A stretch of 60,159 nucleotides of DNA, counting the filler. It is 4 parts of 4 records of this genome, joined end to end, with 100 filler letters (N's around TTAATTAATTAA, not from the genome) between each part and the next. Parts side by side here need not be neighbours in the genome. Positions count along the whole stretch, not along the records: positions 36,286 to 60,159 come from DRR723986_5893; 3 more parts are not named here. One strand, written 5' to 3'. Under the pieces are notes generated by a model. It searched no databases and was not told where the DNA came from. It saw only the letters and a list, made by a program, of their open reading frames with translations. The position numbers were made by a program, and so were the translations under genes. This document shows positions 1 to 60,159 of this stretch, piece by piece. Positions within the stretch are counted from its first letter, which is position 1, and every line of letters begins with the position of its first letter.

Positions 1-41
1 TAATCCGCGTGTCCGGGGTTCAAGTCCCTGCACCGCCACCA
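1..41 (+). tRNA. 3' half of a tRNA, truncated by the window start; probably tRNA-Met(CAT)
   Basis: TAATCCGCGTGTCCGGGGTTCAAGTCCCTGCACCGCCACCA shows the end of the anticodon loop, a T-arm with GTTCAA loop, the acceptor strand and an encoded CCA. Only the last anticodon base (T) is visible, so the identity is inferred. Confidence 0.85.
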
Positions 42-99
42 TTTTCCCTTATCCGGTTGATGATGGCCCCGCGCCGATTCTGGCGCGTCTCCAGGTCTT

Positions 100-972
100 T
101 CAGAACCCCGTAACCGTCGGAATCCTCGGATCGGCTTCGCCCTTCTGAACTCGTGCCGCGACCGACAGGGCCAGGGCCTGAATCAGACACATCGGCGCCG
201 CAAGCGACCGGGAAAAGCTGTAATCATGCTCTGGCACCGCAAACAGAACATCGGCGGATTTCGCCAGCGGACTCAGGGTGCTGTCCGACATCGCAACGAC
301 CGGAATGCCTGCGGCGGCGGCCTCGTCCACGATGTTGACCACCTCGGTCGCATAGAACCGAAAGGACACGGCCAGCAGCACGTCGCCCTTGCGCATCGTG
401 CGGCCGACATGGGTGGCCAGCCCGCCGCCACTGTCCAGCAGCACGCAGCGTTTTCCCAGCATCGTCAGCACATAACGCATCAGTTCCACCACCGGGACAG
501 ATCGCAGCTGACCGACCAGATAAATCATATCCGCCTCGTGCAGCAGATCTGCCGCGCGGGCCAGATCCTCTGGGGTGACGGCGGTCAGCAGATCCTGAAG
601 CGAGGCTATGTCGCGCACCACCAGATCCCGCAGGAAGCTGCCGTCAGATCCATCCGCAGCGGCAGACAGCTCGGCGTTCAGCGCCTTGACCCGCGCCTCG
701 AATCCCGGCGCGGCGGTGGACAGGCGTTTCTGGAACAGCCCCTGCAATTCCTTGAACCCGGAGTAGCCAAGCGCCTGCGCAAAGCGGACGAAGCTGGAGG
801 CATGGATGCCGCAATGCCCGGCAATGGCATTGACCGACAGAACCGCCACGTCATTGGGGTTCTGCGTTAGGTAGAGCGAGATCTTCTGGTAGGTCTTGCT
901 CATCTGACCGTGGCGGTCGTGAATCAGCCGGATCAGGTCTTCGTAATCTGCCGGTGGCTTGGCCGATGCCAT
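100..972 (-). CDS. MurR/RpiR family transcriptional regulator (HTH + SIS domain), IolR-like
   Basis: N-terminal HTH (SVNAIAGHCGIHASSFVRFAQALGYSGFKELQ) and SIS domain (DVLLAVSF..Y, VVAMSDSTLSPLA). ATG at 972 is preceded by GGAGG. Confidence 0.9.
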   Translation of the reverse strand: MASAKPPADYEDLIRLIHDRHGQMSKTYQKISLYLTQNPNDVAVLSVNAIAGHCGIHASSFVRFAQALGYSGFKELQGLFQKRLSTAAPGFEARVKALNAELSAAADGSDGSFLRDLVVRDIASLQDLLTAVTPEDLARAADLLHEADMIYLVGQLRSVPVVELMRYVLTMLGKRCVLLDSGGGLATHVGRTMRKGDVLLAVSFRFYATEVVNIVDEAAAAGIPVVAMSDSTLSPLAKSADVLFAVPEHDYSFSRSLAAPMCLIQALALSVAARVQKGEADPRIPTVTGF

Positions 973-1020
973 CCTGCCCCTCCATCTTTTCGTCAACGAT
1001 GCGAAACACGCTGGAACAGT

Positions 1021-1038
1021 CTGCAATGTCTATTGCAG
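1021..1038. promoter_or_regulatory. Inverted repeat CTGCAAT-gtct-ATTGCAG, candidate RpiR-family operator
   Basis: 7-bp inverted repeat in the divergent intergenic region between the RpiR gene and the FAD-oxidase operon. Confidence 0.45.
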
Positions 1039-1197
1039 GGCGCTGGCGATCAAGCGGATAATTCCCCAATGCCCGCATACAGGCGATCTGGATTTCGGTG
1101 GTCAGGTTATCCTGACTCGTGCTCTGGTTGCGCAATGCCTATCTGATGAACTCCTCTCGCCTCTTCGGGGCGGCTAGACAAACATGGGAGAAGAACC

Positions 1198-2685
1198 ATG
1201 GGTGCGATATCTCGACGGGCCTTGTTGCTTGGCGCAGGCGGGGCTGCCGGATGGTACAGCGCGCGCCGCCTTGGCAGTCACTTGCCGGTTCTGGACGGGG
1301 CCGGGCTGACAGTGCCGCCGTCCGGCGACGGCATCCTGAACGACGCAAGCGGCCTGTCGCCCACCCCCATCCACCGCCACATCACCCTGTCGCACGACCC
1401 GGGCGAGGCTTTGATAGCCGCGATCCGGGCCGAAATACGCGACGCCGCCACCGCAGGCCGCCCGGTCAATATCGGGGCCGCGCGTCATTCAATGGGCGGG
1501 CAGGCGATTCCGCGCGACGGACACGCGATCACCTTCGACAACGGCGTGGTGGAGGCCGATACGGCAAACGGCACCTACCGCACCCATGCCGGTGCCCGCT
1601 GGTCACAGATCATCGCGGCGCTCGATCCCATCGGGTTTTCGCCAAAGGTCATGCAGTCGAACCATGATTTCGGCGTCGCCGCCACGTTCAGCGTCAATGC
1701 CCATGGCTGGCCGGTGCCCTGGGGGCCGATGGGCTCGACCGTGCGCAGCCTGCGGATGGTGCTGCCGTCGGGCGATCTGGTGACCTGTTCGCGCACGGAA
1801 AACACCGATCTCTTCACCATGGCTATGGGCGGCTATGGTCTGGTGGGCGCGATCATCGACATGGAGGTCGAGATGGTCCCGAACCAGCGGCTCTTGCCCA
1901 GATTCGAGACCATGGCAGCGGGCGATTTCCCCGCCGCCTTTGATGCCGTGATCCGATCTGGCGAGGTGCCCATGGCCTATGGCCGCCTGAATGTGGGCCG
2001 GGCGCGGTTCTTTGAGGATGCGCTGCTGGTCAGCTACCGCCCCGACCCCGATCAATCCGACCTGCCCGCCGCTGAAGGGTCTGGTGTCATGTCACAGCTC
2101 GCCAGCTATATCTATCGCTGGCAGTTGGGGAATGAGCCGATGAAGCATCTGCGCTGGTGGACCGAAACCGTGGTTGGCCCGGCCCTTGGCGACGGTCCCG
2201 CGACGCGCAACAGCCTGATGAACGAACCGGTGGCCACGCTCGATGACCGCAACCCCACCCGCACCGACATTCTGCATGAATATTTCGTCGCCCCAGACCG
2301 TTTCGACGATTTCCTGACCGCGTGCAGAGAGGTCATTCCCGGATCGTATCAGGAGTTTCTGAACGTCACCCTGCGCCATGTGGCGCAAGACGATGAAAGC
2401 TGGCTGTCCTACGCACCCGTAAACCGGATCGCCGCAGTCGTGAGCTTCAGTCAGGAACTGACCGAAAGGGCCGAGGCCGACATGGCCCGCATGACCCGCG
2501 ATCTTGTTGAGCGGATGATAGAGATCGGGGCGAGCTATTACCTGCCCTACCGGCCCCATCCAACCGTTGATCAGTTGGTCGCCACCTATCCTCGCGCGCC
2601 GGAATTTGCGGCGGCCAAGCGGGAACTGGACCCCGGTCTTATCTTCCGCAACAATCTTTGGGACAGCTATCTGGGGGCGCTATGA
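1198..2685 (+). CDS. Tat-exported FAD-linked oxidoreductase (PCMH/VAO-type FAD-binding fold; aldonolactone oxidase/DprE1-like)
   Basis: Twin-arginine signal (SRRALL), AARHSMGGQ flavin-attachment-type motif, SVNAHG, GGYGLVG, C-terminal ELDPGLIFRN. Confidence 0.85.
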   Translation: MGAISRRALLLGAGGAAGWYSARRLGSHLPVLDGAGLTVPPSGDGILNDASGLSPTPIHRHITLSHDPGEALIAAIRAEIRDAATAGRPVNIGAARHSMGGQAIPRDGHAITFDNGVVEADTANGTYRTHAGARWSQIIAALDPIGFSPKVMQSNHDFGVAATFSVNAHGWPVPWGPMGSTVRSLRMVLPSGDLVTCSRTENTDLFTMAMGGYGLVGAIIDMEVEMVPNQRLLPRFETMAAGDFPAAFDAVIRSGEVPMAYGRLNVGRARFFEDALLVSYRPDPDQSDLPAAEGSGVMSQLASYIYRWQLGNEPMKHLRWWTETVVGPALGDGPATRNSLMNEPVATLDDRNPTRTDILHEYFVAPDRFDDFLTACREVIPGSYQEFLNVTLRHVAQDDESWLSYAPVNRIAAVVSFSQELTERAEADMARMTRDLVERMIEIGASYYLPYRPHPTVDQLVATYPRAPEFAAAKRELDPGLIFRNNLWDSYLGAL

Positions 2686-3086
2686 CTATCCTGCAAAAGA
2701 TCTGCATCGGCTATTTCGTCGCCCTGATGATCGCGGCGTCGCTGAATTATATTCCAGGGCTGACCGATGAGAACGGGCTCGCCTTCGGGATCTTCGCGCT
2801 CGATATCTTTGACGATTCCCTGCACGTCGTCTCGGCCCTCTGGGCGCTGTCCTCTGCCTTCATCTCGTGTCGTGCCGCGCGGACCTTCCTGATCCTTTTC
2901 GGCGCGGCTTATCTGGGCGACGGGGTGTTCGGGTTCTTCACCGGCTGGGGCTATCTGGACCTCGGCATATTTACCAACGAGTCGCTTGGCATGGATGTCT
3001 CGGTGCCCCGAGTCCTCGCCAACATGCCCCATCTGGCCCTTGGCGGTTTCGCACTCTGGTCGGGGACAAGGCTGGGGCGCGGGTGA
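2682..3086 (+). CDS. Small multi-pass membrane protein (DUF4383-like)
   Basis: About 4 hydrophobic segments with DDSLH and NMPH motifs. ATGA overlap with the upstream stop. Confidence 0.7.
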   Translation: MTILQKICIGYFVALMIAASLNYIPGLTDENGLAFGIFALDIFDDSLHVVSALWALSSAFISCRAARTFLILFGAAYLGDGVFGFFTGWGYLDLGIFTNESLGMDVSVPRVLANMPHLALGGFALWSGTRLGRG

Positions 3087-4126
3087 TGCGCATCCTGTGG
3101 CGATGGCTGAAACGGCTGATCACGGTGCTGGTCCTGCTGATCCTTGGCCTGCTGTCGCCGGTTCTCTACGTGGAAACCATGTGCCGGGGGGAGGATGTGG
3201 CCTCGGACTACACAGCACTCCTGCCGCCGGAACATCACCGCACCGAATCCCGCACGCTGATGACTTATCCGGAATGGCATATTGTCCACGCCTATGACGA
3301 CTATGCCGAGGTCATCCGCACCGGCGACCCGCATGATTTCAACTTTTTTCAGGCGATCACCGGCTATTGGTCGTCGCTTTGCACATTGTCCGAGGCTTCT
3401 GCCGCCCATGGCGGTATCGACGGCCCCACCCGGCAGATGGTGCATGTGATCGGCGTCAGCTTCACCGCCGAACTGCTTTTGAAAGCCGCCTATGAGGAAA
3501 CCGTGGGCCGCGCGGTGACATGGCTGCGCGGGCCGGACCGGGCACCGTTGGACGAACTGTCCGCCGGTCAGGCCGGCCGCTATGCACGTTTCCTGCAACA
3601 GGTGCCGTGGTATCGGTGGGACTTTGCCGGCGACGCGCAGGCGTTGCGGGACGCGGCGGGCGACAGTCTGCGCGACCGGGAACGCAGCTTGGCGCTCGGC
3701 CTCGAATTCCGCGCCAAGGCGGCTTACGCACGGGTCATCGCTGCGGCGGTCGCTAGCACCGGATTTGATGAACTGCGGCTCAGGATGATTGTCAGCGACC
3801 TGCCCGAGCCCCTGCCAGACGTGGACATCATCGCCGAACGCCCCGAGGGGCTGGAATTGGAAACACCCCGCTACCGGGAACTCACCCACCTGATGGCACG
3901 GATGGCCACACTGGGTGCGGATTTCGTGGAGATTGCAGGAAATGACGATATCCTGCTGACCGTGACCTCTGCCGACGCAACCATGGCCGAGGCGCTGCAC
4001 AGCTTTCCCCGGCAAGGCTATGGCGATTACCGCCAGCTGCTGCTGATCCCCGTCACCGATCTGGCCGAGACCCTGCGCGGGCTGGAGGCTCGGGGCGTCA
4101 CGCTCGAACATATCCATGATTATTAA
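3086..4126 (+). CDS. Membrane-anchored hypothetical protein (TYPEW motif)
   Basis: TGATG coupling to the upstream gene. N-terminal basic + hydrophobic anchor followed by a ~320-aa soluble domain with high-GC codon usage. Confidence 0.75.
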   Translation: MRILWRWLKRLITVLVLLILGLLSPVLYVETMCRGEDVASDYTALLPPEHHRTESRTLMTYPEWHIVHAYDDYAEVIRTGDPHDFNFFQAITGYWSSLCTLSEASAAHGGIDGPTRQMVHVIGVSFTAELLLKAAYEETVGRAVTWLRGPDRAPLDELSAGQAGRYARFLQQVPWYRWDFAGDAQALRDAAGDSLRDRERSLALGLEFRAKAAYARVIAAAVASTGFDELRLRMIVSDLPEPLPDVDIIAERPEGLELETPRYRELTHLMARMATLGADFVEIAGNDDILLTVTSADATMAEALHSFPRQGYGDYRQLLLIPVTDLAETLRGLEARGVTLEHIHDY

Positions 4127-4409
4127 GCGCCTTGCCCTGATCCTGCCGCTGCTGGTGGCCAGCTGGCTGCTGGTCCTGACCCTTGTCATGCGCATTTCCG
4201 ATGCCGCGCCGGGGGCGGTGGTTCTGTTCCCGCCCGAGGGGTTTATCTCCAGCCTGCCCGCCGATCTGTCTGTCGTGGCGGCAACCGGTTTCACCGTGAC
4301 ACTGGTCAGCGACACCCCCGACATGGCCCGCCGCCTCTACGCCGCAGGCGCGCCTTGGGTGTTGCCTGCGGGCCTTCCCGGCTGCCTGCCATTGCCCGAC
4401 CCGCGTTGA
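4116..4409 (+). CDS. Small membrane-anchored hypothetical protein
   Basis: Overlaps the upstream stop. One N-terminal TM helix, C-terminal PAGLPGC. Confidence 0.65.
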   Translation: MIIKRLALILPLLVASWLLVLTLVMRISDAAPGAVVLFPPEGFISSLPADLSVVAATGFTVTLVSDTPDMARRLYAAGAPWVLPAGLPGCLPLPDPR

Positions 4410-4477
4410 AGGCGTTTTGACTTCCCCGCCCCATCGGCTAAGCCTGTCCCCTGATGACGCCGCAGCCGGGGAGGGGC

Positions 4478-6202
4478 ATGAACGTCACCCGCACCATTGT
4501 GTTTTCACTTCTGTTCCTGGCCTTCGCGTCCGGGGCCTATGTGCTGTCATCGCGCTATTTCCGGTCCGAGGAAGTGATCCGCGCCGAGGGCCGCCTGTCG
4601 CTCTACCGCTCCACCGTGGTGGCGGAACTTGACCGGTTCTCGCATCTTACCTTCGTTCTGGCCCGTGACCCGTTCGTGATGGAAACCGCTGGCGGTGGCC
4701 CGACCGCGCCGCTGGACGGGCGGCTGGCAAGCTTTGCGAACCAATCGGGGCTGGATGCGATCTACCTGATGGATTTCGAGGGGCTGACAATCTCGGCCTC
4801 CAACGCGGGCAGCGCCAGCAGCTTTGTCGGGCAGAACTATTCCTTCCGCCCCTATTTTCAGGAAGCGATGGAAGGCGGACAGGGTCGGTTCTATGGCATC
4901 GGCGCCACCACCGGACTGCCGGGCTATTTCATCGCCGATTCCGTGGTGTCTGATCTGGGCGAGGCGCTTGGCGTCATCGCGATAAAGATCGACCTTACCC
5001 GGCTGGAAAATAGCTGGCGCGAGGGCGGCGAACAGGTCCTGCTGACCAATGCCGACGGGGTGGTGCTACTGGCCTCGAACCCGGATTGGCGATATCGCAC
5101 TCTTACCCCTCTCGATGCCGGTCAACGCGACGCAATTGCCCAGACCCGCCAGTTTTCCGGCCAGCCGCTCGACCCGCTTGATTGGCGGCAGGGCGATGGT
5201 GACAGCGCCGTTATCGCGGGGATGGAGGTCATCCACCTGGCCTCCACCGATCTGCCCCATGGCTGGCAGCTGCACTATTTCGCCAGCACCGATCCGGTGA
5301 CAACGCGCAGTTGGCTGGCCACCGTGCTGGCCGTCGTCATTGCGGGGGGGGTGGCGCTCGTGTTCCTGATGCGACGAACCGCGCAGACCCAAGCCGCCCT
5401 GACCGCGCTGGAGGCAGAAGAGGCCGAACTGCGCCGCGCCTACGATCTGCTGGCGGTTGAGATCGAGGATCGCCGCGCTGCGGAACGCCGCCTGTCGCGT
5501 ACCCGCGATGAACTGGCCCGTGCCAGCCGTCTGGCGGCGCTTGGCGAATTGGCGGCCTCGGTCACCCACGAGTTGGGCCAGCCGATCACCGCCATGCGCA
5601 ACCACCTTGCGGCCGCTGAAATGGGTGGCGGCGTGCGGGCGATTCCGCAACTGGCAGGGCTGGTGGAACGGATGGAGGGCATCACGAGGCAGCTCAAGTT
5701 CTTCGCCAATCCCGGAGAGGATGCGTTGAAACCCGTCGATCTGGGCCACGCAATGCGCGAGGCGCTGAACCTGATGGCCCCCAATGTCGAAACGCATCAG
5801 ATAAATCTTGTAGAAGAAATTGCGCCCGGTCCGGTCATGGTTCAGGGCAATGCGCTGCGTATCGAACAGGTGATGGTCAACCTGCTGCGCAACGCGGTCG
5901 ACGCGATGGAAGACAGCGCCCCGCGTGACCTGACCGTGCGGGTCGGGGCGGCGGGTGACATGGCATGGTTCGAAGTTGCCGACCGGGGGCACGGGCTGGG
6001 GCGGGCCAGCCTGCCGGACTTGCAGGAACCTTTCGTCACCAGCCGTGAATCCGGGCAAGGCATGGGCCTTGGCCTGGCCATTTCCGCCGGGATCGTGAAG
6101 GAACATCACGGGGTCATGTCCGCCCGCAATCGCGATGGCGGCGGCGCGGTCTTCCGCGTCGAGATCCCCTTGGCCGACACCGCAGAGGAAGCCGCTGAAT
6201 GA
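4478..6202 (+). CDS. dctB: DctB-like sensor histidine kinase (periplasmic Cache domain)
   Basis: Two TM helices flank the Cache motif NYSFRPYF. H-box SVTHELGQP, N-box NLLRNAVDA, G-boxes DRGHG and GMGLGL. Confidence 0.9.
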   Translation: MNVTRTIVFSLLFLAFASGAYVLSSRYFRSEEVIRAEGRLSLYRSTVVAELDRFSHLTFVLARDPFVMETAGGGPTAPLDGRLASFANQSGLDAIYLMDFEGLTISASNAGSASSFVGQNYSFRPYFQEAMEGGQGRFYGIGATTGLPGYFIADSVVSDLGEALGVIAIKIDLTRLENSWREGGEQVLLTNADGVVLLASNPDWRYRTLTPLDAGQRDAIAQTRQFSGQPLDPLDWRQGDGDSAVIAGMEVIHLASTDLPHGWQLHYFASTDPVTTRSWLATVLAVVIAGGVALVFLMRRTAQTQAALTALEAEEAELRRAYDLLAVEIEDRRAAERRLSRTRDELARASRLAALGELAASVTHELGQPITAMRNHLAAAEMGGGVRAIPQLAGLVERMEGITRQLKFFANPGEDALKPVDLGHAMREALNLMAPNVETHQINLVEEIAPGPVMVQGNALRIEQVMVNLLRNAVDAMEDSAPRDLTVRVGAAGDMAWFEVADRGHGLGRASLPDLQEPFVTSRESGQGMGLGLAISAGIVKEHHGVMSARNRDGGGAVFRVEIPLADTAEEAAE

Positions 6203-7542
6203 GCACTCCTGACACCGCGCTTTCCGTTCTCATTGTGGATGATGACAAGTCCATGCGCGCCTCTCTCGTCGATCTTCTGGAAGCTGCCGGTTGGAGGACC
6301 GAGGCGCTGCCACGCGCCACACAGGTAGCCGATCTGCTGCCAAACCTGATGCCCGACGTGATCCTGTCGGATGTCCGTATGCCGGGCATGTCGGGGCTGG
6401 AGCTTCTGGAAAGTCTCGATCGATCCACCACGCCGCCGATGGTGCTGATCTCGGCCCATGGTGATATTCCGATGGCTGTGCAGGCAATCCAGAACGGGGC
6501 CTATAGCTTCGTGGAAAAGCCCTATGACCCGCGCCGATTGCTCACGATCCTGCGCCATGCCGCCGAACAGCACCGCATGGCCAGAGGCGCGGCGCGGCTT
6601 CGCGAACGTCTGGCGCGGCTCTCGGGCCTCGACCGGGTGCTGCTTGGGGGAACCGGCGATATTTCCCGCGTCCGGCAGGATGTGCTGGACCTTGCCGATA
6701 CGCCCGCGCCGGTGCTGTTGCAGGGGGAAACCGGCACCGGAAAAGAGGTCGTGGCCCGCGCCCTGCACGATCTTGGCCCGCGCGCCGACGCACCGTTTCT
6801 GGCGCTCAATTGTGCAGCCATCGCCGAGGCCACTTTCGAAGCCGAGATGTTCGGCGTGAAGGGGGAAACCACTGGCCGTCTGGTAGCCGCGAATGGCGGC
6901 ACGCTGTTCCTCGATGAAATCGCCGCCTGTCCGGGTCCGGTTCAGGCCAAGCTGCTGCGGGTGATCGAGGAAAAGGAATTGACGCCGATTGGCGCGACCA
7001 CGCCGGTCAAGCTGGACCTGCGGGTGATCTCTGCCACCAACGAGGACGCCGATCAGGCCGTGGCGACAGGTCGCCTGCGCCAGGACCTTCTGTTCCGTCT
7101 GAACACCGTGGTTCTGGCCCTGCCGCCGCTGCGCGCCCGTCGCGATGATATCGGCCTGCTCTTCACCCATTTTCTCACCCAATACGCCCGCGTGTACGAG
7201 GTTTCCGCGCCAGACCTGACCCATGACGACATGGCAGCACTTCTGGCCCATGACTGGCCCGGCAATGTACGAGAGCTGCGCAACGCCGCTGAACGCCGGG
7301 TGCTTGCCGCCCGTCGCGGACGCGGGTCCGTGGCCGAGGCGATCCGGTCTGATCAGGCAATGGAGGAGGTGCCCGACACCCTGCGTGAGGCCGTTGCCGT
7401 CTTTGAACGCGAGTTGATCGGCAAGGCCATCAAGGCCCATGAGGGCCGGATGGATGCGGTCGCCGAGGCGCTTGGGATCGGGCGGCGGACGCTGAATGAG
7501 AAGATCGTCAAGCTCGGGCTGGACAAGGACGCGCTGCTTTAG
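6199..7542 (+). CDS. dctD: DctD/NtrC-family response regulator (REC-AAA+-HTH) lacking the GAFTGA loop
   Basis: REC domain (VDDD, SDVRMPGMSG, EKP), Walker A GETGTGKE, Walker B LFLDEI, WPGNVREL, Fis-type HTH. ATGA overlap with dctB. Confidence 0.9.
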   Translation: MSTPDTALSVLIVDDDKSMRASLVDLLEAAGWRTEALPRATQVADLLPNLMPDVILSDVRMPGMSGLELLESLDRSTTPPMVLISAHGDIPMAVQAIQNGAYSFVEKPYDPRRLLTILRHAAEQHRMARGAARLRERLARLSGLDRVLLGGTGDISRVRQDVLDLADTPAPVLLQGETGTGKEVVARALHDLGPRADAPFLALNCAAIAEATFEAEMFGVKGETTGRLVAANGGTLFLDEIAACPGPVQAKLLRVIEEKELTPIGATTPVKLDLRVISATNEDADQAVATGRLRQDLLFRLNTVVLALPPLRARRDDIGLLFTHFLTQYARVYEVSAPDLTHDDMAALLAHDWPGNVRELRNAAERRVLAARRGRGSVAEAIRSDQAMEEVPDTLREAVAVFERELIGKAIKAHEGRMDAVAEALGIGRRTLNEKIVKLGLDKDALL

Positions 7543-7569
7543 TCTGGTCCCCCGCAAAGGAGAGCGCCG

Positions 7570-8709
7570 ATGAAAGACCTCACCCGGCAGATGACCGAAT
7601 GGCGGCACGATCTGCACCGCCACCCAGAGTTCGGGTTCGAGGAAACGCGCACGGCCGCTTTCGTCGCAGAAACCCTGCGCAGTTTCGGGCTGGAGGTTGC
7701 GGAAGGCATCGGCGGTACGGGCGTCGTCGGCACGCTCAAGCGCGGCACCTCCAACCGGGCGATTGCCCTGCGCGCCGATATGGATGCGCTCCGCATCGCC
7801 GAGGCAACGGGGGCCGCATACGCCTCGCAAACCCCCGGCACCATGCATGCCTGCGGCCATGACGGACACACCTCGATGTTGCTCGGTGCCGCGAAACTGC
7901 TGGCCGAAGAGGGCGGTTTTGACGGCACCATCCGGTTCCTTTTCCAACCGGCCGAGGAATGGGGGCAGGGCGCGCTTTCCATGCTGAAGGATGGCTTGAT
8001 GGAACGCTTCCCCTTCGACGAGGTCTACGGCCTGCACAACATGCCGGGCCTGCCCGTGGGCCATTTTGAAACCCGCCCCGGCGCGATCATGTCGGCAGAG
8101 GATATCTTCGAGATCACGCTGACCGGGCAGGGCGGCCACGCCTCCAGCCCCCATTGGGGGCGAGAGGCCATGGTGCCCGCCTGCGCGTTGGTGATGGATC
8201 TGCAAACCATTGTTTCGCGCCGCATTGCTCCGACGCAGACCGCCGTGGTTTCGGTCACCGAACTCATCACCGACGGCACGCGCAACGCGCTGCCCGGCCA
8301 CGCCCGGATCCTTGGGGACGCCCGCAGTTTCAGCCCCGAGGTGTCCGCCACGATCGAAGGGGAGATGCGCCGGATCGCAGAGGGCATCGCGATCCAGTAC
8401 GGGGTCACCGCGCAGGTCAGGTATGACCGTGAATTCGTGCCCACCATCAATGACCCGGAATTGGCCGAGGCGATGATGCTCTCCGCCGCGCCCATTTCCT
8501 CCGTTACCCGGACCCGCCCCGAACCGATGACGGGATCAGAGGATTTCGCCCGCTTCCTGACCCATGTCCCCGGATGTTTCGCCTTCATCGGCAATGGCGA
8601 AAGCAGCGCCCCCCTGCACGCCCCGGACTATGATTTCAACGACGCCGCCCTGACCCACGGCGCGCAGATCCACGCCGCCATCGCCCGCGCCCGGCTGCCC
8701 GAAACCTGA
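7570..8709 (+). CDS. M20D family amidohydrolase (hippurate hydrolase-like)
   Basis: RHDLHRHPE, LRADMDAL, MHACGHDGH, FQPAEE, GGHAS, SEDF and LH.PDYDFND motifs. Confidence 0.92.
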   Translation: MKDLTRQMTEWRHDLHRHPEFGFEETRTAAFVAETLRSFGLEVAEGIGGTGVVGTLKRGTSNRAIALRADMDALRIAEATGAAYASQTPGTMHACGHDGHTSMLLGAAKLLAEEGGFDGTIRFLFQPAEEWGQGALSMLKDGLMERFPFDEVYGLHNMPGLPVGHFETRPGAIMSAEDIFEITLTGQGGHASSPHWGREAMVPACALVMDLQTIVSRRIAPTQTAVVSVTELITDGTRNALPGHARILGDARSFSPEVSATIEGEMRRIAEGIAIQYGVTAQVRYDREFVPTINDPELAEAMMLSAAPISSVTRTRPEPMTGSEDFARFLTHVPGCFAFIGNGESSAPLHAPDYDFNDAALTHGAQIHAAIARARLPET

Positions 8710-8712
8710 CCC

Positions 8713-8726
8713 TGCGGAATTCCGCA
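8713..8726. promoter_or_regulatory. Perfect palindrome TGCGGAATTCCGCA, candidate DctD upstream activating site
   Basis: 14-bp perfect palindrome ~105 bp upstream of dctP. Resembles the rhizobial DctD site TGTGCGG-aaat-CCGCACA. Confidence 0.65.
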
Positions 8727-8829
8727 AGGCCCCAGAACCGGCGCGCGCGGTTTCCTTCATAGGCAGGCGCGCGGGCGGTCCCCCATACTCCTGCCATCCA
8801 CGCAACGTGTGATCAATTGGGAGGACACC

Positions 8830-9840
8830 ATGAAAAAGACGATCACGGCCACCGCAGTGGCCGCCCTTACCGTTGGCTTCGCAGCCGAAGCCTTTGCCAC
8901 CGAATGGAACGTGTCGGTCTGGGGCGCGCGCCGTGCCTTCACCGAGCATGTGGAACGGCTGGCGGAACTGGTCGCAGAACGCTCCGGCGGCGAGTTCACC
9001 ATGAACATTTCCTATGGCGGCCTATCGGGCAACCGTGAGAACCTCGACGGCATCTCCATCGGGGCCTTCGAAATGGCCCAGTTCTGCGCCGGCTACCATG
9101 CCGACAAGAACCCCTCGATCACCGTGCTGGAACTGCCGTTCCTTGGCATGGGCTCGTTGGAGCAGGAGGCCGAGGTCTCCATGGCGCTCTATCAGCACCC
9201 CGCCGTTGTGGCCGATCTGGCCCGCTGGAATGCAACGCTGCTGATGCCTTCGCCGCTGCCGCAGTACAACTTCGTTGGCCGTGGTGACGCGCCCGCGTCG
9301 GTCGAGGATTTCGCCGGCATGGCCGTGCGGGCGACCGGCGGTATCGGCGCCGCAATGTCCGCGATTGGTGCGGTTCCGACCTCGATGACCGCGACCGAAG
9401 TGCGTCAGGCCATGGATAGCGGCGTTGTGCAGGCGGTCAGCTTTGCGCCCCACGCGCACATGTCCTTCGGCACCATCGAAAACGCCGAATGGTGGACCAC
9501 CAACCTCAATCCTGGCACCGTGAATTGCCCGGTCGTGGTGAACACTGACGCTCTGGATGCGCTTTCGGATGGCGAACGGGAAATCCTGATGGGTGCCGTG
9601 GACGAGGCGCTTCAGCACTATCTGGACTACTACAACGATCAGACCATGGCCGCCTGGGGCCCGGCGCTGGACGAACGCGGGATCGAGCGGATCACCTTCG
9701 GGGATGCAGAACTTGCCGCCTTCCGCGATGCCGCCGCCGCCCCCGCCGCCGCCGCATGGATCGAAGAGAACAACGCCCGCGGCCTGCCCGCGCAGGAGCT
9801 CTACGATTTCGTCACCGGCCTGATCGCCGAGGGCAACTGA
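8830..9840 (+). CDS. dctP: TRAP transporter substrate-binding protein (DctP family)
   Basis: Signal peptide (MKKTITATAVAAL...AFA), AELVAERSGGEF, LELPFL, conserved Arg in MAVRATG. RBS GGAGG. Confidence 0.9.
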   Translation: MKKTITATAVAALTVGFAAEAFATEWNVSVWGARRAFTEHVERLAELVAERSGGEFTMNISYGGLSGNRENLDGISIGAFEMAQFCAGYHADKNPSITVLELPFLGMGSLEQEAEVSMALYQHPAVVADLARWNATLLMPSPLPQYNFVGRGDAPASVEDFAGMAVRATGGIGAAMSAIGAVPTSMTATEVRQAMDSGVVQAVSFAPHAHMSFGTIENAEWWTTNLNPGTVNCPVVVNTDALDALSDGEREILMGAVDEALQHYLDYYNDQTMAAWGPALDERGIERITFGDAELAAFRDAAAAPAAAAWIEENNARGLPAQELYDFVTGLIAEGN

Positions 9841-9856
9841 GCCCGCGCGCCTGACG

Positions 9857-9893
9857 ACCCCGCCCGAATATCCTTCGGGCGGGGTTTTTCTTT
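9857..9893 (+). terminator. Intrinsic terminator / stabilising hairpin between dctP and dctQ
   Basis: ACCCCGCCCGAA-tatcc-TTCGGGCGGGGT followed by a T-run. Confidence 0.8.
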
Positions 9894-9922
9894 CGGGAAC
9901 ATCCATTCAAGGAGAGCCATAA

Positions 9923-10555
9923 ATGGCCGGAGCTTCCCTCGTGCTGTCGGATGACAGCCTTGTCAGTCGACTGGACCAATCCCTGCTGTGGCTGGAACGC
10001 AAGATGGCGCTGGTCAGCGGGCTGGCGGTTTTTTCGCTGATGATCCTTGCCGTGATCTCGGTCGGCGGGCGAAACTTCTTTTCGCAACCGATCCCCGGCT
10101 ACGTGGACTGGATCGAACAGGCCATGCCGCTGATTGCGATCATGGGCATCGCCTATACGCAACGCGAAGGCGGCCATATTCGCATGGATCTGCTGGTCGG
10201 CAACCTGCGCGGACGCCCCATGTGGGCGGCAGAGTTCGTCACGACACTGGCGATCCTGATCCTGATGGTCCTTCTGGTCTGGGGATCCTGGGCTCATTTC
10301 GAGCGCAGCTTCGATTTTGGCTCCCCGTGGTGGAGCCGTGACAGTTCCATGGATATCCGCCTGCCGCTCTGGCCCGCGAAACTTGTGGCGCCGGTGGCCT
10401 TCTTCGTTATCTGCCTGCGCCTCGGACTGCAATTGTTCGTCTATGGGCGGGCGCTGATCCGGGGCGAAGATCAACCCGTGGGGGTTCCGCTGCACGCGGA
10501 TGCCGCCACCCAAGCCGCGATGGAAGCCGCTCAGGTTTCCGGGCGCGACGACTGA
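9923..10555 (+). CDS. dctQ: TRAP transporter small permease
   Basis: 4 TM helices and the GGHIRMDLL signature. Confidence 0.9.
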   Translation: MAGASLVLSDDSLVSRLDQSLLWLERKMALVSGLAVFSLMILAVISVGGRNFFSQPIPGYVDWIEQAMPLIAIMGIAYTQREGGHIRMDLLVGNLRGRPMWAAEFVTTLAILILMVLLVWGSWAHFERSFDFGSPWWSRDSSMDIRLPLWPAKLVAPVAFFVICLRLGLQLFVYGRALIRGEDQPVGVPLHADAATQAAMEAAQVSGRDD

Positions 10556-10567
10556 GGGGGCGGACAG

Positions 10568-11086
10568 ATGGAACCTATTCAAATTGGCCTGATCGTTTCG
10601 GGCGGCATGTTGGTCCTCGTGGTTCTGGGGATGCGCGTGGCCTTCGCCGCTGGCCTCTCGGGCCTCTTCGGCCTGATCTGGATCTTCTGGAGCCGTCGGA
10701 GCTACGACCCCGAGGATTTCCTCTGGGCGCTGACAGTGGCCGTGAAAACGGCGGGGCAGGTGCCGCATTCGAAGATCTCCAGCCAGGCGCTCAGCCTGAT
10801 CCCCACCTTCATCCTGATTGGCTATCTCGCCTATCACGCGGGGCTGACCAAGGCGCTGTTCGAGGCCGCCAAACGCTGGTTTGCCTGGGTGCCGGGGGGG
10901 CTGGCCGTGTCGACCGTCTTCGCCACCGCAGGCTTTGCCGCCGTGTCGGGGGCATCCGTTGCCACCTCCGCCGTCTTTGCACGCATCGCGATCCCGGAAA
11001 TGCTGGCCGTGGGCTATGACAAGCGCTTTGCGGCGGGTGTCGTGGCGGCGGCGGGGACGCTGGCCTCGCTGATCCCGCCATCGGCC
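10568..11086 (+). CDS. dctM: TRAP transporter large permease, 3'-truncated by the contig end
   Basis: IPTFILIG, FAAVSGASVAT and AAGTLASLIPPS motifs. The ORF runs into the N linker. Confidence 0.9.
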
Positions 11087-11186
11087 NNNNNNNNNNNNNN
11101 NNNNNNNNNNNNNNNNNNNNNNNNNNNNNNTTAATTAATTAANNNNNNNNNNNNNNNNNNNNNNNNNNNNNNNNNNNNNNNNNNNN
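11087..11186. other. Artificial contig linker (N44-TTAATTAATTAA-N44)
   Basis: The core puts stops in all six frames. An identical 100-nt linker occurs three times. Confidence 0.97.
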
Positions 11187-11555
11187 GTTCAATTACTTCA
11201 CCGTTCAGACTGGAATTCTGCCCACTGAGTGTCATTCTGTGGACGCTGAAGATTTAGGTATTGAAACTTTGGGATTGGCAATTGGAAGTAACTTTTGCGT
11301 TCGGAGGCGATTTGACTTTTGTATAGCCCTGTTAGTAAATGCATATTCATTCACGGATTGTGCGCTCTCCGGCTCACGGTTTTACAATTTAAGCTTCTCT
11401 GAATTTCGGCGATGGCCTCCAGTTCTTCATGCCTTGTATCTCGCATGGCAATCCATGTCTTGACCACAACTGTACCGGTATTCTTAAGGAAAATATGTGT
11501 AATTCACTCTGCAATTGAAGAATCTGCAACTCACCAAATTGTAGGAATCTTTGTC

Positions 11556-12857
11556 ATGTTAAAATTTTCAGGGCTGCTCTTGGCGCTCGCGCTACTGAGC
11601 CAAACTCAATCCGCAGTTGCGCAGGACACGCTCTTTAGCATCACACATGATGACGTGCGCAACCTACGCTATCTGCAGTATCGTAATGTCTTTGACTATT
11701 CCGGAGTTGATTACCGGATTGGTGAGTTCAGGCTAAAAAATTCAGAAGGCATGCAGCGCATTAAATTCGCTTCATGGCCGAGTCAGAAATCAGTCATTCA
11801 CGGAAGTCCCGTCCAGGGAGTTGACCACTCGCTGCTTCCCGCCGGCCGTTCGGAAGATTTCACGATTAATGGGCCGGAGCCAAACACGCTCGAATTTTTT
11901 CGCGAAGTCGGCCTGTTTGCGCCGTCAAACGCATTTCCAGACCTTCCACCCAAAAATGAAGAACCCGGCTACGTGCCAACTCCATGGGATGTGTTGGATC
12001 TCAGTGAATGGGTCGTTCGTGTGCTGCGTAGCAGTGATGATGAACACCTGTTTACGCTCGACAGTGCCGGCGTAGCTGCACATAGCGATCCGCAGCAGGA
12101 GGCCCGCTACGGTACAAGTTCTACAAAAGTCAAACATGCTGTAGCGTTGCCACAGAGCCTGATTGGAGAGAATGTTTATCTGCAGATAGTGCCCAAACGT
12201 GTTGGTCCAACAGCCTTTGGGATGCACATATTCGAGCTCTACAATTGGGTGAACTATTCACTTACCTACAATGACTACGGCGGACGCATTGGCAATGACG
12301 CAGCGTTGCGCCAGGTCTACTACGACAAAGTCGTCGAACATTTTGATGCCGTTAAAATTGCGACGGGGTGGATTCCGCAAACACGTTATCTGCAGTTAAC
12401 AGACGAACAGTACAAGGATTTGGAGCGCCGCTACATGGATCCTCAGGTTGAAGGCGGTGACACCTTGTGGTATGAACACAATACCAGGCCGCAATCAGTC
12501 ATTAGCCGGACGCCTCAAGCGGACGGCTCCATGCTGGAAAAAGTTGTTGAAATTTCGACGATCAGTATTCGAAACCTCTCTCCACAGCCCTTAAGTGGCA
12601 AGTGCCTGACCGTTGAACTTGAAGTAATGCAGGCGATGACGGTGACACTGGAACTGGCAAACATCGCCGGGCGCAGACTGCAGGAATTATGGCAGGGGCC
12701 GCTGGTGGCGGGAAAGCACAAAATTGCCGTAGAGCTGGATAGCACCGATCTGGCTGGCGATCTGGCTGGCGATCTGGCCGCCGCTACCTATTTGCTGATG
12801 GCACGTAGCGCCGATGGTGGATCCGCAGCTGGTAGTCCACTGCAGATAAATCCCTAA
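11556..12857 (+). CDS. Secreted hypothetical protein with possible C-terminal T9SS/FlgD-like sorting domain
   Basis: Signal peptide MLKFSGLLLALALLSQTQSAVA-Q. C-terminal pattern (SPQP...VTLELANIAGRRL...LVAGKHKI...DLAAATYLL) resembles a type A sorting domain. Confidence 0.65.
   Translation: MLKFSGLLLALALLSQTQSAVAQDTLFSITHDDVRNLRYLQYRNVFDYSGVDYRIGEFRLKNSEGMQRIKFASWPSQKSVIHGSPVQGVDHSLLPAGRSEDFTINGPEPNTLEFFREVGLFAPSNAFPDLPPKNEEPGYVPTPWDVLDLSEWVVRVLRSSDDEHLFTLDSAGVAAHSDPQQEARYGTSSTKVKHAVALPQSLIGENVYLQIVPKRVGPTAFGMHIFELYNWVNYSLTYNDYGGRIGNDAALRQVYYDKVVEHFDAVKIATGWIPQTRYLQLTDEQYKDLERRYMDPQVEGGDTLWYEHNTRPQSVISRTPQADGSMLEKVVEISTISIRNLSPQPLSGKCLTVELEVMQAMTVTLELANIAGRRLQELWQGPLVAGKHKIAVELDSTDLAGDLAGDLAAATYLLMARSADGGSAAGSPLQINP
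12747..12778 (+). repeat. In-frame 12-bp tandem repeat GATCTGGCTGGC x2.7 (DLAG-DLAG-DLA)
   Basis: Read directly from the sequence. Confidence 0.85.
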
Positions 12858-12978
12858 GGAATGCCACTGGCGGGTCTGAATCGAATCTGAATCTGGACTG
12901 CAGGCATGTGTGGTGCCGTGACTTGTGGCGGTCTCAAATACTTGTGTCTTCCGGCCCGGTGCAAAACAAGAAGCTCAT

Positions 12979-13018
12979 AAAAACAAAACAGGCCACTTCC
13001 CAAAAGAAGCAGCCTGTT
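12979..13018 (-). terminator. Intrinsic terminator of the metK-ahcY operon
   Basis: Minus strand AACAGGCTGCTTC-ttttgg-GAAGTGGCCTGTT followed by TTGTTTTT. Confidence 0.8.
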
Positions 13019-13065
13019 GAAGTTGATCTTATCAGATGCCTAAACATCCAGAAGCATTACGCTAA

Positions 13066-14436
13066 TCAGGTTCCGGCGTTGTAGTCGGTGATGTAGCGTT
13101 CCTGCTCTTCAGTCAGCGTGTCGATTTCCGTGCCCAGTGTTTTGAGCTTGGTCTGTGCGATGTACTGATCCTGCTCGACAGGAATGTCCAGAACTTCGAT
13201 CGGGAATTTCTCGCCACGAGTGTGTGCCTCAGCAAGGCGCAGATGTGACATGAATTGGTTGGCGAAGGACATGTCCATTACTTCTGATGGGTGACCTTCG
13301 GCAGCGGCCAGGTTTACGAGGCGACCTTCGGCCAGAACGTAAATTTTCTTGCCGTCAGGGAAGGTGTACTCTTCGCAGTTTTGGCGGATTGTACGCTTGT
13401 TCGTTGTAATTTCTTCGAGCTCTTTGATGTTGATTTCAGCATCGTAGTGGCCCGTGTTACAAACGATTGCACCATCGCGCATAGCTTCGAAGTGACGCTT
13501 GCGGATAACGTCTTTTACGCCGGTAGCCGTACAGAAGATATCACCAACGGCAGCGGCTCTGTCCATCGACATAACGTCATAACCTTCGAGCGTGCCTTTG
13601 AGGGCTGCCGTGGCTTTGACTTCAGTGATGATTACGTCGGCACCCAAACCGGAAGCGCGTTTAGCAACACCGGAACCGCAGTGGCCATGACCGGCAACGA
13701 CAAATTTCTTGCCGGCGATCATAACGGATGTGGCGCGGATGATACCATCAATCGTTGATTGACCTGTACCATAAACGTTGTCAAAGTCCCACTTGGTCTC
13801 TGCATCATTAACAGCGATAACTGGGTAGTAGAGTTTGCCGGCTTCGGAGCGTGCACGCAGGCGTTGGATGCCTGTTGTTGTTTCTTCCGTACCACCAATA
13901 ACGCGATTTTGTGCGTAGTCGATGTGTTTTTCGTGAACTGTGTTGATCAGGTCACAACCATCATCTAGTGTCAATTCCGGCTCACAATCGATTGTACGGT
14001 CGATGCACCAGTAAAAGTCTGGGCCGTTACCGTACCAGGCGTAGATCGAGATACCTTCGTCGGCCAGAGCGGCGGCGACGGCGTCATGTGTCGAAAGCGG
14101 GTTACAGCCTGACCAGGTGACTTTGGCACCGGCAGCAGCCAGCGTGCGGATCAGGACAGCTGTTTCTTTAGTTACGTGCAGGCAACCTGCGATTGTCAGG
14201 CCTTTGAGAGGCTGAGAATCTTTGTATTTTTCGCGCAAGGTCATAAGAACCGGCATGCGCGATTCGGCCCAATCGATCAGGCGGCGGCCTTCGTCGGCCA
14301 TGCTGATGTCACGGACGCAATACTGACCTTCCACTTCGCTGAACGAACCTTGCTCCGTGCGCGCTGGGATGACGTCTGGTTTGACTGAAACGCCATTGGA
14401 ATTAACGGCGGCCGATGTGTTCGTATCTGAACTCAT
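13066..14436 (-). CDS. ahcY: Adenosylhomocysteinase (SAH hydrolase)
   Basis: GCLHVTKET, SGCNPLST, LDDGCD, EETTTG, FDNVYGTGQS, EGRLVNL and GHPSEVMDMSFANQ motifs. Confidence 0.96.
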   Translation of the reverse strand: MSSDTNTSAAVNSNGVSVKPDVIPARTEQGSFSEVEGQYCVRDISMADEGRRLIDWAESRMPVLMTLREKYKDSQPLKGLTIAGCLHVTKETAVLIRTLAAAGAKVTWSGCNPLSTHDAVAAALADEGISIYAWYGNGPDFYWCIDRTIDCEPELTLDDGCDLINTVHEKHIDYAQNRVIGGTEETTTGIQRLRARSEAGKLYYPVIAVNDAETKWDFDNVYGTGQSTIDGIIRATSVMIAGKKFVVAGHGHCGSGVAKRASGLGADVIITEVKATAALKGTLEGYDVMSMDRAAAVGDIFCTATGVKDVIRKRHFEAMRDGAIVCNTGHYDAEINIKELEEITTNKRTIRQNCEEYTFPDGKKIYVLAEGRLVNLAAAEGHPSEVMDMSFANQFMSHLRLAEAHTRGEKFPIEVLDIPVEQDQYIAQTKLKTLGTEIDTLTEEQERYITDYNAGT

Positions 14437-14560
14437 ACCTTTTCTACTCCGAAATAAGTTTGATGATAAGCTTGTAAGTCTTCTTCCTTCCGATCGCATG
14501 CCCGCTCAATCGCGCCGACACGTCCCCGATCAGTTTTACTAAGGGTTTAGCCTTAGACGA

Positions 14561-15706
14561 TCAACCGATCGGAATCAATGCCTTAAAAGTGTCTACTAAG
14601 TCAAGTTTTTCCCAGGGGAACTCTTCGCGACCAAAGTGACCGTAGGCTGCAGAGGCGCGATAAATTGGCTGGGCCAGGTTCAGGCGCTTGATAATGCCGG
14701 CGGGTGAGAGGTCAATACCTTTCATGGCCTCACTGATTTTCTGGTCGCTGACTTTGCCGGTGCCATGTGTATCTACAAAGATTGATACTGGCTCAGGAAC
14801 GCCGATAGCGTAGGACAGCTGAATCGTGCATTCGTCCGCCAATCCCGCAGCCACAACGTTTTTAGCCAGGTGGCGCGCAGCATACGCCGCCGAGCGATCA
14901 ACCTTGGTTGGATCTTTGCCCGAAAATGCACCGCCGCCATGTGGGGCCTTACCGCCGTAGGTATCTACGATAATTTTGCGGCCGGTCAGGCCCGTATCGC
15001 CATGTGGACCGCCAATCACAAAGGTGCCGGTCGGGTTGACGTGGAATTTTGTATTGTCGTCGAGCCATTCTGCCGGAATTACCTGGCTGGTGACGTGCGT
15101 TTTTACATCATGTTCGATTTGCTCCGAGCTAATGCCGGGATCGTGTTGTGTCGAAACAACAACGGCATCGACGCGTTTGATGCTACCGTCATCATTATAT
15201 TCAAGAGTTACCTGTGACTTCGAGTCGGGGCGCAGGTAGGGCATCGGGCCGTCAGCCCCAAGCCGCCGAATATCCGCAAGTTTCTTTACTATCCAATGCG
15301 AATACATCAGTGCCGCCGGCATCAGTTCAGGCGTCTCACGGCAGGCATATCCAAACATCATACCCTGATCACCAGCTCCACCGCCATCAACGCCTTGCGC
15401 AATGTCAGGTGACTGCTTATTAATCACGTTGACAACCGCGCAGGAGTCACCGTCAAAACGATACTCAGCTTTGGTATATCCGATGTCTTTGATGACCGAA
15501 CGAACCAGTTCCTGGATGTCGACGTAGATTTCAGTTGTAATTTCACCGCCAACTACAATCAGGCCCGTCGCCGCATAACATTCACATGCTACACGTGCAG
15601 TGGGATCTTCAGTCAACACAGCGTCGAGCACCGCGTCTGAAACCTGATCACAAATTTTGTCGGGATGGCCCTCTGAGACGGATTCGGAAGTGAAAAAGTA
15701 AGACAT
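14561..15706 (-). CDS. metK: Methionine adenosyltransferase
   Basis: [46 protein letters not shown] and YGHFGR motifs. Confidence 0.98.
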
Positions 15707-15758
15707 TCGTGCGTATCCCGCCGATTAAGTTTGAGTTCTAGGGAAGCATCGTCCGGGC

Positions 15759-16742
15759 TTATCGCGAAAAGTCGATTTCGCTGGAGTCGCCCACGCTCAG
15801 GCGATTGGCGCCGCCGCGTAGGAAAGCCTTATTGCCGATGATCGATTCGTCCAGGACAACGCTCTGCACGCGTGCTTCACTGCCGACGATCGAATTGCGG
15901 ATTATACTGTTGTCAACGACTGCGCCGTCGGCAACTGTGGCGAATGGACCAATAACAGAATTTTTTATCACCGCCGTAGGCGCGATGTATGCCGGAGGGC
16001 GAATGATGCAGCCTTCATGTGCGGTCCCTCCGTTTTGCTGCTGCTCCAGGAGGTGTCTGTTGGTAGCCAGCAGTGTTTCCGGCTTACCGCAGTCAAACCA
16101 GCCATCGACCTCAAATGTTCCAAACTTGGCACCGCGGTCTATCATAACCTGCAGCGCGTCCGTCAGCTGATACTCGCCACGTGTGCGGATATCATTGTTG
16201 ATAATATGGTTGAGGCTGTCAACCAGCAGCTGGGTTTCACGCACATAATAGAGGCCAACCAGCGCAAGATTTGACGTCGGGACTTCCGGTTTTTCAATCA
16301 ACTTGCTTACCGTTCCGTCCGCGTTCTGCTCGGCAACACCAAACCTGCGCGGGTCTTCCACGCGTTTGACGCCCAGAGAGCTGAACTCGTTTTTGAGGAC
16401 TGGTTCGAAGTCAACATCAAAAATTGTGTCACCCAAAATGATCAGCAGGGGCTCATCATCAAACGTCTCGCGCGCCATCCAGATCGAGTGGCCCAGGCCG
16501 CGGCGTTCTTCCTGAACGATAAAGGTCACGTCCAGGTCGTAATGTTCGCTTACATACTTTTCTACCAATGAGCGCAGGTATCCAACTACAATGGTGCATT
16601 CGCGGATTCCGCGTTCGACCAATTTGTCCAGGATATGGCCCAGAATAGGTTTTCCCGCTACGTTGAGCAGGACTTTAGGCAGTGTATGCGTGTGGGGTCT
16701 AAGTCGCGTTCCTATTCCAGCGACGGGAATTACGGCTCTCAT
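15759..16742 (-). CDS. Sugar-phosphate nucleotidyltransferase (long-form glucose-1-phosphate thymidylyltransferase-like, C-terminal left-handed beta helix)
   Basis: VAGIGTRLRPHT..PK, EKP, GEYQLTDA, WFDCG motifs and a hexapeptide-repeat tail. Confidence 0.88.
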   Translation of the reverse strand: MRAVIPVAGIGTRLRPHTHTLPKVLLNVAGKPILGHILDKLVERGIRECTIVVGYLRSLVEKYVSEHYDLDVTFIVQEERRGLGHSIWMARETFDDEPLLIILGDTIFDVDFEPVLKNEFSSLGVKRVEDPRRFGVAEQNADGTVSKLIEKPEVPTSNLALVGLYYVRETQLLVDSLNHIINNDIRTRGEYQLTDALQVMIDRGAKFGTFEVDGWFDCGKPETLLATNRHLLEQQQNGGTAHEGCIIRPPAYIAPTAVIKNSVIGPFATVADGAVVDNSIIRNSIVGSEARVQSVVLDESIIGNKAFLRGGANRLSVGDSSEIDFSR

Positions 16743-16877
16743 TCACTATCGGGGAATAGTCATAAAATTTGCCCTATAGAACGGCTAATATACGGATTTT
16801 GCGTCGATTGCTGAAATCTGCCAGGCATTCTACTGACCTTTTACTGCCGGGTTGGAGGCTGCCGTTTGTTGTGTGCA

Positions 16878-16920
16878 TAAAAAAAGCAGACGCCCCGCCC
16901 TGCGGAAACGCCTGCTTTTT
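16878..16920 (-). terminator. Intrinsic terminator downstream of the RND operon
   Basis: Minus strand AAGCAGGCGTTTCCGC-agg-GCGGGGCGTCTGCTT followed by a T-run. A/T runs occur on both sides. Confidence 0.75.
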
Positions 16921-17027
16921 CCTTAGCCTTTTTATGTTTTGCACTGGGCCGTCAGCCCGGCGCAATTGATGCGACGAGCAATGACCCTTGCGGACCGGTC
17001 AGCGATTTACTGGCGATTTGCTGGCGA

Positions 17028-20000
17028 TTAGCCGGCAGTTTCTGCAGCCCGCTTGGCTTCGCTTTCCTCATTGCGCACCCGAATGCGATTGCGGAAGCGC
17101 CACCACTTGATCTGAAAAACAGTGACCAATTGGTACATTGACGGCACAAAGATCAGCGTCAAAATTGTTGAAATGAACAATCCAAAGATGATCGCATATG
17201 CCATCGGCTCCCAGAATGCCGTGTTATCGCCACCCAGGTAGAAGTTCGGATTAAATTCTGCAAGCAGCGTTGCAAAATCGATGTTAAGTCCGATTGCAAG
17301 CGGTATCAGTCCCAGCATGGTTGTGATAGCCGTCAGCAAGACAGGAGTAAAACGCGTCTTACCGGCATCAATAATCGAACGGCGAATCCCGAGCCCGGCC
17401 TTACGGCGTATGTCCGTAAAGTCAATCAAGAGAATACCGTTGTTGACCACAATCCCAGCAAGCGACACGATTCCAACACCGGACATAACAACCGAAAAGG
17501 TTAATCCGGCAAAGATGAAGCCAATAAACACACCAAGTGTACTAAACAGTACAGTTGACATGATTATCAATGATTTCAGAAGCGAGTTAAACTGCGTCAC
17601 CAGAATAAAGGTCACGAGCAGAATCGCAATCAGGCCCGCCATACCCAAAAATGCAGCGGTTTCAGCCTGATCTTCCTGTTCACCACCAAAGCCGAGTTCG
17701 TAGCCGGCGGGCATTTCAAAGTCCTGCATGGCGCTGCGGATGTTCGCATTAATCTCGTTGGCCGTATACCCTGTTAACACATTGCTCGAAAGCGTCACAA
17801 CGCGTTTAAGGTTCTTCCGGCTGATGCCGCCGTAGGTATTGTTAAAATACACATCGGCAATCGATGTCAGCGGTACTTCCCGGAAGTTCGGCCCATCTTT
17901 CCAGCGGATCTTGAGGTTCATCATCGCCGTCAGGTCCTGGCGATAGCGCTCTTCCAGACGCAGCTGAATTGGGTATTCATCCTCGCCGGCGCGGAACTGC
18001 GTGATTTCAAAGCCGTAGAGTGCCGTCCGCAACAGTTGACCAATCTGCGAGCTTGAAATACCTTCGCGGTTCGCTTTTTCGCGGTCAATGTTAACAACAA
18101 TTTCCGGTTTGTTTGTCACTAGGTCAGATTTGAGTTCTTCAATACCTTTGATTTTGAGTGAGTCGATCAGGTAGCGTTTAACACGCGCTTCCAAAGCGAT
18201 CAGTCCATCAAAGTCTTCACCCGCAAGTTCAAGCTGAATCGGTTTACCGGTTGGTGGACCATTCTGCTCTTTGCTGACGGTAATCTGTGCACCCGGCACA
18301 GAAGTGATTTCCTCGCGAATTGCATCCAGGATTTCCTGTGTGGAACGCCCGGCACGCTTTTTATATTCTACGAAGTCAACCGTCACACGTCCTTTATGTG
18401 GCGTGGGCGAACGATCGGGGTTATTCGGCTCACCGGCTCCAATCCCAACGTTGGAGATTACCGACTTAACAATTGGGTCGTCCTCTCCAACAATACTGAT
18501 GATGCGGTTTTCAATCGATCGCGTCAATGAATCCGTAACTTCAACGCGCGTGCCTTCCGGCATTTGGATGAAGGTGAAGATTTGGTTCGGTTGGCCTTCC
18601 GGGAAGAATACTACCGGAGGTGCCGCTACGATCATCAGGCCAATTGTAAAGAACAGGAGGCCACCTGCAGCACCGCCAACCAGCCAGGGCCGCGCACCTT
18701 TGAGGACAAAACGCAACGTCGCAACATAGGCACTGATCAACCCGGGAACAATGCGTTCCTGGAAGCCTTTGATCAGGACCGGAGTCAGGAACACTTTGTT
18801 AAGTATTACTAATGCAATCGCCAGCAGGAAGAGGTTCCCCATGACTGCCGATCCGGCCGAATGTGCTATGAGGCTTAGGAATATGCAGAAGCCCGCGAAT
18901 ACAGCGATTCCCGTCCAGCCTTTGCGTTTCTTATCCTCCGCCATAAACTGCACGGCGAATACCGGATTAATTACAAAAGCCACAAACAATGATGCTGCCA
19001 GTGTAATAATCAGGATCGCAGGAATATAGACCATGAACTCACCAACCATTCCCGGCCAGAATAGCAGGGGAACGAATGGTCCCAGTGTCGTCAGTGTTCC
19101 GGCCAGAACCGGTCCAAACACTTCACCGGCGGCATACTTGGCCGAGTCGGTAATTTTTATCCGCTCTACCGTATAGAGGCGGTAGGTGTTCTCAATTACA
19201 ACAATTGCGTTGTCCACGATGATCCCCAAGGCCAGGAGAAACGAGAACGTCACAACGATGTTAAACGAGAAGTCCAGCACCGGCATGAGTGTAAACGAAA
19301 GGGCTGATGACAGTGGCACCGCAAGGCCAACAAAGATGGCATTGCGCACGCCCATAAAGAACATCAGTACGATAACCACCAGAATAAAACCAATCAAAAC
19401 ACTGTTTAACAACTCAGAAAGGTTGTTGCGTGTGTTAATCGAAAGGTCATTGGTTTTGTTAAGAACCAGCGATTCCGGAAAGCTCGTGGCGCGCATCTCA
19501 GCGATAATCTCATCAATCTTCTCGGCAGCACTGATCAGGTTCTCACCGCTCTTTTTAATCACAAGCAGTGAAATAACCGGTTTGCGATCCAGGCGCGAGA
19601 AACTAATGGCGTCGGCAAAGGTGTTTTCTACCGTTGCGATGTCACGCAGGTAAACTTTGACGCCTTCAGCCGAAACGATGATATCTTCGATATCTTGCAT
19701 GTCTTTGAACTCACCAACCACTCGCAGTGAGCGGCTCAGTTCACGCAGCTTGATATCACCACCAGAGAGGTTAACGTTTTCATTGCTCACCGCACGACTG
19801 ATGTCGTTAAAGGTGATGCCTGCAGCCTGCATCTTGTACAGGTCCACGTTAATCTGAACTTCATTCTCAGGAGCACCGATAATGTCAACGCGTGTAATTT
19901 CCGTCAGTGACTCAATCGCGTCCTGCAGGTCTTCAGCGTATTTTTTGAGCTTGTCCAGATCGAAGTCGCCGGCCACGTTAATTGACATGATCGGCATTTC

Positions 20001-20420
20001 CGAAAAGTCGACTTCCTGGACGGTTGGTTCCTTGTCCAGGTCATTCGGCAGTTCGGTTTTGGCTTTATCGACGGCGTCCTGCACACGCTGTTTGGCGACT
20101 GAGGGTTCGACGTCGGTGAGAAATTCAATCGTCAGGATCGAAACATCCTGAACTGATTCCGAATTGATTTTTTTAACGCCGGCAATCGATTTTAGCTCTT
20201 TTTCGATCGGCCGGGTAATAAGGTTCTCGATATCTTCAGGCGAAGTGCCTTGATAGACCGTGTTAATGTATATCGTTGGAATAACGATATCCGGGAACTG
20301 CGCCTTTGGCAGAGCCTGATAGGTCAGGATCCCGCCAAGCGTAATCAAGATCGTCAGCATAAATACACTGACGCGATTGTCTACGGCCCAACTCGTCGGC
20401 TTAAAAACGGATTTCAGCAT
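17028..20420 (-). CDS. RND efflux transporter permease (AcrB/AcrD/AcrF family)
   Basis: 1130 aa with two large periplasmic loops. IIVDNAIVVIEN, GIVVNNGILL and TRFTPVLLTAITT motifs. Confidence 0.95.
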   Translation of the reverse strand: MLKSVFKPTSWAVDNRVSVFMLTILITLGGILTYQALPKAQFPDIVIPTIYINTVYQGTSPEDIENLITRPIEKELKSIAGVKKINSESVQDVSILTIEFLTDVEPSVAKQRVQDAVDKAKTELPNDLDKEPTVQEVDFSEMPIMSINVAGDFDLDKLKKYAEDLQDAIESLTEITRVDIIGAPENEVQINVDLYKMQAAGITFNDISRAVSNENVNLSGGDIKLRELSRSLRVVGEFKDMQDIEDIIVSAEGVKVYLRDIATVENTFADAISFSRLDRKPVISLLVIKKSGENLISAAEKIDEIIAEMRATSFPESLVLNKTNDLSINTRNNLSELLNSVLIGFILVVIVLMFFMGVRNAIFVGLAVPLSSALSFTLMPVLDFSFNIVVTFSFLLALGIIVDNAIVVIENTYRLYTVERIKITDSAKYAAGEVFGPVLAGTLTTLGPFVPLLFWPGMVGEFMVYIPAILIITLAASLFVAFVINPVFAVQFMAEDKKRKGWTGIAVFAGFCIFLSLIAHSAGSAVMGNLFLLAIALVILNKVFLTPVLIKGFQERIVPGLISAYVATLRFVLKGARPWLVGGAAGGLLFFTIGLMIVAAPPVVFFPEGQPNQIFTFIQMPEGTRVEVTDSLTRSIENRIISIVGEDDPIVKSVISNVGIGAGEPNNPDRSPTPHKGRVTVDFVEYKKRAGRSTQEILDAIREEITSVPGAQITVSKEQNGPPTGKPIQLELAGEDFDGLIALEARVKRYLIDSLKIKGIEELKSDLVTNKPEIVVNIDREKANREGISSSQIGQLLRTALYGFEITQFRAGEDEYPIQLRLEERYRQDLTAMMNLKIRWKDGPNFREVPLTSIADVYFNNTYGGISRKNLKRVVTLSSNVLTGYTANEINANIRSAMQDFEMPAGYELGFGGEQEDQAETAAFLGMAGLIAILLVTFILVTQFNSLLKSLIIMSTVLFSTLGVFIGFIFAGLTFSVVMSGVGIVSLAGIVVNNGILLIDFTDIRRKAGLGIRRSIIDAGKTRFTPVLLTAITTMLGLIPLAIGLNIDFATLLAEFNPNFYLGGDNTAFWEPMAYAIIFGLFISTILTLIFVPSMYQLVTVFQIKWWRFRNRIRVRNEESEAKRAAETAG

Positions 20421-20481
20421 GAGAAATCACCAGGTTAAGTAGCTGGAACAGATTTCGGGCGCCACAAGCGGCACACCGAGC

Positions 20482-21651
20482 TTATTGCGGGTCAACTAAA
20501 ACGCCATCGGCAAGATTTTGAAATCCAACCGTTACCAGATCTTCACCCGATTGTAATCCTTGGCTTACTTCGATAGCACTGGCATATGCCAGGCCGGTTT
20601 CAACAATGCGTCGCTCAGCGATAAACCTGTCGCCGCTCGGTTTAACAACGTAGACAAACTGCTCATCCTTAAACCGCTGAATTGCGTTGACCGGAGCTAC
20701 CAATACACTGTCCAGCGTACGGTCATTCAGGCGCACACGGCAAGACATGTTGGGCCTGATCATGGAGTTTGTGCCGCGCAGGTTAACAACGACATTAAAC
20801 GTACGGTCTGAAGCGTTGATGGCCTCACTGATAGAGCTTATACGTGTTGTAATTGTATCCTGAGCCAGCTGCGGAAAGTGCAATTTTACTTCGTCGCCGG
20901 TTTTCAAGTAGGCGCGGAAACGCTCAGAGACTGCCGCTTCAACTTTCAGTTCTCGCAGGCTAACAACCTGGAAAGCCGGCATACCCGGTGCAATTGCTTC
21001 ACCCAGTCGTAACATGACTTTGTCTACCACACCACTGAATGGTGCGCGGATTGTCATGTCATTAATCTGCTGAGTTAAAGTTTGAATGCGGCGTTCAATA
21101 GTTTTGACATCGTTTTCGGCTTTCAGGTACTCGATTTCAGAACCCACTTTTTGTTCCCAGACGCGTTTGCGTTTGGCGTACACAGTCTTGGCAAATTCAA
21201 GTTGTGTATTGGATTCATCCAGCTGGCGCTGCATGAGCGACACATCGAGTTGTGCAAGTACCTGGTTCTCAGTGACGCGGTCGCCTTCATTAACTTTAAC
21301 ATTTGTGACCAGGCCCGACTGGCGGGAGCTGATCATTACGTTTAAGTCTGAAGTTACGGTCCCAAGCACATCAACGTAGTGTGTTAAGGTCCTGGGTTCC
21401 AAACGCGTTGTGTGTACAGGAACGATGCGCAAATTCTCCTCGCCGGAGAGTTCTTCAAGCTGCGCTTGGAGCACATCGATTTGCGACTGAATCTCTTGGC
21501 GTTGTGACTTCAGGCCTTCAAGTTTGGCTGAAATATTTGCCTCACCATCTGGCTCGGCTGAGCCACAAGAACTAATGAGAACAACGCACAGACTCGTCAA
21601 GATCACCGCAATGAGTCCGCTTCGTATAGATTGCATGGCTGTGTTCACCAT
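20482..21651 (-). CDS. RND efflux periplasmic adaptor (membrane fusion protein), lipoprotein; start uncertain (21651/21636)
   Basis: Lipobox LISSC, VNEGDRV lipoyl half-motif, IRAPFSGVV, coiled hairpin. Confidence 0.9.
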   Translation of the reverse strand: MVNTAMQSIRSGLIAVILTSLCVVLISSCGSAEPDGEANISAKLEGLKSQRQEIQSQIDVLQAQLEELSGEENLRIVPVHTTRLEPRTLTHYVDVLGTVTSDLNVMISSRQSGLVTNVKVNEGDRVTENQVLAQLDVSLMQRQLDESNTQLEFAKTVYAKRKRVWEQKVGSEIEYLKAENDVKTIERRIQTLTQQINDMTIRAPFSGVVDKVMLRLGEAIAPGMPAFQVVSLRELKVEAAVSERFRAYLKTGDEVKLHFPQLAQDTITTRISSISEAINASDRTFNVVVNLRGTNSMIRPNMSCRVRLNDRTLDSVLVAPVNAIQRFKDEQFVYVVKPSGDRFIAERRIVETGLAYASAIEVSQGLQSGEDLVTVGFQNLADGVLVDPQ

Positions 21652-21689
21652 ATATCGTGAGTAAAACGTAGTATCGTATTGTATGTCCG

Positions 21690-22352
21690 TCAAGGCGCCG
21701 GTTTGAAGCTGTGAAGCAGGCCCTTAACAATGTCACAGGCTAACTGCTCTGCGTCAACCGGTCCCAACACATCGTGTTGTTTATTTTTGCAGTGGATCGT
21801 GGCGCCACTTAGAGATGCCCAGATCATGCGCATGGAATAAGCTGCATCCAGGTCTGCCCGAAACAATCCTTCGCGTTTGCCCTGTTCAAGCAAAGCAACC
21901 GATTTTGTAAACTCGGCTGTTTCCTGATCGTTCAGACGCTGCAGGTTCTCGTGATCCACACGCTCGTGGATATCACGCATATCACCGGCCGTCACGGTCG
22001 AAAAGATCGTGAAGTAGTCCTGATGTTCCTGCGAAAAGCGATGGAATGTACTTGCAATCGCAATGATTTTCGATTCAATATCCGTCGCTGCTTCCACAGA
22101 AGTATCAATCATGTCGGCCAGAATCTTCATCCCGTCGCCAATCAGCGAAACGTAGAGGTCTTCCTTGTTCTTGAAGTACAGGTACAGCGTTCCCTTGGCC
22201 AGCTGACTACCTTCGGCAATCATGTCCATTGAAGCGTGTTTAAACCCGTGTGCAAAGAAAACTCCCTTGGCGGCCTCCAGGATTTCCCGGCGGCGACGTT
22301 CCTTGTCTCGCAGGCGGCGTTGTTTCGTGCCTTCTTTGGCTTTGCTTGTCAT
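21690..22352 (-). CDS. TetR/AcrR family transcriptional regulator
   Basis: RREILEAAKGVFFAHGFKHASMDMIAEGSQLAKGTLYLYFKNKEDL HTH. ATGA coupling with tolC. Confidence 0.95.
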   Translation of the reverse strand: MTSKAKEGTKQRRLRDKERRRREILEAAKGVFFAHGFKHASMDMIAEGSQLAKGTLYLYFKNKEDLYVSLIGDGMKILADMIDTSVEAATDIESKIIAIASTFHRFSQEHQDYFTIFSTVTAGDMRDIHERVDHENLQRLNDQETAEFTKSVALLEQGKREGLFRADLDAAYSMRMIWASLSGATIHCKNKQHDVLGPVDAEQLACDIVKGLLHSFKPAP

Positions 22353-23821
22353 TCTTCAGCAACCACCATTTCCACGTAGCGTTCGTCTATGACGCCGCTT
22401 AACATTTCCAACTCAGCCAGGGCGGCCATATAGTCGTAAATGTATTGGAGGCGGTTTAACTTGGCCTGGCGGAGGGCTTCTTCCGAATCGTTGACTTCCA
22501 CCTGGCTTCCCAGGCCTTCAGTATAGCGCGCACGGGAAATATCGTAGCCGCGTTGCGCCTGAGCAATTGTGCGGTCCTGTGCGTTGATTGTTAACATCGC
22601 CGTACGTATGCGGCCCGTCACGTTTTCAATGCGACCGTTAACCGATTTGCGTGCCAGAGCTTCCTGCTCACGTGCGCGCATTTCATCTACCTCAGCTTGT
22701 TCCACCCGCGAAGAGCTTCTGAAGCCGTTAAACAGATTGTAGCGCAGTTCCAACCCAACCGAGGCCGCTTTGGCAGTCTGAATACTGAAGCTGTCACCCT
22801 GTCCATCAATCGAGTAGTTGCCGAACAATTCGACTGTCGGCAGAAACTCAGAGCGATAGACATCAATAACTTGCCCATTAAATTCTACCTGCTTGCGGAG
22901 CGCCTGCAAGTCGTAATTGCGGTTGCCCGCATCAGTCTGCAGAGCTTCCAGGCCCACATTCGGCGCCAAGGTTGAGTCATAGACAAAGGCATCTGAGAGC
23001 TCAATGTCTTCCTGTGGATCCAATCCCAGAATGACTTTCAGATTGTTGCGCGCGTCAGTAAAACGGTTGCGGTTTGTTGCTACGGCGGGGCGTAGGTTGG
23101 CTGCCTGTACTTCGGAGCGAATCGCGTCGAATTCCGAAACCAGGCCTTCCTGGAACAGGATGTTGACTTCGCGAAAGTTCGCCTCTGCATTGTCCAGGCT
23201 GCTTTGTGAAACCTGCAGAAACTCGCGCGCCAGCAAAGCGCCATAGTAAGCATTGCGCACATCCAGCACGGTCATCCCGATTTTGGAGCGCAATTGCTGC
23301 CGTGATATCTGTGCAAAGGTTTTGGACGTGCCCACTCCGTTAAAGACTGCCGCATTGAAAATTGGCTGGCGCAGGCTCAGGCGTGTGTTGATCGCATTGT
23401 CCGATCCCGCTGGAATCGCTACAATCGGTGCATTGTCAAACGTCACTTCCGGATCTGTCAGCACTGCCAACAAATCGGGAAAAAAGACATTTGGGATTTG
23501 CACGTTGCGCGTGTAGCTGGCCGAAAGGTCCAGTGTTGGCAGGGCATTCCCAAGGGCTTCCGATACTTGCGCATCGGCCTTGCGTACATCCAGTGCCACC
23601 GACTGTAATTCGTGATTGTTGCTGATGGCTGTTTCTATCGCTTCCTGAAGAGAGAGGTTGCGCGCTTGCGCAAGCATACTCACAGGTTGCGTCAGGCACA
23701 GTGCCACCATTAGGATAGTGCAGACCAATGCCGCGTACAGCACAGACTGCCCTGCCTGATCCGGACGTTTTCGGGTCCGGACAGGACTGAATGATCGAAA
23801 ATTCCGATGCATATGCATCAT
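22349..23821 (-). CDS. TolC-family outer-membrane efflux protein; start uncertain (23821-23812)
   Basis: LSLQEAIETAISNN, LPTLDLSASY, two OEP repeats, RYTEGL, preceded by a signal-like segment. Confidence 0.9.
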   Translation of the reverse strand: MMHMHRNFRSFSPVRTRKRPDQAGQSVLYAALVCTILMVALCLTQPVSMLAQARNLSLQEAIETAISNNHELQSVALDVRKADAQVSEALGNALPTLDLSASYTRNVQIPNVFFPDLLAVLTDPEVTFDNAPIVAIPAGSDNAINTRLSLRQPIFNAAVFNGVGTSKTFAQISRQQLRSKIGMTVLDVRNAYYGALLAREFLQVSQSSLDNAEANFREVNILFQEGLVSEFDAIRSEVQAANLRPAVATNRNRFTDARNNLKVILGLDPQEDIELSDAFVYDSTLAPNVGLEALQTDAGNRNYDLQALRKQVEFNGQVIDVYRSEFLPTVELFGNYSIDGQGDSFSIQTAKAASVGLELRYNLFNGFRSSSRVEQAEVDEMRAREQEALARKSVNGRIENVTGRIRTAMLTINAQDRTIAQAQRGYDISRARYTEGLGSQVEVNDSEEALRQAKLNRLQYIYDYMAALAELEMLSGVIDERYVEMVVAEE

Positions 23822-23846
23822 CGTCACCGCGAGTTGATGTGGAAAT

Positions 23847-23909
23847 TGACTGCTGGTCAGTAATCGACCAAAGGAATTATTCTGACTGCTGGTCATTTTA
23901 TGACTGGCA
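23847..23909. promoter_or_regulatory. Candidate TetR operator array: TGACTGCTGGTCA x2 plus an overlapping GTCAT-ttt-ATGAC dyad
   Basis: Identical 13-mers (TGAC-N5-GTCA dyad) at 23847-23859 and 23883-23895, just upstream of the efflux operon. Confidence 0.7.
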
Positions 23910-24100
23910 ATTGTAGTTTGCTGCGGGCGCTCTTATGCGACCAAAGGGTTTTACAGCAGGATCAAATTTGCAAAAAGCGTAGAGTCGAGGAGAGATGGTT
24001 GACACAGCCGGGCAGGAGAGGAAAGAGAGAGGACCCAACTGTGAAATCCGCAGTATTGACGTCTACGTTCGACGTCTATTGCACATAGATTGAGAAAAAA

Positions 24101-25333
24101 CTAAAAATTCGGTGAGAATCTGATCATGACCCGATTTGAAGCCAATCCTTGCTCATCACCACTGATCGCTCCAACGTAAGCCACAAGCCAGACCGCGTTG
24201 CGACTTCCAAGGCCAATGCCTCCGGAAACCGCCCAGGTATCTGTCCCCGCTGCCGTCGAAGTACGGTTTTCAAATGCCCAACCTTTATACAAAGGTATGT
24301 CCGGGCTCACCTGCCCGACGATTCCGACGTCGAACAACACAACCAGAGCCAGTTCTCTCCAAAAAGTTTCATCTTCGATCAGTCGGGCGCGCAGCAACAT
24401 TTCGGTATTACTCAACAGCATGCGATTGCCACTTAAACTGTTCGTCTCCCAGGCCGGCAAACTGCCGCGTCCTCCCAGACTGAAGGTCTGCGGAAAAGTG
24501 TGCTCCGTGCTACTTCCAACGCGCACGCGTGTGTGAATTGCCAGATAGTCCGTTGGTAAATACGCAGCCAGTTCGGCTTCAAACCTATCGGTAGGTTGGC
24601 CGCTTAAGTTTCGATCGTAACTTAACATAAAACGCCAGCCACTGCGATATCCGTACAAATTTGTCACATTCTCAAACCCGACCTCCAGGTGCAAAAATGT
24701 TAATCGCTGGTTGTTCAGTTCTAGCGTGGGGTTAACACGCGCAGCTCCACTCGCTCCAAAGAGTGACCAGCGCAGCTGGGTGTTAAGTGACTGCCATTTT
24801 TCTCTGCGACTGCTTGCACCAACGCTCCAATGTCTTCCGAGTTGCTGCTGAACGCCAACCTCAAAGCCCGCTCGCCGCCAATAGTTGAACTCGTCATTCG
24901 CATTCATTAACACTAGGGTTGAGTTGTCTAAAGGCGCACTTTTCCACCGATCGTGACTGGCTGTAAATGCATAGACCTGGAAAAATAGGTCGGTGTTAAG
25001 TGCGTCCCAGTCGGGGCTTAACGATAGACCGGCAACTCCCTGGAATTTCTGCGAGCTGAAGCTATAAGCACCTGCCGCTTTAATCTGTATCTTCTGTGGT
25101 AGCACATTCAGACCTGTGAACTCGTTCGAGCCAAGAGCCAAAACTGGTCCGTCAACTCTGTTTACACTTAACAACTGTGTCAGATGTCGACTCTCCAGCT
25201 GCTGCAGCGTTTGTGCAAGTAGCGATTGGCAAGGCAAAATCAGCGCCACTAATATGATGACGGCCCAAAGTTTGTGCGGTATGTTTAAGTACTCGTCCAT
25301 TAACATTTTGGTTTTCTGGGCACTGCCTTTCAT
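24101..25333 (-). CDS. Putative outer-membrane beta-barrel protein (Omp85/BamA-TamA-like C-terminal barrel)
   Basis: Signal peptide, alternating beta-strand pattern, FSLGGRGSLPAW...GNRMLL loop motif, C-terminal Phe. Confidence 0.6.
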   Translation of the reverse strand: MKGSAQKTKMLMDEYLNIPHKLWAVIILVALILPCQSLLAQTLQQLESRHLTQLLSVNRVDGPVLALGSNEFTGLNVLPQKIQIKAAGAYSFSSQKFQGVAGLSLSPDWDALNTDLFFQVYAFTASHDRWKSAPLDNSTLVLMNANDEFNYWRRAGFEVGVQQQLGRHWSVGASSRREKWQSLNTQLRWSLFGASGAARVNPTLELNNQRLTFLHLEVGFENVTNLYGYRSGWRFMLSYDRNLSGQPTDRFEAELAAYLPTDYLAIHTRVRVGSSTEHTFPQTFSLGGRGSLPAWETNSLSGNRMLLSNTEMLLRARLIEDETFWRELALVVLFDVGIVGQVSPDIPLYKGWAFENRTSTAAGTDTWAVSGGIGLGSRNAVWLVAYVGAISGDEQGLASNRVMIRFSPNF

Positions 25334-25993
25334 ACTTGCTGCCTGGTCCGGTGCTTTCAGGTCTACTATGCATGATTTTAGGTTGCGTGACTAATTGGAT
25401 TCAGGCATTCGGCACGGACAAAGGAAGTTTCGTATTTGCATTCCACAAAATACACTATCCTTTACAATTAGGACAATTGATTCCAAATTCTATGTTTGGC
25501 AAGCCAGGCTCCAAATGAACAGTCCAGGGCGCTGTACAGTTGTTTCACAGCCTGGTGTATCACTTGTGCCACGAGCTTGACTGTGTATTAAATGACTTTC
25601 TGAGAAGAGCGTTTCGCCCTTGCGCCTGCGGCTTATGGCTTACTTTTTTCTTTTTGTTAGTTGTGGATTCATTAGTAGCCGGCTCTTGGGACTCAAATCC
25701 ATACAAGCCAGTCCAAAGATCGATGCACATAATATGCAGTCTGCAGGCCGAGGGGGCTGTGTGCCTGTACATGCCAAAAGCAGAGTTAGCGACAGGTATG
25801 CTTGTCCACAGAGTCTCAATTACGCACATGCCCGCGCCGAAAGCTGTAAACTGCTTTAATGATCTGTGGATCTGCTTGGTGACTTCCCTTATCCTTCTGT
25901 TTCGCTGTTCGCTTGGGGAAGTGGGGTCGGGTATATTAAGCCTTGTCAAGATGGCATTGCTTTGACGCACCGGTCCCCGGGGCGAGAATTTAG

Positions 25994-26093
25994 NNNNNNN
26001 NNNNNNNNNNNNNNNNNNNNNNNNNNNNNNNNNNNNNTTAATTAATTAANNNNNNNNNNNNNNNNNNNNNNNNNNNNNNNNNNNNNNNNNNNN
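25994..26093. other. Artificial contig linker
   Basis: N44-TTAATTAATTAA-N44. Confidence 0.97.
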
Positions 26094-26100
26094 GGGGGGG

Positions 26101-26145
26101 GGCGGACCGTCGACGGTCCGCCTTGGCGCTCGGTCGACCGAGCGC
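26101..26145. repeat. Twin perfect palindromes centred on GTCGAC (REP-like element, copy 1)
   Basis: GGCGGACCGTCGACGGTCCGCC (26101-26122) and GCGCTCGGTCGACCGAGCGC (26126-26145). Confidence 0.85.
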
Positions 26146-26162
26146 TTCGCCAAGCCTGCCCC

Positions 26163-26930
26163 TTAGCGATCCTGCTCATGCGCGTAGCGCAGTTTGGCAA
26201 TCTCTTCGTTCTTGGCGATCTTCTGTTGCAGGTCCAGCGCCTCCTCCACGAAGGTCAGGTGGACATTCACCGCCGCTCGCGCGGCGTCGGGGTCGCGGGC
26301 CTGGATGGCGTCGTTGATGGCGCGGTGATGGTCCAGCAGGATGTCGCGGGTATTGCGCTGCTTGAACATGACCTGCCGGTTGTAGAATACGCCCTCTTTC
26401 AGCAGATCGAACATCGACCGCATCATGTGCAGCATGATCACGTTATGGCTGGCCTCGATGATCGCCAGATGGAACTGCGCATCCAGTTCCGCCTCATCCG
26501 CCGGGTTTCGCTTGGTATGGGCCTGCTCCATCTTGTGCAGGATGGTGTCGATCACCTTCAGGTCGGTGTCGGTCCCGGCCTCGGCGGCGCGGGCGGCGGC
26601 GACGCCTTCCAGATCGCGGCGAAAGCCGATGTAATCCAGCACCGCCTGATCATGGGCGGCAAACAGCCGGATGAGCGCCGGGGAAAAGGCGCTGCCCAGA
26701 ACATCGGCCACGTAGATGCCCGCCCCGGCACGGGTGGCCAGCAATCCACGGTCCTGCAATTCGGCAATCGCTTCGCGCAGGCTAGGGCGTGAAACGCCAA
26801 GCCGTTCCGATAGCTCGCGTTCTGACGGCAGGCGTTCGCCGGGGCGCAGGATGCCGCGCAGGATCAACTGCTCGATCTGTCGAACCACCGATTGCGAAAG
26901 TTTCTCGGCGTCGATGCGTTGGAATGGCAT
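26163..26930 (-). CDS. FadR/GntR family regulator (PdhR/LldR/GlcC-like, FCD domain)
   Basis: LRPGERLPSERELSERLGVSRPSLREA HTH. FCD motifs DAQFHLAIIEASHN and HHRAINDAI. Confidence 0.93.
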   Translation of the reverse strand: MPFQRIDAEKLSQSVVRQIEQLILRGILRPGERLPSERELSERLGVSRPSLREAIAELQDRGLLATRAGAGIYVADVLGSAFSPALIRLFAAHDQAVLDYIGFRRDLEGVAAARAAEAGTDTDLKVIDTILHKMEQAHTKRNPADEAELDAQFHLAIIEASHNVIMLHMMRSMFDLLKEGVFYNRQVMFKQRNTRDILLDHHRAINDAIQARDPDAARAAVNVHLTFVEEALDLQQKIAKNEEIAKLRYAHEQDR

Positions 26931-26940
26931 ATCTGGACCT

Positions 26941-26977
26941 CCCTCTGATTGGTCAGGTTAAATGACCAGATCGAGGG
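26941..26977. promoter_or_regulatory. Candidate FadR/GntR autoregulatory operator TGGTCA-N7-TGACCA within a longer imperfect palindrome
   Basis: CCCTC-TGAT-TGGTCA-ggttaaa-TGACCA-GATC-GAGGG directly upstream of the GntR RBS. Confidence 0.6.
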
Positions 26978-26997
26978 AAGTCCAGTGAAAGCTACCT

Positions 26998-27654
26998 TTA
27001 GTTTGTCGGGCGGATGATGATCTCGACCCGGCGGTTCTGCTGACGGCCTTCCGGCGTCAGGTTCGTGGCGACCGGCTCATTTTCACCGCGGCCAAAGCTG
27101 CGCACGCGGGCGGGATCGACGCCCTGTTCCAGAAGCACCCCCGCAACAGCGCTGGCGCGGCGGGCCGACAGATCCTGGTTGTAGTCGGCAGACCCGGTGT
27201 TGTCGGTATGGCCGATCACGTCCACGGTCGAGGCCGGGTATTGTTGCAGGTTGCGGGCCATGGCCCGCAGGTCGGCCTGCAACCCGGCGCGGATCGCGGC
27301 ACTGTCGGTGTCGAACAGAATGCCGTCAGGCATGGTGACCATCAGGTGATCGCCACGGTTGTCGATCACGATGCTTTCATTAGCCATCGAGGCGCGCAGA
27401 TCGGCGGCCTGCTGATCCAGCGAATGACCGATTGCCCCGCCAACAAGGGCCCCTGCGGCGGCCCCGAGCACCGCATTGCGGCCCCGGTTGTCATCGTCGG
27501 CGGTGGCGCCGAGGAACGCCCCGAGCATGCCGCCGATAACCGCCCCGTCGCGGGTCCGGTTCTGGTTGGGATCCTGAAGATAGGCCGGTTCACAGGCGGC
27601 AAGGCCCATGGCGGATATCAGGCTGAGAGAGATAATGCGGAGGGGGGTGTTCAT
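26998..27654 (-). CDS. OmpA-family lipoprotein (YiaD-like, glycine zipper + OmpA_C)
   Basis: Lipobox LAAC, glycine-zipper GAVIGG, GHTDNTG, NQDLSARRA, NRRVEI. Confidence 0.93.
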   Translation of the reverse strand: MNTPLRIISLSLISAMGLAACEPAYLQDPNQNRTRDGAVIGGMLGAFLGATADDDNRGRNAVLGAAAGALVGGAIGHSLDQQAADLRASMANESIVIDNRGDHLMVTMPDGILFDTDSAAIRAGLQADLRAMARNLQQYPASTVDVIGHTDNTGSADYNQDLSARRASAVAGVLLEQGVDPARVRSFGRGENEPVATNLTPEGRQQNRRVEIIIRPTN

Positions 27655-27877
27655 TTGGCTGCCTTTCCCAATAGTCCTGGACCCGGTCTGATGCGGGTTT
27701 TTCCGCGCGACTATAGCAGCGGTTTAATTCCGTGGCAGCGATAAACTGCCCTATGGCGGAAACCCGCGCAGCATTCGCACCCGGAATTGGCAGCATTTGC
27801 ACCGCGACTGGCGTCAATCGCCGGTTGCATTCGTGCGGGGCTGCCCTACGGTCGAGGTTCCGAAAACGGGGATCGTC

Positions 27878-29743
27878 ATGACTGATTTTCTGCTGCTGGC
27901 CTTCATTTTTCTCATCGCGGGAGTGATCGCTGTACCCATCGCCTCGCGGCTCGGGCTTGGATCGGTTCTGGGCTATCTGATCGCGGGCATCGTCATCAGC
28001 CCGGTGCTGAGCCTGCTGCATGTGGATGTGATCTCGATCCAGCATTTCGCGGAATTCGGCGTCGTGATGATGTTGTTTCTGGTGGGGCTGGAACTGGAGC
28101 CGAAGACTCTCTGGTCCATGCGCGCCCAGCTTCTCGGACTTGGCGGCGGGCAGGTCGGTCTCACGACGGCGGCGGTGATGGGGGTGGCGCTGCTCGTTGG
28201 CCAGCCATGGACCGTTGCACTGGCCATCGGTCTGGTCTTCGCGTTGTCCTCTACCGCCATTGTCCTTCAAACGTTGAACGAAAAGGGGCTGATGCGGTCT
28301 GATGGCGGGCAGTCTTCCTTTGCGGTGCTGCTGACGCAGGATATCGCCGTCATCCCGATGCTGGCCTTCATCCCGCTGCTGGCGATGCCGGAACTGGTCG
28401 AGGCGCTCAGCCACGGTGCGGGCCACGGGGCAGAGGATGGCCACGGACCGGGGCTAAGCCTTGTTGATGGGCTGAGCGGCTGGCAGACGGCGCTGGTCAC
28501 ACTGGGTGCCATCGGGGTCGTGGTGGTGGGCGGCAACTACCTGACCACGCCGATCTTTCGCTTCATCTCGGTCGCCAATCTGCGCGAACTGTTCACGGCA
28601 ACCGCGCTTATGATGGTGGTGGGCATTGCACTGCTGATGTCGCTGGTCGGGCTGTCCCCCGCGCTTGGCACCTTTCTGGCCGGGGTGGTGCTGGCCAATT
28701 CGCCGTACCGGCACGAACTGGAAAGCGATATCGACCCGTTCCGGGGCCTGCTGCTTGGCCTGTTTTTCATGACCGTGGGGGCAGGGGTCAATTTTGCCCT
28801 TCTGGCCGAAAACCTTGGACCCACGATCGCGATGACGCTTGGGTTGATGGGGCTGAAAGTGGCGGTGTTGCTGGTACTGGCGATGCTGTTCAGGATCCGG
28901 GGGGCCGACAAGTGGCTTTTCGCGCTTGGCCTTGCGCAGGCGGGGGAGTTCGGCTTTGTTCTGCTGTCCTTCACCGTGGCGAATGCCGTCATTCCCGAGC
29001 CGCTGGCCGATCAGTTGTTGCTGGTGGTGGCCCTGTCCATGCTGCTGACCCCGGCGCTGTTCATCCTCTATGACAAGGTCATCCGCCCCCGCTACTCGCA
29101 GGAAACAGAGCGCGAAGCCGACGAGATGCCCGAAGGGGCCAATGTGATCATCGCGGGCGCGGGTCGTATCGGCGGGCTGGTGGACCGGATCGCGCGGGCG
29201 GCGGGCTATCAGACAACGGTGATCGACTATTCCTCGCGCAGGCTCGATATCATGGCCCGCTTCGGTGCCCGCCTGTACTACGGCGATGCGACGCGGCCCG
29301 ATCTTCTGCACGCGGCGGGCATTGCCGAGGCCAAGGTGCTGGTGGTGGCCATTGATGACCGCGAGGGGATCACCCAGATCGTGCATCACGTGACCTCGAC
29401 CTATCCCAATGTCCACGTAATCGCGCGGGCCACGGACCGGGACCATGTCTATGACCTCTGGCAGCATGGCTGCCGCGATATCATCCGCGAAACCTATGAC
29501 AGCAGCCTGCGCATGGGGCGGTCGATGATCGAGGCCTTCGGGACCGACCGCGACCGGTCCGAGGCGATGATCGCAGCCTTCAATGCGCAGGACCGAGAGG
29601 CGATGCTGAAGGTGGCCGATGTCCACCGGCTGGACGTGCCCCCGCACGAGAATGAGGAATACATCGCCCGTGTGGCCGAGTTCCGGGAGGAATTCGAGCA
29701 GGCGCTGAAGACCGAAATGGCCCGGATCAGAGAGAGCGGATAG
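27878..29743 (+). CDS. CPA2 monovalent cation:proton antiporter, KefB/KefC-like with KTN (TrkA-N) domain
   Basis: GLGSVLGYL, LSSTAIV, QDIAVIP, GEFGFVL, KTN IIAGAGRIG and YYGDATRPDLL motifs. Confidence 0.92.
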   Translation: MTDFLLLAFIFLIAGVIAVPIASRLGLGSVLGYLIAGIVISPVLSLLHVDVISIQHFAEFGVVMMLFLVGLELEPKTLWSMRAQLLGLGGGQVGLTTAAVMGVALLVGQPWTVALAIGLVFALSSTAIVLQTLNEKGLMRSDGGQSSFAVLLTQDIAVIPMLAFIPLLAMPELVEALSHGAGHGAEDGHGPGLSLVDGLSGWQTALVTLGAIGVVVVGGNYLTTPIFRFISVANLRELFTATALMMVVGIALLMSLVGLSPALGTFLAGVVLANSPYRHELESDIDPFRGLLLGLFFMTVGAGVNFALLAENLGPTIAMTLGLMGLKVAVLLVLAMLFRIRGADKWLFALGLAQAGEFGFVLLSFTVANAVIPEPLADQLLLVVALSMLLTPALFILYDKVIRPRYSQETEREADEMPEGANVIIAGAGRIGGLVDRIARAAGYQTTVIDYSSRRLDIMARFGARLYYGDATRPDLLHAAGIAEAKVLVVAIDDREGITQIVHHVTSTYPNVHVIARATDRDHVYDLWQHGCRDIIRETYDSSLRMGRSMIEAFGTDRDRSEAMIAAFNAQDREAMLKVADVHRLDVPPHENEEYIARVAEFREEFEQALKTEMARIRESG

Positions 29744-29801
29744 CCTAAGTGGGTTTCATATTGAGAGGTTCGCGCTATGGTTGTGTTCGGGAGGACAATC
29801 C

Positions 29802-30584
29802 ATGCTCAGCTTCGATTCCGAGACAGCCAAGGTTCTTGAAACCGCCTATCAGGGCGCTGACGTTACCAGACGGCGCGGGGCCGTTTTCGACGACCTCGCG
29901 CCGGTTGGTGGGGACCACGTGCTCGATGTGGGGTGTGGAAATGGGCTTCTGACACAGGAACTGGCGCGGGCTGTCGGCCCGGAGGGGCATGTGACGGGGC
30001 TGGACCCGAGCGAAGATATGCGCGCCCTTGCGCTCAGCCGCTGTTCCGATCACCAGAACGTCACGATCCGGGATGGTGCTGCGGAAAGCCTGCCCTTCGA
30101 GGATGCCAGCATCGACAAGGCTGTGTCGGTTCAGGTCTTCGAATATCTCAGCGATCTGCCCGGCGTATCTGCCGAGGTGCTTCGCGTGCTGCGCCCCGGC
30201 GGGCGGCTGGTGGTTGGCGACGCGCATTGGGACATGCTGGCCTGGTACAGCGACCAGCCCGAACGCATGGCGCGCATGCAACAGATCTGGGACCGCCATC
30301 TGGCGGATCGGATCGTTCCGGCGCGGCTGCCTTCGATCCTGGCGGGTGTCGGGTACAAGGTCGAGTCGGTGCGCCCGATCACCTTCACGGATACAACCCT
30401 GCGCCCCGACGGGCTGGCGAACATGTTGATCATCCTGATGACGAATTACGCGATCCAGACAGAGCCCGGTGCCGAAGACATGGCCAAAGCCTGGGCGGAA
30501 GAGCAACGTAATTTGGCCGCCGAGGGCCGGTTCTTCTTTGCCGTGACCATGTTCTCGATCGCCGCCCGCAAGCCCGGCGTCTAG
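29802..30584 (+). CDS. Class I SAM-dependent methyltransferase (UbiE/ArsM-like Methyltransf_11/31)
   Basis: VLDVGCGNG, LPFEDASID and RVLRPGG motifs. RBS GGAGG. Confidence 0.88.
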   Translation: MLSFDSETAKVLETAYQGADVTRRRGAVFDDLAPVGGDHVLDVGCGNGLLTQELARAVGPEGHVTGLDPSEDMRALALSRCSDHQNVTIRDGAAESLPFEDASIDKAVSVQVFEYLSDLPGVSAEVLRVLRPGGRLVVGDAHWDMLAWYSDQPERMARMQQIWDRHLADRIVPARLPSILAGVGYKVESVRPITFTDTTLRPDGLANMLIILMTNYAIQTEPGAEDMAKAWAEEQRNLAAEGRFFFAVTMFSIAARKPGV

Positions 30585-31426
30585 GCGCTTTCACGCGCGT
30601 CCTCTTCCGCCGCTTCCCATGCCAGCATGGCGCGTTTGACCGGCAATCCCCAGTGATAGCCGCCAAGCCCGCCCGATTTGCGCAGGGCCCGGTGGCATGG
30701 GATCAACCAGCTGATCGGGTTACGCCCCACGGCGGTGCCCACGGCGCGCACGGCCTTGGGGTTGCCGACAGCGCCAGCGATTTCGGAATAGGTGGTGACA
30801 TGGCCGGTGGGAATGCGCAGCAGTGCCTCCCACACCTTGATCTGGAAGGGGGCCCCGATGAGATAGAGCCGCGCCTCGCCCCCTGCCGCGCCAAAGGCGG
30901 CATCGGCCCAGGGTTTCAGCGCCATCGGGTCTTCGGTGAAGCGCGCATTCGGCCAGCGGGCCAGCATATCCTCCATCGCGGCCTCGGGGCCTGTCTCTGC
31001 GGCGAAGGCGATGCCGCAGATGCCTTTCTCCGTGCCCATGATCAGGGTTGGGCCAAAGGGGCTTTCGTACCAGCCCCAGAAGATTTCCAGCCCTTCGCCG
31101 CCGCGCGCGTAGTCTCCGGGGCTCATCGCTTCCCACGTGACGAACAGGTCGTGCAACCGGCCCGAGCCGGACAGGCCGACCTCATCCGCCGTGGCCAGCG
31201 TGGTGAACCGGTCGCGCAACAGGTGCTTGGCATGATCGAGCGTCAGGTATTGCTGATAGCGCTTGGGACTGACGCCCACCCACCTCGAAAACACCCGTTG
31301 CAGATGCGCGGGGCTCATCCCCAAGGCCCGCGCCAGATCGTCCAGCGAGGGACCAGGGGCAGGGGCTGCGTCGATCACATCCAGCGCGCGGCGGATCACG
31401 TTGAAATGGTAGGCGGTGTCGGTCAT
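30581..31426 (-). CDS. ada: AraC-HTH / methylated-DNA-protein-cysteine methyltransferase (Ada/Ogt-type)
   Basis: HTH SLDDLARALGMSPAHLQRVF and active-site IPCHR. No N-terminal zinc domain. Confidence 0.9.
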   Translation of the reverse strand: MTDTAYHFNVIRRALDVIDAAPAPGPSLDDLARALGMSPAHLQRVFSRWVGVSPKRYQQYLTLDHAKHLLRDRFTTLATADEVGLSGSGRLHDLFVTWEAMSPGDYARGGEGLEIFWGWYESPFGPTLIMGTEKGICGIAFAAETGPEAAMEDMLARWPNARFTEDPMALKPWADAAFGAAGGEARLYLIGAPFQIKVWEALLRIPTGHVTTYSEIAGAVGNPKAVRAVGTAVGRNPISWLIPCHRALRKSGGLGGYHWGLPVKRAMLAWEAAEEDARESA

Positions 31427-31576
31427 GGCGTCTGTCTCCTGCCCTTGGGTCTACAGCCCCCGCCACCGCCCCGCGACCCGTTTCCTGCGCATCTTGTGCG
31501 TTTTGCCCGATGCCCCGGCGCATTGAAGCGCGACAGGCGGGATGCGACTTGCTAGCATCGGTCCGGATTACATTTG

Positions 31577-32392
31577 ATGGATTTGTCCATGATCGAAGAA
31601 TATTTCGGATCACCTCCTCAGCAGGGATTGCAACGGCGGGCTGCCGCGATGTGGGCGCTTTTGCAGGACGATCCCGCCTATTGCTGCCATGGTCGCGCTG
31701 TAAGCGTGACCGATCCGTCGCCGGAAACGATAGCGCAGCAGATCGCGTTGGCGCGCCTTCAGGGGGTGGCGGCCTGCGAAGGTATTTCGACCAAAGACGC
31801 CCCCGCGCGCCGGGCCGCATTGGAGGCGGCGGGGCTTGCGATTGATGAATATGTTGGTTGGGTAGGTGGTGCAAAGGCCATTCAGGCGGCGCGCGACGTG
31901 CTGGACAGCCGGTCTCTGCCTGCGGGCCTGACCATCGGGCAGGTCGATGCGCAGACACCCACCGAGGTGCTGGATCAACTGGATAGGGTGACGGCGTCCT
32001 GCGAGGTGCTGCTGCCCATGGGGCAGTTTTTGCGCGGTGTCGCCCGCCCGGCGGTCTGCGTCTATGCGCAGACGGCCGACGGACAGGTTGTCGCCGCCTC
32101 CGCAGCCGTGGCGCAGTTCCACCCCGCCAGCAGCCGTGGAGGCGATTTCTGGTGGGGCATGCTGGCGACGGATGAACGTTGTCGCGGTCAGGGGCTCGCG
32201 ATCCTGCTTGGGGCAGAGTCGATGCTGCGTATGGTCGAAAGCCATGGCATGACCGGGCTTTTCACCGGGATACGGGCCGGGAATGCCCCGTCCGAACGTC
32301 TTTGCACCAAGCTCGGCCTCGAAGCTTCCGACCGGATCATCCTGATCTCGATCGCGCCCGAGGTTTTTGCCCAAGCCAGCGTCACCAAGTGA
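31577..32392 (+). CDS. GNAT family N-acetyltransferase-like protein
   Basis: C-terminal motif A (LATDERCRGQGLA) and GNAPSERLCTKLG. Confidence 0.75.
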   Translation: MDLSMIEEYFGSPPQQGLQRRAAAMWALLQDDPAYCCHGRAVSVTDPSPETIAQQIALARLQGVAACEGISTKDAPARRAALEAAGLAIDEYVGWVGGAKAIQAARDVLDSRSLPAGLTIGQVDAQTPTEVLDQLDRVTASCEVLLPMGQFLRGVARPAVCVYAQTADGQVVAASAAVAQFHPASSRGGDFWWGMLATDERCRGQGLAILLGAESMLRMVESHGMTGLFTGIRAGNAPSERLCTKLGLEASDRIILISIAPEVFAQASVTK

Positions 32393-32425
32393 CGCCCCGG
32401 AACTGAAAAAGAGAGGACGCCAGCC

Positions 32426-32878
32426 ATGATCCGACCCCACTTCGCCGCCGCCTGCTGCGCTGTGGCCATGCTGACCGGATTTGCTATGTCAGCCTCTGCC
32501 TGCGTGATCCCCTTGCCTGAGTGCTCGCTGGATGGCGGGGGCATCGCATTGCTGAACGGGGACAACGCGGGAGCCGTGCATTTCACCGAACAGCGCATCG
32601 TCGACGGGCGAACCGAGGCGCGGTCGGTACTTGTCGAATGCACCAGCCGTCAGGCTATTGCCATCGAAGAGCCCGAGAGTTGGGACGATCCATACTACGA
32701 TGCCTATGACCTGATGAGCGATGCACTGTATTCCGAACAGGCCGTGACCTTGCGCGCGTTAACGTGGGACATTCGCGCTTTGGGGGTCGAGGTGGAAAGG
32801 ATCACCCTGCCCGACGGTCATTGCGGTTGTGATCTGCCGAATATGCCGCCACCTGAATACTACTGCCCAGAGTTCTGA
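32426..32878 (+). CDS. Secreted cysteine-containing hypothetical protein
   Basis: Signal peptide ending ASA. Six Cys in the mature part, including HCGC. RBS GAGG. Confidence 0.6.
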   Translation: MIRPHFAAACCAVAMLTGFAMSASACVIPLPECSLDGGGIALLNGDNAGAVHFTEQRIVDGRTEARSVLVECTSRQAIAIEEPESWDDPYYDAYDLMSDALYSEQAVTLRALTWDIRALGVEVERITLPDGHCGCDLPNMPPPEYYCPEF

Positions 32879-32947
32879 GCCTTGGCGTTGATCTTTCCCG
32901 CCAGTCTCTTTAGGGCGGGGTAACCCGTCACAGCACCCGCCCGTATC

Positions 32948-33592
32948 ATGGCCAAACAACTGCCCTATTCCACGATCCGAGAGATCTTCACCCGGTTTCA
33001 GGCTACCGAGCCGGAACCGAAGGGGGAATTGAACCACACCAATGCCTACACGCTGGTGGTGGCGGTTGCGCTGTCGGCGCAGGCGACGGATGTGGGGGTG
33101 AACAAGGCCACCGCGAAGCTGTTCGAGATCGCGGATACGCCGCAAAAGATGCTGGATCTGGGTGAAGCGGCGTTGATCGAGCATATCAAGACCATCGGCC
33201 TTTATCGCAACAAGGCCAAGAACGTGATGAAGCTGAGTCGCATTCTGGTCGAGGAGTATGGCGGCGAGGTGCCCTCCTCTCGGGCGGCCCTGCAATCCTT
33301 GCCCGGCGTGGGCCGCAAGACCGCCAACGTGGTTCTGAACATGTGGTGGCACTATCCCGCGCAGGCCGTTGACACCCATATCTTCCGCATCGGCAACCGG
33401 ACCGGCATCTGCCCCGGCAAGGATGTGGACGCGGTGGAACGTGCCATCGAAGACAATATTCCGGCCGAGTTCCAGCAGCATGCCCATCACTGGCTGATCC
33501 TGCATGGCCGCTACAAATGCAAAGCCCGCAAGCCCGGCTGCGCAACCTGCCTGATCAAAGATCTCTGCGCCTACGAGGACAAAACCGAATGA
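32948..33592 (+). CDS. nth: Endonuclease III
   Basis: LSAQATD, HhH LPGVGRKTANVV, AVDTH and the 4Fe-4S motif C-x6-C-x2-C-x5-C. Confidence 0.97.
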   Translation: MAKQLPYSTIREIFTRFQATEPEPKGELNHTNAYTLVVAVALSAQATDVGVNKATAKLFEIADTPQKMLDLGEAALIEHIKTIGLYRNKAKNVMKLSRILVEEYGGEVPSSRAALQSLPGVGRKTANVVLNMWWHYPAQAVDTHIFRIGNRTGICPGKDVDAVERAIEDNIPAEFQQHAHHWLILHGRYKCKARKPGCATCLIKDLCAYEDKTE

Positions 33593-34581
33593 GCAAAACC
33601 TACGACGTTGTCGGCATCGGAAACGCGATTGTCGACGTGATTTCCCACGGCACGGACGATTTCCTGGCCAATATGGGCATCACCAAGGGCATCATGCAGC
33701 TGGTGGAGCGCGAACGCGCGGAACTGCTCTATGCCGCGATGAACGACCGGGTGCAGGCCCCCGGCGGCTCGGTCGGCAATACTCTGGCGGGGATTGGCAC
33801 GCTTGGTCTTGCAACGGCCTTTGTGGGCCGGGTGAAGAACGACCCCCTTGGCCGGTTTTACGCACAACGGATGGCCGAGGAAGGCACGGAATTCCCCAAT
33901 CCGCCAACAGCGGACGATCCGCAGCCGACCTCCCGTTCGATGATCTTCGTCAGCCCCGATGGTGAACGCTCGATGAACACCTATCTGGGCGCGGGGGCCG
34001 AGTTTTCCTCGGATGACGTGGACCCGGAAGTGATGGAAAACGCGCGCTACCTGTTTCTGGAAGGGTATCTCTTCGACAAGGACAAGGGAAAGACCGCCTT
34101 CCGCGCCGCTGCCGCAGCGTGCCGCCATGCGGGCGGGCAGGCCGGACTGACCCTGTCCGACCCGTTCTGCGTCGACCGGCACCGCGACAGCTTCCGCCAG
34201 TTGATCGAGGACGAGATGGATTTCGTCATCGGCAACGAGGAAGAGTGGCTGTCGCTCTATGAGACTCGCGATCTGGCTACGGCGCTGCAAGAGGCTGCCA
34301 TGGTCTGCCCGATTGTCGTCTGCACCCGGTCGGGCCATCCGGTTGTGATCCGTGCCGACGATCAGGAAATTCACGTGCCGGTCACAGAGGTGACCCCGGT
34401 CGATGCGACCGGTGCGGGTGACCAGTTCGCGGCGGGCTTCATCTATGGCCTGGCCACCGGGCTTGACCTGAAGACCTGCGGTCAGATGGGCGTGGCCGCC
34501 GCAGCCGAGGTGATCGGCCATATCGGACCCCGTCCGAAACGGCCGCTGAAGGCAGTGTTTGCAGAGGCCGGGCTGATCTAG
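33589..34581 (+). CDS. PfkB family kinase (adenosine kinase-like)
   Basis: GIGNAIVD, GGSVGNT, GERSMNTYLG and DATGAGDQF motifs. ATGA overlap with nth. Confidence 0.92.
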   Translation: MSKTYDVVGIGNAIVDVISHGTDDFLANMGITKGIMQLVERERAELLYAAMNDRVQAPGGSVGNTLAGIGTLGLATAFVGRVKNDPLGRFYAQRMAEEGTEFPNPPTADDPQPTSRSMIFVSPDGERSMNTYLGAGAEFSSDDVDPEVMENARYLFLEGYLFDKDKGKTAFRAAAAACRHAGGQAGLTLSDPFCVDRHRDSFRQLIEDEMDFVIGNEEEWLSLYETRDLATALQEAAMVCPIVVCTRSGHPVVIRADDQEIHVPVTEVTPVDATGAGDQFAAGFIYGLATGLDLKTCGQMGVAAAAEVIGHIGPRPKRPLKAVFAEAGLI

Positions 34582-34587
34582 GCGTTT

Positions 34588-34631
34588 CCCCTGCGTCGAC
34601 GCAGGGGGTTTGCGGCGCGTCGACGCGCCGC
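34588..34631. repeat. Twin perfect palindromes centred on GTCGAC (REP-like element, copy 2)
   Basis: CCCCTGCGTCGACGCAGGGG (34588-34607) and GCGGCGCGTCGACGCGCCGC (34612-34631), between convergent genes. Confidence 0.85.
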
Positions 34632-35051
34632 CTACGCGCCCGTGTCCACCACTTCGAAATCATGGGTGATCTCTGCGGTCTTGGCCATCATGGCCGAGGC
34701 CGAACAGTATTTTTCCACCGACAACTGAATGGCGCGATCTACCTTGACCGGGTTCACGCCGCGCCCCTTGACGATGAAATGCATGTGGATCCGGGTGAAG
34801 ACGGCGGGCGTTCCTTCGGCCCGGTCGGAATCAAGCTCCACCACCACATCTTCAATGGGCTCGCGCCCCTTTTCGAGGATCGACACCACGTCATAGGCCG
34901 AACAGCCGCCGGTGCCGATCAGGACCAGTTCCATCGGGCTGGGGCCGGGGGTGGTGCCGTCCTCTTCCTTTGTGCCGAAGACGAAGTTATGGCCGGTGCC
35001 GGATTTGCCGATGAAGGTCCGGTTCTCGGCCCATGTGACGCGCGCTTTCAT
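34632..35051 (-). CDS. OsmC family protein (YhfA-like)
   Basis: GPSPMELVL..GGCS and EKYCSAS motifs. Confidence 0.92.
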   Translation of the reverse strand: MKARVTWAENRTFIGKSGTGHNFVFGTKEEDGTTPGPSPMELVLIGTGGCSAYDVVSILEKGREPIEDVVVELDSDRAEGTPAVFTRIHMHFIVKGRGVNPVKVDRAIQLSVEKYCSASAMMAKTAEITHDFEVVDTGA

Positions 35052-35118
35052 TGTGCTGCTCCGCTAGAGAGATTTGCCGCCTCTTAGCGCAGCAGGGCTT
35101 GGGGGCCAAGCGGGCAGG

Positions 35119-35829
35119 TCATCCCTGCGGAAGAACCACCCAAAGCTGCACCCGACCCAGACCGTCCTCGATCTCACAATTTAGCTGCACAAGGGCGGGG
35201 TCGGTGTCGGCATGGCGCAGCACCAAGTTGTTGCTGACATCGCAATCGCGCAGGATGTCGATTGCGGCAGGATCGAACGGGTGCGGGCCGATGCTGCCGC
35301 CACCGACCGTATGGGGTGGCAGAACCTGAAGGCTGGCGGTCAGGCTGTCCTGTATCCGTGCGGTCAGGTCGGGCAGGGGCGTGAAATAGCGTGCGGGCCC
35401 GGAAAGTCCGAACCCGTTCAGCTCCAAACCCTCGGGTGTCAGGGACACGGCAGAGGGATCGCCATAGCGTGGGGCGTTCAGCGGCCATGCGTCGAAATCC
35501 TGAAACAGGTCGTAGGGATTGGCCGCAGAGGTCAGCGGCAACACCTCGGCCCTGGGCACCGCGTCGGGGCCATGATCGACCACGCGCGCAACCCCGCGAA
35601 ACCCGCGATCATCGCCGCCAGCAAGATTTCGGGAAATCAGCAGCGTGTCGGTCTGGGTCACCCCGTGCAGGCCGTGATTGTCCAGCGTTTCGCGGATCAG
35701 GAACAGCGTATCGGCGTTGCGTGCAAACAGACGATCGCGAATGTCGATGGTGCGCGGCGGCGTTGCCATGACCGGCAGCGCCACGAGGCACAGGCCCGCC
35801 AGAAGCGCCCTAGTCGCCCAGTTTCGCAT
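35119..35829 (-). CDS. Secreted hypothetical protein
   Basis: Signal peptide MRNWATRALLAGLCLVALPVMA. Overlaps the end of the upstream gene. Confidence 0.6.
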   Translation of the reverse strand: MRNWATRALLAGLCLVALPVMATPPRTIDIRDRLFARNADTLFLIRETLDNHGLHGVTQTDTLLISRNLAGGDDRGFRGVARVVDHGPDAVPRAEVLPLTSAANPYDLFQDFDAWPLNAPRYGDPSAVSLTPEGLELNGFGLSGPARYFTPLPDLTARIQDSLTASLQVLPPHTVGGGSIGPHPFDPAAIDILRDCDVSNNLVLRHADTDPALVQLNCEIEDGLGRVQLWVVLPQG

Positions 35830-36184
35830 GAACCTCGTCCAGGTCAATCTCACCTATCGGCATCTTGTTCCCCGGATTCTCGAAGTCGTATTTGAACAGC
35901 TGGAAATCCTTTTTGTAGATCTCGTAGACCAGATGCTTGGACAGGTCGTCGAAATAGTCCTCGACTGGATGCGCTCGTTTTGGCCCATGCCCTTCGGATT
36001 CGTTGAAGCGCGGAATTGCCGCCAGATCGAGCGCGTGTTTGGTCTCGATTCTGTCCAGCACCTGCTGCATCCCGTCGTTGAAGCTTTCGGTCCAGAAGAT
36101 CTTGTCGTAGCGCCCGCCATTCACGATGAAGGTCGAGATATGGCCGGACATGGCCGACCAGTGAATGTCCGGGTCCATCGGGCG
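35810..36184 (-). CDS. Sulfotransferase family 2-like protein, C-terminal part (5'-truncated)
   Basis: DIHWSAMS and IYKKDFQLFKY motifs typical of Sulfotransfer_2 C-termini. The ORF is open into the linker. Confidence 0.7.
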   Translation of the reverse strand, partial: RPMDPDIHWSAMSGHISTFIVNGGRYDKIFWTESFNDGMQQVLDRIETKHALDLAAIPRFNESEGHGPKRAHPVEDYFDDLSKHLVYEIYKKDFQLFKYDFENPGNKMPIGEIDLDEVHAKLGD

Positions 36185-36185
36185 G

Positions 36186-36285
36186 NNNNNNNNNNNNNNN
36201 NNNNNNNNNNNNNNNNNNNNNNNNNNNNNTTAATTAATTAANNNNNNNNNNNNNNNNNNNNNNNNNNNNNNNNNNNNNNNNNNNN
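36186..36285. other. Artificial contig linker
   Basis: N44-TTAATTAATTAA-N44. Confidence 0.97.
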
Positions 36286-36286
36286 C

Positions 36287-36868
36287 CTCCTCGGGAGGTT
36301 TCCTCAACTCGCCGGCAAAAAGATCATCATGATGCCGGGCCGTATCTCACGCTGGAAAGGCCAGTTGCATTTTCTGGAGGCCATGGCGCGTATCGTACGT
36401 CAACGCCCGGATTGTCACGGCATCATCGTTGGCGGCGCAGAACCGGGCAAGGAACGCTTTCTGCAGGAGCTGGAAAAGGAACGCAGTCGTTTGCAACTGA
36501 CTGATAAAGTCACGTTTCTCGGCCAGCGAAACGATATGACCAACCTCTACCTGCTGGCCGATGTGGTGTGCCACATGTCCACCAAGCCAGAGCCCTTCGG
36601 CCGCACAGTCACCGAGGCCCTGGCGTCCGGTACACCGGTGGTGGCGTACAACCGCGGCGGTGCAGCGGAAACCCTGCAAGCCTGCTTCCGGGAAGGGCTG
36701 GTAACGCCGGACGACACCGGCGCGTTTGCCAGCGCCGTGCTCGGGCTGCTGGACAAACCCAAGCCTGATATATTCCTTCCGGACCGGTTTTTACTGCGGG
36801 CGCAGACAGAGTCCACACTGGAGATATACGAAGCAGCAATTCAGACCAATCGGGCGGCGCTCCAGTGA
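36287..36868 (+). CDS. Glycosyltransferase family 4, 5'-truncated
   Basis: GRISRWKGQ and PEPFGRTVTEALASGTPVV (E-x7-E). The frame is open from the contig start. Confidence 0.9.
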   Translation, partial: LLGRFPQLAGKKIIMMPGRISRWKGQLHFLEAMARIVRQRPDCHGIIVGGAEPGKERFLQELEKERSRLQLTDKVTFLGQRNDMTNLYLLADVVCHMSTKPEPFGRTVTEALASGTPVVAYNRGGAAETLQACFREGLVTPDDTGAFASAVLGLLDKPKPDIFLPDRFLLRAQTESTLEIYEAAIQTNRAALQ

Positions 36869-37866
36869 AGGTTCTGCTGCTGATGCTTTCCGATAGCCCC
36901 GGAATTGGTGGTATGGAAAAACATGCCCGGGAACTCGCAACCGGTTTGGCAGACAGAGGATTGTCTGTAACCCTCGTTGCGGGAAGAGAACACTTACACG
37001 AGCTTCCTTCGTCAGTCAGAGCATCCGTCATAAATACTTCTGGCTCTCGATACTCGCCTGCACTGCTACTTAGAATCTTTCGCCTGATTCATTCCGAAGG
37101 CTTTGACTTGATCCACGCACAGGGCACCAAGGCCGCCTTTGTGTTGCAGCACCTTCGCCCATTGATTAAATCATGCCGGTTGATTGCGACGATTCACGGG
37201 TTCAAGTCCCGGTATCCAAAAGCAAAAGCTTTTGATCGCCTGATTGCAGTCAGCAAGACACTCGCGGCATCGATAAACCAGTCGGGTGTATCGGTAGTCT
37301 ATAACGGGATTAAAGTACCAAGCACCCGTGCACAGAATCCGCTGAAGGCCGACTCCCCGACTTGGCTTGCTGCTGGGCGACTGGTGCCGGTAAAAGGCTT
37401 TGCGCAGTTAATCAAGGCTTTCAGAAACTGTTCGGACAGCCTCTGGATTGCTGGAGATGGCCCAGAGAGGGAATCGCTGCAACAACTGATCGACATCACG
37501 GGGCAGAAGCATCGAATCCACTTGCTGGGTCATCGAAATGACCTGCCGGAACTGATGAATGCATCCCAGGGGGTAATCATAAGTTCCAGCCGCGAAGGTT
37601 TCTCCTATGTCTGCGCCGAGGCACTGCTCCTCGGAAAGCCCGTTATCTCAACAAATGTGCCGATTGCCAACGAGCTACTACGACCCGAACATATAATTGA
37701 ATCACCTAACCTGGAAGGATTGGTGGACCGCTTAGAAACTCCGATCGAGGAACTTCTTGATGCCCAAAGTGAAGCTCGAGCTACCGCAAAACGAGAACTG
37801 ACGCTGGAAGCAATGGTGGAAAACACTGTAACTGTTTACCGTCAGGTTCTGCAGCATGAATCCTGA
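36865..37866 (+). CDS. Glycosyltransferase family 4
   Basis: GGMEKH, GRLVPVKGF and REGFSYVCAEAL motifs. GTGA overlap. Confidence 0.9.
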   Translation: MKVLLLMLSDSPGIGGMEKHARELATGLADRGLSVTLVAGREHLHELPSSVRASVINTSGSRYSPALLLRIFRLIHSEGFDLIHAQGTKAAFVLQHLRPLIKSCRLIATIHGFKSRYPKAKAFDRLIAVSKTLAASINQSGVSVVYNGIKVPSTRAQNPLKADSPTWLAAGRLVPVKGFAQLIKAFRNCSDSLWIAGDGPERESLQQLIDITGQKHRIHLLGHRNDLPELMNASQGVIISSSREGFSYVCAEALLLGKPVISTNVPIANELLRPEHIIESPNLEGLVDRLETPIEELLDAQSEARATAKRELTLEAMVENTVTVYRQVLQHES

Positions 37867-38563
37867 TCAAACAGACAAGCATAGGAGTGCGCTGATAGAT
37901 CTCAAAAATCTTGTTCCCTTTGCACAGGGTGGTAATCGCTATTGTTTTCAACATCCCGAGGATAAGCAGCGCTGCCTGAAGGTAATTCGGCCAGAAAACA
38001 TCAAAGCTCGATACCTCAGACAACCGGGACTTAAGCGCCTGCTTGGCAGAGCCAGGTTGAACGACAATTCGCAGGAACTGAAAGCCCACATGCAACCGGC
38101 AATACGCTGGTTGATCCGGGCCGACAATGAATCAACACTCTGGGCTCACTTGCCCAAATTTTACGGCAGCGTTGAAACCAATTTGGGACATGCGAACGAG
38201 AGCGAACTGATTCGGTGCGCAGACGGAACTGTAGCACCGACCCTGGAGTCTCTTATCCGTAGAGGAGAACTGACCTATCAACTTCAGGGGGCAATAAAAC
38301 GCTTTGAAACGTGGCTGATAAAAACCCGAATTCTGACGCGCAACCTACTGCCGCACAATCTTGTCGTTACCGATCGCTCAGGCCAACCAGAACTGTTTCT
38401 GGTGGACGGCCTGGGGGCTCCAAGCATTCCTCAGGCGCTTGCAATACTCCCCGGGTGGAGCGACCACTATATCAGGAGGAAGCTTGCACGTTTTCACACA
38501 AGAATTATGTGGGAACAGAGCAATGAGGGGTATTCCTGGGAAGATTTCCAACGCTTAAGATAA
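37856..38563 (+). CDS. YrbL-family kinase-like protein
   Basis: AQGGNRYCFQHP...CLKV, PKFYGSVETNLG, NLVV and LVDGLG motifs. Confidence 0.75.
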   Translation: MNPDQTDKHRSALIDLKNLVPFAQGGNRYCFQHPEDKQRCLKVIRPENIKARYLRQPGLKRLLGRARLNDNSQELKAHMQPAIRWLIRADNESTLWAHLPKFYGSVETNLGHANESELIRCADGTVAPTLESLIRRGELTYQLQGAIKRFETWLIKTRILTRNLLPHNLVVTDRSGQPELFLVDGLGAPSIPQALAILPGWSDHYIRRKLARFHTRIMWEQSNEGYSWEDFQRLR

Positions 38564-38642
38564 AACCGCCCTGGGCAGCATGATAAGATATCGATCACTC
38601 TTATCTGCATAACTGGCAACTTTCACAACCCGGAGTGCGCAC

Positions 38643-40061
38643 ATGATTCACCCCGTCATTATGGCCGGCGGCACCGGCTCACGCCTATGGCCTCTGTCCA
38701 GACAGCTGAATCCCAAACAGTTCCTGAAACTAACAGATGATCGCCTGTCCATGCTCCAATTGACTATCGCGCGATTGGAGGGAATAGAATCGGCAGACCC
38801 ACTTATCATTTGTAATGAAGATCACCGTTTCCTGGCAGCAGAGCAGATGCGCCAGTCCGGATACAATGACGCACACATCATTCTGGAGCCGTGCGGTCGC
38901 AACACCGCACCGGCTATCGCGCTTGCGGCGCTGCAATTGGTGAAGAGTGTGGATGAGAACCAGAATCCGCTCATGCTGGTGCTGGCCGCAGACCACATGA
39001 TCAAGGATACGAGCGCCTTCCAGAGCGGTATTAGCAAGGCAATTCCACAAGCTGAACAAGGAAAACTGGTCACTTTCGGGATTGTGCCAAGCCACGCCGA
39101 AACCGGCTATGGATATATCCACCAGGGTTCTCCCCTGGCAGAAGATTGCTTCCAGGTTAGTCGATTTGTCGAGAAACCAGACAAGAAGACCGCCGAAAAA
39201 TACTTGGCCACCGGAGAATACTTGTGGAACAGCGGCATGTTCCTGTTTGGTGCCCGCACCTATCTTGAGGAACTGCAGAAACACCGCCCTGACATTCTAG
39301 CCATCTGCCAAGCCGCCTTGGACGACGCCAGTGAAGACTTGCATTTCACCCGGGTCAACGAAAGCGTCTTTGCCGAGTGCCCTGAAGACTCCGTTGACTA
39401 CGCAGTTATGGAGAAAACAGACAACGCAGTCGTAGTGTCTCTGGACGCTGGCTGGAGCGATATCGGCTCCTGGTCTGCTCTATGGGAGGTGAGTGACAAA
39501 GATGCCAACGGCAACTGCTTCTCGGGTGATGTCATAGTCCACAATACCGAAAGCACCCTGGTTCGAGCCGACAGCCGGCTGGTAGCCACCGTAGGCGTGA
39601 AGGATCTGGTGATCATCGAAACAAAAGATGCCCTGCTGGTCGCCCACAAAGATCAGGTTCAGGACGTCAAGAAAGTGGTGGAAGCGATCAAGAACGATGG
39701 TCGCCACGAGCACATGAACCATCGGGAGGTCTATCGTCCATGGGGGGTTTACGACTCCATCGATAATGGCACCCGTTATCAAGTCAAGCGAATCACGGTA
39801 AAGCCTGGCGCCAAGCTATCGGTTCAGATGCATCACCACAGGGCCGAACACTGGATTGTGGTCAGCGGTACCGCCAAAGTCACCAATGGAGAGAAAACCT
39901 ATCTGGTCACCGAGAACCAGTCCACTTACATCCCGGTTGGCCAGATCCATTCTCTGGAGAACCCGGGCGTCATAGATCTTGAGCTGATTGAGGTTCAATC
40001 CGGTTCCTATCTCGGTGAAGACGACATTGTTCGTTACGAGGACCGCTACGGTCGGTCATGA
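38643..40061 (+). CDS. manC: Mannose-1-phosphate guanylyltransferase / mannose-6-phosphate isomerase
   Basis: [36 protein letters not shown] and cupin [10 protein letters not shown] motifs. Confidence 0.96.
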
Positions 40062-40966
40062 GCAAGCTTAAGTATTTTCTGATTGCCGGCTTATTGCGCA
40101 TCGCCGGCCTGCTACCTCTGAAACTTGCCCAAGCCATTGGCAAGTTCGGCGGTTTGCTGGCTTGGCACCTGAACGGCCGCTCGAGGAAAACCACCGATGT
40201 AAACATCAGGATTTGCCTGCCGGAACTATCAGCGGAGGAACAGCGAAGACTGTCGAAGGAATCCATGGCCCATACCGGCATGACGGCGATGGAGATTCCT
40301 TTAATGTGGGAATGGCCGGTCGACAAGTGCTTCAAACTTATCAAGGAAACCCGAGGGTTGGAGTTGGTTGATCAGGCGCTGGCCTCCGGCAAGGGGCTGA
40401 TCTTGCTCGCCCCCCACCTCGGCAACTGGGAACTGACGGGACTGTTTTTTTCGTCGCGCTATAAAATGGCAGCCCTCTATAGCCCGCCCCATATCAAGGA
40501 ATTCGAGGACTACATGATCCGCGTACGTGGTCGTCTGGGTTCCGAACTGGTGCGCGGCGACCGTAAGGGACTTCTCCGACTGATGGGCATTCTGAAGCAA
40601 GGCGGGGTGGCCGGCATACTTCCGGATCAGTCGCCACGAGGCAAAACCAACGCCTATGCTCCCTTCTTCGGGATGGAAGTGCGCACCATGACGCTAGTGA
40701 ATCGCCTGATTCAGAAAACCGGAGCCAACGTTCTGGTCACCTTTGCCGAACGCCTGCCGGATGGCAAGGGGTTCCACCTGATCGTTGAGGAGGCGGTTCC
40801 GGGCAATGGCGATTCAGATCCCGTAGTGGCCGCAACTGCGCTGAATCAATCGGTCGAGAAAGTCATTCGAATGGCACCCGCTCAGTATCAATGGGAGTAC
40901 AAGCGCCTGCGACATCGCCCGCCCGGCAACCTCAACCCCTATTACCCTCATAAAATCTGTCGTTAG
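40058..40966 (+). CDS. Lipid A lauroyl/myristoyl acyltransferase (LpxL/HtrB family)
   Basis: HLGNWE (H-x4-E), ILPDQ, APFFG and PAQYQW.YKR motifs. Confidence 0.88.
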
Positions 40967-41074
40967 CGCCAGCCCCAACGTCATCAAATTGCCACAGAAT
41001 CGTCACCCGGATGACATGGGGCTTGATTACAACTTATTGCCATACATTTCTCGCTCGGTATTCAGGAAGGTTGT

Positions 41075-42049
41075 ATGGCAAAGCAGAACGCCCGCCCCAA
41101 TCGGTTGCACAAAGCCGGCTTCTATGCCGCCAACGCGTTGTCCGGCGTTCTGCCCTGGGCGTGGTGGTCACAGCAACGTGACCGCCTTATGTCTGAGCTG
41201 GAAAGCCTGACGCCAAGCATCCGAGCGGACATCATGGCCCGGGGTCGTTACTACAACCGTTTACACCAAACCTTCGCACCGGCGCCCGATGCCGAGCCCA
41301 TCCGCTCGTTTTCACCGCGCAATAAAAGCAGTGCCTATTACTTTGATCTTCGTAACGTGATCCGTTACTTTCCACGGGACGCCAGGGTTGCCTATCAGTT
41401 AGGCGATGTTACCCGCATACCCGAGCATCCCCGTTTCGTTAAAAGCCGGCCAATTACCGCTGGAGACACCAACGCGCAATCCGTGCTCCTGAAACTCAAT
41501 ACTGTTCGCCACTACGTCAAGGTAGACGATAAGCTCGCCTTCGAAGATAAACACCCCACGGCTGTCTGGCGGGGAAAATCCAATCACCCGGAACGCATCG
41601 CTTTCGCCCGAAAATGGGCCGACAGCCAACTTTGCGATATCGGGTGTGTGCGCCACAAAGAGCCAACAGTGCAGGCCTATCACAAGCCTTTCATGACCAT
41701 CCCGGAGCAACTCGAGCATCAGTTCATCGTTAGTGTGGAAGGTATCGACGTTGCCACCAACCTGAAATGGATCATGGCATCGAACTCTCTGTGCCTGATG
41801 CGGCGGCCGAGATTTGAAACCTGGTTTATGGAAGGCACCCTGCAGCCAGACATCCATTACGTTCAGCTCAAGGATGATTTTTCGGATCTTGAGCAGAAGG
41901 TCACCTACTACCGTGAGCATCCATCGGAAGCAAAACGCATTATCGCAAACGCCCGTCAACATGCAGCGAGGTTCAGTAATCACCACCATGAGCGACTGAT
42001 TTCGCTTCTGGTTATCGATCGTTATCTGAGGTTGTCCGGGCAGATCTGA
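41075..42049 (+). CDS. Glycosyltransferase family 90 (LpsA-like LPS protein)
   Basis: FVKSRP, VWRG, SVEGIDVATNLKWIM and FETWFMEG motifs. Confidence 0.8.
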   Translation: MAKQNARPNRLHKAGFYAANALSGVLPWAWWSQQRDRLMSELESLTPSIRADIMARGRYYNRLHQTFAPAPDAEPIRSFSPRNKSSAYYFDLRNVIRYFPRDARVAYQLGDVTRIPEHPRFVKSRPITAGDTNAQSVLLKLNTVRHYVKVDDKLAFEDKHPTAVWRGKSNHPERIAFARKWADSQLCDIGCVRHKEPTVQAYHKPFMTIPEQLEHQFIVSVEGIDVATNLKWIMASNSLCLMRRPRFETWFMEGTLQPDIHYVQLKDDFSDLEQKVTYYREHPSEAKRIIANARQHAARFSNHHHERLISLLVIDRYLRLSGQI

Positions 42050-42130
42050 AAAACCCCTGACAGGCATCCAGGCCGGAGCAAGTGTATACTAGGGCCCGTT
42101 TCAATCTGACGGCTCGGGCACTGGTATCTT

Positions 42131-42961
42131 ATGTCTCCAAATTCCATCGGCGTGGTGATTACCACCTACAACTCCCCCCTCTGGCTGGGCAAAGTGCTCA
42201 CAGGCTATGAAAGCCAGAGCTTCAAGTCATTCCGTGTCATTATTGCGGACGATGGATCGACCGATGAGACAAAAGAACTGATCGATACCTTCAAAGCTCG
42301 CGGCATTCTCACTATCGACCACGTATGGCACGAAGACGACGGGTTCCGAAAGTGTCAGATTCTCAACAAAGCCATCCGTGAAACTGAGTGCGACTACCTG
42401 ATCTTTACCGACGGCGACTGCATTCCCGAACCGTATTTCATTCAGACCCATCACGATCTGGCCCGGCCCGGTTACTTTCTTTCCGGCGGCTACATCAAAC
42501 TGACCATGCCGGTATCGGAGGCCATCACCGACAATGACATTCGCTCCGGTGACATCTTCAAGCCCCAGTGGCTCGTTGCCCACGGCCAACCGAAAAACCA
42601 CAAACTCTGGAAGCTTTCCTCTTCACGCGGGTTCCGTCGTTTTATGAACCGGATTACCCCGGCAGCCGCAAGCTGGAATGGCATGAACAGCTCCACCTGG
42701 ACCAAAGATCTGATTGCGGTGAACGGTTTCAACGAAGACATGCAGTATGGTGGTCTGGACCGCGAGCTGGGTGAGCGTCTGTGGAACTATGGCCACAAAT
42801 CCATGCAGATTCGATACAGCACGGTGTGCCTGCATCTGGATCATGCCCGGGGCTATTCAAAACCAGAGATCTGGGCCAAAAACCGGGCCGTCCGGAAAGC
42901 CGTGAAGGATAACAAGACCTTCTGGGCCAAAAATGGCATCAAGAAGAAGCAACCCGCATGA
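42131..42961 (+). CDS. Glycosyltransferase family 2
   Basis: VITTYN, IADDGS, FTDGDC and NGFNEDM.YGGLD motifs. Confidence 0.92.
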   Translation: MSPNSIGVVITTYNSPLWLGKVLTGYESQSFKSFRVIIADDGSTDETKELIDTFKARGILTIDHVWHEDDGFRKCQILNKAIRETECDYLIFTDGDCIPEPYFIQTHHDLARPGYFLSGGYIKLTMPVSEAITDNDIRSGDIFKPQWLVAHGQPKNHKLWKLSSSRGFRRFMNRITPAAASWNGMNSSTWTKDLIAVNGFNEDMQYGGLDRELGERLWNYGHKSMQIRYSTVCLHLDHARGYSKPEIWAKNRAVRKAVKDNKTFWAKNGIKKKQPA

Positions 42962-44112
42962 GAACACTGGTTATTATCCACAGTCTGAAAATGGGCGGTA
43001 TGGAGCGCGTCGCGGTCAATCTGGCCGATGCCTTTGCTGAGGAAGGCCATGAAAGCCATCTGCTTTCTTGCCGGAATCACCCCAATGACCTGGCGCCTGC
43101 CAATCCGGGTGTGAAACTGCATTACTTTGATCAGTTTCAAGCCTTGATGAAGTCGATTATTGGTATTCCGGTATTTCTGTTATCCCGGCTGCTGCTGGGA
43201 GTCATCCTCCCACGCTCCCACTTCATGTGGGTTGGCTGGCTCAGTGGCTGGCTGCTCAAACGCCAGATCCGCGCCCTGGAAAAGCAGCACGGCCGGTTCG
43301 ACCGAATCATTTTCCGTGGACTGGGCACCTTCAAATATTTCTGGTCGTTTCGGGATGAGCGTTGTGTCTACGTTCTTGAAAACGTCATTCATTACGACCG
43401 GCCACTCTGGCAGAAAAAGCTGGAGTGGAAGCTGGTGTTCCACCGCCGCCACCTGGCCTGCGTGTCTTCCGGCGTCATGGACTCGGCCCTTGAGGCCTTC
43501 GAAAAGGGCAGCATTCAGCCTGCCAGCCTTCGGGTAATCACCAACCCTTGTCCGATCAGACAGATCGAGACACTGGCTGGCGAGGCCGATCCAGATACTC
43601 CCACCGCACCCTACATTCTGAATGTGGCGCGCCTCGTGCCCCAGAAGGGCCATGCGCTGCTGTTGGAAGCCTATGCCCGGTCAGGAATCAGCCACAAACT
43701 TGTGATTGTCGGGGAAGGGCCTCTGCGCAGCGAGCTTGAAGCCAAGGCCAGAGAACTTGGCATCCACGACCGAGTGATATTTGCAGGCAAGCGTAAGAAT
43801 CCCTATCCCTGGATGAAAAACGCCGACCTCTTTGTGCTCGCTTCTGAATACGAAGGCCTGGGAATTGTGCTGACCGAAGCCCTGGCCTGTGGCACACCGA
43901 TTATGGCGGTCGAAAGCCGCGGTGGCGTTCGCGACGTGTTCCGGGGAGATCTCGAAGCCTACCTGACGCTGAGAACGGCAGAGGGACTGGCCAGAGGACT
44001 ATCCGCAATTACGCAGGAGCTGCCGGTTACCGTAAAGCCTGAATGGCTGGCACCGTTTCGCAGTGAGGTGGTCGTGGCTGCCTTTCTTGACGCCCCCCAT
44101 TCCCGACGATGA
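42958..44112 (+). CDS. Glycosyltransferase family 4
   Basis: GGMERV, ARLVPQKG and YEGLGIVLTEALACG motifs. ATGA overlap. Confidence 0.92.
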   Translation: MRTLVIIHSLKMGGMERVAVNLADAFAEEGHESHLLSCRNHPNDLAPANPGVKLHYFDQFQALMKSIIGIPVFLLSRLLLGVILPRSHFMWVGWLSGWLLKRQIRALEKQHGRFDRIIFRGLGTFKYFWSFRDERCVYVLENVIHYDRPLWQKKLEWKLVFHRRHLACVSSGVMDSALEAFEKGSIQPASLRVITNPCPIRQIETLAGEADPDTPTAPYILNVARLVPQKGHALLLEAYARSGISHKLVIVGEGPLRSELEAKARELGIHDRVIFAGKRKNPYPWMKNADLFVLASEYEGLGIVLTEALACGTPIMAVESRGGVRDVFRGDLEAYLTLRTAEGLARGLSAITQELPVTVKPEWLAPFRSEVVVAAFLDAPHSRR

Positions 44113-44121
44113 AGAATACCC

Positions 44122-45054
44122 ATGGCTGAACACACCACCCCGCTCAATATTATGGTAGCCGGCATTTACTGGTCCGGTTCAGGAGCTGTAGTCGATTATC
44201 TCAAGGGCCACCCGGATTGCTTCGTTCCGCGTGGAGAATTCACGGACTTCAAGCGCAGCGGCCGTATTGGCTCGATGCTGGAGGCAGCAACTGCTCATCG
44301 TGCAAAATGGTTGGCCAGAGGCATGTGGCTGGAAACCCGTCTTGGAAAACTCCCAGCCGCCCAGTTGAAAGCAGCAAAAGGCAAAGCGCAGGCATCCATG
44401 CCTTTGAAAGAACAAGTCGGGCATCACCGGTTAAAACTTGAGTATCTTGGCAAATACCGACGTCACCTTGGCAACAACGGCAGCCACACCGATGCCGCGA
44501 TCTGGAACCAGTGGTTGCAAGCCGTGGGGCTTGCCCAAGCCGCTGGAAAGCCGGCGATTGTCTGGAATCAGCCGATCTGGGTAGGTAAACACGAGCATAT
44601 CTGGCCAGCCGTCTTCCAGCCTTACAAACTGATTGTTGTTCATCGCGACCCGGTGGACCAGTTCGCGGAAGTGGTTCGGCAAGGAAAAATCGGAAAACGA
44701 AAGTCCGATCCCGCGTTCAACGACGATGAAAAAGACGATATTGCCTACGTACTCACGGGTATCCGGGCCAAAATAAAAAGCCTGAGAGCCTTGGCAGACC
44801 AACTTGGCCGCGAGCAGATACTGCTGATCAGTTTTGAACGTTTCGTAAAAGACCACGGCTCGGAAGCACAAAGGCTCTGCGACTTTCTCAGCCTGCCAGA
44901 ATCACAAACGCCCTCAGCACCCTTTGACCCAAACATATCAATCCTGAACATCGGCATTGGTCAGACCGAGGCCATCCAGGCCATGCTCGCCCCATATCAG
45001 AACCTGGTGGACGAGCTTTATCGACTACGCCATCAACTGGACAGCTTGCAGTAA
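44122..45054 (+). CDS. P-loop sulfotransferase-fold protein
   Basis: N-terminal VAGIYWSGSGAV (5'-PSB-like loop), IVVHRDPVD (3'-PB-like) and ISFERFV..LCDFL motifs. Confidence 0.65.
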   Translation: MAEHTTPLNIMVAGIYWSGSGAVVDYLKGHPDCFVPRGEFTDFKRSGRIGSMLEAATAHRAKWLARGMWLETRLGKLPAAQLKAAKGKAQASMPLKEQVGHHRLKLEYLGKYRRHLGNNGSHTDAAIWNQWLQAVGLAQAAGKPAIVWNQPIWVGKHEHIWPAVFQPYKLIVVHRDPVDQFAEVVRQGKIGKRKSDPAFNDDEKDDIAYVLTGIRAKIKSLRALADQLGREQILLISFERFVKDHGSEAQRLCDFLSLPESQTPSAPFDPNISILNIGIGQTEAIQAMLAPYQNLVDELYRLRHQLDSLQ

Positions 45055-45815
45055 GAATCAAGGCGGCCATCCGCCGCCATTTCAGAATAGGCTTCCAGCT
45101 CCTCTGCTGTATCGACCTCCAGCCAGCCATTGGAAACAAGACAGGCTTTGACCGGCCAGCCTGTATCAATCAGGTGCTGAATAAAGCTGGTCATATACAT
45201 GTTGTCGAAGTCTTTACCGTCGTATAACCGGGACCGGTCCAGTGCCAGAAAAGCATCCTTGAAAGCCTGGACGTGGTCTGCGCGAACCTTGATCAGCCCC
45301 ATATACTGGGCCTCGACCTGATCGTAACTTTCCGGCTTTTTACCCAACTCGATGACAAGTCCCTTCTCGTTCATACGGAAAGTCTCAGCGTCATCAAGTG
45401 GCTCATCCATCCTCAACTGCCAGAGTCTGCGCCATTCACGATCAGCGGCAAGACACACAGGCGCCTCGCAATCCAGTAGCGATTGGAAAACGCCTGGCTC
45501 GTAGATAATGTCACCGTAACTGATGACCAGATCCTCACCGGGTACCATCTGGTCTTGAGCGCAGAACAACGTGCGAACCATGTTGGTTGAGGCATACTCC
45601 GGGTTAATCACGAGACCAGCCCCGAGCGTATCCAGATCGCCGGATCGGTAACCTCCAATGACCGTGATGCCATCCGTAATGCCACATTGCCTCATCGCAG
45701 CCATCTGACGGTGCAGCAGCGGAACACCAGCAAGAGCAACCATGCATTTAGGGCGGTCTTCCGTATAAGGCCGCAGCCGGGTTCCCTGGCCTGCAGCCAG
45801 TATCAGTGTTCGCAT
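45033..45815 (-). CDS. Cytidylyltransferase (LicC/Cj1416-like; putative CTP:phosphoglutamine cytidylyltransferase)
   Basis: ILAAGQGTRLRPYTEDRPKCMV, STNMVRTL, SYGDI, YMTSFIQ and WLEVDT motifs. Confidence 0.85.
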   Translation of the reverse strand: MRTLILAAGQGTRLRPYTEDRPKCMVALAGVPLLHRQMAAMRQCGITDGITVIGGYRSGDLDTLGAGLVINPEYASTNMVRTLFCAQDQMVPGEDLVISYGDIIYEPGVFQSLLDCEAPVCLAADREWRRLWQLRMDEPLDDAETFRMNEKGLVIELGKKPESYDQVEAQYMGLIKVRADHVQAFKDAFLALDRSRLYDGKDFDNMYMTSFIQHLIDTGWPVKACLVSNGWLEVDTAEELEAYSEMAADGRLDSYCKLSS

Positions 45816-46450
45816 GCTTCACCTCGGAGAATATGATTAAACAAACGGCTGTCAGCGTCGCTGAATGTCGACTCGCGCTCTGGGTGCCACATGATACCCG
45901 CCCAGGCCAGTCGATTATGCAAGAAGGCTTCGACATGGCCTTCCGCACTAAAACACTGCGGAATCAGCGCCCTTGCGAGTCCTTCTGCGGCAACCCCCCA
46001 GTTGTGGTAGCTGTTTACCTCCACAAACTGCCTGAAACAACCGATTGCCGCTGCCCCCACGACTATCGGGTGCCGCACAGCCGTATGATTGGCGACGGGG
46101 ACGAGCGTGCCACCGAGCCATGTATTGATCACCTGTAACCCCCGGCAAACGCCGATTACCGGAATCTCAGTTTCGTAAGCCCAAGCGAGCAAAGCTGCTT
46201 CGGCAGAGTCACGTTCCGGCGAGGGATTTTTAGCATTCGGAAGATTGCTTAGATCGTTTCCCCCAGTTAGTACTAGCGCCTCCAATGCCATTGAATCCGC
46301 CCATTTGGCAGTATCCAAAAGCCGGTTTGGAATCGGAATGGGGGTATATCCGAGGGCTTCCAAAAAACAGAACCACTGTTGGTCCAGGCAGTCTCGCCGC
46401 TCTCCGTATGCGGTGACGAGCTCAACCCGCTGGGTAATGCCCACACGCAT
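45803..46450 (-). CDS. Class I glutamine amidotransferase / peptidase C26 (Cj1417-like gamma-glutamyl-CDP-amidate hydrolase)
   Basis: ERRDCLD..W, LTGGND, GVCRG (catalytic Cys), VNSYH and WHPE (His-Glu). Confidence 0.85.
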   Translation of the reverse strand: MRVGITQRVELVTAYGERRDCLDQQWFCFLEALGYTPIPIPNRLLDTAKWADSMALEALVLTGGNDLSNLPNAKNPSPERDSAEAALLAWAYETEIPVIGVCRGLQVINTWLGGTLVPVANHTAVRHPIVVGAAAIGCFRQFVEVNSYHNWGVAAEGLARALIPQCFSAEGHVEAFLHNRLAWAGIMWHPERESTFSDADSRLFNHILRGEACEH

Positions 46451-46451
46451 A

Positions 46452-49400
46452 CTAACGGATCACCTCAATACGCTTATTCACAGGGTCCAACTCCAAGGTA
46501 GCCGCTTTCGCGAGCGCAGCATATTTGCCCTCACCCACGCCGATAGCCGCTGCCAGCCCATACTCTGCGGCACGAATGGCCATGTGTGAATTGGCGCCAC
46601 CGTACATAGTGATCAAGCCCACAATACCTTGACCAAACAACCAGTCGTAGCCGGGGTCTGCTTGAGGGATGAGAGCGATCTTACCCTCAAGTACTTGCGC
46701 ATCGCCCTCTGGCGAAGTCGACAGTTCCTGACAATCGGCTGCCACTCGCTGTTTACCGACGAAATTGGCTTGCGCCTCTGAATACACAAACAAATAGAAA
46801 TCCGATTCAGACAGCAACAGTGGCGGCAGCTCGACCATAGCAGCCGCGCGGCCGAAACAAGCCCCCTCGCTCGCCTGTGCCGCAAGCCAGGAGGCCGCCT
46901 GACCTGACGGCACCGATCCACTTCGGAGTATAGCGAACGCCTCGAGAGGAATGTCCGCCACCTGCGTACGATCCAGCTTATAGTCCGCCCCCATACAAGC
47001 CAGCGCTTCCAAGGCCAGAGATAGATAGCGAGTAAATACAAACTTCGCCTTCTCTCGGCCCTCAATAGCGCCTCGCATAAACTGCTCAAGCAGCTCTATG
47101 TCCGAAGGCAGGCCGGCCTTTGCCATCGCTCCAGCAAAGGCATCCCTTTCCGCATTCCAACTGATCATGTCCGGCTCTGCGCACGAATCCGACGCATGGG
47201 CTTCTGCACGTAATACCGCTGGCGCAAGATATTGCTCCGGATTTGTGTCATAACGCGCCGAGGTGATGTCATAAGTACCGGGTCGAAGATGGCCGTATAG
47301 GGCAATTAAGTCTGCAAATGCCATGTCCTGACGCGCTACTCGAATCAAATCGTCCGTAAAGCGATGAGATACAGTGCGGATGGAGTTCATGAATTCATCC
47401 ACGGCCGTTGGTGACAAAACACCTGTATGAACGGCCGATTTCAGCAACGTGACGGCAACAAAGCCACTCCGCGCCAAGTGAGCAAAAACCAGAGTGCCAT
47501 AGCGTTTGCACTCCTCAAGAAGCATAAAAGCTTTTTCCAGGCCGGCGACAGGTTCCTGTTCGAAGCTGGCAAAACGCGCTTCGACATTCCGTACTGCCCG
47601 CAGATCTCTTTCCGTTCTTGCAATAGCGCCAGTAGTGATGCTTCGCAACCCGGACTCAAGTTGCTCCACCTCGTTGTGGTCGAAGCCTCCTTCTGTAATT
47701 AACCGATCGCGCCAACGCTCGAAATCAAGTGCCAGGCACGTAGGCACAACCTCAAATTCGACCTTATCATGTAAGTGGGGGTGCTGTTTAAGCCACTTCA
47801 GATAGAAGTTAACCAGCCGCCGGGCCAAGTCATCACTCACACTGGCCGGAACAAACGAATTGAAGCTGGCACGGATATCGATGTACGGGTGCCCCGCAAA
47901 CATTTGCAACAGAGGCTGTGGACGGACATCCCGATAACCGTACTCCGCGCGCTGAGTTGCCCATACATCATCGAGAATAAGGTAGCGATAAAGACTCGCG
48001 GCAAGCCGTCCCGGCCGGGTTCCGATAATTTCAGCCGGATTCCAGTCGGGCATAACACCAAACAAAGCTTGATCTCCGACTACAAACGGGCCCGTCAGTT
48101 GCAACTCCCGGAAACGCTCAACCGCGTCTTGCAGCAGATACTCCCCCTGTGCATTTTGATCCGACTCATGCTGAACTGCAATCGGGCGTACTTGAAGCAC
48201 ATGCACAACTCCGCCAACGGTCAGGGCGAATTCAATATCAAGCGAATCGAAATCGAGTAGATCTTCTATTTCTCGGAGCGCAGGCAGCAAGCCCCTTAGG
48301 TTAACCGGCACAGAGACTAGCTGATCCGGCGCATCCCGCCGCACAATCAGTGTTTTATGCTCGCGACTTGCCCCGCTGGTGATTGACTCTGTGCTACGAG
48401 TGGTGTCGTCGTAATTTATGACGTAATAAGGCGCACCGGAAGATAGGGTTTTCGTGAAGGCAACACCACTGGCAACAACATCCTCCAGCATCGGCTGAAC
48501 CAGCACCTGGTTATCCGGATCGCCATCCGGATATGAGCCGATTACGGCTTCAATAGCGGAGCGCAAATCCCCACAGTTGTGGCGATCAACGCGGAGAATA
48601 CTGGTATAGGCGCCGGCGTTTGACACACCAAAGCCATCCTCTGACAACGCACTGCTACGGACCACAACTTTATCCTGCCCCGCCAGAGCGCCACCAATTT
48701 GTGCCAGAATACCGTCTTGATCCAGCTGCCAGTCTGACACCGTGAAACTAACCTGATCTTCTATTCGACTACGAGCAACGATACCTTGCAGCCTATGAAG
48801 GGTTTGGGCTTTGGTTCCAAGCACAAAACGACTCAGATCATTGGCTTCATTCAACTCAGCCCATTCGCCAGCGACATCAACGGCTTCGACCTGAAATCCG
48901 CGAACTCTGAGATACTCCAGCAACTGTGTCAGGTTGCCATTTCGGATTGAATCGGGAATGCCTGGGGTATCCCTCAGAAATCCGGCCACTCTGCCCGTCA
49001 GGCGAACCAGACCAACAAACTCTCCATCGGCCAACTCGGGGTCTATATCTCTACCGAGCCGGGTGACAACTCCATCAACTACATTCACCTTTTCGCAGCG
49101 GGCAATATCCTTATCCGACCTTCCCTCAAACCTGGATCTCCAGCAGGAGTCCACAAGCACCGCAATGTCTGCCGAGCTCGTGGCAAGAGCTTCAGCCGCC
49201 GATTCACGGAACAAAATATCGGCGTACGACACGAAGTGTGTCTCGGAGGCGTTTAACGGAGCCTCAAGCAGAGAGGCAGCAGCTCCGGTCGTTTCCCAAC
49301 GGGGATTCACTGTGTAATGGAGCTTCGGATAGCGCCGGGACACAGCGTCAAGCTGATACCCCCCCACGAAGTGAACCTCGGGCTTGATGGATCGCATGGC

Positions 49401-49532
49401 ATGTAACAACCAGTCCAGCACTCTGCGCCGACCAGTCGCACCGCGCAAACCACTGTGCTGTTCACCTTTGAATGGTTTTCCGGCACCCAGAATTATTAGG
49501 CGGGGTTGATGATGATCCAAACTGAGACTCAC
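46452..49532 (-). CDS. PEP-utilising-fold L-glutamine kinase (Cj1418-like) with fused N-terminal nucleotidyltransferase domain; start uncertain (GTG 49532)
   Basis: GTKAQTL, VVRSSALSED, DIEFA, LQVRP, VMPDWNPAEIIG, YGHLRPGTYDI and phosphohistidine motif GGANSHMAIR. N-terminal IILGAG...SYADI...WAELN domain. Confidence 0.88.
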   Translation of the reverse strand: MSLSLDHHQPRLIILGAGKPFKGEQHSGLRGATGRRRVLDWLLHAMRSIKPEVHFVGGYQLDAVSRRYPKLHYTVNPRWETTGAAASLLEAPLNASETHFVSYADILFRESAAEALATSSADIAVLVDSCWRSRFEGRSDKDIARCEKVNVVDGVVTRLGRDIDPELADGEFVGLVRLTGRVAGFLRDTPGIPDSIRNGNLTQLLEYLRVRGFQVEAVDVAGEWAELNEANDLSRFVLGTKAQTLHRLQGIVARSRIEDQVSFTVSDWQLDQDGILAQIGGALAGQDKVVVRSSALSEDGFGVSNAGAYTSILRVDRHNCGDLRSAIEAVIGSYPDGDPDNQVLVQPMLEDVVASGVAFTKTLSSGAPYYVINYDDTTRSTESITSGASREHKTLIVRRDAPDQLVSVPVNLRGLLPALREIEDLLDFDSLDIEFALTVGGVVHVLQVRPIAVQHESDQNAQGEYLLQDAVERFRELQLTGPFVVGDQALFGVMPDWNPAEIIGTRPGRLAASLYRYLILDDVWATQRAEYGYRDVRPQPLLQMFAGHPYIDIRASFNSFVPASVSDDLARRLVNFYLKWLKQHPHLHDKVEFEVVPTCLALDFERWRDRLITEGGFDHNEVEQLESGLRSITTGAIARTERDLRAVRNVEARFASFEQEPVAGLEKAFMLLEECKRYGTLVFAHLARSGFVAVTLLKSAVHTGVLSPTAVDEFMNSIRTVSHRFTDDLIRVARQDMAFADLIALYGHLRPGTYDITSARYDTNPEQYLAPAVLRAEAHASDSCAEPDMISWNAERDAFAGAMAKAGLPSDIELLEQFMRGAIEGREKAKFVFTRYLSLALEALACMGADYKLDRTQVADIPLEAFAILRSGSVPSGQAASWLAAQASEGACFGRAAAMVELPPLLLSESDFYLFVYSEAQANFVGKQRVAADCQELSTSPEGDAQVLEGKIALIPQADPGYDWLFGQGIVGLITMYGGANSHMAIRAAEYGLAAAIGVGEGKYAALAKAATLELDPVNKRIEVIR

Positions 49533-49727
49533 TATTCCGAGGAGAAGAAGTTCTCTGCTGCTATCCTGCGCCAAGCAAATATCAACGTCATGGCAGTACA
49601 CAGACCATCAAACAGCGGATGGCATACAATTTTAAATGATATCATTGGTGATAAAGCAATAATCTGAATCAGAGCCACAGCTATTCGTTCATCGGCAACA
49701 GGCTGGGGTGGCAGAAAGGACAATACC

Positions 49728-51155
49728 ATGAGGCAACGCTCACACCATATCACCGCAAACCTCGAGCAAACCGTCATCGAGAATGGCTTTTGCGTCGGCT
49801 GTGGTGCCTGTGCAGCCATTCCAGAATCGCCATTCTCCATATCTCTGAACGGAAAGGGGCAATATCAAGCGTCAGCAGATAAAAAAATAGATAACTCCCG
49901 CCCTGTAATTCAAGATTGCGTCGGCAAAGTATGCCCTTTTTCAGATAGCGCTGCTAACGAAGACAGCATTGCCCATGACCTTTTTGTAAACACTTGCGAT
50001 AGGCATACCGAGGGACTTGGTTATTTCCAAGCGATCTATGGTGGGCACGTTATTCAAGACGGCTTCCGGGAACGGGGAAGTTCCGGCGGGTTCGGATCCT
50101 GGATTTTAAACGAATTGCTGGAAACAAAGGCTGTTGATCACATTATTCATGTACGCCCATCCGAGGCGCTTGGGGCAGGTCACCCACTGTTCACTTATCA
50201 AGTTTCCAGCTCTGCCCGGGAAGTAGCACTGGGAGGTAAATCCCGATATTACCCGATTGAGCTATCGCAGGTTCTGAAACACGTTCGCGAAACGCCTGGC
50301 CGCTACGCCATCATAGGACTTCCTTGTTTCATCAAGAGTGTTCGTCTTCTTCAACGCCAAGATCCGCTTATAAAAGAAAGGATCAAATTCTGTATCGGTC
50401 TGGTTTGCGGTCATCTCAAAAGTACTCAATATGCCGAGAGCCTTGCCTGGCAGGCGGGAATTGAGCCTCAGAGCCTGAACCGCATCGACTTTCGCGTCAA
50501 AGACAACACAGAAAGAGCAGATCGGTATTGCACATTGGCTGCAAGCAACAAGGAAGAGCGGATAATCCCTACCAAAGAGCTTAAAGGAACAGACTGGGGG
50601 GCGGGCGCGTTCAAATATAAGGCCTGTGATTTCTGCGATGATGTATTTGCCGAAACTGCCGACATGGTGCTGGGCGATGCGTGGCTACCGCAATTCGTTG
50701 GTGACCCCCTGGGCACCAATGTCCTCGTTGTCAGAGATCAGCGCCTGGACGCCATCCTGCGATCTGCAGCGGAAGCGCGCCGGATCCAAATTAATTCCCT
50801 GCCAGAGACAGAAGCATTGACGTCTCAGGATGCCGGGTTAAGACATAGACGTGAGGGTCTGGGGTACCGACTACATCTTGAAAAAATGACTGGGAACTGG
50901 GCCCCAAAAAAGCGCGTCCCTGCCTCACCTCGAGGAATTCCCCCAAGAGAAAGACGACGGCAGGAAATGCGAATCAAAATGCGGGAACTTTCCCATAGCT
51001 CGTTTCAAAAAGCTAAACACGCCAACGATATTTCGCTTTATATTGAGCCCTTCACCAAAGCTTACAGAGAATACAAAAAAATCAAACCAAGCCGGTTCAA
51101 CAAACTGGCATTAAAGACAAAGCGGTTCATTCAGAATTTAGCGGGACGCTCATGA
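49728..51155 (+). CDS. Coenzyme F420 hydrogenase beta subunit (FrhB/FdhB)-like Fe-S flavoprotein
   Basis: CVGCGAC...CP ferredoxin motif, GSSGG, SRYYP, GLPC, GLVCG and CDFCDD motifs. Confidence 0.88.
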   Translation: MRQRSHHITANLEQTVIENGFCVGCGACAAIPESPFSISLNGKGQYQASADKKIDNSRPVIQDCVGKVCPFSDSAANEDSIAHDLFVNTCDRHTEGLGYFQAIYGGHVIQDGFRERGSSGGFGSWILNELLETKAVDHIIHVRPSEALGAGHPLFTYQVSSSAREVALGGKSRYYPIELSQVLKHVRETPGRYAIIGLPCFIKSVRLLQRQDPLIKERIKFCIGLVCGHLKSTQYAESLAWQAGIEPQSLNRIDFRVKDNTERADRYCTLAASNKEERIIPTKELKGTDWGAGAFKYKACDFCDDVFAETADMVLGDAWLPQFVGDPLGTNVLVVRDQRLDAILRSAAEARRIQINSLPETEALTSQDAGLRHRREGLGYRLHLEKMTGNWAPKKRVPASPRGIPPRERRRQEMRIKMRELSHSSFQKAKHANDISLYIEPFTKAYREYKKIKPSRFNKLALKTKRFIQNLAGRS

Positions 51156-52303
51156 AAGTTGCGATTCTTACACAGCCTTTGGGCCACAACTACGGTGGAA
51201 TATTGCAGGCTTACGCAATGCAGACAGTTCTTCGTGAACTTGGTTTCGAGCCAGAGACGATCGATAGGCGAAAACCCACAGGCTGGCGGAAGGTAGCACG
51301 CGACTACGTCAAGTACTCGATAAAAAAACTGCGCAGACGGATAAAAACAATCCCTACAGAAGCCAGAAAAAGCTACATTTACAGCAATCTTGAAGAGTTT
51401 CGGTCTATTCACCTGAAGATGTCACCAGTACTGACTTCTTCAGGTGATCTCTTGCAATACTGCGAAAATCAAAGTTTCGATTGTTATCTGGTGGGCAGCG
51501 ACCAAGTGTGGCGACCAAGATATTCACCTTGCCTCTCAAATTTCTTTTTGGATTTTGCTGCAAACACCACTTTCAGCGACAAAACCAAAATAAGCTACGC
51601 AGCATCGTTTGGCGTTGATCAGTGGGAGTTTTCAGACACTCAAACGATGAATGCAAAGTCTCTGCTTCAAGGATTCAGCGGCGTATCTGTTCGGGAAAAA
51701 TCAGCCGTGTCACTTTGTCGAGAACATCTTGGCGTGAACGCCGACTGGGTATTGGATCCGACTCTTTTGCTAAGTCGGTCCCACTACCAGGCCCTTATCG
51801 GCAATGGCACCGAATCCCCAAAACAAGCGGGAATTCTTCGCTACGTTCTGGACGAAAGTGAGACCAACAACACAGTCATTTCAAAAGCTGAAGCATTGCT
51901 CGGCATCGAGAGTTTTTCCGTAAAGCCCCATAAAACGCTTCAGGACTCGACACTCAACGATATCCACGCCTGTCAATACCCTCGGGTTGAGTCATGGATC
52001 CAGGGATTTCAGGATTCCAAATACGTAATCACAGATTCGTTCCACGGAACCGTTTTTGCCATTCTATTCAACAAACCATTTCTTGCGCTTGGCAATCAGG
52101 GACGAGGCTTGTCACGGTTTCAATCACTTCTTGGCCTACTGGGACTAGAACAGCGACTGATTACCTCTAAGACAGACTTGAATAAGGAGTTACTTGAAAC
52201 GCCGATCGACTGGCAGATCGTAAACGAACGCTTGATTCCGGCAATCAAGGAATCTAGGGCATTTCTGGTTAAACACCTGAAGGCAAGACGCGCAGATGAA
52301 TAG
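51152..52303 (+). CDS. Polysaccharide pyruvyl transferase family protein
   Basis: NYGGILQAYA, VGSDQVW, SYAASFG, SVRE, DPTLLL and TDSFHG motifs. ATGA coupling. Confidence 0.92.
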   Translation: MKVAILTQPLGHNYGGILQAYAMQTVLRELGFEPETIDRRKPTGWRKVARDYVKYSIKKLRRRIKTIPTEARKSYIYSNLEEFRSIHLKMSPVLTSSGDLLQYCENQSFDCYLVGSDQVWRPRYSPCLSNFFLDFAANTTFSDKTKISYAASFGVDQWEFSDTQTMNAKSLLQGFSGVSVREKSAVSLCREHLGVNADWVLDPTLLLSRSHYQALIGNGTESPKQAGILRYVLDESETNNTVISKAEALLGIESFSVKPHKTLQDSTLNDIHACQYPRVESWIQGFQDSKYVITDSFHGTVFAILFNKPFLALGNQGRGLSRFQSLLGLLGLEQRLITSKTDLNKELLETPIDWQIVNERLIPAIKESRAFLVKHLKARRADE

Positions 52304-52337
52304 CTATGCTATGCGCCGGCTTTCCAACTAATCCCTT

Positions 52338-53216
52338 TCACCTCTTAAGCTTGGAAACCAACAAGCGTCGCCAAGCTCTCAGATCGAGCGGACGAACTCG
52401 CAACAGCATTTTTAGCGTCTTTTCATATGACCGCCGCCATCCGGCCAGCTTCTGGCGTTTCGCAACGAGATTCAGGTAACGTGAAGCAAGTTTCGGATGC
52501 CCCAAAAGAAACGCTTCATGGCGCGCCAGCACTTGGGTATCGCAATCAGCCTGTCGCTGAACATTCGCATCTGTACTCAAACGCGGCCCTGAATGAACAA
52601 AAAAATTGACCAGTCTATCCGGAACGCTCGCGCAGCCCACACCGGAAGAAAGTAACCTGAACACCAACTCCCGATCCTCCGAAACGGCAAGGCTTTCATC
52701 AAATCCGCCGCACCCTACGAAGACCTCTTTCCGAAAAATCATACCGGTCGTACGGGTATAGGCACTGGCCAAGAAGGCGTCTTCTGTACCTGATCCTGCT
52801 TTAATCAGACATGGGTGCTGCTGCGCAACGGCCTCGCTACACTCAACCATGTTTATAACCCTCAATGCGGGCCAGGCAAAACCAATCTCTTCTCCGTGGC
52901 AAGCAAAATGCGCTAACATTTTCGCCGCATATTCCGGCTCAAACGTGTCGTCATCGTCCAAGAAAGCGACAAACTCAGACGATGCCAGCCGCGCTCCGAC
53001 ATTACGTGAAGCGGCAGCGCCATGACTATTTGAATTTCGGTAAAAAGTCATCCGCTCATCTTTAGTGTTTACACAAAACTCGACGGGCTCATCGCTTGCA
53101 TCGTCAACGACGATCAATTCCCAATCATCGATAGTCTGCTCTACTACTGAGGATATTGCAGCAACCAACATTTCATAACGGTTGTGGGTCGGTATGACAA
53201 ACGAAAGTTTTGGCAT
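52338..53216 (-). CDS. Glycosyltransferase family 2
   Basis: VIPTHNR, VVDDAS, FLDDDD and GGFDE...ED motifs. Confidence 0.92.
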   Translation of the reverse strand: MPKLSFVIPTHNRYEMLVAAISSVVEQTIDDWELIVVDDASDEPVEFCVNTKDERMTFYRNSNSHGAAASRNVGARLASSEFVAFLDDDDTFEPEYAAKMLAHFACHGEEIGFAWPALRVINMVECSEAVAQQHPCLIKAGSGTEDAFLASAYTRTTGMIFRKEVFVGCGGFDESLAVSEDRELVFRLLSSGVGCASVPDRLVNFFVHSGPRLSTDANVQRQADCDTQVLARHEAFLLGHPKLASRYLNLVAKRQKLAGWRRSYEKTLKMLLRVRPLDLRAWRRLLVSKLKR

Positions 53217-53222
53217 AATCGA

Positions 53223-53897
53223 TTACTTTGGCCTATTTGTAGATTTCAAACCTTCAGGTTCAAATCGGAAATTTGACAGACAATCCAAAGCCGACTCATG
53301 GACAACACCAAGCTGGGCAGGGAAAAAATCAAGATCAGCTGCGATAGCGATTGCTAACCTGTGATTGCCTTTACCACCAAAATATGGCTGACAGCCTGGC
53401 CCAATGTGGATCAGTACTCCGCCCTCTTCTCGGAAATTCCCTCTTACCAACTCCTTTCGAGTCCTAAGCTGCCCCTCTTTGACAACTTGCTCATATAAGT
53501 CGTCAAGCTGTTCATAGCGCTTGAGAACATCCTGACGACTTGAGAGGCGATCAACCTTTCCATTTTTTTCGATCCACGACATCATTTGATCTATCAATCC
53601 GGTTTCCTCCCAGCTTACTCCCCCCCGCCAGTGCTCGAGGCAGCACCGAATCGTTACCCACTTGCATAGTGGCCGCGCAAGGTCTTGAGGCCAATCGGAA
53701 ACCACTCGCGCACTTTGCTTGGAGCTCCATTTTTTCAAGCCAGCTTCGACATCACGAGTACGCACCCACAGCAGCTCTGCATATTTAGGAGCGCCTGCCC
53801 CGAACTCTCCTCGGTTACGGGCATCTTTCCTACTTGCCCTGATTCGTGTGCTCCAATTACGACGCATCTGCGCCAGACGACTTTTCTCGGTAATCAT
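53223..53897 (-). CDS. Hypothetical protein with a ParB/Sulfiredoxin-like GxHR motif; start uncertain
   Basis: LYEQVVKEG...VLIHIG...GKGNHRLAIA...PAQL pattern. Co-oriented with the downstream GT2, 6 bp apart. Confidence 0.6.
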   Translation of the reverse strand: MITEKSRLAQMRRNWSTRIRASRKDARNRGEFGAGAPKYAELLWVRTRDVEAGLKKWSSKQSARVVSDWPQDLARPLCKWVTIRCCLEHWRGGVSWEETGLIDQMMSWIEKNGKVDRLSSRQDVLKRYEQLDDLYEQVVKEGQLRTRKELVRGNFREEGGVLIHIGPGCQPYFGGKGNHRLAIAIAADLDFFPAQLGVVHESALDCLSNFRFEPEGLKSTNRPK

Positions 53898-54065
53898 AAG
53901 ACGTTGAGTCCGGAATCTATGAAGCGATGTATTTTTTCTACTGGCAAAGCTATTTGCCCAAACCACCCGCGCGCCGCTGCATTCAGTTCTTGGCCACTAT
54001 CGGAGCAACAACGAAAAACGTATAATCGAAGCATCGCTTTAAAGTTATATTTCAGAGAGTTACAA

Positions 54066-55289
54066 ATGTCAGCCATGAACTCTCGGGATAAGATCATTCA
54101 TCTGATCGCGTTAAGTCCCGGTATCTATATAATGACGGCAATGTGGCTGATCCCTGAGGGGTACAAATACGTCCCAGTCGCAATCATTTTGGCCATACTG
54201 GCCTTTCTCGCACTAAAGGGCTGGAACCACTTACCTCGCGCCAGCACCAACCCCAGAAAACCTTATGTCATTCTGATACTCGTATCAGCTTTTTGGTTCG
54301 GCTTAACTTACAAGATCAACGACGGCAGCATATCTCAGCTCAGGGCCTTGGCTTCGGTGGCAGTCTACATGGCATTAGTCTACCGATACGAATTTCCACT
54401 TCCGATATTAAGAGCGAGCGTATTTGCCTCCTGTTTCACATTATCCCTTATCTGCTTGTATCAATTCTTTTTTCTTGACATCAACAGGGCAACGCTAAAC
54501 TACAACCCAATCCCATTTGCAACCGGGCTAGCATTCTTCATGGCTGTCAGTTGCGCACTGGCATTCAGGGAGGAAGGCTGCGTCAACTCATTGGATATAA
54601 CTGCGGCGCTGCTCTCCCTCGCAGCTATTGCCACAACGGGTACCCGAGGTGTTTTAGCTCCTGCAATATTGGTGGCTTTGATTACCATTTGCTGGGGCAT
54701 GAGCGTCACCAATCTCTCAGGCAAAGTCAAAGCGGTAGTCGCAGCTCTCCTTTTGACATCTCTGCTTGGAGGCTCACTGTACGTGTCGCAGGGTCGAATC
54801 GAACTGGCCGTCGCTGATTTCGAGAAGATACAGGAAGGCGAGTACAGTGGCTCAATCGGACTGCGAGTCCAGTTTTGGAGAGGGGCAGTTGAGCTCGCCT
54901 CATTAGATCCATTTACAGGTATAGGAAACCAGCATTTCGAGGAATTCCAGAGACTGGGAGAACTCGGACAGATAAACCAGCAGGCAATGGAATACGCTCC
55001 CTATCATTACCATAATCAGTATCTGGATGACCTTGTCAAACGAGGGATACCAGGATTCGCGATTCTTCTAGCTACTCTGGCACTGCCTGTGGTGTTGTCA
55101 CTGAAACGTACTCCCAGAAATTCTTGGCAAAGACGCTCCATCTCACTAATCGTAATGATGACAGCAACGGCAGGCCTTACCGATGTCCCGCTGAATCACC
55201 CCCCCGTCATTTTCACCTTTTTTGTTCTTACGTTCTGTCTACTCCCAGCCACGAGATATAACGAACGTCAGCATATTACACGCCGATAG
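54066..55289 (+). CDS. waaL: O-antigen ligase family protein
   Basis: About 12 TM helices, NPIPFA, TGTRG, SIGLRVQFW and HYHNQYLD (Wzy_C) motifs. Confidence 0.85.
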   Translation: MSAMNSRDKIIHLIALSPGIYIMTAMWLIPEGYKYVPVAIILAILAFLALKGWNHLPRASTNPRKPYVILILVSAFWFGLTYKINDGSISQLRALASVAVYMALVYRYEFPLPILRASVFASCFTLSLICLYQFFFLDINRATLNYNPIPFATGLAFFMAVSCALAFREEGCVNSLDITAALLSLAAIATTGTRGVLAPAILVALITICWGMSVTNLSGKVKAVVAALLLTSLLGGSLYVSQGRIELAVADFEKIQEGEYSGSIGLRVQFWRGAVELASLDPFTGIGNQHFEEFQRLGELGQINQQAMEYAPYHYHNQYLDDLVKRGIPGFAILLATLALPVVLSLKRTPRNSWQRRSISLIVMMTATAGLTDVPLNHPPVIFTFFVLTFCLLPATRYNERQHITRR

Positions 55290-56089
55290 CCCTTTGCCAG
55301 ACAGACCAAAGCTCCCAGCTTTCTAACGATACGCTGACCGCGTTTTTTGATGTAGCGACTCAATGGCTTACCAGAGCTCTGGTTAATGGCCAAACGGCTT
55401 TGCTCAATGTGGCTATCTCTCCTGTCAACTGGATGTGAAAAGAGCCTGGAGAAATACATCTCGATCCCTCCACTGACGAAGAACGCTCCCCAGGCATCAG
55501 CTAACTTCAAATGCTGCCTGTGAGAGTCGAGTATGGCTCGAGCGCTTTGCCGAGTAACACCGTAGCAACATGTCCGGTAGACATAATCATTCGAGTACCG
55601 CGGCAGTCGATATAGCTGATCTACACCACTCGGTTTACCAAAAATGTACTTTCTGGAGGGCATCCCTTCCTGTCCGCCAAAGATCACAACCGCGCCATTA
55701 CCAACCTGCGACATTTGCGACAGTGCAACCTCAAAATCGTCATCTGTCCCCAGAACATCATCTTCAATTATCAGACACCGCCTACGACCAGAATCCAGAA
55801 AGCGCTCGAGCACTTTTATATGGCTGAGCGAACATCCAACTTCAGCGGGAGAGAACAATCTGGAACCACTCGATACAGACGGAAAAACACGCGAGAAATA
55901 CTCTGCGGCCGCCAAGGCCCTCCCATCAACGGCCTGGACCCATTCCATAACCGGATAATGCCCCGGAAACCGTTGAGACAAAGCTTCGCGCCGATGCTCA
56001 TCTGCACTAAGAGAGACCAGGTAAATCGGGATATGGTATTGCACTGACTCTGGACTCCTTGACCTGGACCCAATTTGAAACATCGACAA
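55268..56089 (-). CDS. Glycosyltransferase family 25
   Basis: YLVSL..RR, AVDG, EVGCSLSH and IIEDD motifs. Confidence 0.9.
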   Translation of the reverse strand: MSMFQIGSRSRSPESVQYHIPIYLVSLSADEHRREALSQRFPGHYPVMEWVQAVDGRALAAAEYFSRVFPSVSSGSRLFSPAEVGCSLSHIKVLERFLDSGRRRCLIIEDDVLGTDDDFEVALSQMSQVGNGAVVIFGGQEGMPSRKYIFGKPSGVDQLYRLPRYSNDYVYRTCCYGVTRQSARAILDSHRQHLKLADAWGAFFVSGGIEMYFSRLFSHPVDRRDSHIEQSRLAINQSSGKPLSRYIKKRGQRIVRKLGALVCLAKGYRRVIC

Positions 56090-56095
56090 AAAATA

Positions 56096-56782
56096 CTAAT
56101 CGAACTCCCGGTCGGTCGGTATATTCCGCTTCCGCCACTTAGCTTCAGTTTCATGACGAATATCGTCAACTTCACGCCAGAATCTGTCTAGTTGCCAGTT
56201 GGCTGCAATCCGGGGAGCTACTTTTCCCAGGTAGGAGCGCAGTATAACCTCACGAAATCGCTGATCCGATATTCTAGAAGAGATGTTTGCCAGATTTCTC
56301 ATGGCGACCTTGGCTGGCACTCCCCTGCTGCACACCATGACATCGTCTTCATCAATTACCCAGACCTTCTCATCACGGTCCAGGAGAAAGTTTGTGAGGT
56401 TACCATCAGGCTGCACTATTCCCCTGTTATGCAACTCAGCGACGACCTCTCCCAGCATACCTAGCATGCTCAAGCGACGGTCGTCATCTGCAGCGTCTCG
56501 CAAAACCTCACGGAACGACTCACTACCTTGGAGGAATTCGGTTCCGAAGCCAAAACATCGGGCTGAGGGCACCCATCCGGAAAATACAACATCAGGAAAT
56601 CGGGCTCCTGCGCTTCTGATTCTCTGCCCCCTCCTTTTCGCTCGCCACCAGTGAAACAATCCGAAAAAGGGTTTCCGGTAACACTTGACAGCAACCCACT
56701 GACCGCTAACGCGCGCTTTATAGGTAATCCTTGTACGCCTTGTATTCGCATGTAACTCTTCAAGTAAATCAATCGATGCCAT
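56096..56782 (-). CDS. LPS kinase-like protein (Kdo/WaaP/InaA family)
   Basis: VAVKCY, LHNRGIVQPDGNLTNFL and VIDED kinase-fold motifs. Confidence 0.7.
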   Translation of the reverse strand: MASIDLLEELHANTRRTRITYKARVSGQWVAVKCYRKPFFGLFHWWRAKRRGQRIRSAGARFPDVVFSGWVPSARCFGFGTEFLQGSESFREVLRDAADDDRRLSMLGMLGEVVAELHNRGIVQPDGNLTNFLLDRDEKVWVIDEDDVMVCSRGVPAKVAMRNLANISSRISDQRFREVILRSYLGKVAPRIAANWQLDRFWREVDDIRHETEAKWRKRNIPTDREFD

Positions 56783-56795
56783 GGGTTCAAGCCGG

Positions 56796-57545
56796 TTATT
56801 TCGGTGAATGATCGCGCCACTCGGTTGACTGGTAGCCGAACAGTAAACGATTCCAGAGAACCGATTGCTCCCTATGACTCAACAAAGCACACCTCTTTTC
56901 TACTGAGCGACGAAGGCGCTCCAGGTTTCTCTGTTGCCAGGCGGCACCAACCTGTGCGTAACTGCCCGAAAGCAACTGGCACCGATCAAAATCAATGAGG
57001 AAGATTTGTTCGCCGGTCAGAAGAATGTTGTCGCAATTGAGGTCTACGTGATTCAAACCGGCTTCATGAAAGCGACGAATGACCTGCCCCAGCTCTAGCC
57101 ACAAGCCAGGATCTCGCAACCGCTCGCTCGCCGGAAGCGTTACAGCACCCGGAATTCGTTTGACGAGTATCGCCGCACGGTATAAGAACAGTCGGTGCCT
57201 CCAGGCAATAGCCGCAACCGGAACCGGAACCGGCAACCCTAAATCCTGCAGTTTTTTCAGTAAGCGGAACTCTGACAACGACCTCGTCGAATCATTTCCG
57301 GTGAACAAATAGGCATCCTCGACAACATGTGCCATCAACCCCCCTCGTCGGTAATGCCGAAGCACCATTTCCGAGGGCTCGGTCTCGATAAACCAGGCGC
57401 TACCTCTGCCACCGTCAGACACAGGTTTCGCTTTCGCCCCCCAATAATCAGGTGAAAACCAGGACTCATTTACATCGGGATACTCTGGGGCGGCAAGCAA
57501 TACTGACTTGTGAGAATCTGCAGGTCGACTTGTTGATAAGGTCAA
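56796..57545 (-). CDS. kdkA: 3-deoxy-D-manno-octulosonic acid (Kdo) kinase
   Basis: GRGSAWF, LRHYRRGG, HVDLNCDNIL, LIDFD and NLERLRRS motifs. Confidence 0.88.
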   Translation of the reverse strand: MTLSTSRPADSHKSVLLAAPEYPDVNESWFSPDYWGAKAKPVSDGGRGSAWFIETEPSEMVLRHYRRGGLMAHVVEDAYLFTGNDSTRSLSEFRLLKKLQDLGLPVPVPVAAIAWRHRLFLYRAAILVKRIPGAVTLPASERLRDPGLWLELGQVIRRFHEAGLNHVDLNCDNILLTGEQIFLIDFDRCQLLSGSYAQVGAAWQQRNLERLRRSVEKRCALLSHREQSVLWNRLLFGYQSTEWRDHSPK

Positions 57546-57671
57546 ATAGAAAGTTCCTCGGGGGCGAAAATCCCAAATTTACGATTACAGACGTTGCAAG
57601 CTCAGTAGGCTAGAATACGGTTCAGTTTACCAACCCGCTCCTGCGGGCTCCACACATCCAGTAGTTAAAGA

Positions 57672-58727
57672 TTGGAAACGGACAAAATCTTGCTCAACTC
57701 CATTTGCATCCTCCGCCTATCTGCTCTTGGTGATATCACTCACCTCATTCCCGTAGTACTTAGCCTTCAGGAACAACTCCCCAACGTCAAAATTACCTGG
57801 ATCATCGGCAAAATCGAGGCGAAACTGATTGGCGACCTGCCTGGTGTCGAGTTCATTATTTTTGACAAGAAGGCCGGCCGAGCTGGCTACGCAGAGCTTC
57901 GCCGGAAAATGAAGGATCGAAAGTTCGATGTTCTGTTACACATGCAGGTCGCTTTCCGAGCAAACCTGGCGGCGGCCTGCATCCCGGCGAAACTCAAAAT
58001 CGGCTACGACAAGGCCCGGAGCAAAGACCTCCACAGCCTGTTTATCAATCGGCGCATCGCGCCCGCACCGCACCAGCATGTCAGGGACTGCCTGGCAAGC
58101 TTTCTAGAGCCACTGGGGCTGAAAGCAGCACCTCCTAAATGGAAGATTCCGCTATCAGACGCTGACCACGAATTTGCTCATGCCCATCTGGCCAAGGACA
58201 GGAAGAACCTGGTCATCAGCCCCTGCGCCAGCCATACACTGCGCAACTGGCCCGCTGAACGCTATGCTCAGTTGGCCGATTACGCCATTGAAACTCATGG
58301 CATGAAGGTCATTCTGGTGGGCAGTCCCGCACCGTTCGAGAGAGAATATTGCAAGACTATCGAGAGCGCCATGAAACACCCGGTTCACAACATCTGCGGC
58401 CAGGATACCCTGAAACAGCTGACCGCCCTGATGACCCATGCAGACCTGGTTGTGGCCCCAGACACCGGTCCCGCGCACATCGCCAGCGCTGTGGGTACTG
58501 ACGTCCTGGGGTTGTATGCGGCCAGCAACCCCAACCGCTCAGGGCCTTACAATTCGCTGAAATGGTGTGTAAACCGCTATCCGGAAGCCCTGAAGCAATT
58601 CACCGGAAAAACCGTTGAAGAGGCCCGCTGGGGCGCCAAGGCGGAATTTGAAGGGGCGATGGAATTGGTATCGGTGGAGGATGTAACGGCTATGCTCGAT
58701 CGGTGGGTCGCGGAGCATTCAGGGTAA
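57672..58727 (+). CDS. Glycosyltransferase family 9 heptosyltransferase (OpsX-like)
   Basis: ILRLSALGD, ISPCAS...RNW and PDTGPAH motifs. Divergent from kdkA. Confidence 0.88.
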   Translation: METDKILLNSICILRLSALGDITHLIPVVLSLQEQLPNVKITWIIGKIEAKLIGDLPGVEFIIFDKKAGRAGYAELRRKMKDRKFDVLLHMQVAFRANLAAACIPAKLKIGYDKARSKDLHSLFINRRIAPAPHQHVRDCLASFLEPLGLKAAPPKWKIPLSDADHEFAHAHLAKDRKNLVISPCASHTLRNWPAERYAQLADYAIETHGMKVILVGSPAPFEREYCKTIESAMKHPVHNICGQDTLKQLTALMTHADLVVAPDTGPAHIASAVGTDVLGLYAASNPNRSGPYNSLKWCVNRYPEALKQFTGKTVEEARWGAKAEFEGAMELVSVEDVTAMLDRWVAEHSG

Positions 58728-58733
58728 CGGCAC

Positions 58734-58750
58734 CCGCCCCTCAGGGGCGG
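58734..58750. terminator. Short GC hairpin between convergent genes
   Basis: CCGCCCC-tca-GGGGCGG, with no clear U-tract. Confidence 0.4.
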
Positions 58751-58768
58751 ATGCATACTGAAATGGGA

Positions 58769-59176
58769 TTATTTCCGTGCGGTGTAGTCCTGGTAAGACT
58801 TCTCTTCCACAAAACGTGACCCCAGCGCCAGGTTCACTTCCTTTTTGATGGCCGCACGCTTGTCATTCGTAACATAGACAGCGCGTGCCAGCTCAATAAA
58901 GCGAGGACCAAAGTCCTGCTCCGCTTCCTGGTCACGGATGTCGTCCTCTATCACCCAAAGCTCCTCATTTACCGCTTTGAGCTGCTTACGCAGATTGGCG
59001 ATATCATCGGCTTTGTCAGCCACGGCTTCATCCCAGGTCTTGCTGAGCTCTTCCAGTTCAAGGCGAACATTCCTGACCTTTTCTTCGTCCTTGATGCGCT
59101 CGGATTTGATTTCGAGGATGGTGATCTTGTCCAGCACCTCACCAAAGGAAACGGGAACCTTGATTACATCTGCCAT
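58769..59176 (-). CDS. Conserved hypothetical protein (DUF6165-like)
   Basis: PVSFGEVLDKITILEIK, LWVIEDDIR, ARAVYVTND.R and EEKSY motifs. Confidence 0.8.
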   Translation of the reverse strand: MADVIKVPVSFGEVLDKITILEIKSERIKDEEKVRNVRLELEELSKTWDEAVADKADDIANLRKQLKAVNEELWVIEDDIRDQEAEQDFGPRFIELARAVYVTNDKRAAIKKEVNLALGSRFVEEKSYQDYTARK

Positions 59177-59202
59177 TGTCTCGTCCTGCTTGCTCGTGGA
59201 TT

Positions 59203-59244
59203 CCAAATAACAAGGCCGCCGGGGCCTGTTCAGCGCCGGCGGCC
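59203..59244 (-). terminator. Probable terminator after ilvE
   Basis: GGCCGCCGG/CCGGCGGCC stem followed on the minus strand by TTGTTATTT. Confidence 0.6.
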
Positions 59245-59267
59245 ACTTCATACAGATACTGGCTGGA

Positions 59268-60159
59268 TCAGCCTTTTACGTGGCTCAACCACTCTGAGTG
59301 CTTGTCCAGCTTCCCCTTCACCGCGTCAAAATACATGCTCTGCAGCTTTTCGGTAACGGGACCGCGCTTACCTTCACCGATCTGGCGACCATCCAGTTCG
59401 CGGATAGGCAGCACTTCGGCAGCCGTGCCAGTAAAGAACGCTTCCTCAGCAACGTACACCTCATCGCGGGTAATGCGGCGCTCTTTGACCTGCAGACCAA
59501 GGTCTCGGGCAAAGTCAATGATAGTGGCACGGGTGATACCTTCCAGGCAGGAAGTCAGCTCGGGGGTGTGCAATACACCATCACGCACGATAAAGATGTT
59601 CTCACCGGAACCTTCCGCCACGTAGCCCTCGTTATCCAGCAGCAGCGCTTCCTCGGCACCACCGGAGATGGCTTCATTCAGGGCCAGCATGGAATTGATG
59701 TAGTTACCATTGGCCTTCGCCTTGCACATGGTGATGTTTACATGGTGGCGAGTGTAGGACGAGGTGCGCACCTTGATGCCCAGCTCCTTCGCTTCCGGAG
59801 ACATGTAAGACGGCCAGCTCCAGGCCGCAACCATCACATGCACCTTCAGGTTGTCGGCACGCAGACCCATGCCCTCAGAGCCCAGAAATGCCATCGGGCG
59901 CAGATAGGCCTCATCGAGATTGTTTTCCCGCACCGCTGCTCGTTGGGCCTCGTTGATCTCGTCCTTTGAGAACGGCATCTTCATGTTCAGGATGTGCGCT
60001 GAACGGAACAGCCGATCGGTATGTTCTTTCAGGCGGAAAATCGCCGGGCCATTCGCGGTGTTGTAGGCACGCACACCTTCAAAGCAACCCAGGCCATAGT
60101 GCAGGGTGTGGGTGAGGACGTGGGTTTTGGCTTCCCGCCAGGGAACCATTTCACCATCC
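59268..60159 (-). CDS. ilvE: Branched-chain amino acid aminotransferase, 5'-truncated by the window end
   Basis: LHYGLGCFEG, AKANGNY (PLP Lys), EGSGENIF, LEGITR and FFTGTAAE motifs. Confidence 0.97.
   Translation of the reverse strand, partial: DGEMVPWREAKTHVLTHTLHYGLGCFEGVRAYNTANGPAIFRLKEHTDRLFRSAHILNMKMPFSKDEINEAQRAAVRENNLDEAYLRPMAFLGSEGMGLRADNLKVHVMVAAWSWPSYMSPEAKELGIKVRTSSYTRHHVNITMCKAKANGNYINSMLALNEAISGGAEEALLLDNEGYVAEGSGENIFIVRDGVLHTPELTSCLEGITRATIIDFARDLGLQVKERRITRDEVYVAEEAFFTGTAAEVLPIRELDGRQIGEGKRGPVTEKLQSMYFDAVKGKLDKHSEWLSHVKG

Follow-up and report, generated by a model that had tools for sequence, protein, structure and literature searches.

A widespread three-gene cassette, predicted to make a phosphoramidate donor, in the LPS locus of a Marinobacter-like bacterium

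Three genes in an LPS locus of a Marinobacter-like bacterium probably act as one operon for the synthesis of a cytidine-activated phosphoramidate donor, from which the group would be placed, unmethylated, on LPS; we put the probability of this reading at about 0.6. The product is most likely cytidine diphosphoramidate, serving an unmethylated phosphoramidate on LPS. The cassette is a widespread variant of the Campylobacter phosphoramidate pathway, not described in the literature that we found, and its hallmark is an extra nucleotidyltransferase-like domain at the N-terminus of the kinase.

The roles of Cj1415-Cj1418 in the Campylobacter jejuni O-methyl phosphoramidate (MeOPN) pathway are cited in excerpts of PMC11800397 and PMC6429109. 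In the former, Cj1418 is given as the L-glutamine kinase, Cj1416 as the CTP:phosphoglutamine cytidylyltransferase, Cj1417 as the gamma-glutamyl-CDP-amidate hydrolase and Cj1415 as an APS-kinase-like cytidine diphosphoramidate 3'-kinase. P-N bonds in surface glycans have been held to be a Campylobacter speciality, and a 2022 review, in the part available, terms the glutamine kinase 'C. jejuni-specific' (PMC9561416); the kinase family described here occurs in at least 846 species from many phyla.

The locus and its gene layout

The window, i.e. the whole stretch of 60,159 nucleotides that was analysed, is made up of four DNA pieces with N-spacers between them and a TTAATTAATTAA linker, and the cassette lies on the piece at positions 36286-60159. 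The sequence-only reading of this DNA had proposed a Marinobacter-like organism, and the nearest named homologues of the locus proteins in a protein homologue search are indeed from Marinobacter. It had also described three tightly coupled minus-strand genes, which the ORF listing bears out: the kinase (46452-49532), hydrolase (45803-46450) and nucleotidyltransferase (45033-45815) genes follow one another on the minus strand, with the hydrolase ATG 1 nt after the kinase TAG and a 13-nt overlap between the hydrolase end and the transferase ATG. The span it assigned to them, 44122-49532, also holds a plus-strand Sulfotransfer_3 gene (44122-45054) that lies outside the trio. All of its quoted motifs are present, VMPDWNPAEIIG and GGANSHMAIR in the kinase and GVCRG and WHPE in the hydrolase. 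A promoter and terminator scan came out at chance level (4 versus 4.4 expected; 5 versus 6.0 expected), and a tRNA gene search found none.

The three enzymes

The open frame of the kinase (46452-49601) encodes 1049 aa from its first GTG. Starting at GTG 49532 gives 1026 aa, the same length as the Marinobacter homologues, and this is the probable start. Residues 231-1026 (46452-48842, minus strand) form the kinase part, a PEP-utiliser with the Pfam domains PPDK_N (PF01326, ATP-grasp) and PEP-utilizers (PF00391, the mobile domain). We assign it to the PRK05849 family and predict that it is an L-glutamine kinase: it scores 854.7 bits against NF004508 (cut-off 501), over profile positions 4-788 of 789. 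The NF004508/PRK05849 model is one that we take to include Cj1418. Grouping with PEP synthase or rifampin phosphotransferase, which had been named beforehand as fatal to the glutamine kinase assignment, is not what was found at family level, where the PEP synthase, rifamycin phosphotransferase and PigC models reach at most 42.7 bits over short stretches only. Some homologues, with 56-59% identity, carry the JGI label 'glutamine kinase'. In the 1026-aa numbering, VMPDWNPAEIIG stands at residue 493 and the phosphohistidine motif GGANSHMAIR at residue 978 (nucleotides 46572-46601); His983 within it is invariant in all 24 aligned relatives. With the full-length kinase as query, phmmer returned 0 matches among PDB sequences.

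The window kinase departs from the stand-alone architecture of ~770-800 aa by ~230 aa more at its N-terminus (48843-49532, minus strand). This N-domain is paralogous to the separate nucleotidyltransferase (BLASTP 22% identity, E 2e-11; 76 bits with an HMM of the separate transferases), and its profile matches the GlmU N-domain in the PDB (7k47, E 8.6e-5); a Pfam scan of the domain gave no match. Its Gly-rich loop departs from the canonical GxGxR...PK, and Y.D and W.E.N motifs are conserved.

The hydrolase is a 215-aa protein with the class I amidotransferase fold (Peptidase_C26, 81.8 bits; GATase also matched), and its triad motifs are GVCRG at 100 (Cys102) and WHPE at 188 (His189, Glu191). 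Its best NCBIfam model by far is NF045546, gamma-glutamyl-CDP-amidate hydrolase (E 1.7e-34, 119.7 bits, profile positions 3-188 of 198), the next family model scoring 37 bits, and we predict this activity for it. The score lies under the curated cut-off of 250 bits, as do those of all eight cassette hydrolases tested from the three locus classes (85.7-172.1 bits), five of which have APS-kinase and methyltransferase genes in their loci.

The 260-aa nucleotidyltransferase is LicC-like: it matches NTP_transf_3 (PF12804, 48.8 bits) and NTP_transferase (PF00483), and among solved structures LicC is the closest (1jyk, E 1.3e-11). It has the canonical signature LAAGQGTRLRP...RPK and clusters by homology with the transferases of 64 loci from all three classes. 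No NCBIfam model for CTP:phosphoglutamine cytidylyltransferase activity matched it; that activity is our prediction from its sequence and its place in the cassette.

The cassette across genomes

With the kinase family in at least 846 species, the cassette is not rare and can no longer be seen as a curiosity acquired by a single marine bacterium. We fetched 80 loci, the best-scoring of those at least 846 and thus biased to window-like kinases, and called their genes by a crude longest-ORF rule. A full kinase is present in 75 loci (74 fetched loci and the window), and it is accompanied by the separate transferase in 63 and by the hydrolase in 61 of them, across many phyla, with the hydrolase gene usually adjoining the kinase gene. 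The trio is thus a cassette conserved across phyla. RefSeq names for its genes are generic: 'PEP-utilizing enzyme', 'GABA hydrolase family' and 'phosphocholine cytidylyltransferase family'.

The N-domain is found in 40 of the 75 kinases. In a kinase tree of 72 rows, Cj1418 not among them, these 40, including the window kinase, are split off by a branch of support 100 from the other 32, which are APS-kinase-linked kinases. Gene content follows this split. Loci in the N-domain clade have a methyltransferase in 0/40 cases, an APS-kinase-like (Cj1415-type) gene in 2/40 and a TagF-like CDP-dependent phosphotransferase in 26/40; for the 27 loci with at least 6 kb on either side the counts are 0, 2 and 19. 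Loci whose kinase is unfused, or fused to an APS kinase, have genes for APS kinase, methyltransferase and CysQ-like proteins. Given the single origin on the tree, these associations amount to one event and not 40.

The window itself, searched in six frames (the HMM for APS kinase being made from 14 APS-kinase-like neighbours), has no TagF-like, APS-kinase, PF00884-family, c8, c20 or c23 gene. A methyltransferase search found none on the piece at 36286-60159, the sole match being a generic one of 36 bits on another piece; together with the count of zero in the clade, this fits the earlier guess of a non-methylated product. Searching for homologues of a c23 protein gave 27 matches, all unnamed or 'hypothetical' and none from Campylobacter. 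The label 'Campylobacter-type' is imprecise: the three enzyme families agree, but the kinase has an extra N-domain and falls in a sister clade.

LPS neighbourhood

The cassette had been described as sitting among LPS genes, and Pfam and NF002475 agree. At lower positions in the window runs a plus-strand series of glycan genes (38643-44112): ManC (38643-40061; TIGR01479, 760 bits), an LpxL-family acyltransferase (Lip_A_acyltrans, 40058-40966), GT90 (41075-42049), GT2 (42131-42961) and GT4 (42958-44112). It leads into the sulfotransferase-like gene. On the other side lie a protein with an O-antigen-ligase domain (Wzy_C, 53685-55289, plus strand), then, on the minus strand, GT25 (55268-56089), a Kdo-kinase-like protein (56096-56782) and KdkA (56796-57545; NF002475, 244.4 bits, cut-off 142), and finally a GT9 heptosyltransferase-like gene on the plus strand (57672-58727). 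Divergent from the cassette, on the plus strand, is a pair encoding an FrhB/FdhB-like protein (49728-51155) and a polysaccharide pyruvyl transferase (51152-52303); no homologues of the pair stand beside the cassette in the 80 loci, and it is context outside the cassette.

Proposed pathway

As its family suggests, the kinase portion (residues 231-1026) would be loaded by ATP at His983, in the swivel domain. The 260-aa nucleotidyltransferase would then couple CTP-derived CMP to phosphoglutamine, giving CDP-L-glutamine, from which the C26 hydrolase, using Cys102, His189 and Glu191, would cut off glutamate to leave cytidine diphosphoramidate. In the last and weakest step, the unmethylated phosphoramidate would pass to an LPS core or O-chain sugar, the chain being built by the neighbouring genes. 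Direct use of the donor, with no 3'-phosphorylation step, is likely, since the kinase clade of the window lacks an APS-kinase-like enzyme. The TagF-like phosphotransferase would carry out the transfer in most relatives; in Marinobacter such a gene is absent from the visible DNA, and an atypical sulfotransferase-fold neighbour is the best, if weak, candidate.

The pathway as assigned by the sequence-only reading is supported at family level, through NF004508, NF045546, the conserved trio and MeOPN-like gene content elsewhere; it lacks, in the window, a Cj1415-type kinase and a recognisable transferase. Its claim of a phosphoramidate on LPS core or O-antigen was overstated, the attachment being suggested by gene neighbourhood only.

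A candidate for the transfer step

The candidate is a 310-aa protein (44122-45054, plus strand) that matches the whole Sulfotransfer_3 profile at 44.7 bits. Its gene lies 10 nt downstream of the GT4 gene and is convergent with the cassette, their tails overlapping by 22 nt. It is at the same position in loci L001 and L002, and in locus L006 a related sulfotransferase-like domain lies immediately upstream of the kinase. A homologue search gave 53 proteins, every named one from Marinobacter, with MARHY0660 at 98%; the Protein Atlas entry of a homologue of 98% identity reads 'sulfotransferase'.

The protein aligns to both nucleotide-binding motifs of 3-OST-3A1 (1t8t), but GVKKGGTRAL reads GIYWSGSGAV, so that the loop Lys is gone, and the Ser of RDPVTRAIS is replaced by Glu, with Glu or Asp in 16/16 family members. 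We take the loop Lys and this Ser to be PAPS-binding residues in 3-OST-3A1. The candidate transferases of APS-kinase-type loci match the CurM ST (4gbm, E 6.6e-10), and family c8 gave weak sulfotransferase matches only (E 0.11 or worse) against the PDB. Compared by hhalign with two candidate transferase families of APS-kinase loci, the window family gave probabilities of 3.9, 0.5 and 0.4, none of them significant. It may, alternatively, be an ordinary glycan sulfotransferase: its gene follows glycosyltransferase genes on the strand opposite to the cassette, which would suit plain glycan sulfation.

Alternative readings

The same donor might serve a capsule, an exopolysaccharide or a glycoprotein, the LPS neighbourhood being incidental. 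We consider this unlikely, although cassettes of other lineages stand among genes of general polysaccharide synthesis (UDP-glucose dehydrogenase, epimerases, DegT, AsnB), a Vibrio plasmid has one within an XrtA/PEP-CTERM EPS locus, among the 80 the Marinobacter loci alone have LpxL, KdkA and the ligase as shared neighbours, and the window itself has the pyruvyl transferase pair divergently upstream. Against it, core and lipid A genes flank the cassette on both sides in the window, L001 and L002, and phosphoramide on LPS cores is known chemically from the available parts of PMC8042644 and PMC3210612.

A second reading concerns the chemistry. The kinase belongs to a sister clade of the APS-kinase-associated kinases, and so its substrate could differ: another amide or amine might be used, the final group might go beyond a bare phosphoramidate (e.g. 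N-acylated or lipid-carried), and the N-domain might itself be catalytic. The clade is deep and well supported, its N-domain keeps the Y.D and W.E.N motifs, and Formyl_trans_N-like partners (14/40 loci) and PF00884 partners (EptA/LtaS-type, 15 loci) occur in this clade only. Yet 32/40 of its loci keep the hydrolase and 32/40 the canonical transferase, as would hardly be expected if CDP-glutamine were not formed and then hydrolysed; none of the extra partners occurs in the window, and all locus classes are alike on NF004508, with eight kinases drawn from the three passing at 906-991 bits. We give divergent chemistry a low probability.

It is very improbable that the locus is a lic1-type pathway, with the LicC-like transferase activating phosphocholine for LPS and the large protein acting as a choline kinase, and we reject it. 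LicC is the best solved relative of the transferase, JGI labels several kinase homologues 'choline kinase', and RefSeq uses 'phosphocholine cytidylyltransferase family'. However, of the lic1 set the locus has just the LicC-like fold: no LicA-type (APH-fold) choline kinase, LicB permease or LicD turned up when its ORFs were scanned with Pfam, the conserved C26 hydrolase would be idle in such a pathway, and the proteins labelled 'choline kinase' have a kinase part of the PEP-utiliser type. Also rejected, as scarcely credible, is the idea that the large protein has nothing to do with glycan decoration and resembles PEP synthase or rifampicin phosphotransferase. It shares the PPDK_N and PEP-utilizers domains with those enzymes, and the generic RefSeq name of the kinase would suit this reading, but their models score far below NF004508, and the gene is constantly linked to the hydrolase and transferase genes.

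Implications

The kinase family splits into gene-content classes that imply two ways of phosphoramidate handover. A bolder reading, less likely than not, is a second, widespread, APS-kinase-independent route to phosphoramidate-decorated glycans, in which the N-domain-fused glutamine kinase clade would work without 3'-phosphorylation or methylation and cytidine diphosphoramidate would be used directly. The transfer enzymes would be TagF-like or, for Marinobacter and a single Legionella species, of the sulfotransferase fold but lacking the residues aligned to the PAPS-binding ones of 3-OST-3A1. Such a route would explain the unmethylated phosphoramide on LPS cores like those of Xanthomonas and Shewanella, and Campylobacter-type systems would follow a PAPS-like logic, with an APS kinase, a sulfotransferase-fold transferase and a CysQ-like phosphatase.

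If the variant works as proposed, it would open the unexplained phosphoramide of some LPS cores to genetics, give TagF-like enzymes a predicted new donor and permit better naming of thousands of genes that now carry generic labels. Taken alone, the window says something more modest: a plausible, unproven LPS decoration in a marine bacterium that is not a pathogen.

Comparison with known systems

Besides Cj1415-Cj1418, the C. jejuni MeOPN system has the methyltransferases Cj1419/Cj1420 and the dedicated transferases Cj1421/Cj1422. The window resembles it in uniting a PRK05849 kinase, a C26 hydrolase and a nucleotidyltransferase in one cassette, a likeness known via NCBIfam models and gene content, and in its predicted cytidine diphosphoramidate-type product. 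It differs in the N-domain of its kinase and the sister clade to which that kinase belongs, in having no Cj1415 equivalent, methyltransferases or large-type transferase candidate in the six-frame search (c23 and c8 HMMs, putative stand-ins for Cj1421/Cj1422, found nothing), and in its LPS core context, that of C. jejuni being a capsule. Loci of other lineages with APS-kinase-like and methyltransferase genes match the gene content published for Cj1415-Cj1420 in the available part of PMC11800397.

TagB/TagF CDP-glycerol glycerophosphotransferases (Glyphos_transf) are the relatives of the genes found in those 26 N-domain clade loci, often straight after the transferase gene, under the RefSeq name 'CDP-glycerol glycerophosphotransferase family'. 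TagF-type transfer from CDP-X with release of CMP would suit cytidine diphosphoramidate; our literature search found no report of TagF-like phosphoramidate transfer and no biochemical link between TagF and phosphoramidate. Unlike the TagB/TagF systems, the window has no such gene, and the commonest subfamily in the clade barely exceeds the Pfam cut-off (22.6 versus 22.1 bits). With the PAPS-dependent sulfotransferases, represented by 3-OST-3A1, the 310-aa protein shares the fold match and both motif alignments, and it is set apart from them by the missing loop Lys and the acidic residue.

Our searches found nothing on Marinobacter LPS core chemistry and no genes assigned to LPS phosphoramide, and neither Xanthomonas nor Shewanella is among the genera of the 80 fetched loci. 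For both, the comparison is one of chemistry only: excerpts report an unmethylated phosphoramide on the LPS core of Xanthomonas campestris pv. campestris (PMC8042644) and of Shewanella sp. MR-4 (PMC3210612), and this unmethylated P-N group is the product that we predict for the window.

The cassette and its LPS setting

The window locus represents, in an ordinary form, a variant of the phosphoramidate pathway that is very common yet untouched by experiment. At its core are three minus-strand genes. The kinase ORF (46452-49601) encodes 1049 aa from its first GTG, and the GTG at 49532 gives 1026 aa, the length of Marinobacter homologues. The hydrolase gene (45803-46450, 215 aa) starts 1 nt past the kinase stop, and the gene for a separate transferase (45033-45815, 260 aa) overlaps the hydrolase gene by 13 nt. 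The sequence-only reading had described a tightly coupled minus-strand trio; the ORF positions bear this out, and every motif it quoted is there. It had also placed the trio among LPS genes, which holds as well: the neighbourhood encodes ManC (TIGR01479, 760 bits), KdkA (NF002475, 244 bits against a cut-off of 142), an LpxL-family acyltransferase, GT90, GT2, GT4 and GT25 proteins, an O-antigen-ligase-domain protein and a GT9 heptosyltransferase-like protein. A Sulfotransfer_3 gene on the plus strand (44122-45054), which falls within the span given by the sequence-only reading, begins 10 nt past the GT4 gene and is convergent with the trio, with a 22-nt overlap.

The spacers at 11087-11186, 25994-26093 and 36186-36285 each consist of 44 N, TTAATTAATTAA and 44 N, and the G+C content of the four pieces is, in order, about 64, 50, 63 and 52%. 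The joins are artificial, and neither linkage nor a common organism can be assumed for genes on separate pieces. The locus described here is on the fourth piece, 36286-60159.

Marinobacter is the source of the closest named proteins. Against the window kinase, identity is 79% for the enzyme of M. sp. VGCF2001 and 73% for its M. nauticus counterpart; the adjacent sulfotransferase-like protein shares 98% identity with MARHY0660 of M. nauticus ATCC 49840. This mosaic of identity to M. nauticus across 44122-49532 suggests allelic replacement within the LPS locus. A 97% kinase match, against 73% for M. nauticus, is present only among unnamed proteins.

Three further features of the window were recorded. 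Divergent from the kinase, an overlapping pair of genes (49728-52303) encodes an FrhB/FdhB-like protein and a polysaccharide pyruvyl transferase, so that the glycan may also contain a pyruvylated sugar; among 80 other loci, nothing equivalent to this pair was found beside the cassette. A 247-aa ORF on the minus strand (53223-53966), with no family match, shares 280 nt with the beginning of the longest O-antigen-ligase-domain ORF (53685-55289, plus strand); the start of one or the other is probably wrong. A Sulfotransfer_2 gene fragment at 35810-36178, interrupted by the end of the third piece, is unrelated to the Sulfotransfer_3 gene.

Identity of the cassette proteins

Kinase residues 231-1026 match NCBIfam NF004508 (PRK05849) across the whole model with 854.7 bits (cut-off 501). 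Models of PEP synthase, rifamycin phosphotransferase and PigC/RedH reach at most 42.7 bits over short stretches, so the kinase stands apart from PEP synthase and rifampicin phosphotransferase, and the sequence-only reading passes its own check on this point. Pfam recognizes PPDK_N and a PEP-utilizers swivel domain with the phosphohistidine motif GGANSHMAIR (His983), and some homologues at 56-59% identity are named 'glutamine kinase' by JGI.

The hydrolase is a Peptidase_C26/GATase protein in Pfam. The family model NF045546 (gamma-glutamyl-CDP-amidate hydrolase) fits it far better than any other (E 1.7e-34, full length), but its 119.7 bits lie below the cut-off of 250. As a control, cassette hydrolases from other loci were scored, and 8/8 (five from loci also carrying APS-kinase and methyltransferase genes) likewise fell short of it, with 85.7-172.1 bits. 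This marks the cut-off as narrow and the window score as typical of the cassette. The separate transferase is a nucleotidyltransferase that carries the signature LAAGQGTRLRP...RPK in its canonical form, and among solved structures LicC is the closest (1jyk, E 1.3e-11).

The kinase begins with an extra domain of ~230 residues, which the earlier reading had overlooked and for which no Pfam or NCBIfam match was found. It is paralogous to the separate transferase (BLASTP, 22% identity, E 2e-11; 76 bits with an HMM for that family), and a profile built from 29 such domains matches the GlmU pyrophosphorylase domain (7k47, E 8.6e-5). The Y.D and W.E.N motifs are retained, while the glycine-rich loop departs from the canonical form. 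MAFFT places a 5-residue gap at this loop and HMMER pairs GAG(K/R)P.(K/R)G..pS with GlmU AAGKGTRM..LPK; on this ambiguous alignment, one basic residue may be kept and the lysine of 'PK' is lost.

A widespread cassette in three classes

The kinase family comprises 6851 proteins at E <=0.001 among 8000 candidates scored, 1509 cluster representatives at 50% identity (E <=1e-30) and at least 846 confirmed places among species-representative genomes. Our census took the best-scoring 80 of these at least 846 loci (L001-L080), which come from Pseudomonadota, Bacteroidota, Actinomycetota, Acidobacteriota, Planctomycetota, Bacillota, Spirochaetota, Chlamydiota, Cyanobacteriota and other phyla; none of the best 80 is from Campylobacter, Xanthomonas or Shewanella. 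ORFs were called by a simple longest-ORF rule (1315 proteins, the window piece counted in) and clustered by BLASTP, and HMMs were built from recurrent neighbours. A full kinase is present in 75 of the 81 sources, the remaining six being interrupted by contig ends. Among these 75 loci, the separate transferase occurs in 63 and the hydrolase in 61, and the hydrolase gene mostly adjoins the kinase gene (median distance 0 bp). The trio is thus a conserved cassette rather than a chance neighbourhood.

The 75 loci were sorted by the N-terminus of the kinase. In class i (14 loci) the kinase has no extra domain, and the neighbours include a separate APS kinase (10 loci), methyltransferases (10), c23, a candidate transferase family of large proteins (6), and a TagF-like protein (3). 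In class ii (21 loci) an APS-kinase domain is fused to the kinase; methyltransferases occur in 14 loci, the candidate transferase family c8 in 19 and TagF-like proteins in none. Class iii, with 40 loci including the window, has the fused nucleotidyltransferase-like domain, with TagF-like (Glyphos_transf) proteins in 26, Formyl_trans_N-like proteins in 14, an APS kinase in two and no methyltransferase. CysQ-like (Inositol_P) genes occur in five loci, all class i or ii, and PF00884 (EptA/LtaS-type) proteins in 15, all class iii. The pattern is the same when the count is restricted to 48 loci flanked by 6 kb or more on both sides: class iii (n=27) has TagF-like 19, APS kinase 2 and methyltransferase 0; class ii (n=14) methyltransferase 12, c8 13 and TagF-like 0; and class i (n=7) APS kinase 5, methyltransferase 5, c23 5 and TagF-like 1.

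A FastTree phylogeny of the kinase part (72 rows, three kinases shorter than 760 aa being omitted) contains a branch with support 100 that parts all 40 class iii rows from the 32 of classes i and ii. The nearest rows to the window kinase are the two Marinobacter loci, at 64% identity. Since each class has a single origin on the tree, the gene associations are properties of clades and have to be counted as a single event. On NF004508 the three classes do equally well, passing at 906-991 bits.

Kinases with a fused APS-kinase domain are found in Acidobacteriota and some other phyla (L041, L046, L049-L052, L056, L058-L063, L068, L072-L074, L078-L080); they score ~200 bits on the APS-kinase HMM, and L060 has 173 bits on NF004041. 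The accompanying c8 has no Pfam match and is either free (~290 aa) or part of 690-960-aa proteins. The RefSeq names for class iii plasmid loci are generic: 'PEP-utilizing enzyme', 'gamma-glutamyl-gamma-aminobutyrate hydrolase family', 'phosphocholine cytidylyltransferase family' and 'CDP-glycerol glycerophosphotransferase family'. On the Vibrio alfacsensis plasmid pYa108 (L081, 5496-14033), the cassette and a TagF-like gene are divergent from the adjoining cysD and cysN (sulfate adenylyltransferase), and also neighbour an XrtA/PEP-CTERM exopolysaccharide locus.

Probable donors and transferases in the three classes

The likely transferases of classes i and ii look like sulfotransferases, judging from profile matches and motifs. 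The c23 profile matches the CurM sulfotransferase (4gbm, E 6.6e-10) and tyrosylprotein sulfotransferases, and one member has a sub-threshold Sulfotransfer_3 match; the c8 profile has weak matches to TEG12/StaL (E 0.11). A Ser/Thr lies eight residues past the Arg of an R.P motif in 6/6 c23 and 9/9 c8 proteins. Together with the CysQ-like phosphatase, these candidates suggest that classes i and ii work along PAPS-like lines: the donor would be 3'-phosphorylated, the transferase would have a sulfotransferase fold, and the 3',5'-bisphosphate would be cleared. Searching for homologues of a c23 protein brought up none from Campylobacter, so that c23 is no more than a candidate counterpart of Cj1421/Cj1422. 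In Lachnospiraceae, Campylobacter-like cassettes adjoin genes for large unnamed proteins of 599-871 aa (L065:7637-9436, L069:7364-9979, L070:15975-18338, L077:15657-18014) whose sulfotransferase-like domain matches the CurM ST (4gbm, E 6.6e-10); these are candidate phosphoramidate transferases with a PAPS-like donor.

Enzymes of the TagF-like family use CDP-linked donors and release CMP. As class iii loci are without methyltransferases, almost all without an APS kinase and mostly with a TagF-like enzyme, the simplest reading is that cytidine diphosphoramidate would be used directly, giving an unmethylated phosphoramidate. The suggestion that the group is probably non-methylated, made for this single locus, thereby gains the backing of the whole clade in addition to that of the locus itself. 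Unmethylated phosphoramide is described on the LPS core of X. campestris (PMC8042644) and, as a minor variant, of Shewanella MR-4 (PMC3210612), and our literature search found no paper assigning genes to it.

Two other protein families accompany fused kinases. The Formyl_trans_N-like protein (~290-620 aa; L003, L012, L014, L015, L018, L020, L021, L023, L027, L028, L030, L037, L038, L053) is often alongside the small unnamed proteins c12 (~80 aa) and c18 (~150 aa) and a YidC-like membrane protein, a hint that the group undergoes further elaboration in some of these systems. The PF00884 proteins ('Sulfatase', EptA/LtaS-type alkaline-phosphatase family; L008, L013, L025, L031-L033, L038, L042 and L057 among the 15 loci) are membrane proteins that might act in a periplasmic transfer step.

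The transfer step in the window

Across the whole window, in any frame, there is no HMM match for TagF-like, APS-kinase, c23, c8, c20 (another recurrent neighbour), Formyl_trans_N-like, PF00884-like or CysQ-like proteins; the lone methyltransferase match (36 bits) is a generic enzyme on another piece. A tentative proposal, and one we consider rather unlikely, is that the sulfotransferase-fold protein of 44122-45054 is the phosphoramidate transferase. It may instead be a plain glycan sulfotransferase: its gene comes after glycosyltransferase genes, on the strand opposite the cassette, the motif arginine is retained, and profile comparison of its family with c23 and c8 is not significant. Location argues the other way, as the window and both Marinobacter loci (L001 and L002) have the gene right beside the cassette. 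The family is small (53 proteins, every named one from Marinobacter), and its profile also matches, among the 1315 ORFs, the N-terminal part of a 968-aa protein of Legionella septentrionalis (L006:6314-9220; E 1.6e-11), encoded directly upstream of a fused kinase in a further class iii locus without a TagF-like gene. Both motifs are kept in this protein, the remainder of which is heparinase II/III-like.

The residues themselves also count towards the proposed role. In the alignment with heparan sulfate 3-O-sulfotransferase 3A1 (1t8t, E 4.5e-4), GVKKGGTRAL corresponds to GIYWSGSGAV, with loss of the lysine, and VRDPVTRAIS to HRDPVDQFAE, with Ser replaced by Glu. The Ser position is Glu or Asp in 16/16 family members and Asp in the Legionella protein. 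We take the changed Lys and Ser positions to be those that bind the 5'-phosphosulfate and 3'-phosphate of PAPS. Their loss would fit a phosphoramidate donor without a 3'-phosphate.

Comparison with known systems

The novelty lies in the variant itself, with its fused domain, no 3'-kinase, no methylation and other transferases, and not in the occurrence of the cassette in a marine gammaproteobacterium. The kinase is still called 'C. jejuni-specific' in a 2022 review (PMC9561416), and a preprint on Borgs notes archaeal elements with a comparable group of four genes (10.1101/2024.11.05.622173).

The gene content of classes i and ii is that of C. jejuni Cj1415-Cj1420, where Cj1415 is APS-kinase-like and Cj1419 and Cj1420 are methyltransferases. 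Their gene orders, such as kinase, methyltransferase, methyltransferase, hydrolase, transferase, APS kinase in L054 and L070, are presumably similar to that of C. jejuni. For the first three pathway steps, the enzymology is known from C. jejuni. Cj1415-Cj1418 are reported to convert glutamine, ATP and CTP jointly to CDP-phosphoramidate 3'-phosphate, and methyl phosphoramidate is gone on loss of Cj1421 or Cj1422 (PMC11800397).

The sequence-only reading, which had proposed a Campylobacter-type pathway, was thus right in its observations and partly so in its interpretation: identity at the family level stands, and the Campylobacter architecture does not. The window kinase belongs to the family of the C. 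jejuni glutamine kinase at the level of the NF004508 model, but with its fused N-terminal domain and its place on the class iii side of the support-100 branch it shares neither the stand-alone architecture nor the clade of Campylobacter-type loci.

Follow-up and report, generated by a model that had tools for sequence, protein, structure and literature searches.

A sulfotransferase-fold protein encoded beside a glutamine-kinase module, a candidate phosphoramidate transferase of the Marinobacter lipopolysaccharide core

The window, meaning here the whole analysed stretch of 60,159 nucleotides, is Marinobacter nauticus-like by homologue search and contains a lipopolysaccharide (LPS) core biosynthesis cluster. 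The cluster encodes GT4, YrbL-like, ManC, LpxL-type acyltransferase, GT90 and GT2 proteins, an FrhB-like/pyruvyl-transferase pair, a GT2, an O-antigen-ligase-like protein, a GT25, two Kdo/WaaP-type kinases and a heptosyltransferase. Its G+C content is about 0.49-0.55, compared with about 0.60-0.65 over most other window sequence; the window has another stretch of low G+C at about 10-26 kb. Within the cluster, a plus-strand run of glycosyltransferase and LPS genes (36329-45054) ends in a sulfotransferase-like gene, which converges on a group of minus-strand genes. The features are as follows.

36329..58727, no single strand: LPS core biosynthesis cluster (Pfam and NCBIfam scans)
42958..44112, plus strand: GT4 glycosyltransferase, on the conserved-flank side of the cassette boundary (Pfam, locus comparison)
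44122..45054, plus strand: sulfotransferase-fold protein P0001, proposed phosphoramidate transferase (PF13469, AF2, Foldseek, residue alignment)
45033..45815, minus strand: LicC-like nucleotidyltransferase, 260 aa, in the position of Campylobacter jejuni Cj1416 (NTP_transf_3, E 1.2e-12)
45803..46450, minus strand: class-I glutamine-amidotransferase-type hydrolase, 215 aa, Cj1417-like (NF045546; Peptidase_C26, E 8e-23)
46452..48842, minus strand: glutamine-kinase-like part, residues 254-1049 of the 1049-aa protein P0002, Cj1418-like (NF004508/PRK05849; PPDK_N, PEP-utilizers)
48843..49601, minus strand: extra N-terminal nucleotidyltransferase-like domain fused to the kinase (paralogue of the stand-alone nucleotidyltransferase)

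The gene at 44122-45054 opens with ATG and encodes the 310-aa protein P0001, which carries the motifs GIYWSGSG (residues 14-21) and VHRDP (residues 173-177). It is the final gene of the plus-strand run, begins 9 bases beyond the stop codon of the GT4 gene, with which it probably shares one transcript, and overlaps the 3' end of the nucleotidyltransferase ORF by 22 bp (45033-45054). The sequence-only reading had described this ORF, both motifs, the terminal position and the overlap, and the coordinates and translation agree with it on each. P0001 residues 10-259 match Pfam Sulfotransfer_3 (PF13469; E 2.6e-11, 44.7 bits, cutoff 27). Only sulfotransferase families were matched in Pfam, the same scan found neither a Glyphos_transf nor a CDP-OH_P_transf domain, and an NCBIfam search returned no matching model. 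P0001 has 53 homologues at E <= 0.001 and, because these extend down to 29% identity with the motifs conserved, the gene is real. Every source-named match is from Marinobacter, as are all organism-named matches at 47% identity or above, and the homologues are labelled “sulfotransferase” in public sources.

The minus-strand neighbours of P0001 are homologues of Cj1418, Cj1417 and Cj1416 of the C. jejuni O-methyl phosphoramidate pathway, with the order kept. The stand-alone nucleotidyltransferase has CTP:phosphocholine cytidylyltransferase (1jyk, E 1.3e-11) as its top PDB match and matches none of the NCBIfam models as a Cj1416-specific family. It is 34-50% identical to the stand-alone nucleotidyltransferases of five plasmid glutamine-kinase clusters, two of which additionally hold an APS-kinase-like gene, and judged by these identities it is orthologous to the enzyme of clusters with C. 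jejuni-like content. The gene order of the module is likewise shared with plasmid clusters that hold APS-kinase-like and SAM-methyltransferase genes. The hydrolase matches NF045546, “gamma-glutamyl-CDP-amidate hydrolase” (E 1.7e-34), at 119.7 bits, which is under the equivalog cutoff of 250; the second-best NCBIfam family scores 1.1e-9. P0002 residues 254-1048 match NF004508/PRK05849, a family that we take to include Cj1418, at 854.7 bits against a cutoff of 501, and three P0002 homologues (56-59% identity) are called “glutamine kinase” by JGI. The N-terminal domain of P0002, which includes the sequence LIILGAGKP, is 22% identical to the stand-alone nucleotidyltransferase over its full length (E 1e-11) and 30-33% identical to the N-terminal regions of the kinases from Vibrio and Roseovarius. 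The true start of P0002 probably lies some 20-30 codons inside the listed GTG ORF, since homologues align from residue 29-34.

In C. jejuni, Cj1421 and Cj1422 are the proposed transferases, and Cj1419 and Cj1420 are methyltransferases. The Marinobacter kinase, unlike its C. jejuni counterpart, has the extra nucleotidyltransferase domain, and a Pfam scan of 16 ORFs from 36329 to 53966 gave no Methyltransf-family match. A Cj1415/APS-kinase-like gene is lacking from the window and from within 10 kb in each of the 16 Marinobacter loci compared; tblastn with an APS-kinase domain gave best E values of 3.1 (window) and 0.58 (loci). The earlier observation that no genes for synthesis of the sulfate donor PAPS are visible also holds for the window. 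ATP-sulfurylase and APS-kinase homologues were not detected by tblastn in the window and the 16 loci (best E 0.21), and neither PF01583 nor PF01747 was matched by any of 63 window ORFs or ORF segments (16 + 37 + 10). The proposed target, the LPS core rather than the capsule, and the different fold of the candidate transferase likewise distinguish this system, although the expected end product is, as in C. jejuni, phosphoramidate on a surface glycan.

The AF2 model of P0001 (pLDDT 94.2, pTM 0.91) predicts a sulfotransferase fold with confidence. The top Foldseek matches in the PDB are all sulfotransferases at probability 1.0, yet with TM scores of only 0.43-0.50, and an ESM Atlas search returned only “sulfotransferase” clusters. 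P0001 shares its overall fold with PAPS-dependent carbohydrate and protein sulfotransferases of the Sulfotransfer_3 and Sulfotransfer_1 families such as 3-OST-3 (heparan sulfate 3-O-sulfotransferase-3, PDB 1t8t) and TPST2 (PDB 3ap1, 9wwe), including the N-terminal strand-loop-helix and the hhhhRDPxD strand-helix motif with its Arg. Residue equivalences with 3-OST-3 come from a single, weak profile alignment whose domains score 5.3 and 14.6 bits. In this alignment Y16-W17 stand opposite KK of GVKKGGT, so that the Lys/Arg of the 5'-phosphosulfate loop is missing from G14-I-Y-W-S-G-S-G21, as the sequence-only reading had noticed. The stretch R175-D-P-V-D-Q-F-A-E183 places E183 opposite the Ser of RDPVTRAIS; the 3'-phosphate-binding (3'-PB) motif thus keeps R175 and D179, and the Ser of R-x7-S is replaced by Glu. 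The Arg equivalent to R175 binds the 3'-phosphate in sulfotransferases. E39 of P0001 aligns, in the weak 5.3-bit segment, with the Glu of GAEPH, which we take to be the catalytic base of 3-OST-3.

It could be argued from this fold that P0001 is a genuine PAPS sulfotransferase that sulfates a sugar of the LPS core or modifies the phosphorus substituent once it is in place, drawing PAPS from housekeeping genes elsewhere in the genome while another protein transfers phosphoramidate. The Pfam and structural matches, the public name and the retention of R175 and D179 are consistent with such a role. Nevertheless, we regard it as unlikely, as the loop Lys/Arg is lacking, the 3'-PB Ser is Glu, and this pattern is not peculiar to P0001. 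The subfamily around P0001 comprises 318 representative clusters at E <= 1e-10, from bacteria and archaea, and 1325 at the looser threshold of E <= 0.001. Among 117 aligned representatives, 103 combine the absence of a basic residue at positions 16/17 with D/E/Q/N at position 183 (83 with D/E and a further 20 with Q/N). A Lys or Arg at 16 or 17 is present in only 8, position 183 is D/E in 91, Q/N in 20 and S/T in 4, R175 is invariant, and position 39 is E in 101 and D in 9 (110/117 acidic). Long forms among the representatives have an N-terminus that is either TPR or without assigned domain, with no activating enzyme; a profile search for fused P0001-like forms of 591-2000 aa found none at E <= 1e-5, which is weak evidence. 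Cluster members of 10 distant representatives are metagenomic proteins that provide neither a taxonomic nor a functional lead, and P0001, the related domain of an actinobacterial locus described below (L020) and representative P0057 have no tblastn match in 72,556 plasmids.

The size of this conserved subfamily also bears on the notion that P0001 is a non-catalytic or decayed sulfotransferase relic, retained by synteny in the Marinobacter LPS locus. Such a relic would account for the missing canonical catalytic-loop residues and for the confinement of organism-named close relatives to a single genus. An alignment of 17 sequences with identity down to 28% has 39 invariant and 40 nearly invariant columns, which, together with the very confident predicted fold, argues against decay. 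Furthermore, the one locus that lacks a donor module carries a truncated copy, and we consider a relic very improbable.

Comparison of the loci shows that the sulfotransferase-like gene is inherited with its neighbours in the manner of a cassette. The gene is convergent with nucleotidyltransferase, hydrolase and kinase genes in 14 of the 16 Marinobacter species loci; as the species are related and their LPS locus is syntenic, the 14 do not count as independent observations, and the independent events number about four (L010, L014, L020 and L017). L010 is the only one of the 16 loci without the donor module, and the deletion that removed the module also truncated the sulfotransferase-like ORF, which lacks the conserved C-terminus after about residue 250. 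In L014, the flanks are 90-92% (LpxL), 91-94% (GT2) and 86-87% (GT4) identical to those of L002, L004, L005 and L016, but the sulfotransferase-like protein is only 52-54% identical to its counterparts in these four loci; the proteins of L002, L005 and L016 are 81-94% identical to that of L004. Beyond the L014 gene, after 7 bp, comes a cytidylyltransferase-PEP mutase fusion that matches TIGR02320 at 407.9 bits against a cutoff of 319.55, and then the start of a phosphonopyruvate decarboxylase gene. From these sequences, the sulfotransferase-like gene of L014 appears to have been swapped together with the donor pathway between otherwise near-identical flanks. A core-sugar sulfotransferase would be expected to stay with the flank, and its exchange in L014 and truncation in L010 along with the donor pathway therefore argue further against that role. 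The same flanks are found with a phosphoramidate module, a phosphonate module or no module, so that no flanking LPS gene tracks the donor.

Phosphonate genes recur among the distant homologue loci. L020, from an actinobacterial MAG, has an operon that encodes a cytidylyltransferase-PEP mutase fusion (CT-Ppm), phosphonopyruvate decarboxylase (Ppd; 444 bits against a cutoff of 312.5) and an Fe-alcohol dehydrogenase and ends with the same atypical domain (YSGSGAVLD, VVHRDPRDQYAEV). In L017, from an archaeal MAG, 152 bp separate the domain from a small cytidylyltransferase with 36% identity to the cytidylyltransferase domain of L014. In L018, the homologue lies 8 kb from an ATP-sulfurylase/APS-kinase fusion and 1 kb from a canonical sulfotransferase. 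This proximity favors the PAPS sulfotransferase reading and means that some family members may be true sulfotransferases; the canonical neighbour retains the Ser (KDPRAQCAS), which P0001 does not. L019, L021, L022 and L023 show no activating gene within the DNA examined. Together, the distant homologue loci have phosphoramidate genes in 0/7, phosphonate genes in 2/7 and PAPS-synthesis genes (at 8 kb) in 1/7. The co-occurrence with Cj1416-18 homologues on which the sequence-only reading had rested its proposed check is thus seen for close homologues, in the 14 Marinobacter loci, and not for the distant ones.

The glutamine-kinase module is not restricted to Marinobacter. The nucleotidyltransferase-fused form of the kinase was recognized in 6851 of 8000 scored candidates at E <= 1e-20, and its named carriers include Pseudomonas, Halomonas, Legionella and Marinomonas. 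Because the kinase is this widespread, P0001 has no tblastn match in any of 14 kinase-carrying plasmids, and its named hits are Marinobacter, the P0001 family is at most one among several alternative partners of the module. Glutamine-kinase clusters without the (3'-)kinase carry other CMP-leaving-group transferases beside the module, namely a TagF-like protein in Vibrio, a weak TagF-like match in Roseovarius and a CDP-alcohol phosphatidyltransferase in Allorhizobium. These plasmid families thus occupy a place equivalent to that of P0001 and, like LicD, resemble it in the proposed chemistry, in which a hydroxyl receives the distal phosphoryl-type group from a CDP/CMP conjugate; the fold of P0001 is unrelated, P0001 is not a member of any of them, and the window holds no homologue of the plasmid proteins. 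Nine candidate transferases of other glutamine-kinase clusters (TagF-like, CDP-alcohol transferase, 650-aa and TPR proteins, and the 413-aa paralogues on the flanks of the Smac51 cluster) have no homologue at E <= 0.01 in the window or in loci L001-L023. On a Vibrio plasmid cysDN adjoins the glutamine-kinase operon, and Azospirillum glutamine-kinase clusters have Sulfotransfer_1/2 genes in their vicinity, so polysaccharide loci do combine genes for sulfation with genes for phosphoramidate, which is compatible with P0001 being a sulfotransferase. The canonical sulfotransferase genes near the Azospirillum clusters were rejected as independent support, being inconsistent (2/3 plasmids examined) and from different families.

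If P0001 were a sulfotransferase, the cassette would have no transferase. The conserved “hypothetical” gene at 53223-53966 was considered for this role and rejected: it is also present in L010, which lacks the donor module, and hence does not track the donor. Its AF2 model has a pLDDT of 84, and Foldseek gave no match at E <= 0.001, only weak ParB-, sulfiredoxin- and SbnI-like ones.

A further possibility is that P0001 acts on a nucleotide intermediate, as a kinase-like or tailoring enzyme that substitutes for Cj1415, with the real transferase encoded outside the cassette. P-loop nucleotide kinases are relatives of this fold, with deoxycytidine kinase and adenylate kinase at ranks 49-50 of the Foldseek search, and the gene lies beside the Cj1416-like gene, roughly in the place of the missing Cj1415 homologue. 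The loop GIYWSGSGAV has no Walker-A Lys, though, and the alignment places E39 opposite a Glu that activates the acceptor in a carbohydrate sulfotransferase. The relatives in phosphonate operons point the same way, as the available part of the literature on that pathway mentions no 3'-phosphorylation step (PMC6697681). With the flanking LPS genes the same beside any module, and none tracking the donor, we hold this role to be quite improbable.

The interpretation that we favor, at about an even chance of being correct, is that P0001, an enzyme with a sulfotransferase fold, transfers phosphoramidate to a sugar of the LPS core from CDP-amidate that probably carries no 3'-phosphate. P0001 would be a cytoplasmic group transferase that no longer uses PAPS; a cytoplasmic location and a sugar acceptor are expected in common with PAPS carbohydrate sulfotransferases. 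The adjoining operon would supply a cytidine-activated phosphoramidate: the glutamine kinase would form N-phospho-L-glutamine, the LicC-like cytidylyltransferase would yield CDP-L-glutamine, and the amidotransferase-type hydrolase would release cytidine diphosphoramidate. P0001 would bind this compound at the site equivalent to the PAPS site of sulfotransferases and activate a core sugar hydroxyl, with E39 as the probable base. Attack of the hydroxyl on the terminal phosphorus would then expel CMP and leave a phosphoramide group on the core. The analysis shows the fold, the changed motifs, which genes lie alongside and their joint, cassette-like inheritance with cytidylyl-activated phosphorus-donor pathways; the donor, the acceptor, the chemistry and the part played by E39 in this scheme are inferred.

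The suggestion that a PAPS-binding fold has been repurposed for phosphoramidate transfer is strengthened in part, by the pairing in 14/16 loci, the joint loss, the joint swap, the missing PAPS residues and the lack of a rival transferase in the cassette. The accompanying idea that 3'-phospho-CDP-amidate serves as a PAPS mimic is not borne out, since a Cj1415-like gene is missing from the window and the 16 loci and Ser is replaced by Glu183. Both the missing 3'-kinase and this substitution for the 3'-phosphate-binding Ser indicate that the donor is probably CDP-amidate itself rather than the C. jejuni 3'-phospho form. As R175 is invariant, P0001 may still use a 3'-phosphorylated donor, supplied by a kinase whose gene lies elsewhere.

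More tentatively, and with somewhat less than an even chance, the whole subfamily may consist of sulfotransferase-fold transferases, not sulfotransferases, that move phosphorus headgroups from CDP/CMP conjugates onto glycans. These headgroups might be phosphoramidate, 2-aminoethyl- and 2-hydroxyethyl-phosphonate, and possibly others, and the subfamily is marked by an aromatic residue in place of the loop Lys/Arg and Asp/Glu in place of the 3'-phosphate Ser. P0001, unlike PAPS sulfotransferases, is coupled genetically to cytidylyl-activated phosphorus donors and has no PAPS-synthesis genes nearby. In the phosphonyl tailoring (Pnt) pathway, with its Ppm-cytidylyltransferase fusion, PntC and CMP-AEP, the logic set out by Rice et al. 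2019 (PMC6697681) is that cytidylyl activation precedes transfer to the glycan of the cell surface; the P0001 relatives inside CT-Ppm/Ppd operons in L014 and L020 agree with it. The available part of the same paper names LicD-like phosphotransferases or glycosyltransferases as the likely transferases and treats the transfer of CMP-activated phosphonates onto cell-surface glycans as an open step. The word “sulfotransferase” does not occur in a text search of PMC6697681 or PMC8942020.

To our knowledge, no enzyme has been demonstrated to place phosphoramidate on a glycan in any organism. For C. jejuni, the accessible portion of one account describes the transfer step as future work as of August 2025 (PMC12409886). 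The literature searched contained neither a report of a sulfotransferase-fold phosphoramidate transferase nor a Marinobacter LPS structure. Unmethylated phosphoramide is described on the LPS core of Shewanella MR-4 (PMC3210612) and X. campestris 8004 (PMC8042644), in the parts of these papers available. P0001, as a soluble 310-aa candidate from a non-pathogenic marine bacterium, would make the questions of phosphoramidate and phosphonate transfer directly testable; natural phosphoramidate-type and phosphonate-type versions are available on one genetic background. If the proposed activity is real, it would be a new reaction class for the sulfotransferase fold and would change the annotation of hundreds of “sulfotransferase” families, and it would explain how Shewanella and Xanthomonas could add phosphoramide to their LPS with neither the 3'-kinase nor the transferases of C. 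jejuni. The broader reading of the subfamily, if true, would fill two gaps, one for the LPS phosphoramide transferase and one for a transferase of phosphonoglycan biosynthesis.

The sulfotransferase-like protein P0001 (310 aa) is encoded by a genuine open reading frame at 44122-45054 on the plus strand, with GIYWSGSG at residues 14-21 and VHRDP at residues 173-177, as the sequence-only reading had it. Its place at the end of a plus-strand run and its 22-bp overlap were likewise upheld: the run, of LPS genes, starts at 36329, a GT4 gene (42958-44112) ends 9 bases upstream of P0001, and the overlap is with the 3' end of a minus-strand open reading frame (45033-45815). The nearest database protein is MARHY0660 of Marinobacter nauticus ATCC 49840, and its 98% identity indicates that the window comes from this species or a near relative. 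P0001 belongs to Pfam Sulfotransfer_3 (E 2.6e-11), and NCBIfam has no model for it. The best PDB neighbours of an AlphaFold2 model made from 17 homologues (pLDDT 94.2, pTM 0.91) are all sulfotransferases (TPST1/2, bacterial and polyketide-synthase sulfotransferase domains, and heparan sulfate 3-OSTs; probability 1.0), at TM-scores of only 0.43-0.50, indicating a divergent member of the fold. Profile alignment with 3-O-sulfotransferase-3 sets 'GIYWSGSGAV' opposite 'GVKKGGTRAL' and 'VVHRDPVDQFAE' opposite 'VVVRDPVTRAIS'. By this alignment the Lys/Arg of the 5'-phosphosulfate loop has become Tyr-Trp, and the Ser of the 3'-phosphate-binding motif has become Glu183, with Arg175 retained. Glu39 aligns with the Glu of 'GAEPH', the catalytic base of 3-OST-3.

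An exhaustive profile search returned 1325 representatives at E <= 0.001, 318 of them at E <= 1e-10. Residue counts were made on 117 aligned sequences of 250-400 aa, being the query and the representatives of such length among the best 150. No basic residue at 16/17 together with Asp or Glu at 183 is found in 83 of the 117, and 20 more have Gln or Asn at 183 instead; Ser or Thr occupies this position in only 4. Arg175 never varies, and Glu or Asp stands at position 39 in 110/117. The donor-site changes are thus not peculiar to P0001. The notion that P0001 is a relic is contradicted by its strong conservation and is very improbable. One 276-aa subfamily member, in a Candidatus Nealsonbacteria MAG (L022, 2931-6041), precedes a gene for a phage terminase large subunit by ~770 bases; phages or prophages may therefore carry part of the subfamily.

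The minus-strand neighbours of the gene form a tight operon with overlapping start and stop codons:

45033-45815, minus strand: nucleotidyltransferase; best solved relative LicC, a CTP:phosphocholine cytidylyltransferase
45803-46450, minus strand: class-I amidotransferase-type hydrolase; best NCBIfam match 'gamma-glutamyl-CDP-amidate hydrolase', below the equivalog cutoff and leading by 25 orders of magnitude
46452-49601, minus strand: glutamine-kinase-family protein (1049 aa) with PPDK_N and PEP-utilizer domains; NF004508/PRK05849 over 254-1048, 854.7 bits against a cutoff of 501
48843-49601, minus strand: N-terminal nucleotidyltransferase-like domain of the kinase (~250 aa); 22% identity, E 1e-11, to the stand-alone LicC-like enzyme

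Three homologues of the kinase (56-59% identity) carry the JGI name 'glutamine kinase'. The gene order is that of Cj1418-Cj1417-Cj1416 in C. jejuni. The steps of the C. jejuni phosphoramidate pathway follow a review (PMC6429109). Unlike in C. jejuni, the kinase has an extra ~250-aa N-terminal domain, a paralogue of the nucleotidyltransferase, and the window has no APS-kinase-like gene: it contains no APS-kinase Pfam match, and tblastn with an APS-kinase domain against the window and the 16 Marinobacter loci (~21 kb each) gave nothing better than E 0.2. Five plasmid clusters have a counterpart of the stand-alone nucleotidyltransferase, at 34-50% identity; two of these clusters (Smac51 and Azospirillum 4B) also hold an APS-kinase-like gene and a SAM methyltransferase, a C. 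jejuni-like content. The fused kinase form (~1017-1050 aa) is widespread, occurring in Pseudomonas, Halomonas, Legionella, Marinomonas, Vibrio and Roseovarius; in the inspected clusters it is found without an APS-kinase-like gene, and the unfused kinases of Azospirillum and Smac51 with one.

One scan of species-representative genomes yielded 23 homologue loci, 16 of them in Marinobacter. The co-occurrence of homologues with phosphoramidate genes, proposed earlier as a check, held within Marinobacter and failed at the seven distant loci (0/7): in 14/16 Marinobacter loci the sulfotransferase-like gene is convergent with the nucleotidyltransferase-hydrolase-kinase operon. As these 14 are syntenic relatives, they amount to little more than one observation. 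In Marinobacter excellens HL-55 (L010, a MAG), the phosphoramidate operon has been deleted in full along with the FrhB-like gene, so that the sulfotransferase-like gene now runs, from about codon 250, into the 3' portion of the gene for the pyruvyl transferase (10001-11100); the reading frame is family-like to about residue 250 and then continues as unrelated sequence, the conserved C-terminal third being lost. This deletion could be an assembly artefact. At L014, the flanking proteins closely match those of L002, L004, L005 and L016 (LpxL 90-92%, GT2 91-94%, GT4 86-87% identical), whereas its sulfotransferase-like protein shares only 52-54% identity with their counterparts; against the L004 protein, those of L002, L005 and L016 reach 81-94%. 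An exchange breakpoint therefore lies between the GT4 and sulfotransferase-like genes. Where the phosphoramidate operon would lie, L014 (5510-7969) has, 7 bp downstream on the same strand, a PF01467 cytidylyltransferase fused to PEP mutase (TIGR02320, 407.9 bits, cutoff 319.55), followed by the start of phosphonopyruvate decarboxylase, at which point the contig ends. These comparisons indicate that the sulfotransferase-like gene belongs to an exchanged cassette, together with a pathway predicted to make an activated phosphorus group.

A related arrangement is found in an actinobacterial MAG (L020, 1272-6821), where the atypical domain ('YSGSGAVLD', 'VVHRDPRDQYAEV') forms the C-terminus of a 576-aa protein. 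This protein is last in an operon with a cytidylyltransferase-PEP mutase 65% identical to that of L014, itself a Marinobacter MAG, with phosphonopyruvate decarboxylase (444.4 bits, cutoff 312.5), and with a phosphonate-type iron alcohol dehydrogenase (score below cutoff), the last of which suggests hydroxyethylphosphonate. PEP mutase is present in only ~5% of bacterial genomes (PMC8942020), so chance is an unlikely explanation for operon-level associations at two of eight non-phosphoramidate loci, an argument qualified by the relatedness of the two PEP mutase genes. That P0001 is instead a kinase-like or tailoring enzyme acting on a nucleotide is improbable, as this would leave the phosphonate operons unexplained and P0001 lacks the Walker-A Lys. 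In an archaeal MAG (L017), 152 bp separate the sulfotransferase-like gene from that of a divergent cytidylyltransferase of 161 aa, which shares 36% identity with the cytidylyltransferase domain of L014. L019, L021, L022 and L023 showed no relevant gene in the DNA examined, which contig ends cut short in L019 and L023. L018 is an LPS-like region with a KdsB-type cytidylyltransferase, a canonical sulfotransferase in which the Ser is kept, and, 8 kb off, a gene for ATP-sulfurylase/APS-kinase. This locus, the fold and the annotation are all consistent with P0001 being a true PAPS-dependent sulfotransferase; that reading is nevertheless unlikely, being at odds with the lost PAPS-binding residues and the cassette behaviour, and it would leave the cassette without a transferase.

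The donor-synthesis module itself extends well beyond P0001. The nucleotidyltransferase-fused kinase is very common (6851/8000 scored candidates at E <= 1e-20), with named examples in Pseudomonas, Halomonas, Legionella, Marinomonas and Spiribacter; the organism-named matches to P0001, which comprise all named relatives at at least 47% identity, are all Marinobacter. The kinase occurs on 14 plasmids, none of which gave a tblastn match to P0001, and the nine inspected show that the gene beside the module varies by lineage. In Vibrio alfacsensis a protein of the TagF-like CDP-glycerol glycerophosphotransferase family (22.5 bits, cutoff 22.1) comes after the operon, with cysDN upstream; in Roseovarius the operon is preceded by a weak TagF-like-family match (21.2 bits, below cutoff), and in Allorhizobium S4 a CDP-alcohol phosphatidyltransferase comes after it. 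APS-kinase-like genes, methyltransferases and other large uncharacterised proteins occur in Smac51 and on three Azospirillum plasmids; a Cupriavidus plasmid has the kinase alone, and on a Microvirga plasmid the kinase region is without annotation. In Vibrio and Allorhizobium, where the APS-type kinase is missing, the module-side gene belongs to families whose donors are CDP-linked and give off CMP; the corresponding match in Roseovarius is below cutoff. This varying partner fits a non-orthologous replacement of the acceptor-specific transferase. The plasmid alternatives have no homologue in the window or the Marinobacter loci, leaving the sulfotransferase-like protein as the sole candidate in the cassette.

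On the Vibrio plasmid (L025, 6076-14654), cysD-cysN and an SLC13 permease gene are divergent from the nucleotidyltransferase-glutamine-kinase operon, and a 539-aa uncharacterised protein accompanies the TagF-like one. The Azospirillum plasmids (L026, 4641-17245, which is A. lipoferum 4B plasmid AZO_p6; L031; L030) carry a C. jejuni-like phosphoramidate cluster with an 846-aa protein bearing a C-terminal APS_kinase domain and a SAM methyltransferase. Just downstream, strain 4B has two Sulfotransfer_1 genes, both with the canonical 'RDPRD..(I/H)S' Ser, the N-terminal loop being degenerate in one and absent in the other; in A. ramasamyi a Sulfotransfer_2 gene takes their place, and strain TSA2s lacks any such gene.

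The LPS core cluster at 36-58 kb has a G+C of ~0.49-0.55, against ~0.60-0.65 in most of the remaining window, and encodes a heptosyltransferase, two Kdo/WaaP-type kinases, an O-antigen-ligase-like protein, several glycosyltransferases, an LpxL-type acyltransferase and ManC. Further features are:

36329-36868, plus strand: GT4, C-terminal half only (179 aa, profile positions 20-160 of 172); opens the LPS run
49728-52303, plus strand: FrhB/FdhB-like (475 aa) and polysaccharide pyruvyl transferase (383 aa) pair, adjoining the kinase gene
53223-53966, minus strand: conserved protein of ~215 aa; no Pfam or NCBIfam match, AlphaFold2 pLDDT 84

The short GT4 form also aligns in the other Marinobacter loci; Pfam gave no match for the open reading frame that precedes it (35678-36241). 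The FrhB-like/pyruvyl-transferase pair is confined, within the 16 Marinobacter loci, to L003, apart from a remnant in L010, indicating another optional decoration module of this LPS locus. The protein at 53223-53966 is present in 15/16 of these loci, the exception (L006) being a contig that ends before the region, and has the invariant block '...NFRE.GG.L.H.GP...G.HR.A.A...PAQ.G..H'; its true start is probably ~22 codons inside the listed GTG. All its fold matches are weak (E >= 0.15; ParB-CDP, SbnI, sulfiredoxin), and it may be a ParB/Srx-type nucleotide-binding enzyme. The start of a second low-G+C stretch at ~10568-26000 (0.49-0.54, against ~0.65 just upstream and 0.60-0.63 just downstream) coincides with the point at which a DctM TRAP-transporter gene breaks off, 188 aa long and covering profile positions 3-150 of 413. 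The stretch resembles an inserted island, with genes for SAH hydrolase, SAM synthetase, a nucleotidyltransferase and an RND efflux system with its TetR regulator, and two large open reading frames without significant Pfam match, one with a sub-threshold DUF5686.

Taken in full, the proposal that P0001 is a sulfotransferase-fold enzyme moving phosphoramidate onto the LPS core has, in our judgement, an even chance of being correct, the evidence being entirely genomic and structural-predictive. The operon would produce cytidine diphosphoramidate, which would sit in the PAPS site; at the cytoplasmic face, Glu39 would take the proton from a hydroxyl on a sugar of the growing LPS core, and this hydroxyl would attack the terminal phosphorus as CMP departs. 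The absence of a 3'-kinase and the replacement of Ser by Glu point to a free 3'-OH on the donor; the invariance of Arg175 would still allow 3'-phosphorylation of the donor by a kinase encoded elsewhere. Phosphoramide on the LPS core is described for Shewanella MR-4 (PMC3210612) and X. campestris 8004 (PMC8042644); one targeted literature search found no Marinobacter LPS structure. The literature covered, which excludes the primary Cj1415 and Cj1418 papers, ties no sulfotransferase-fold protein to phosphoramidate or phosphonate transfer, and Rice et al. 2019 (PMC6697681) name LicD-like phosphotransferases or glycosyltransferases instead. The fold and the modification pathway are thus each known; the proposed reaction and the partner are new.
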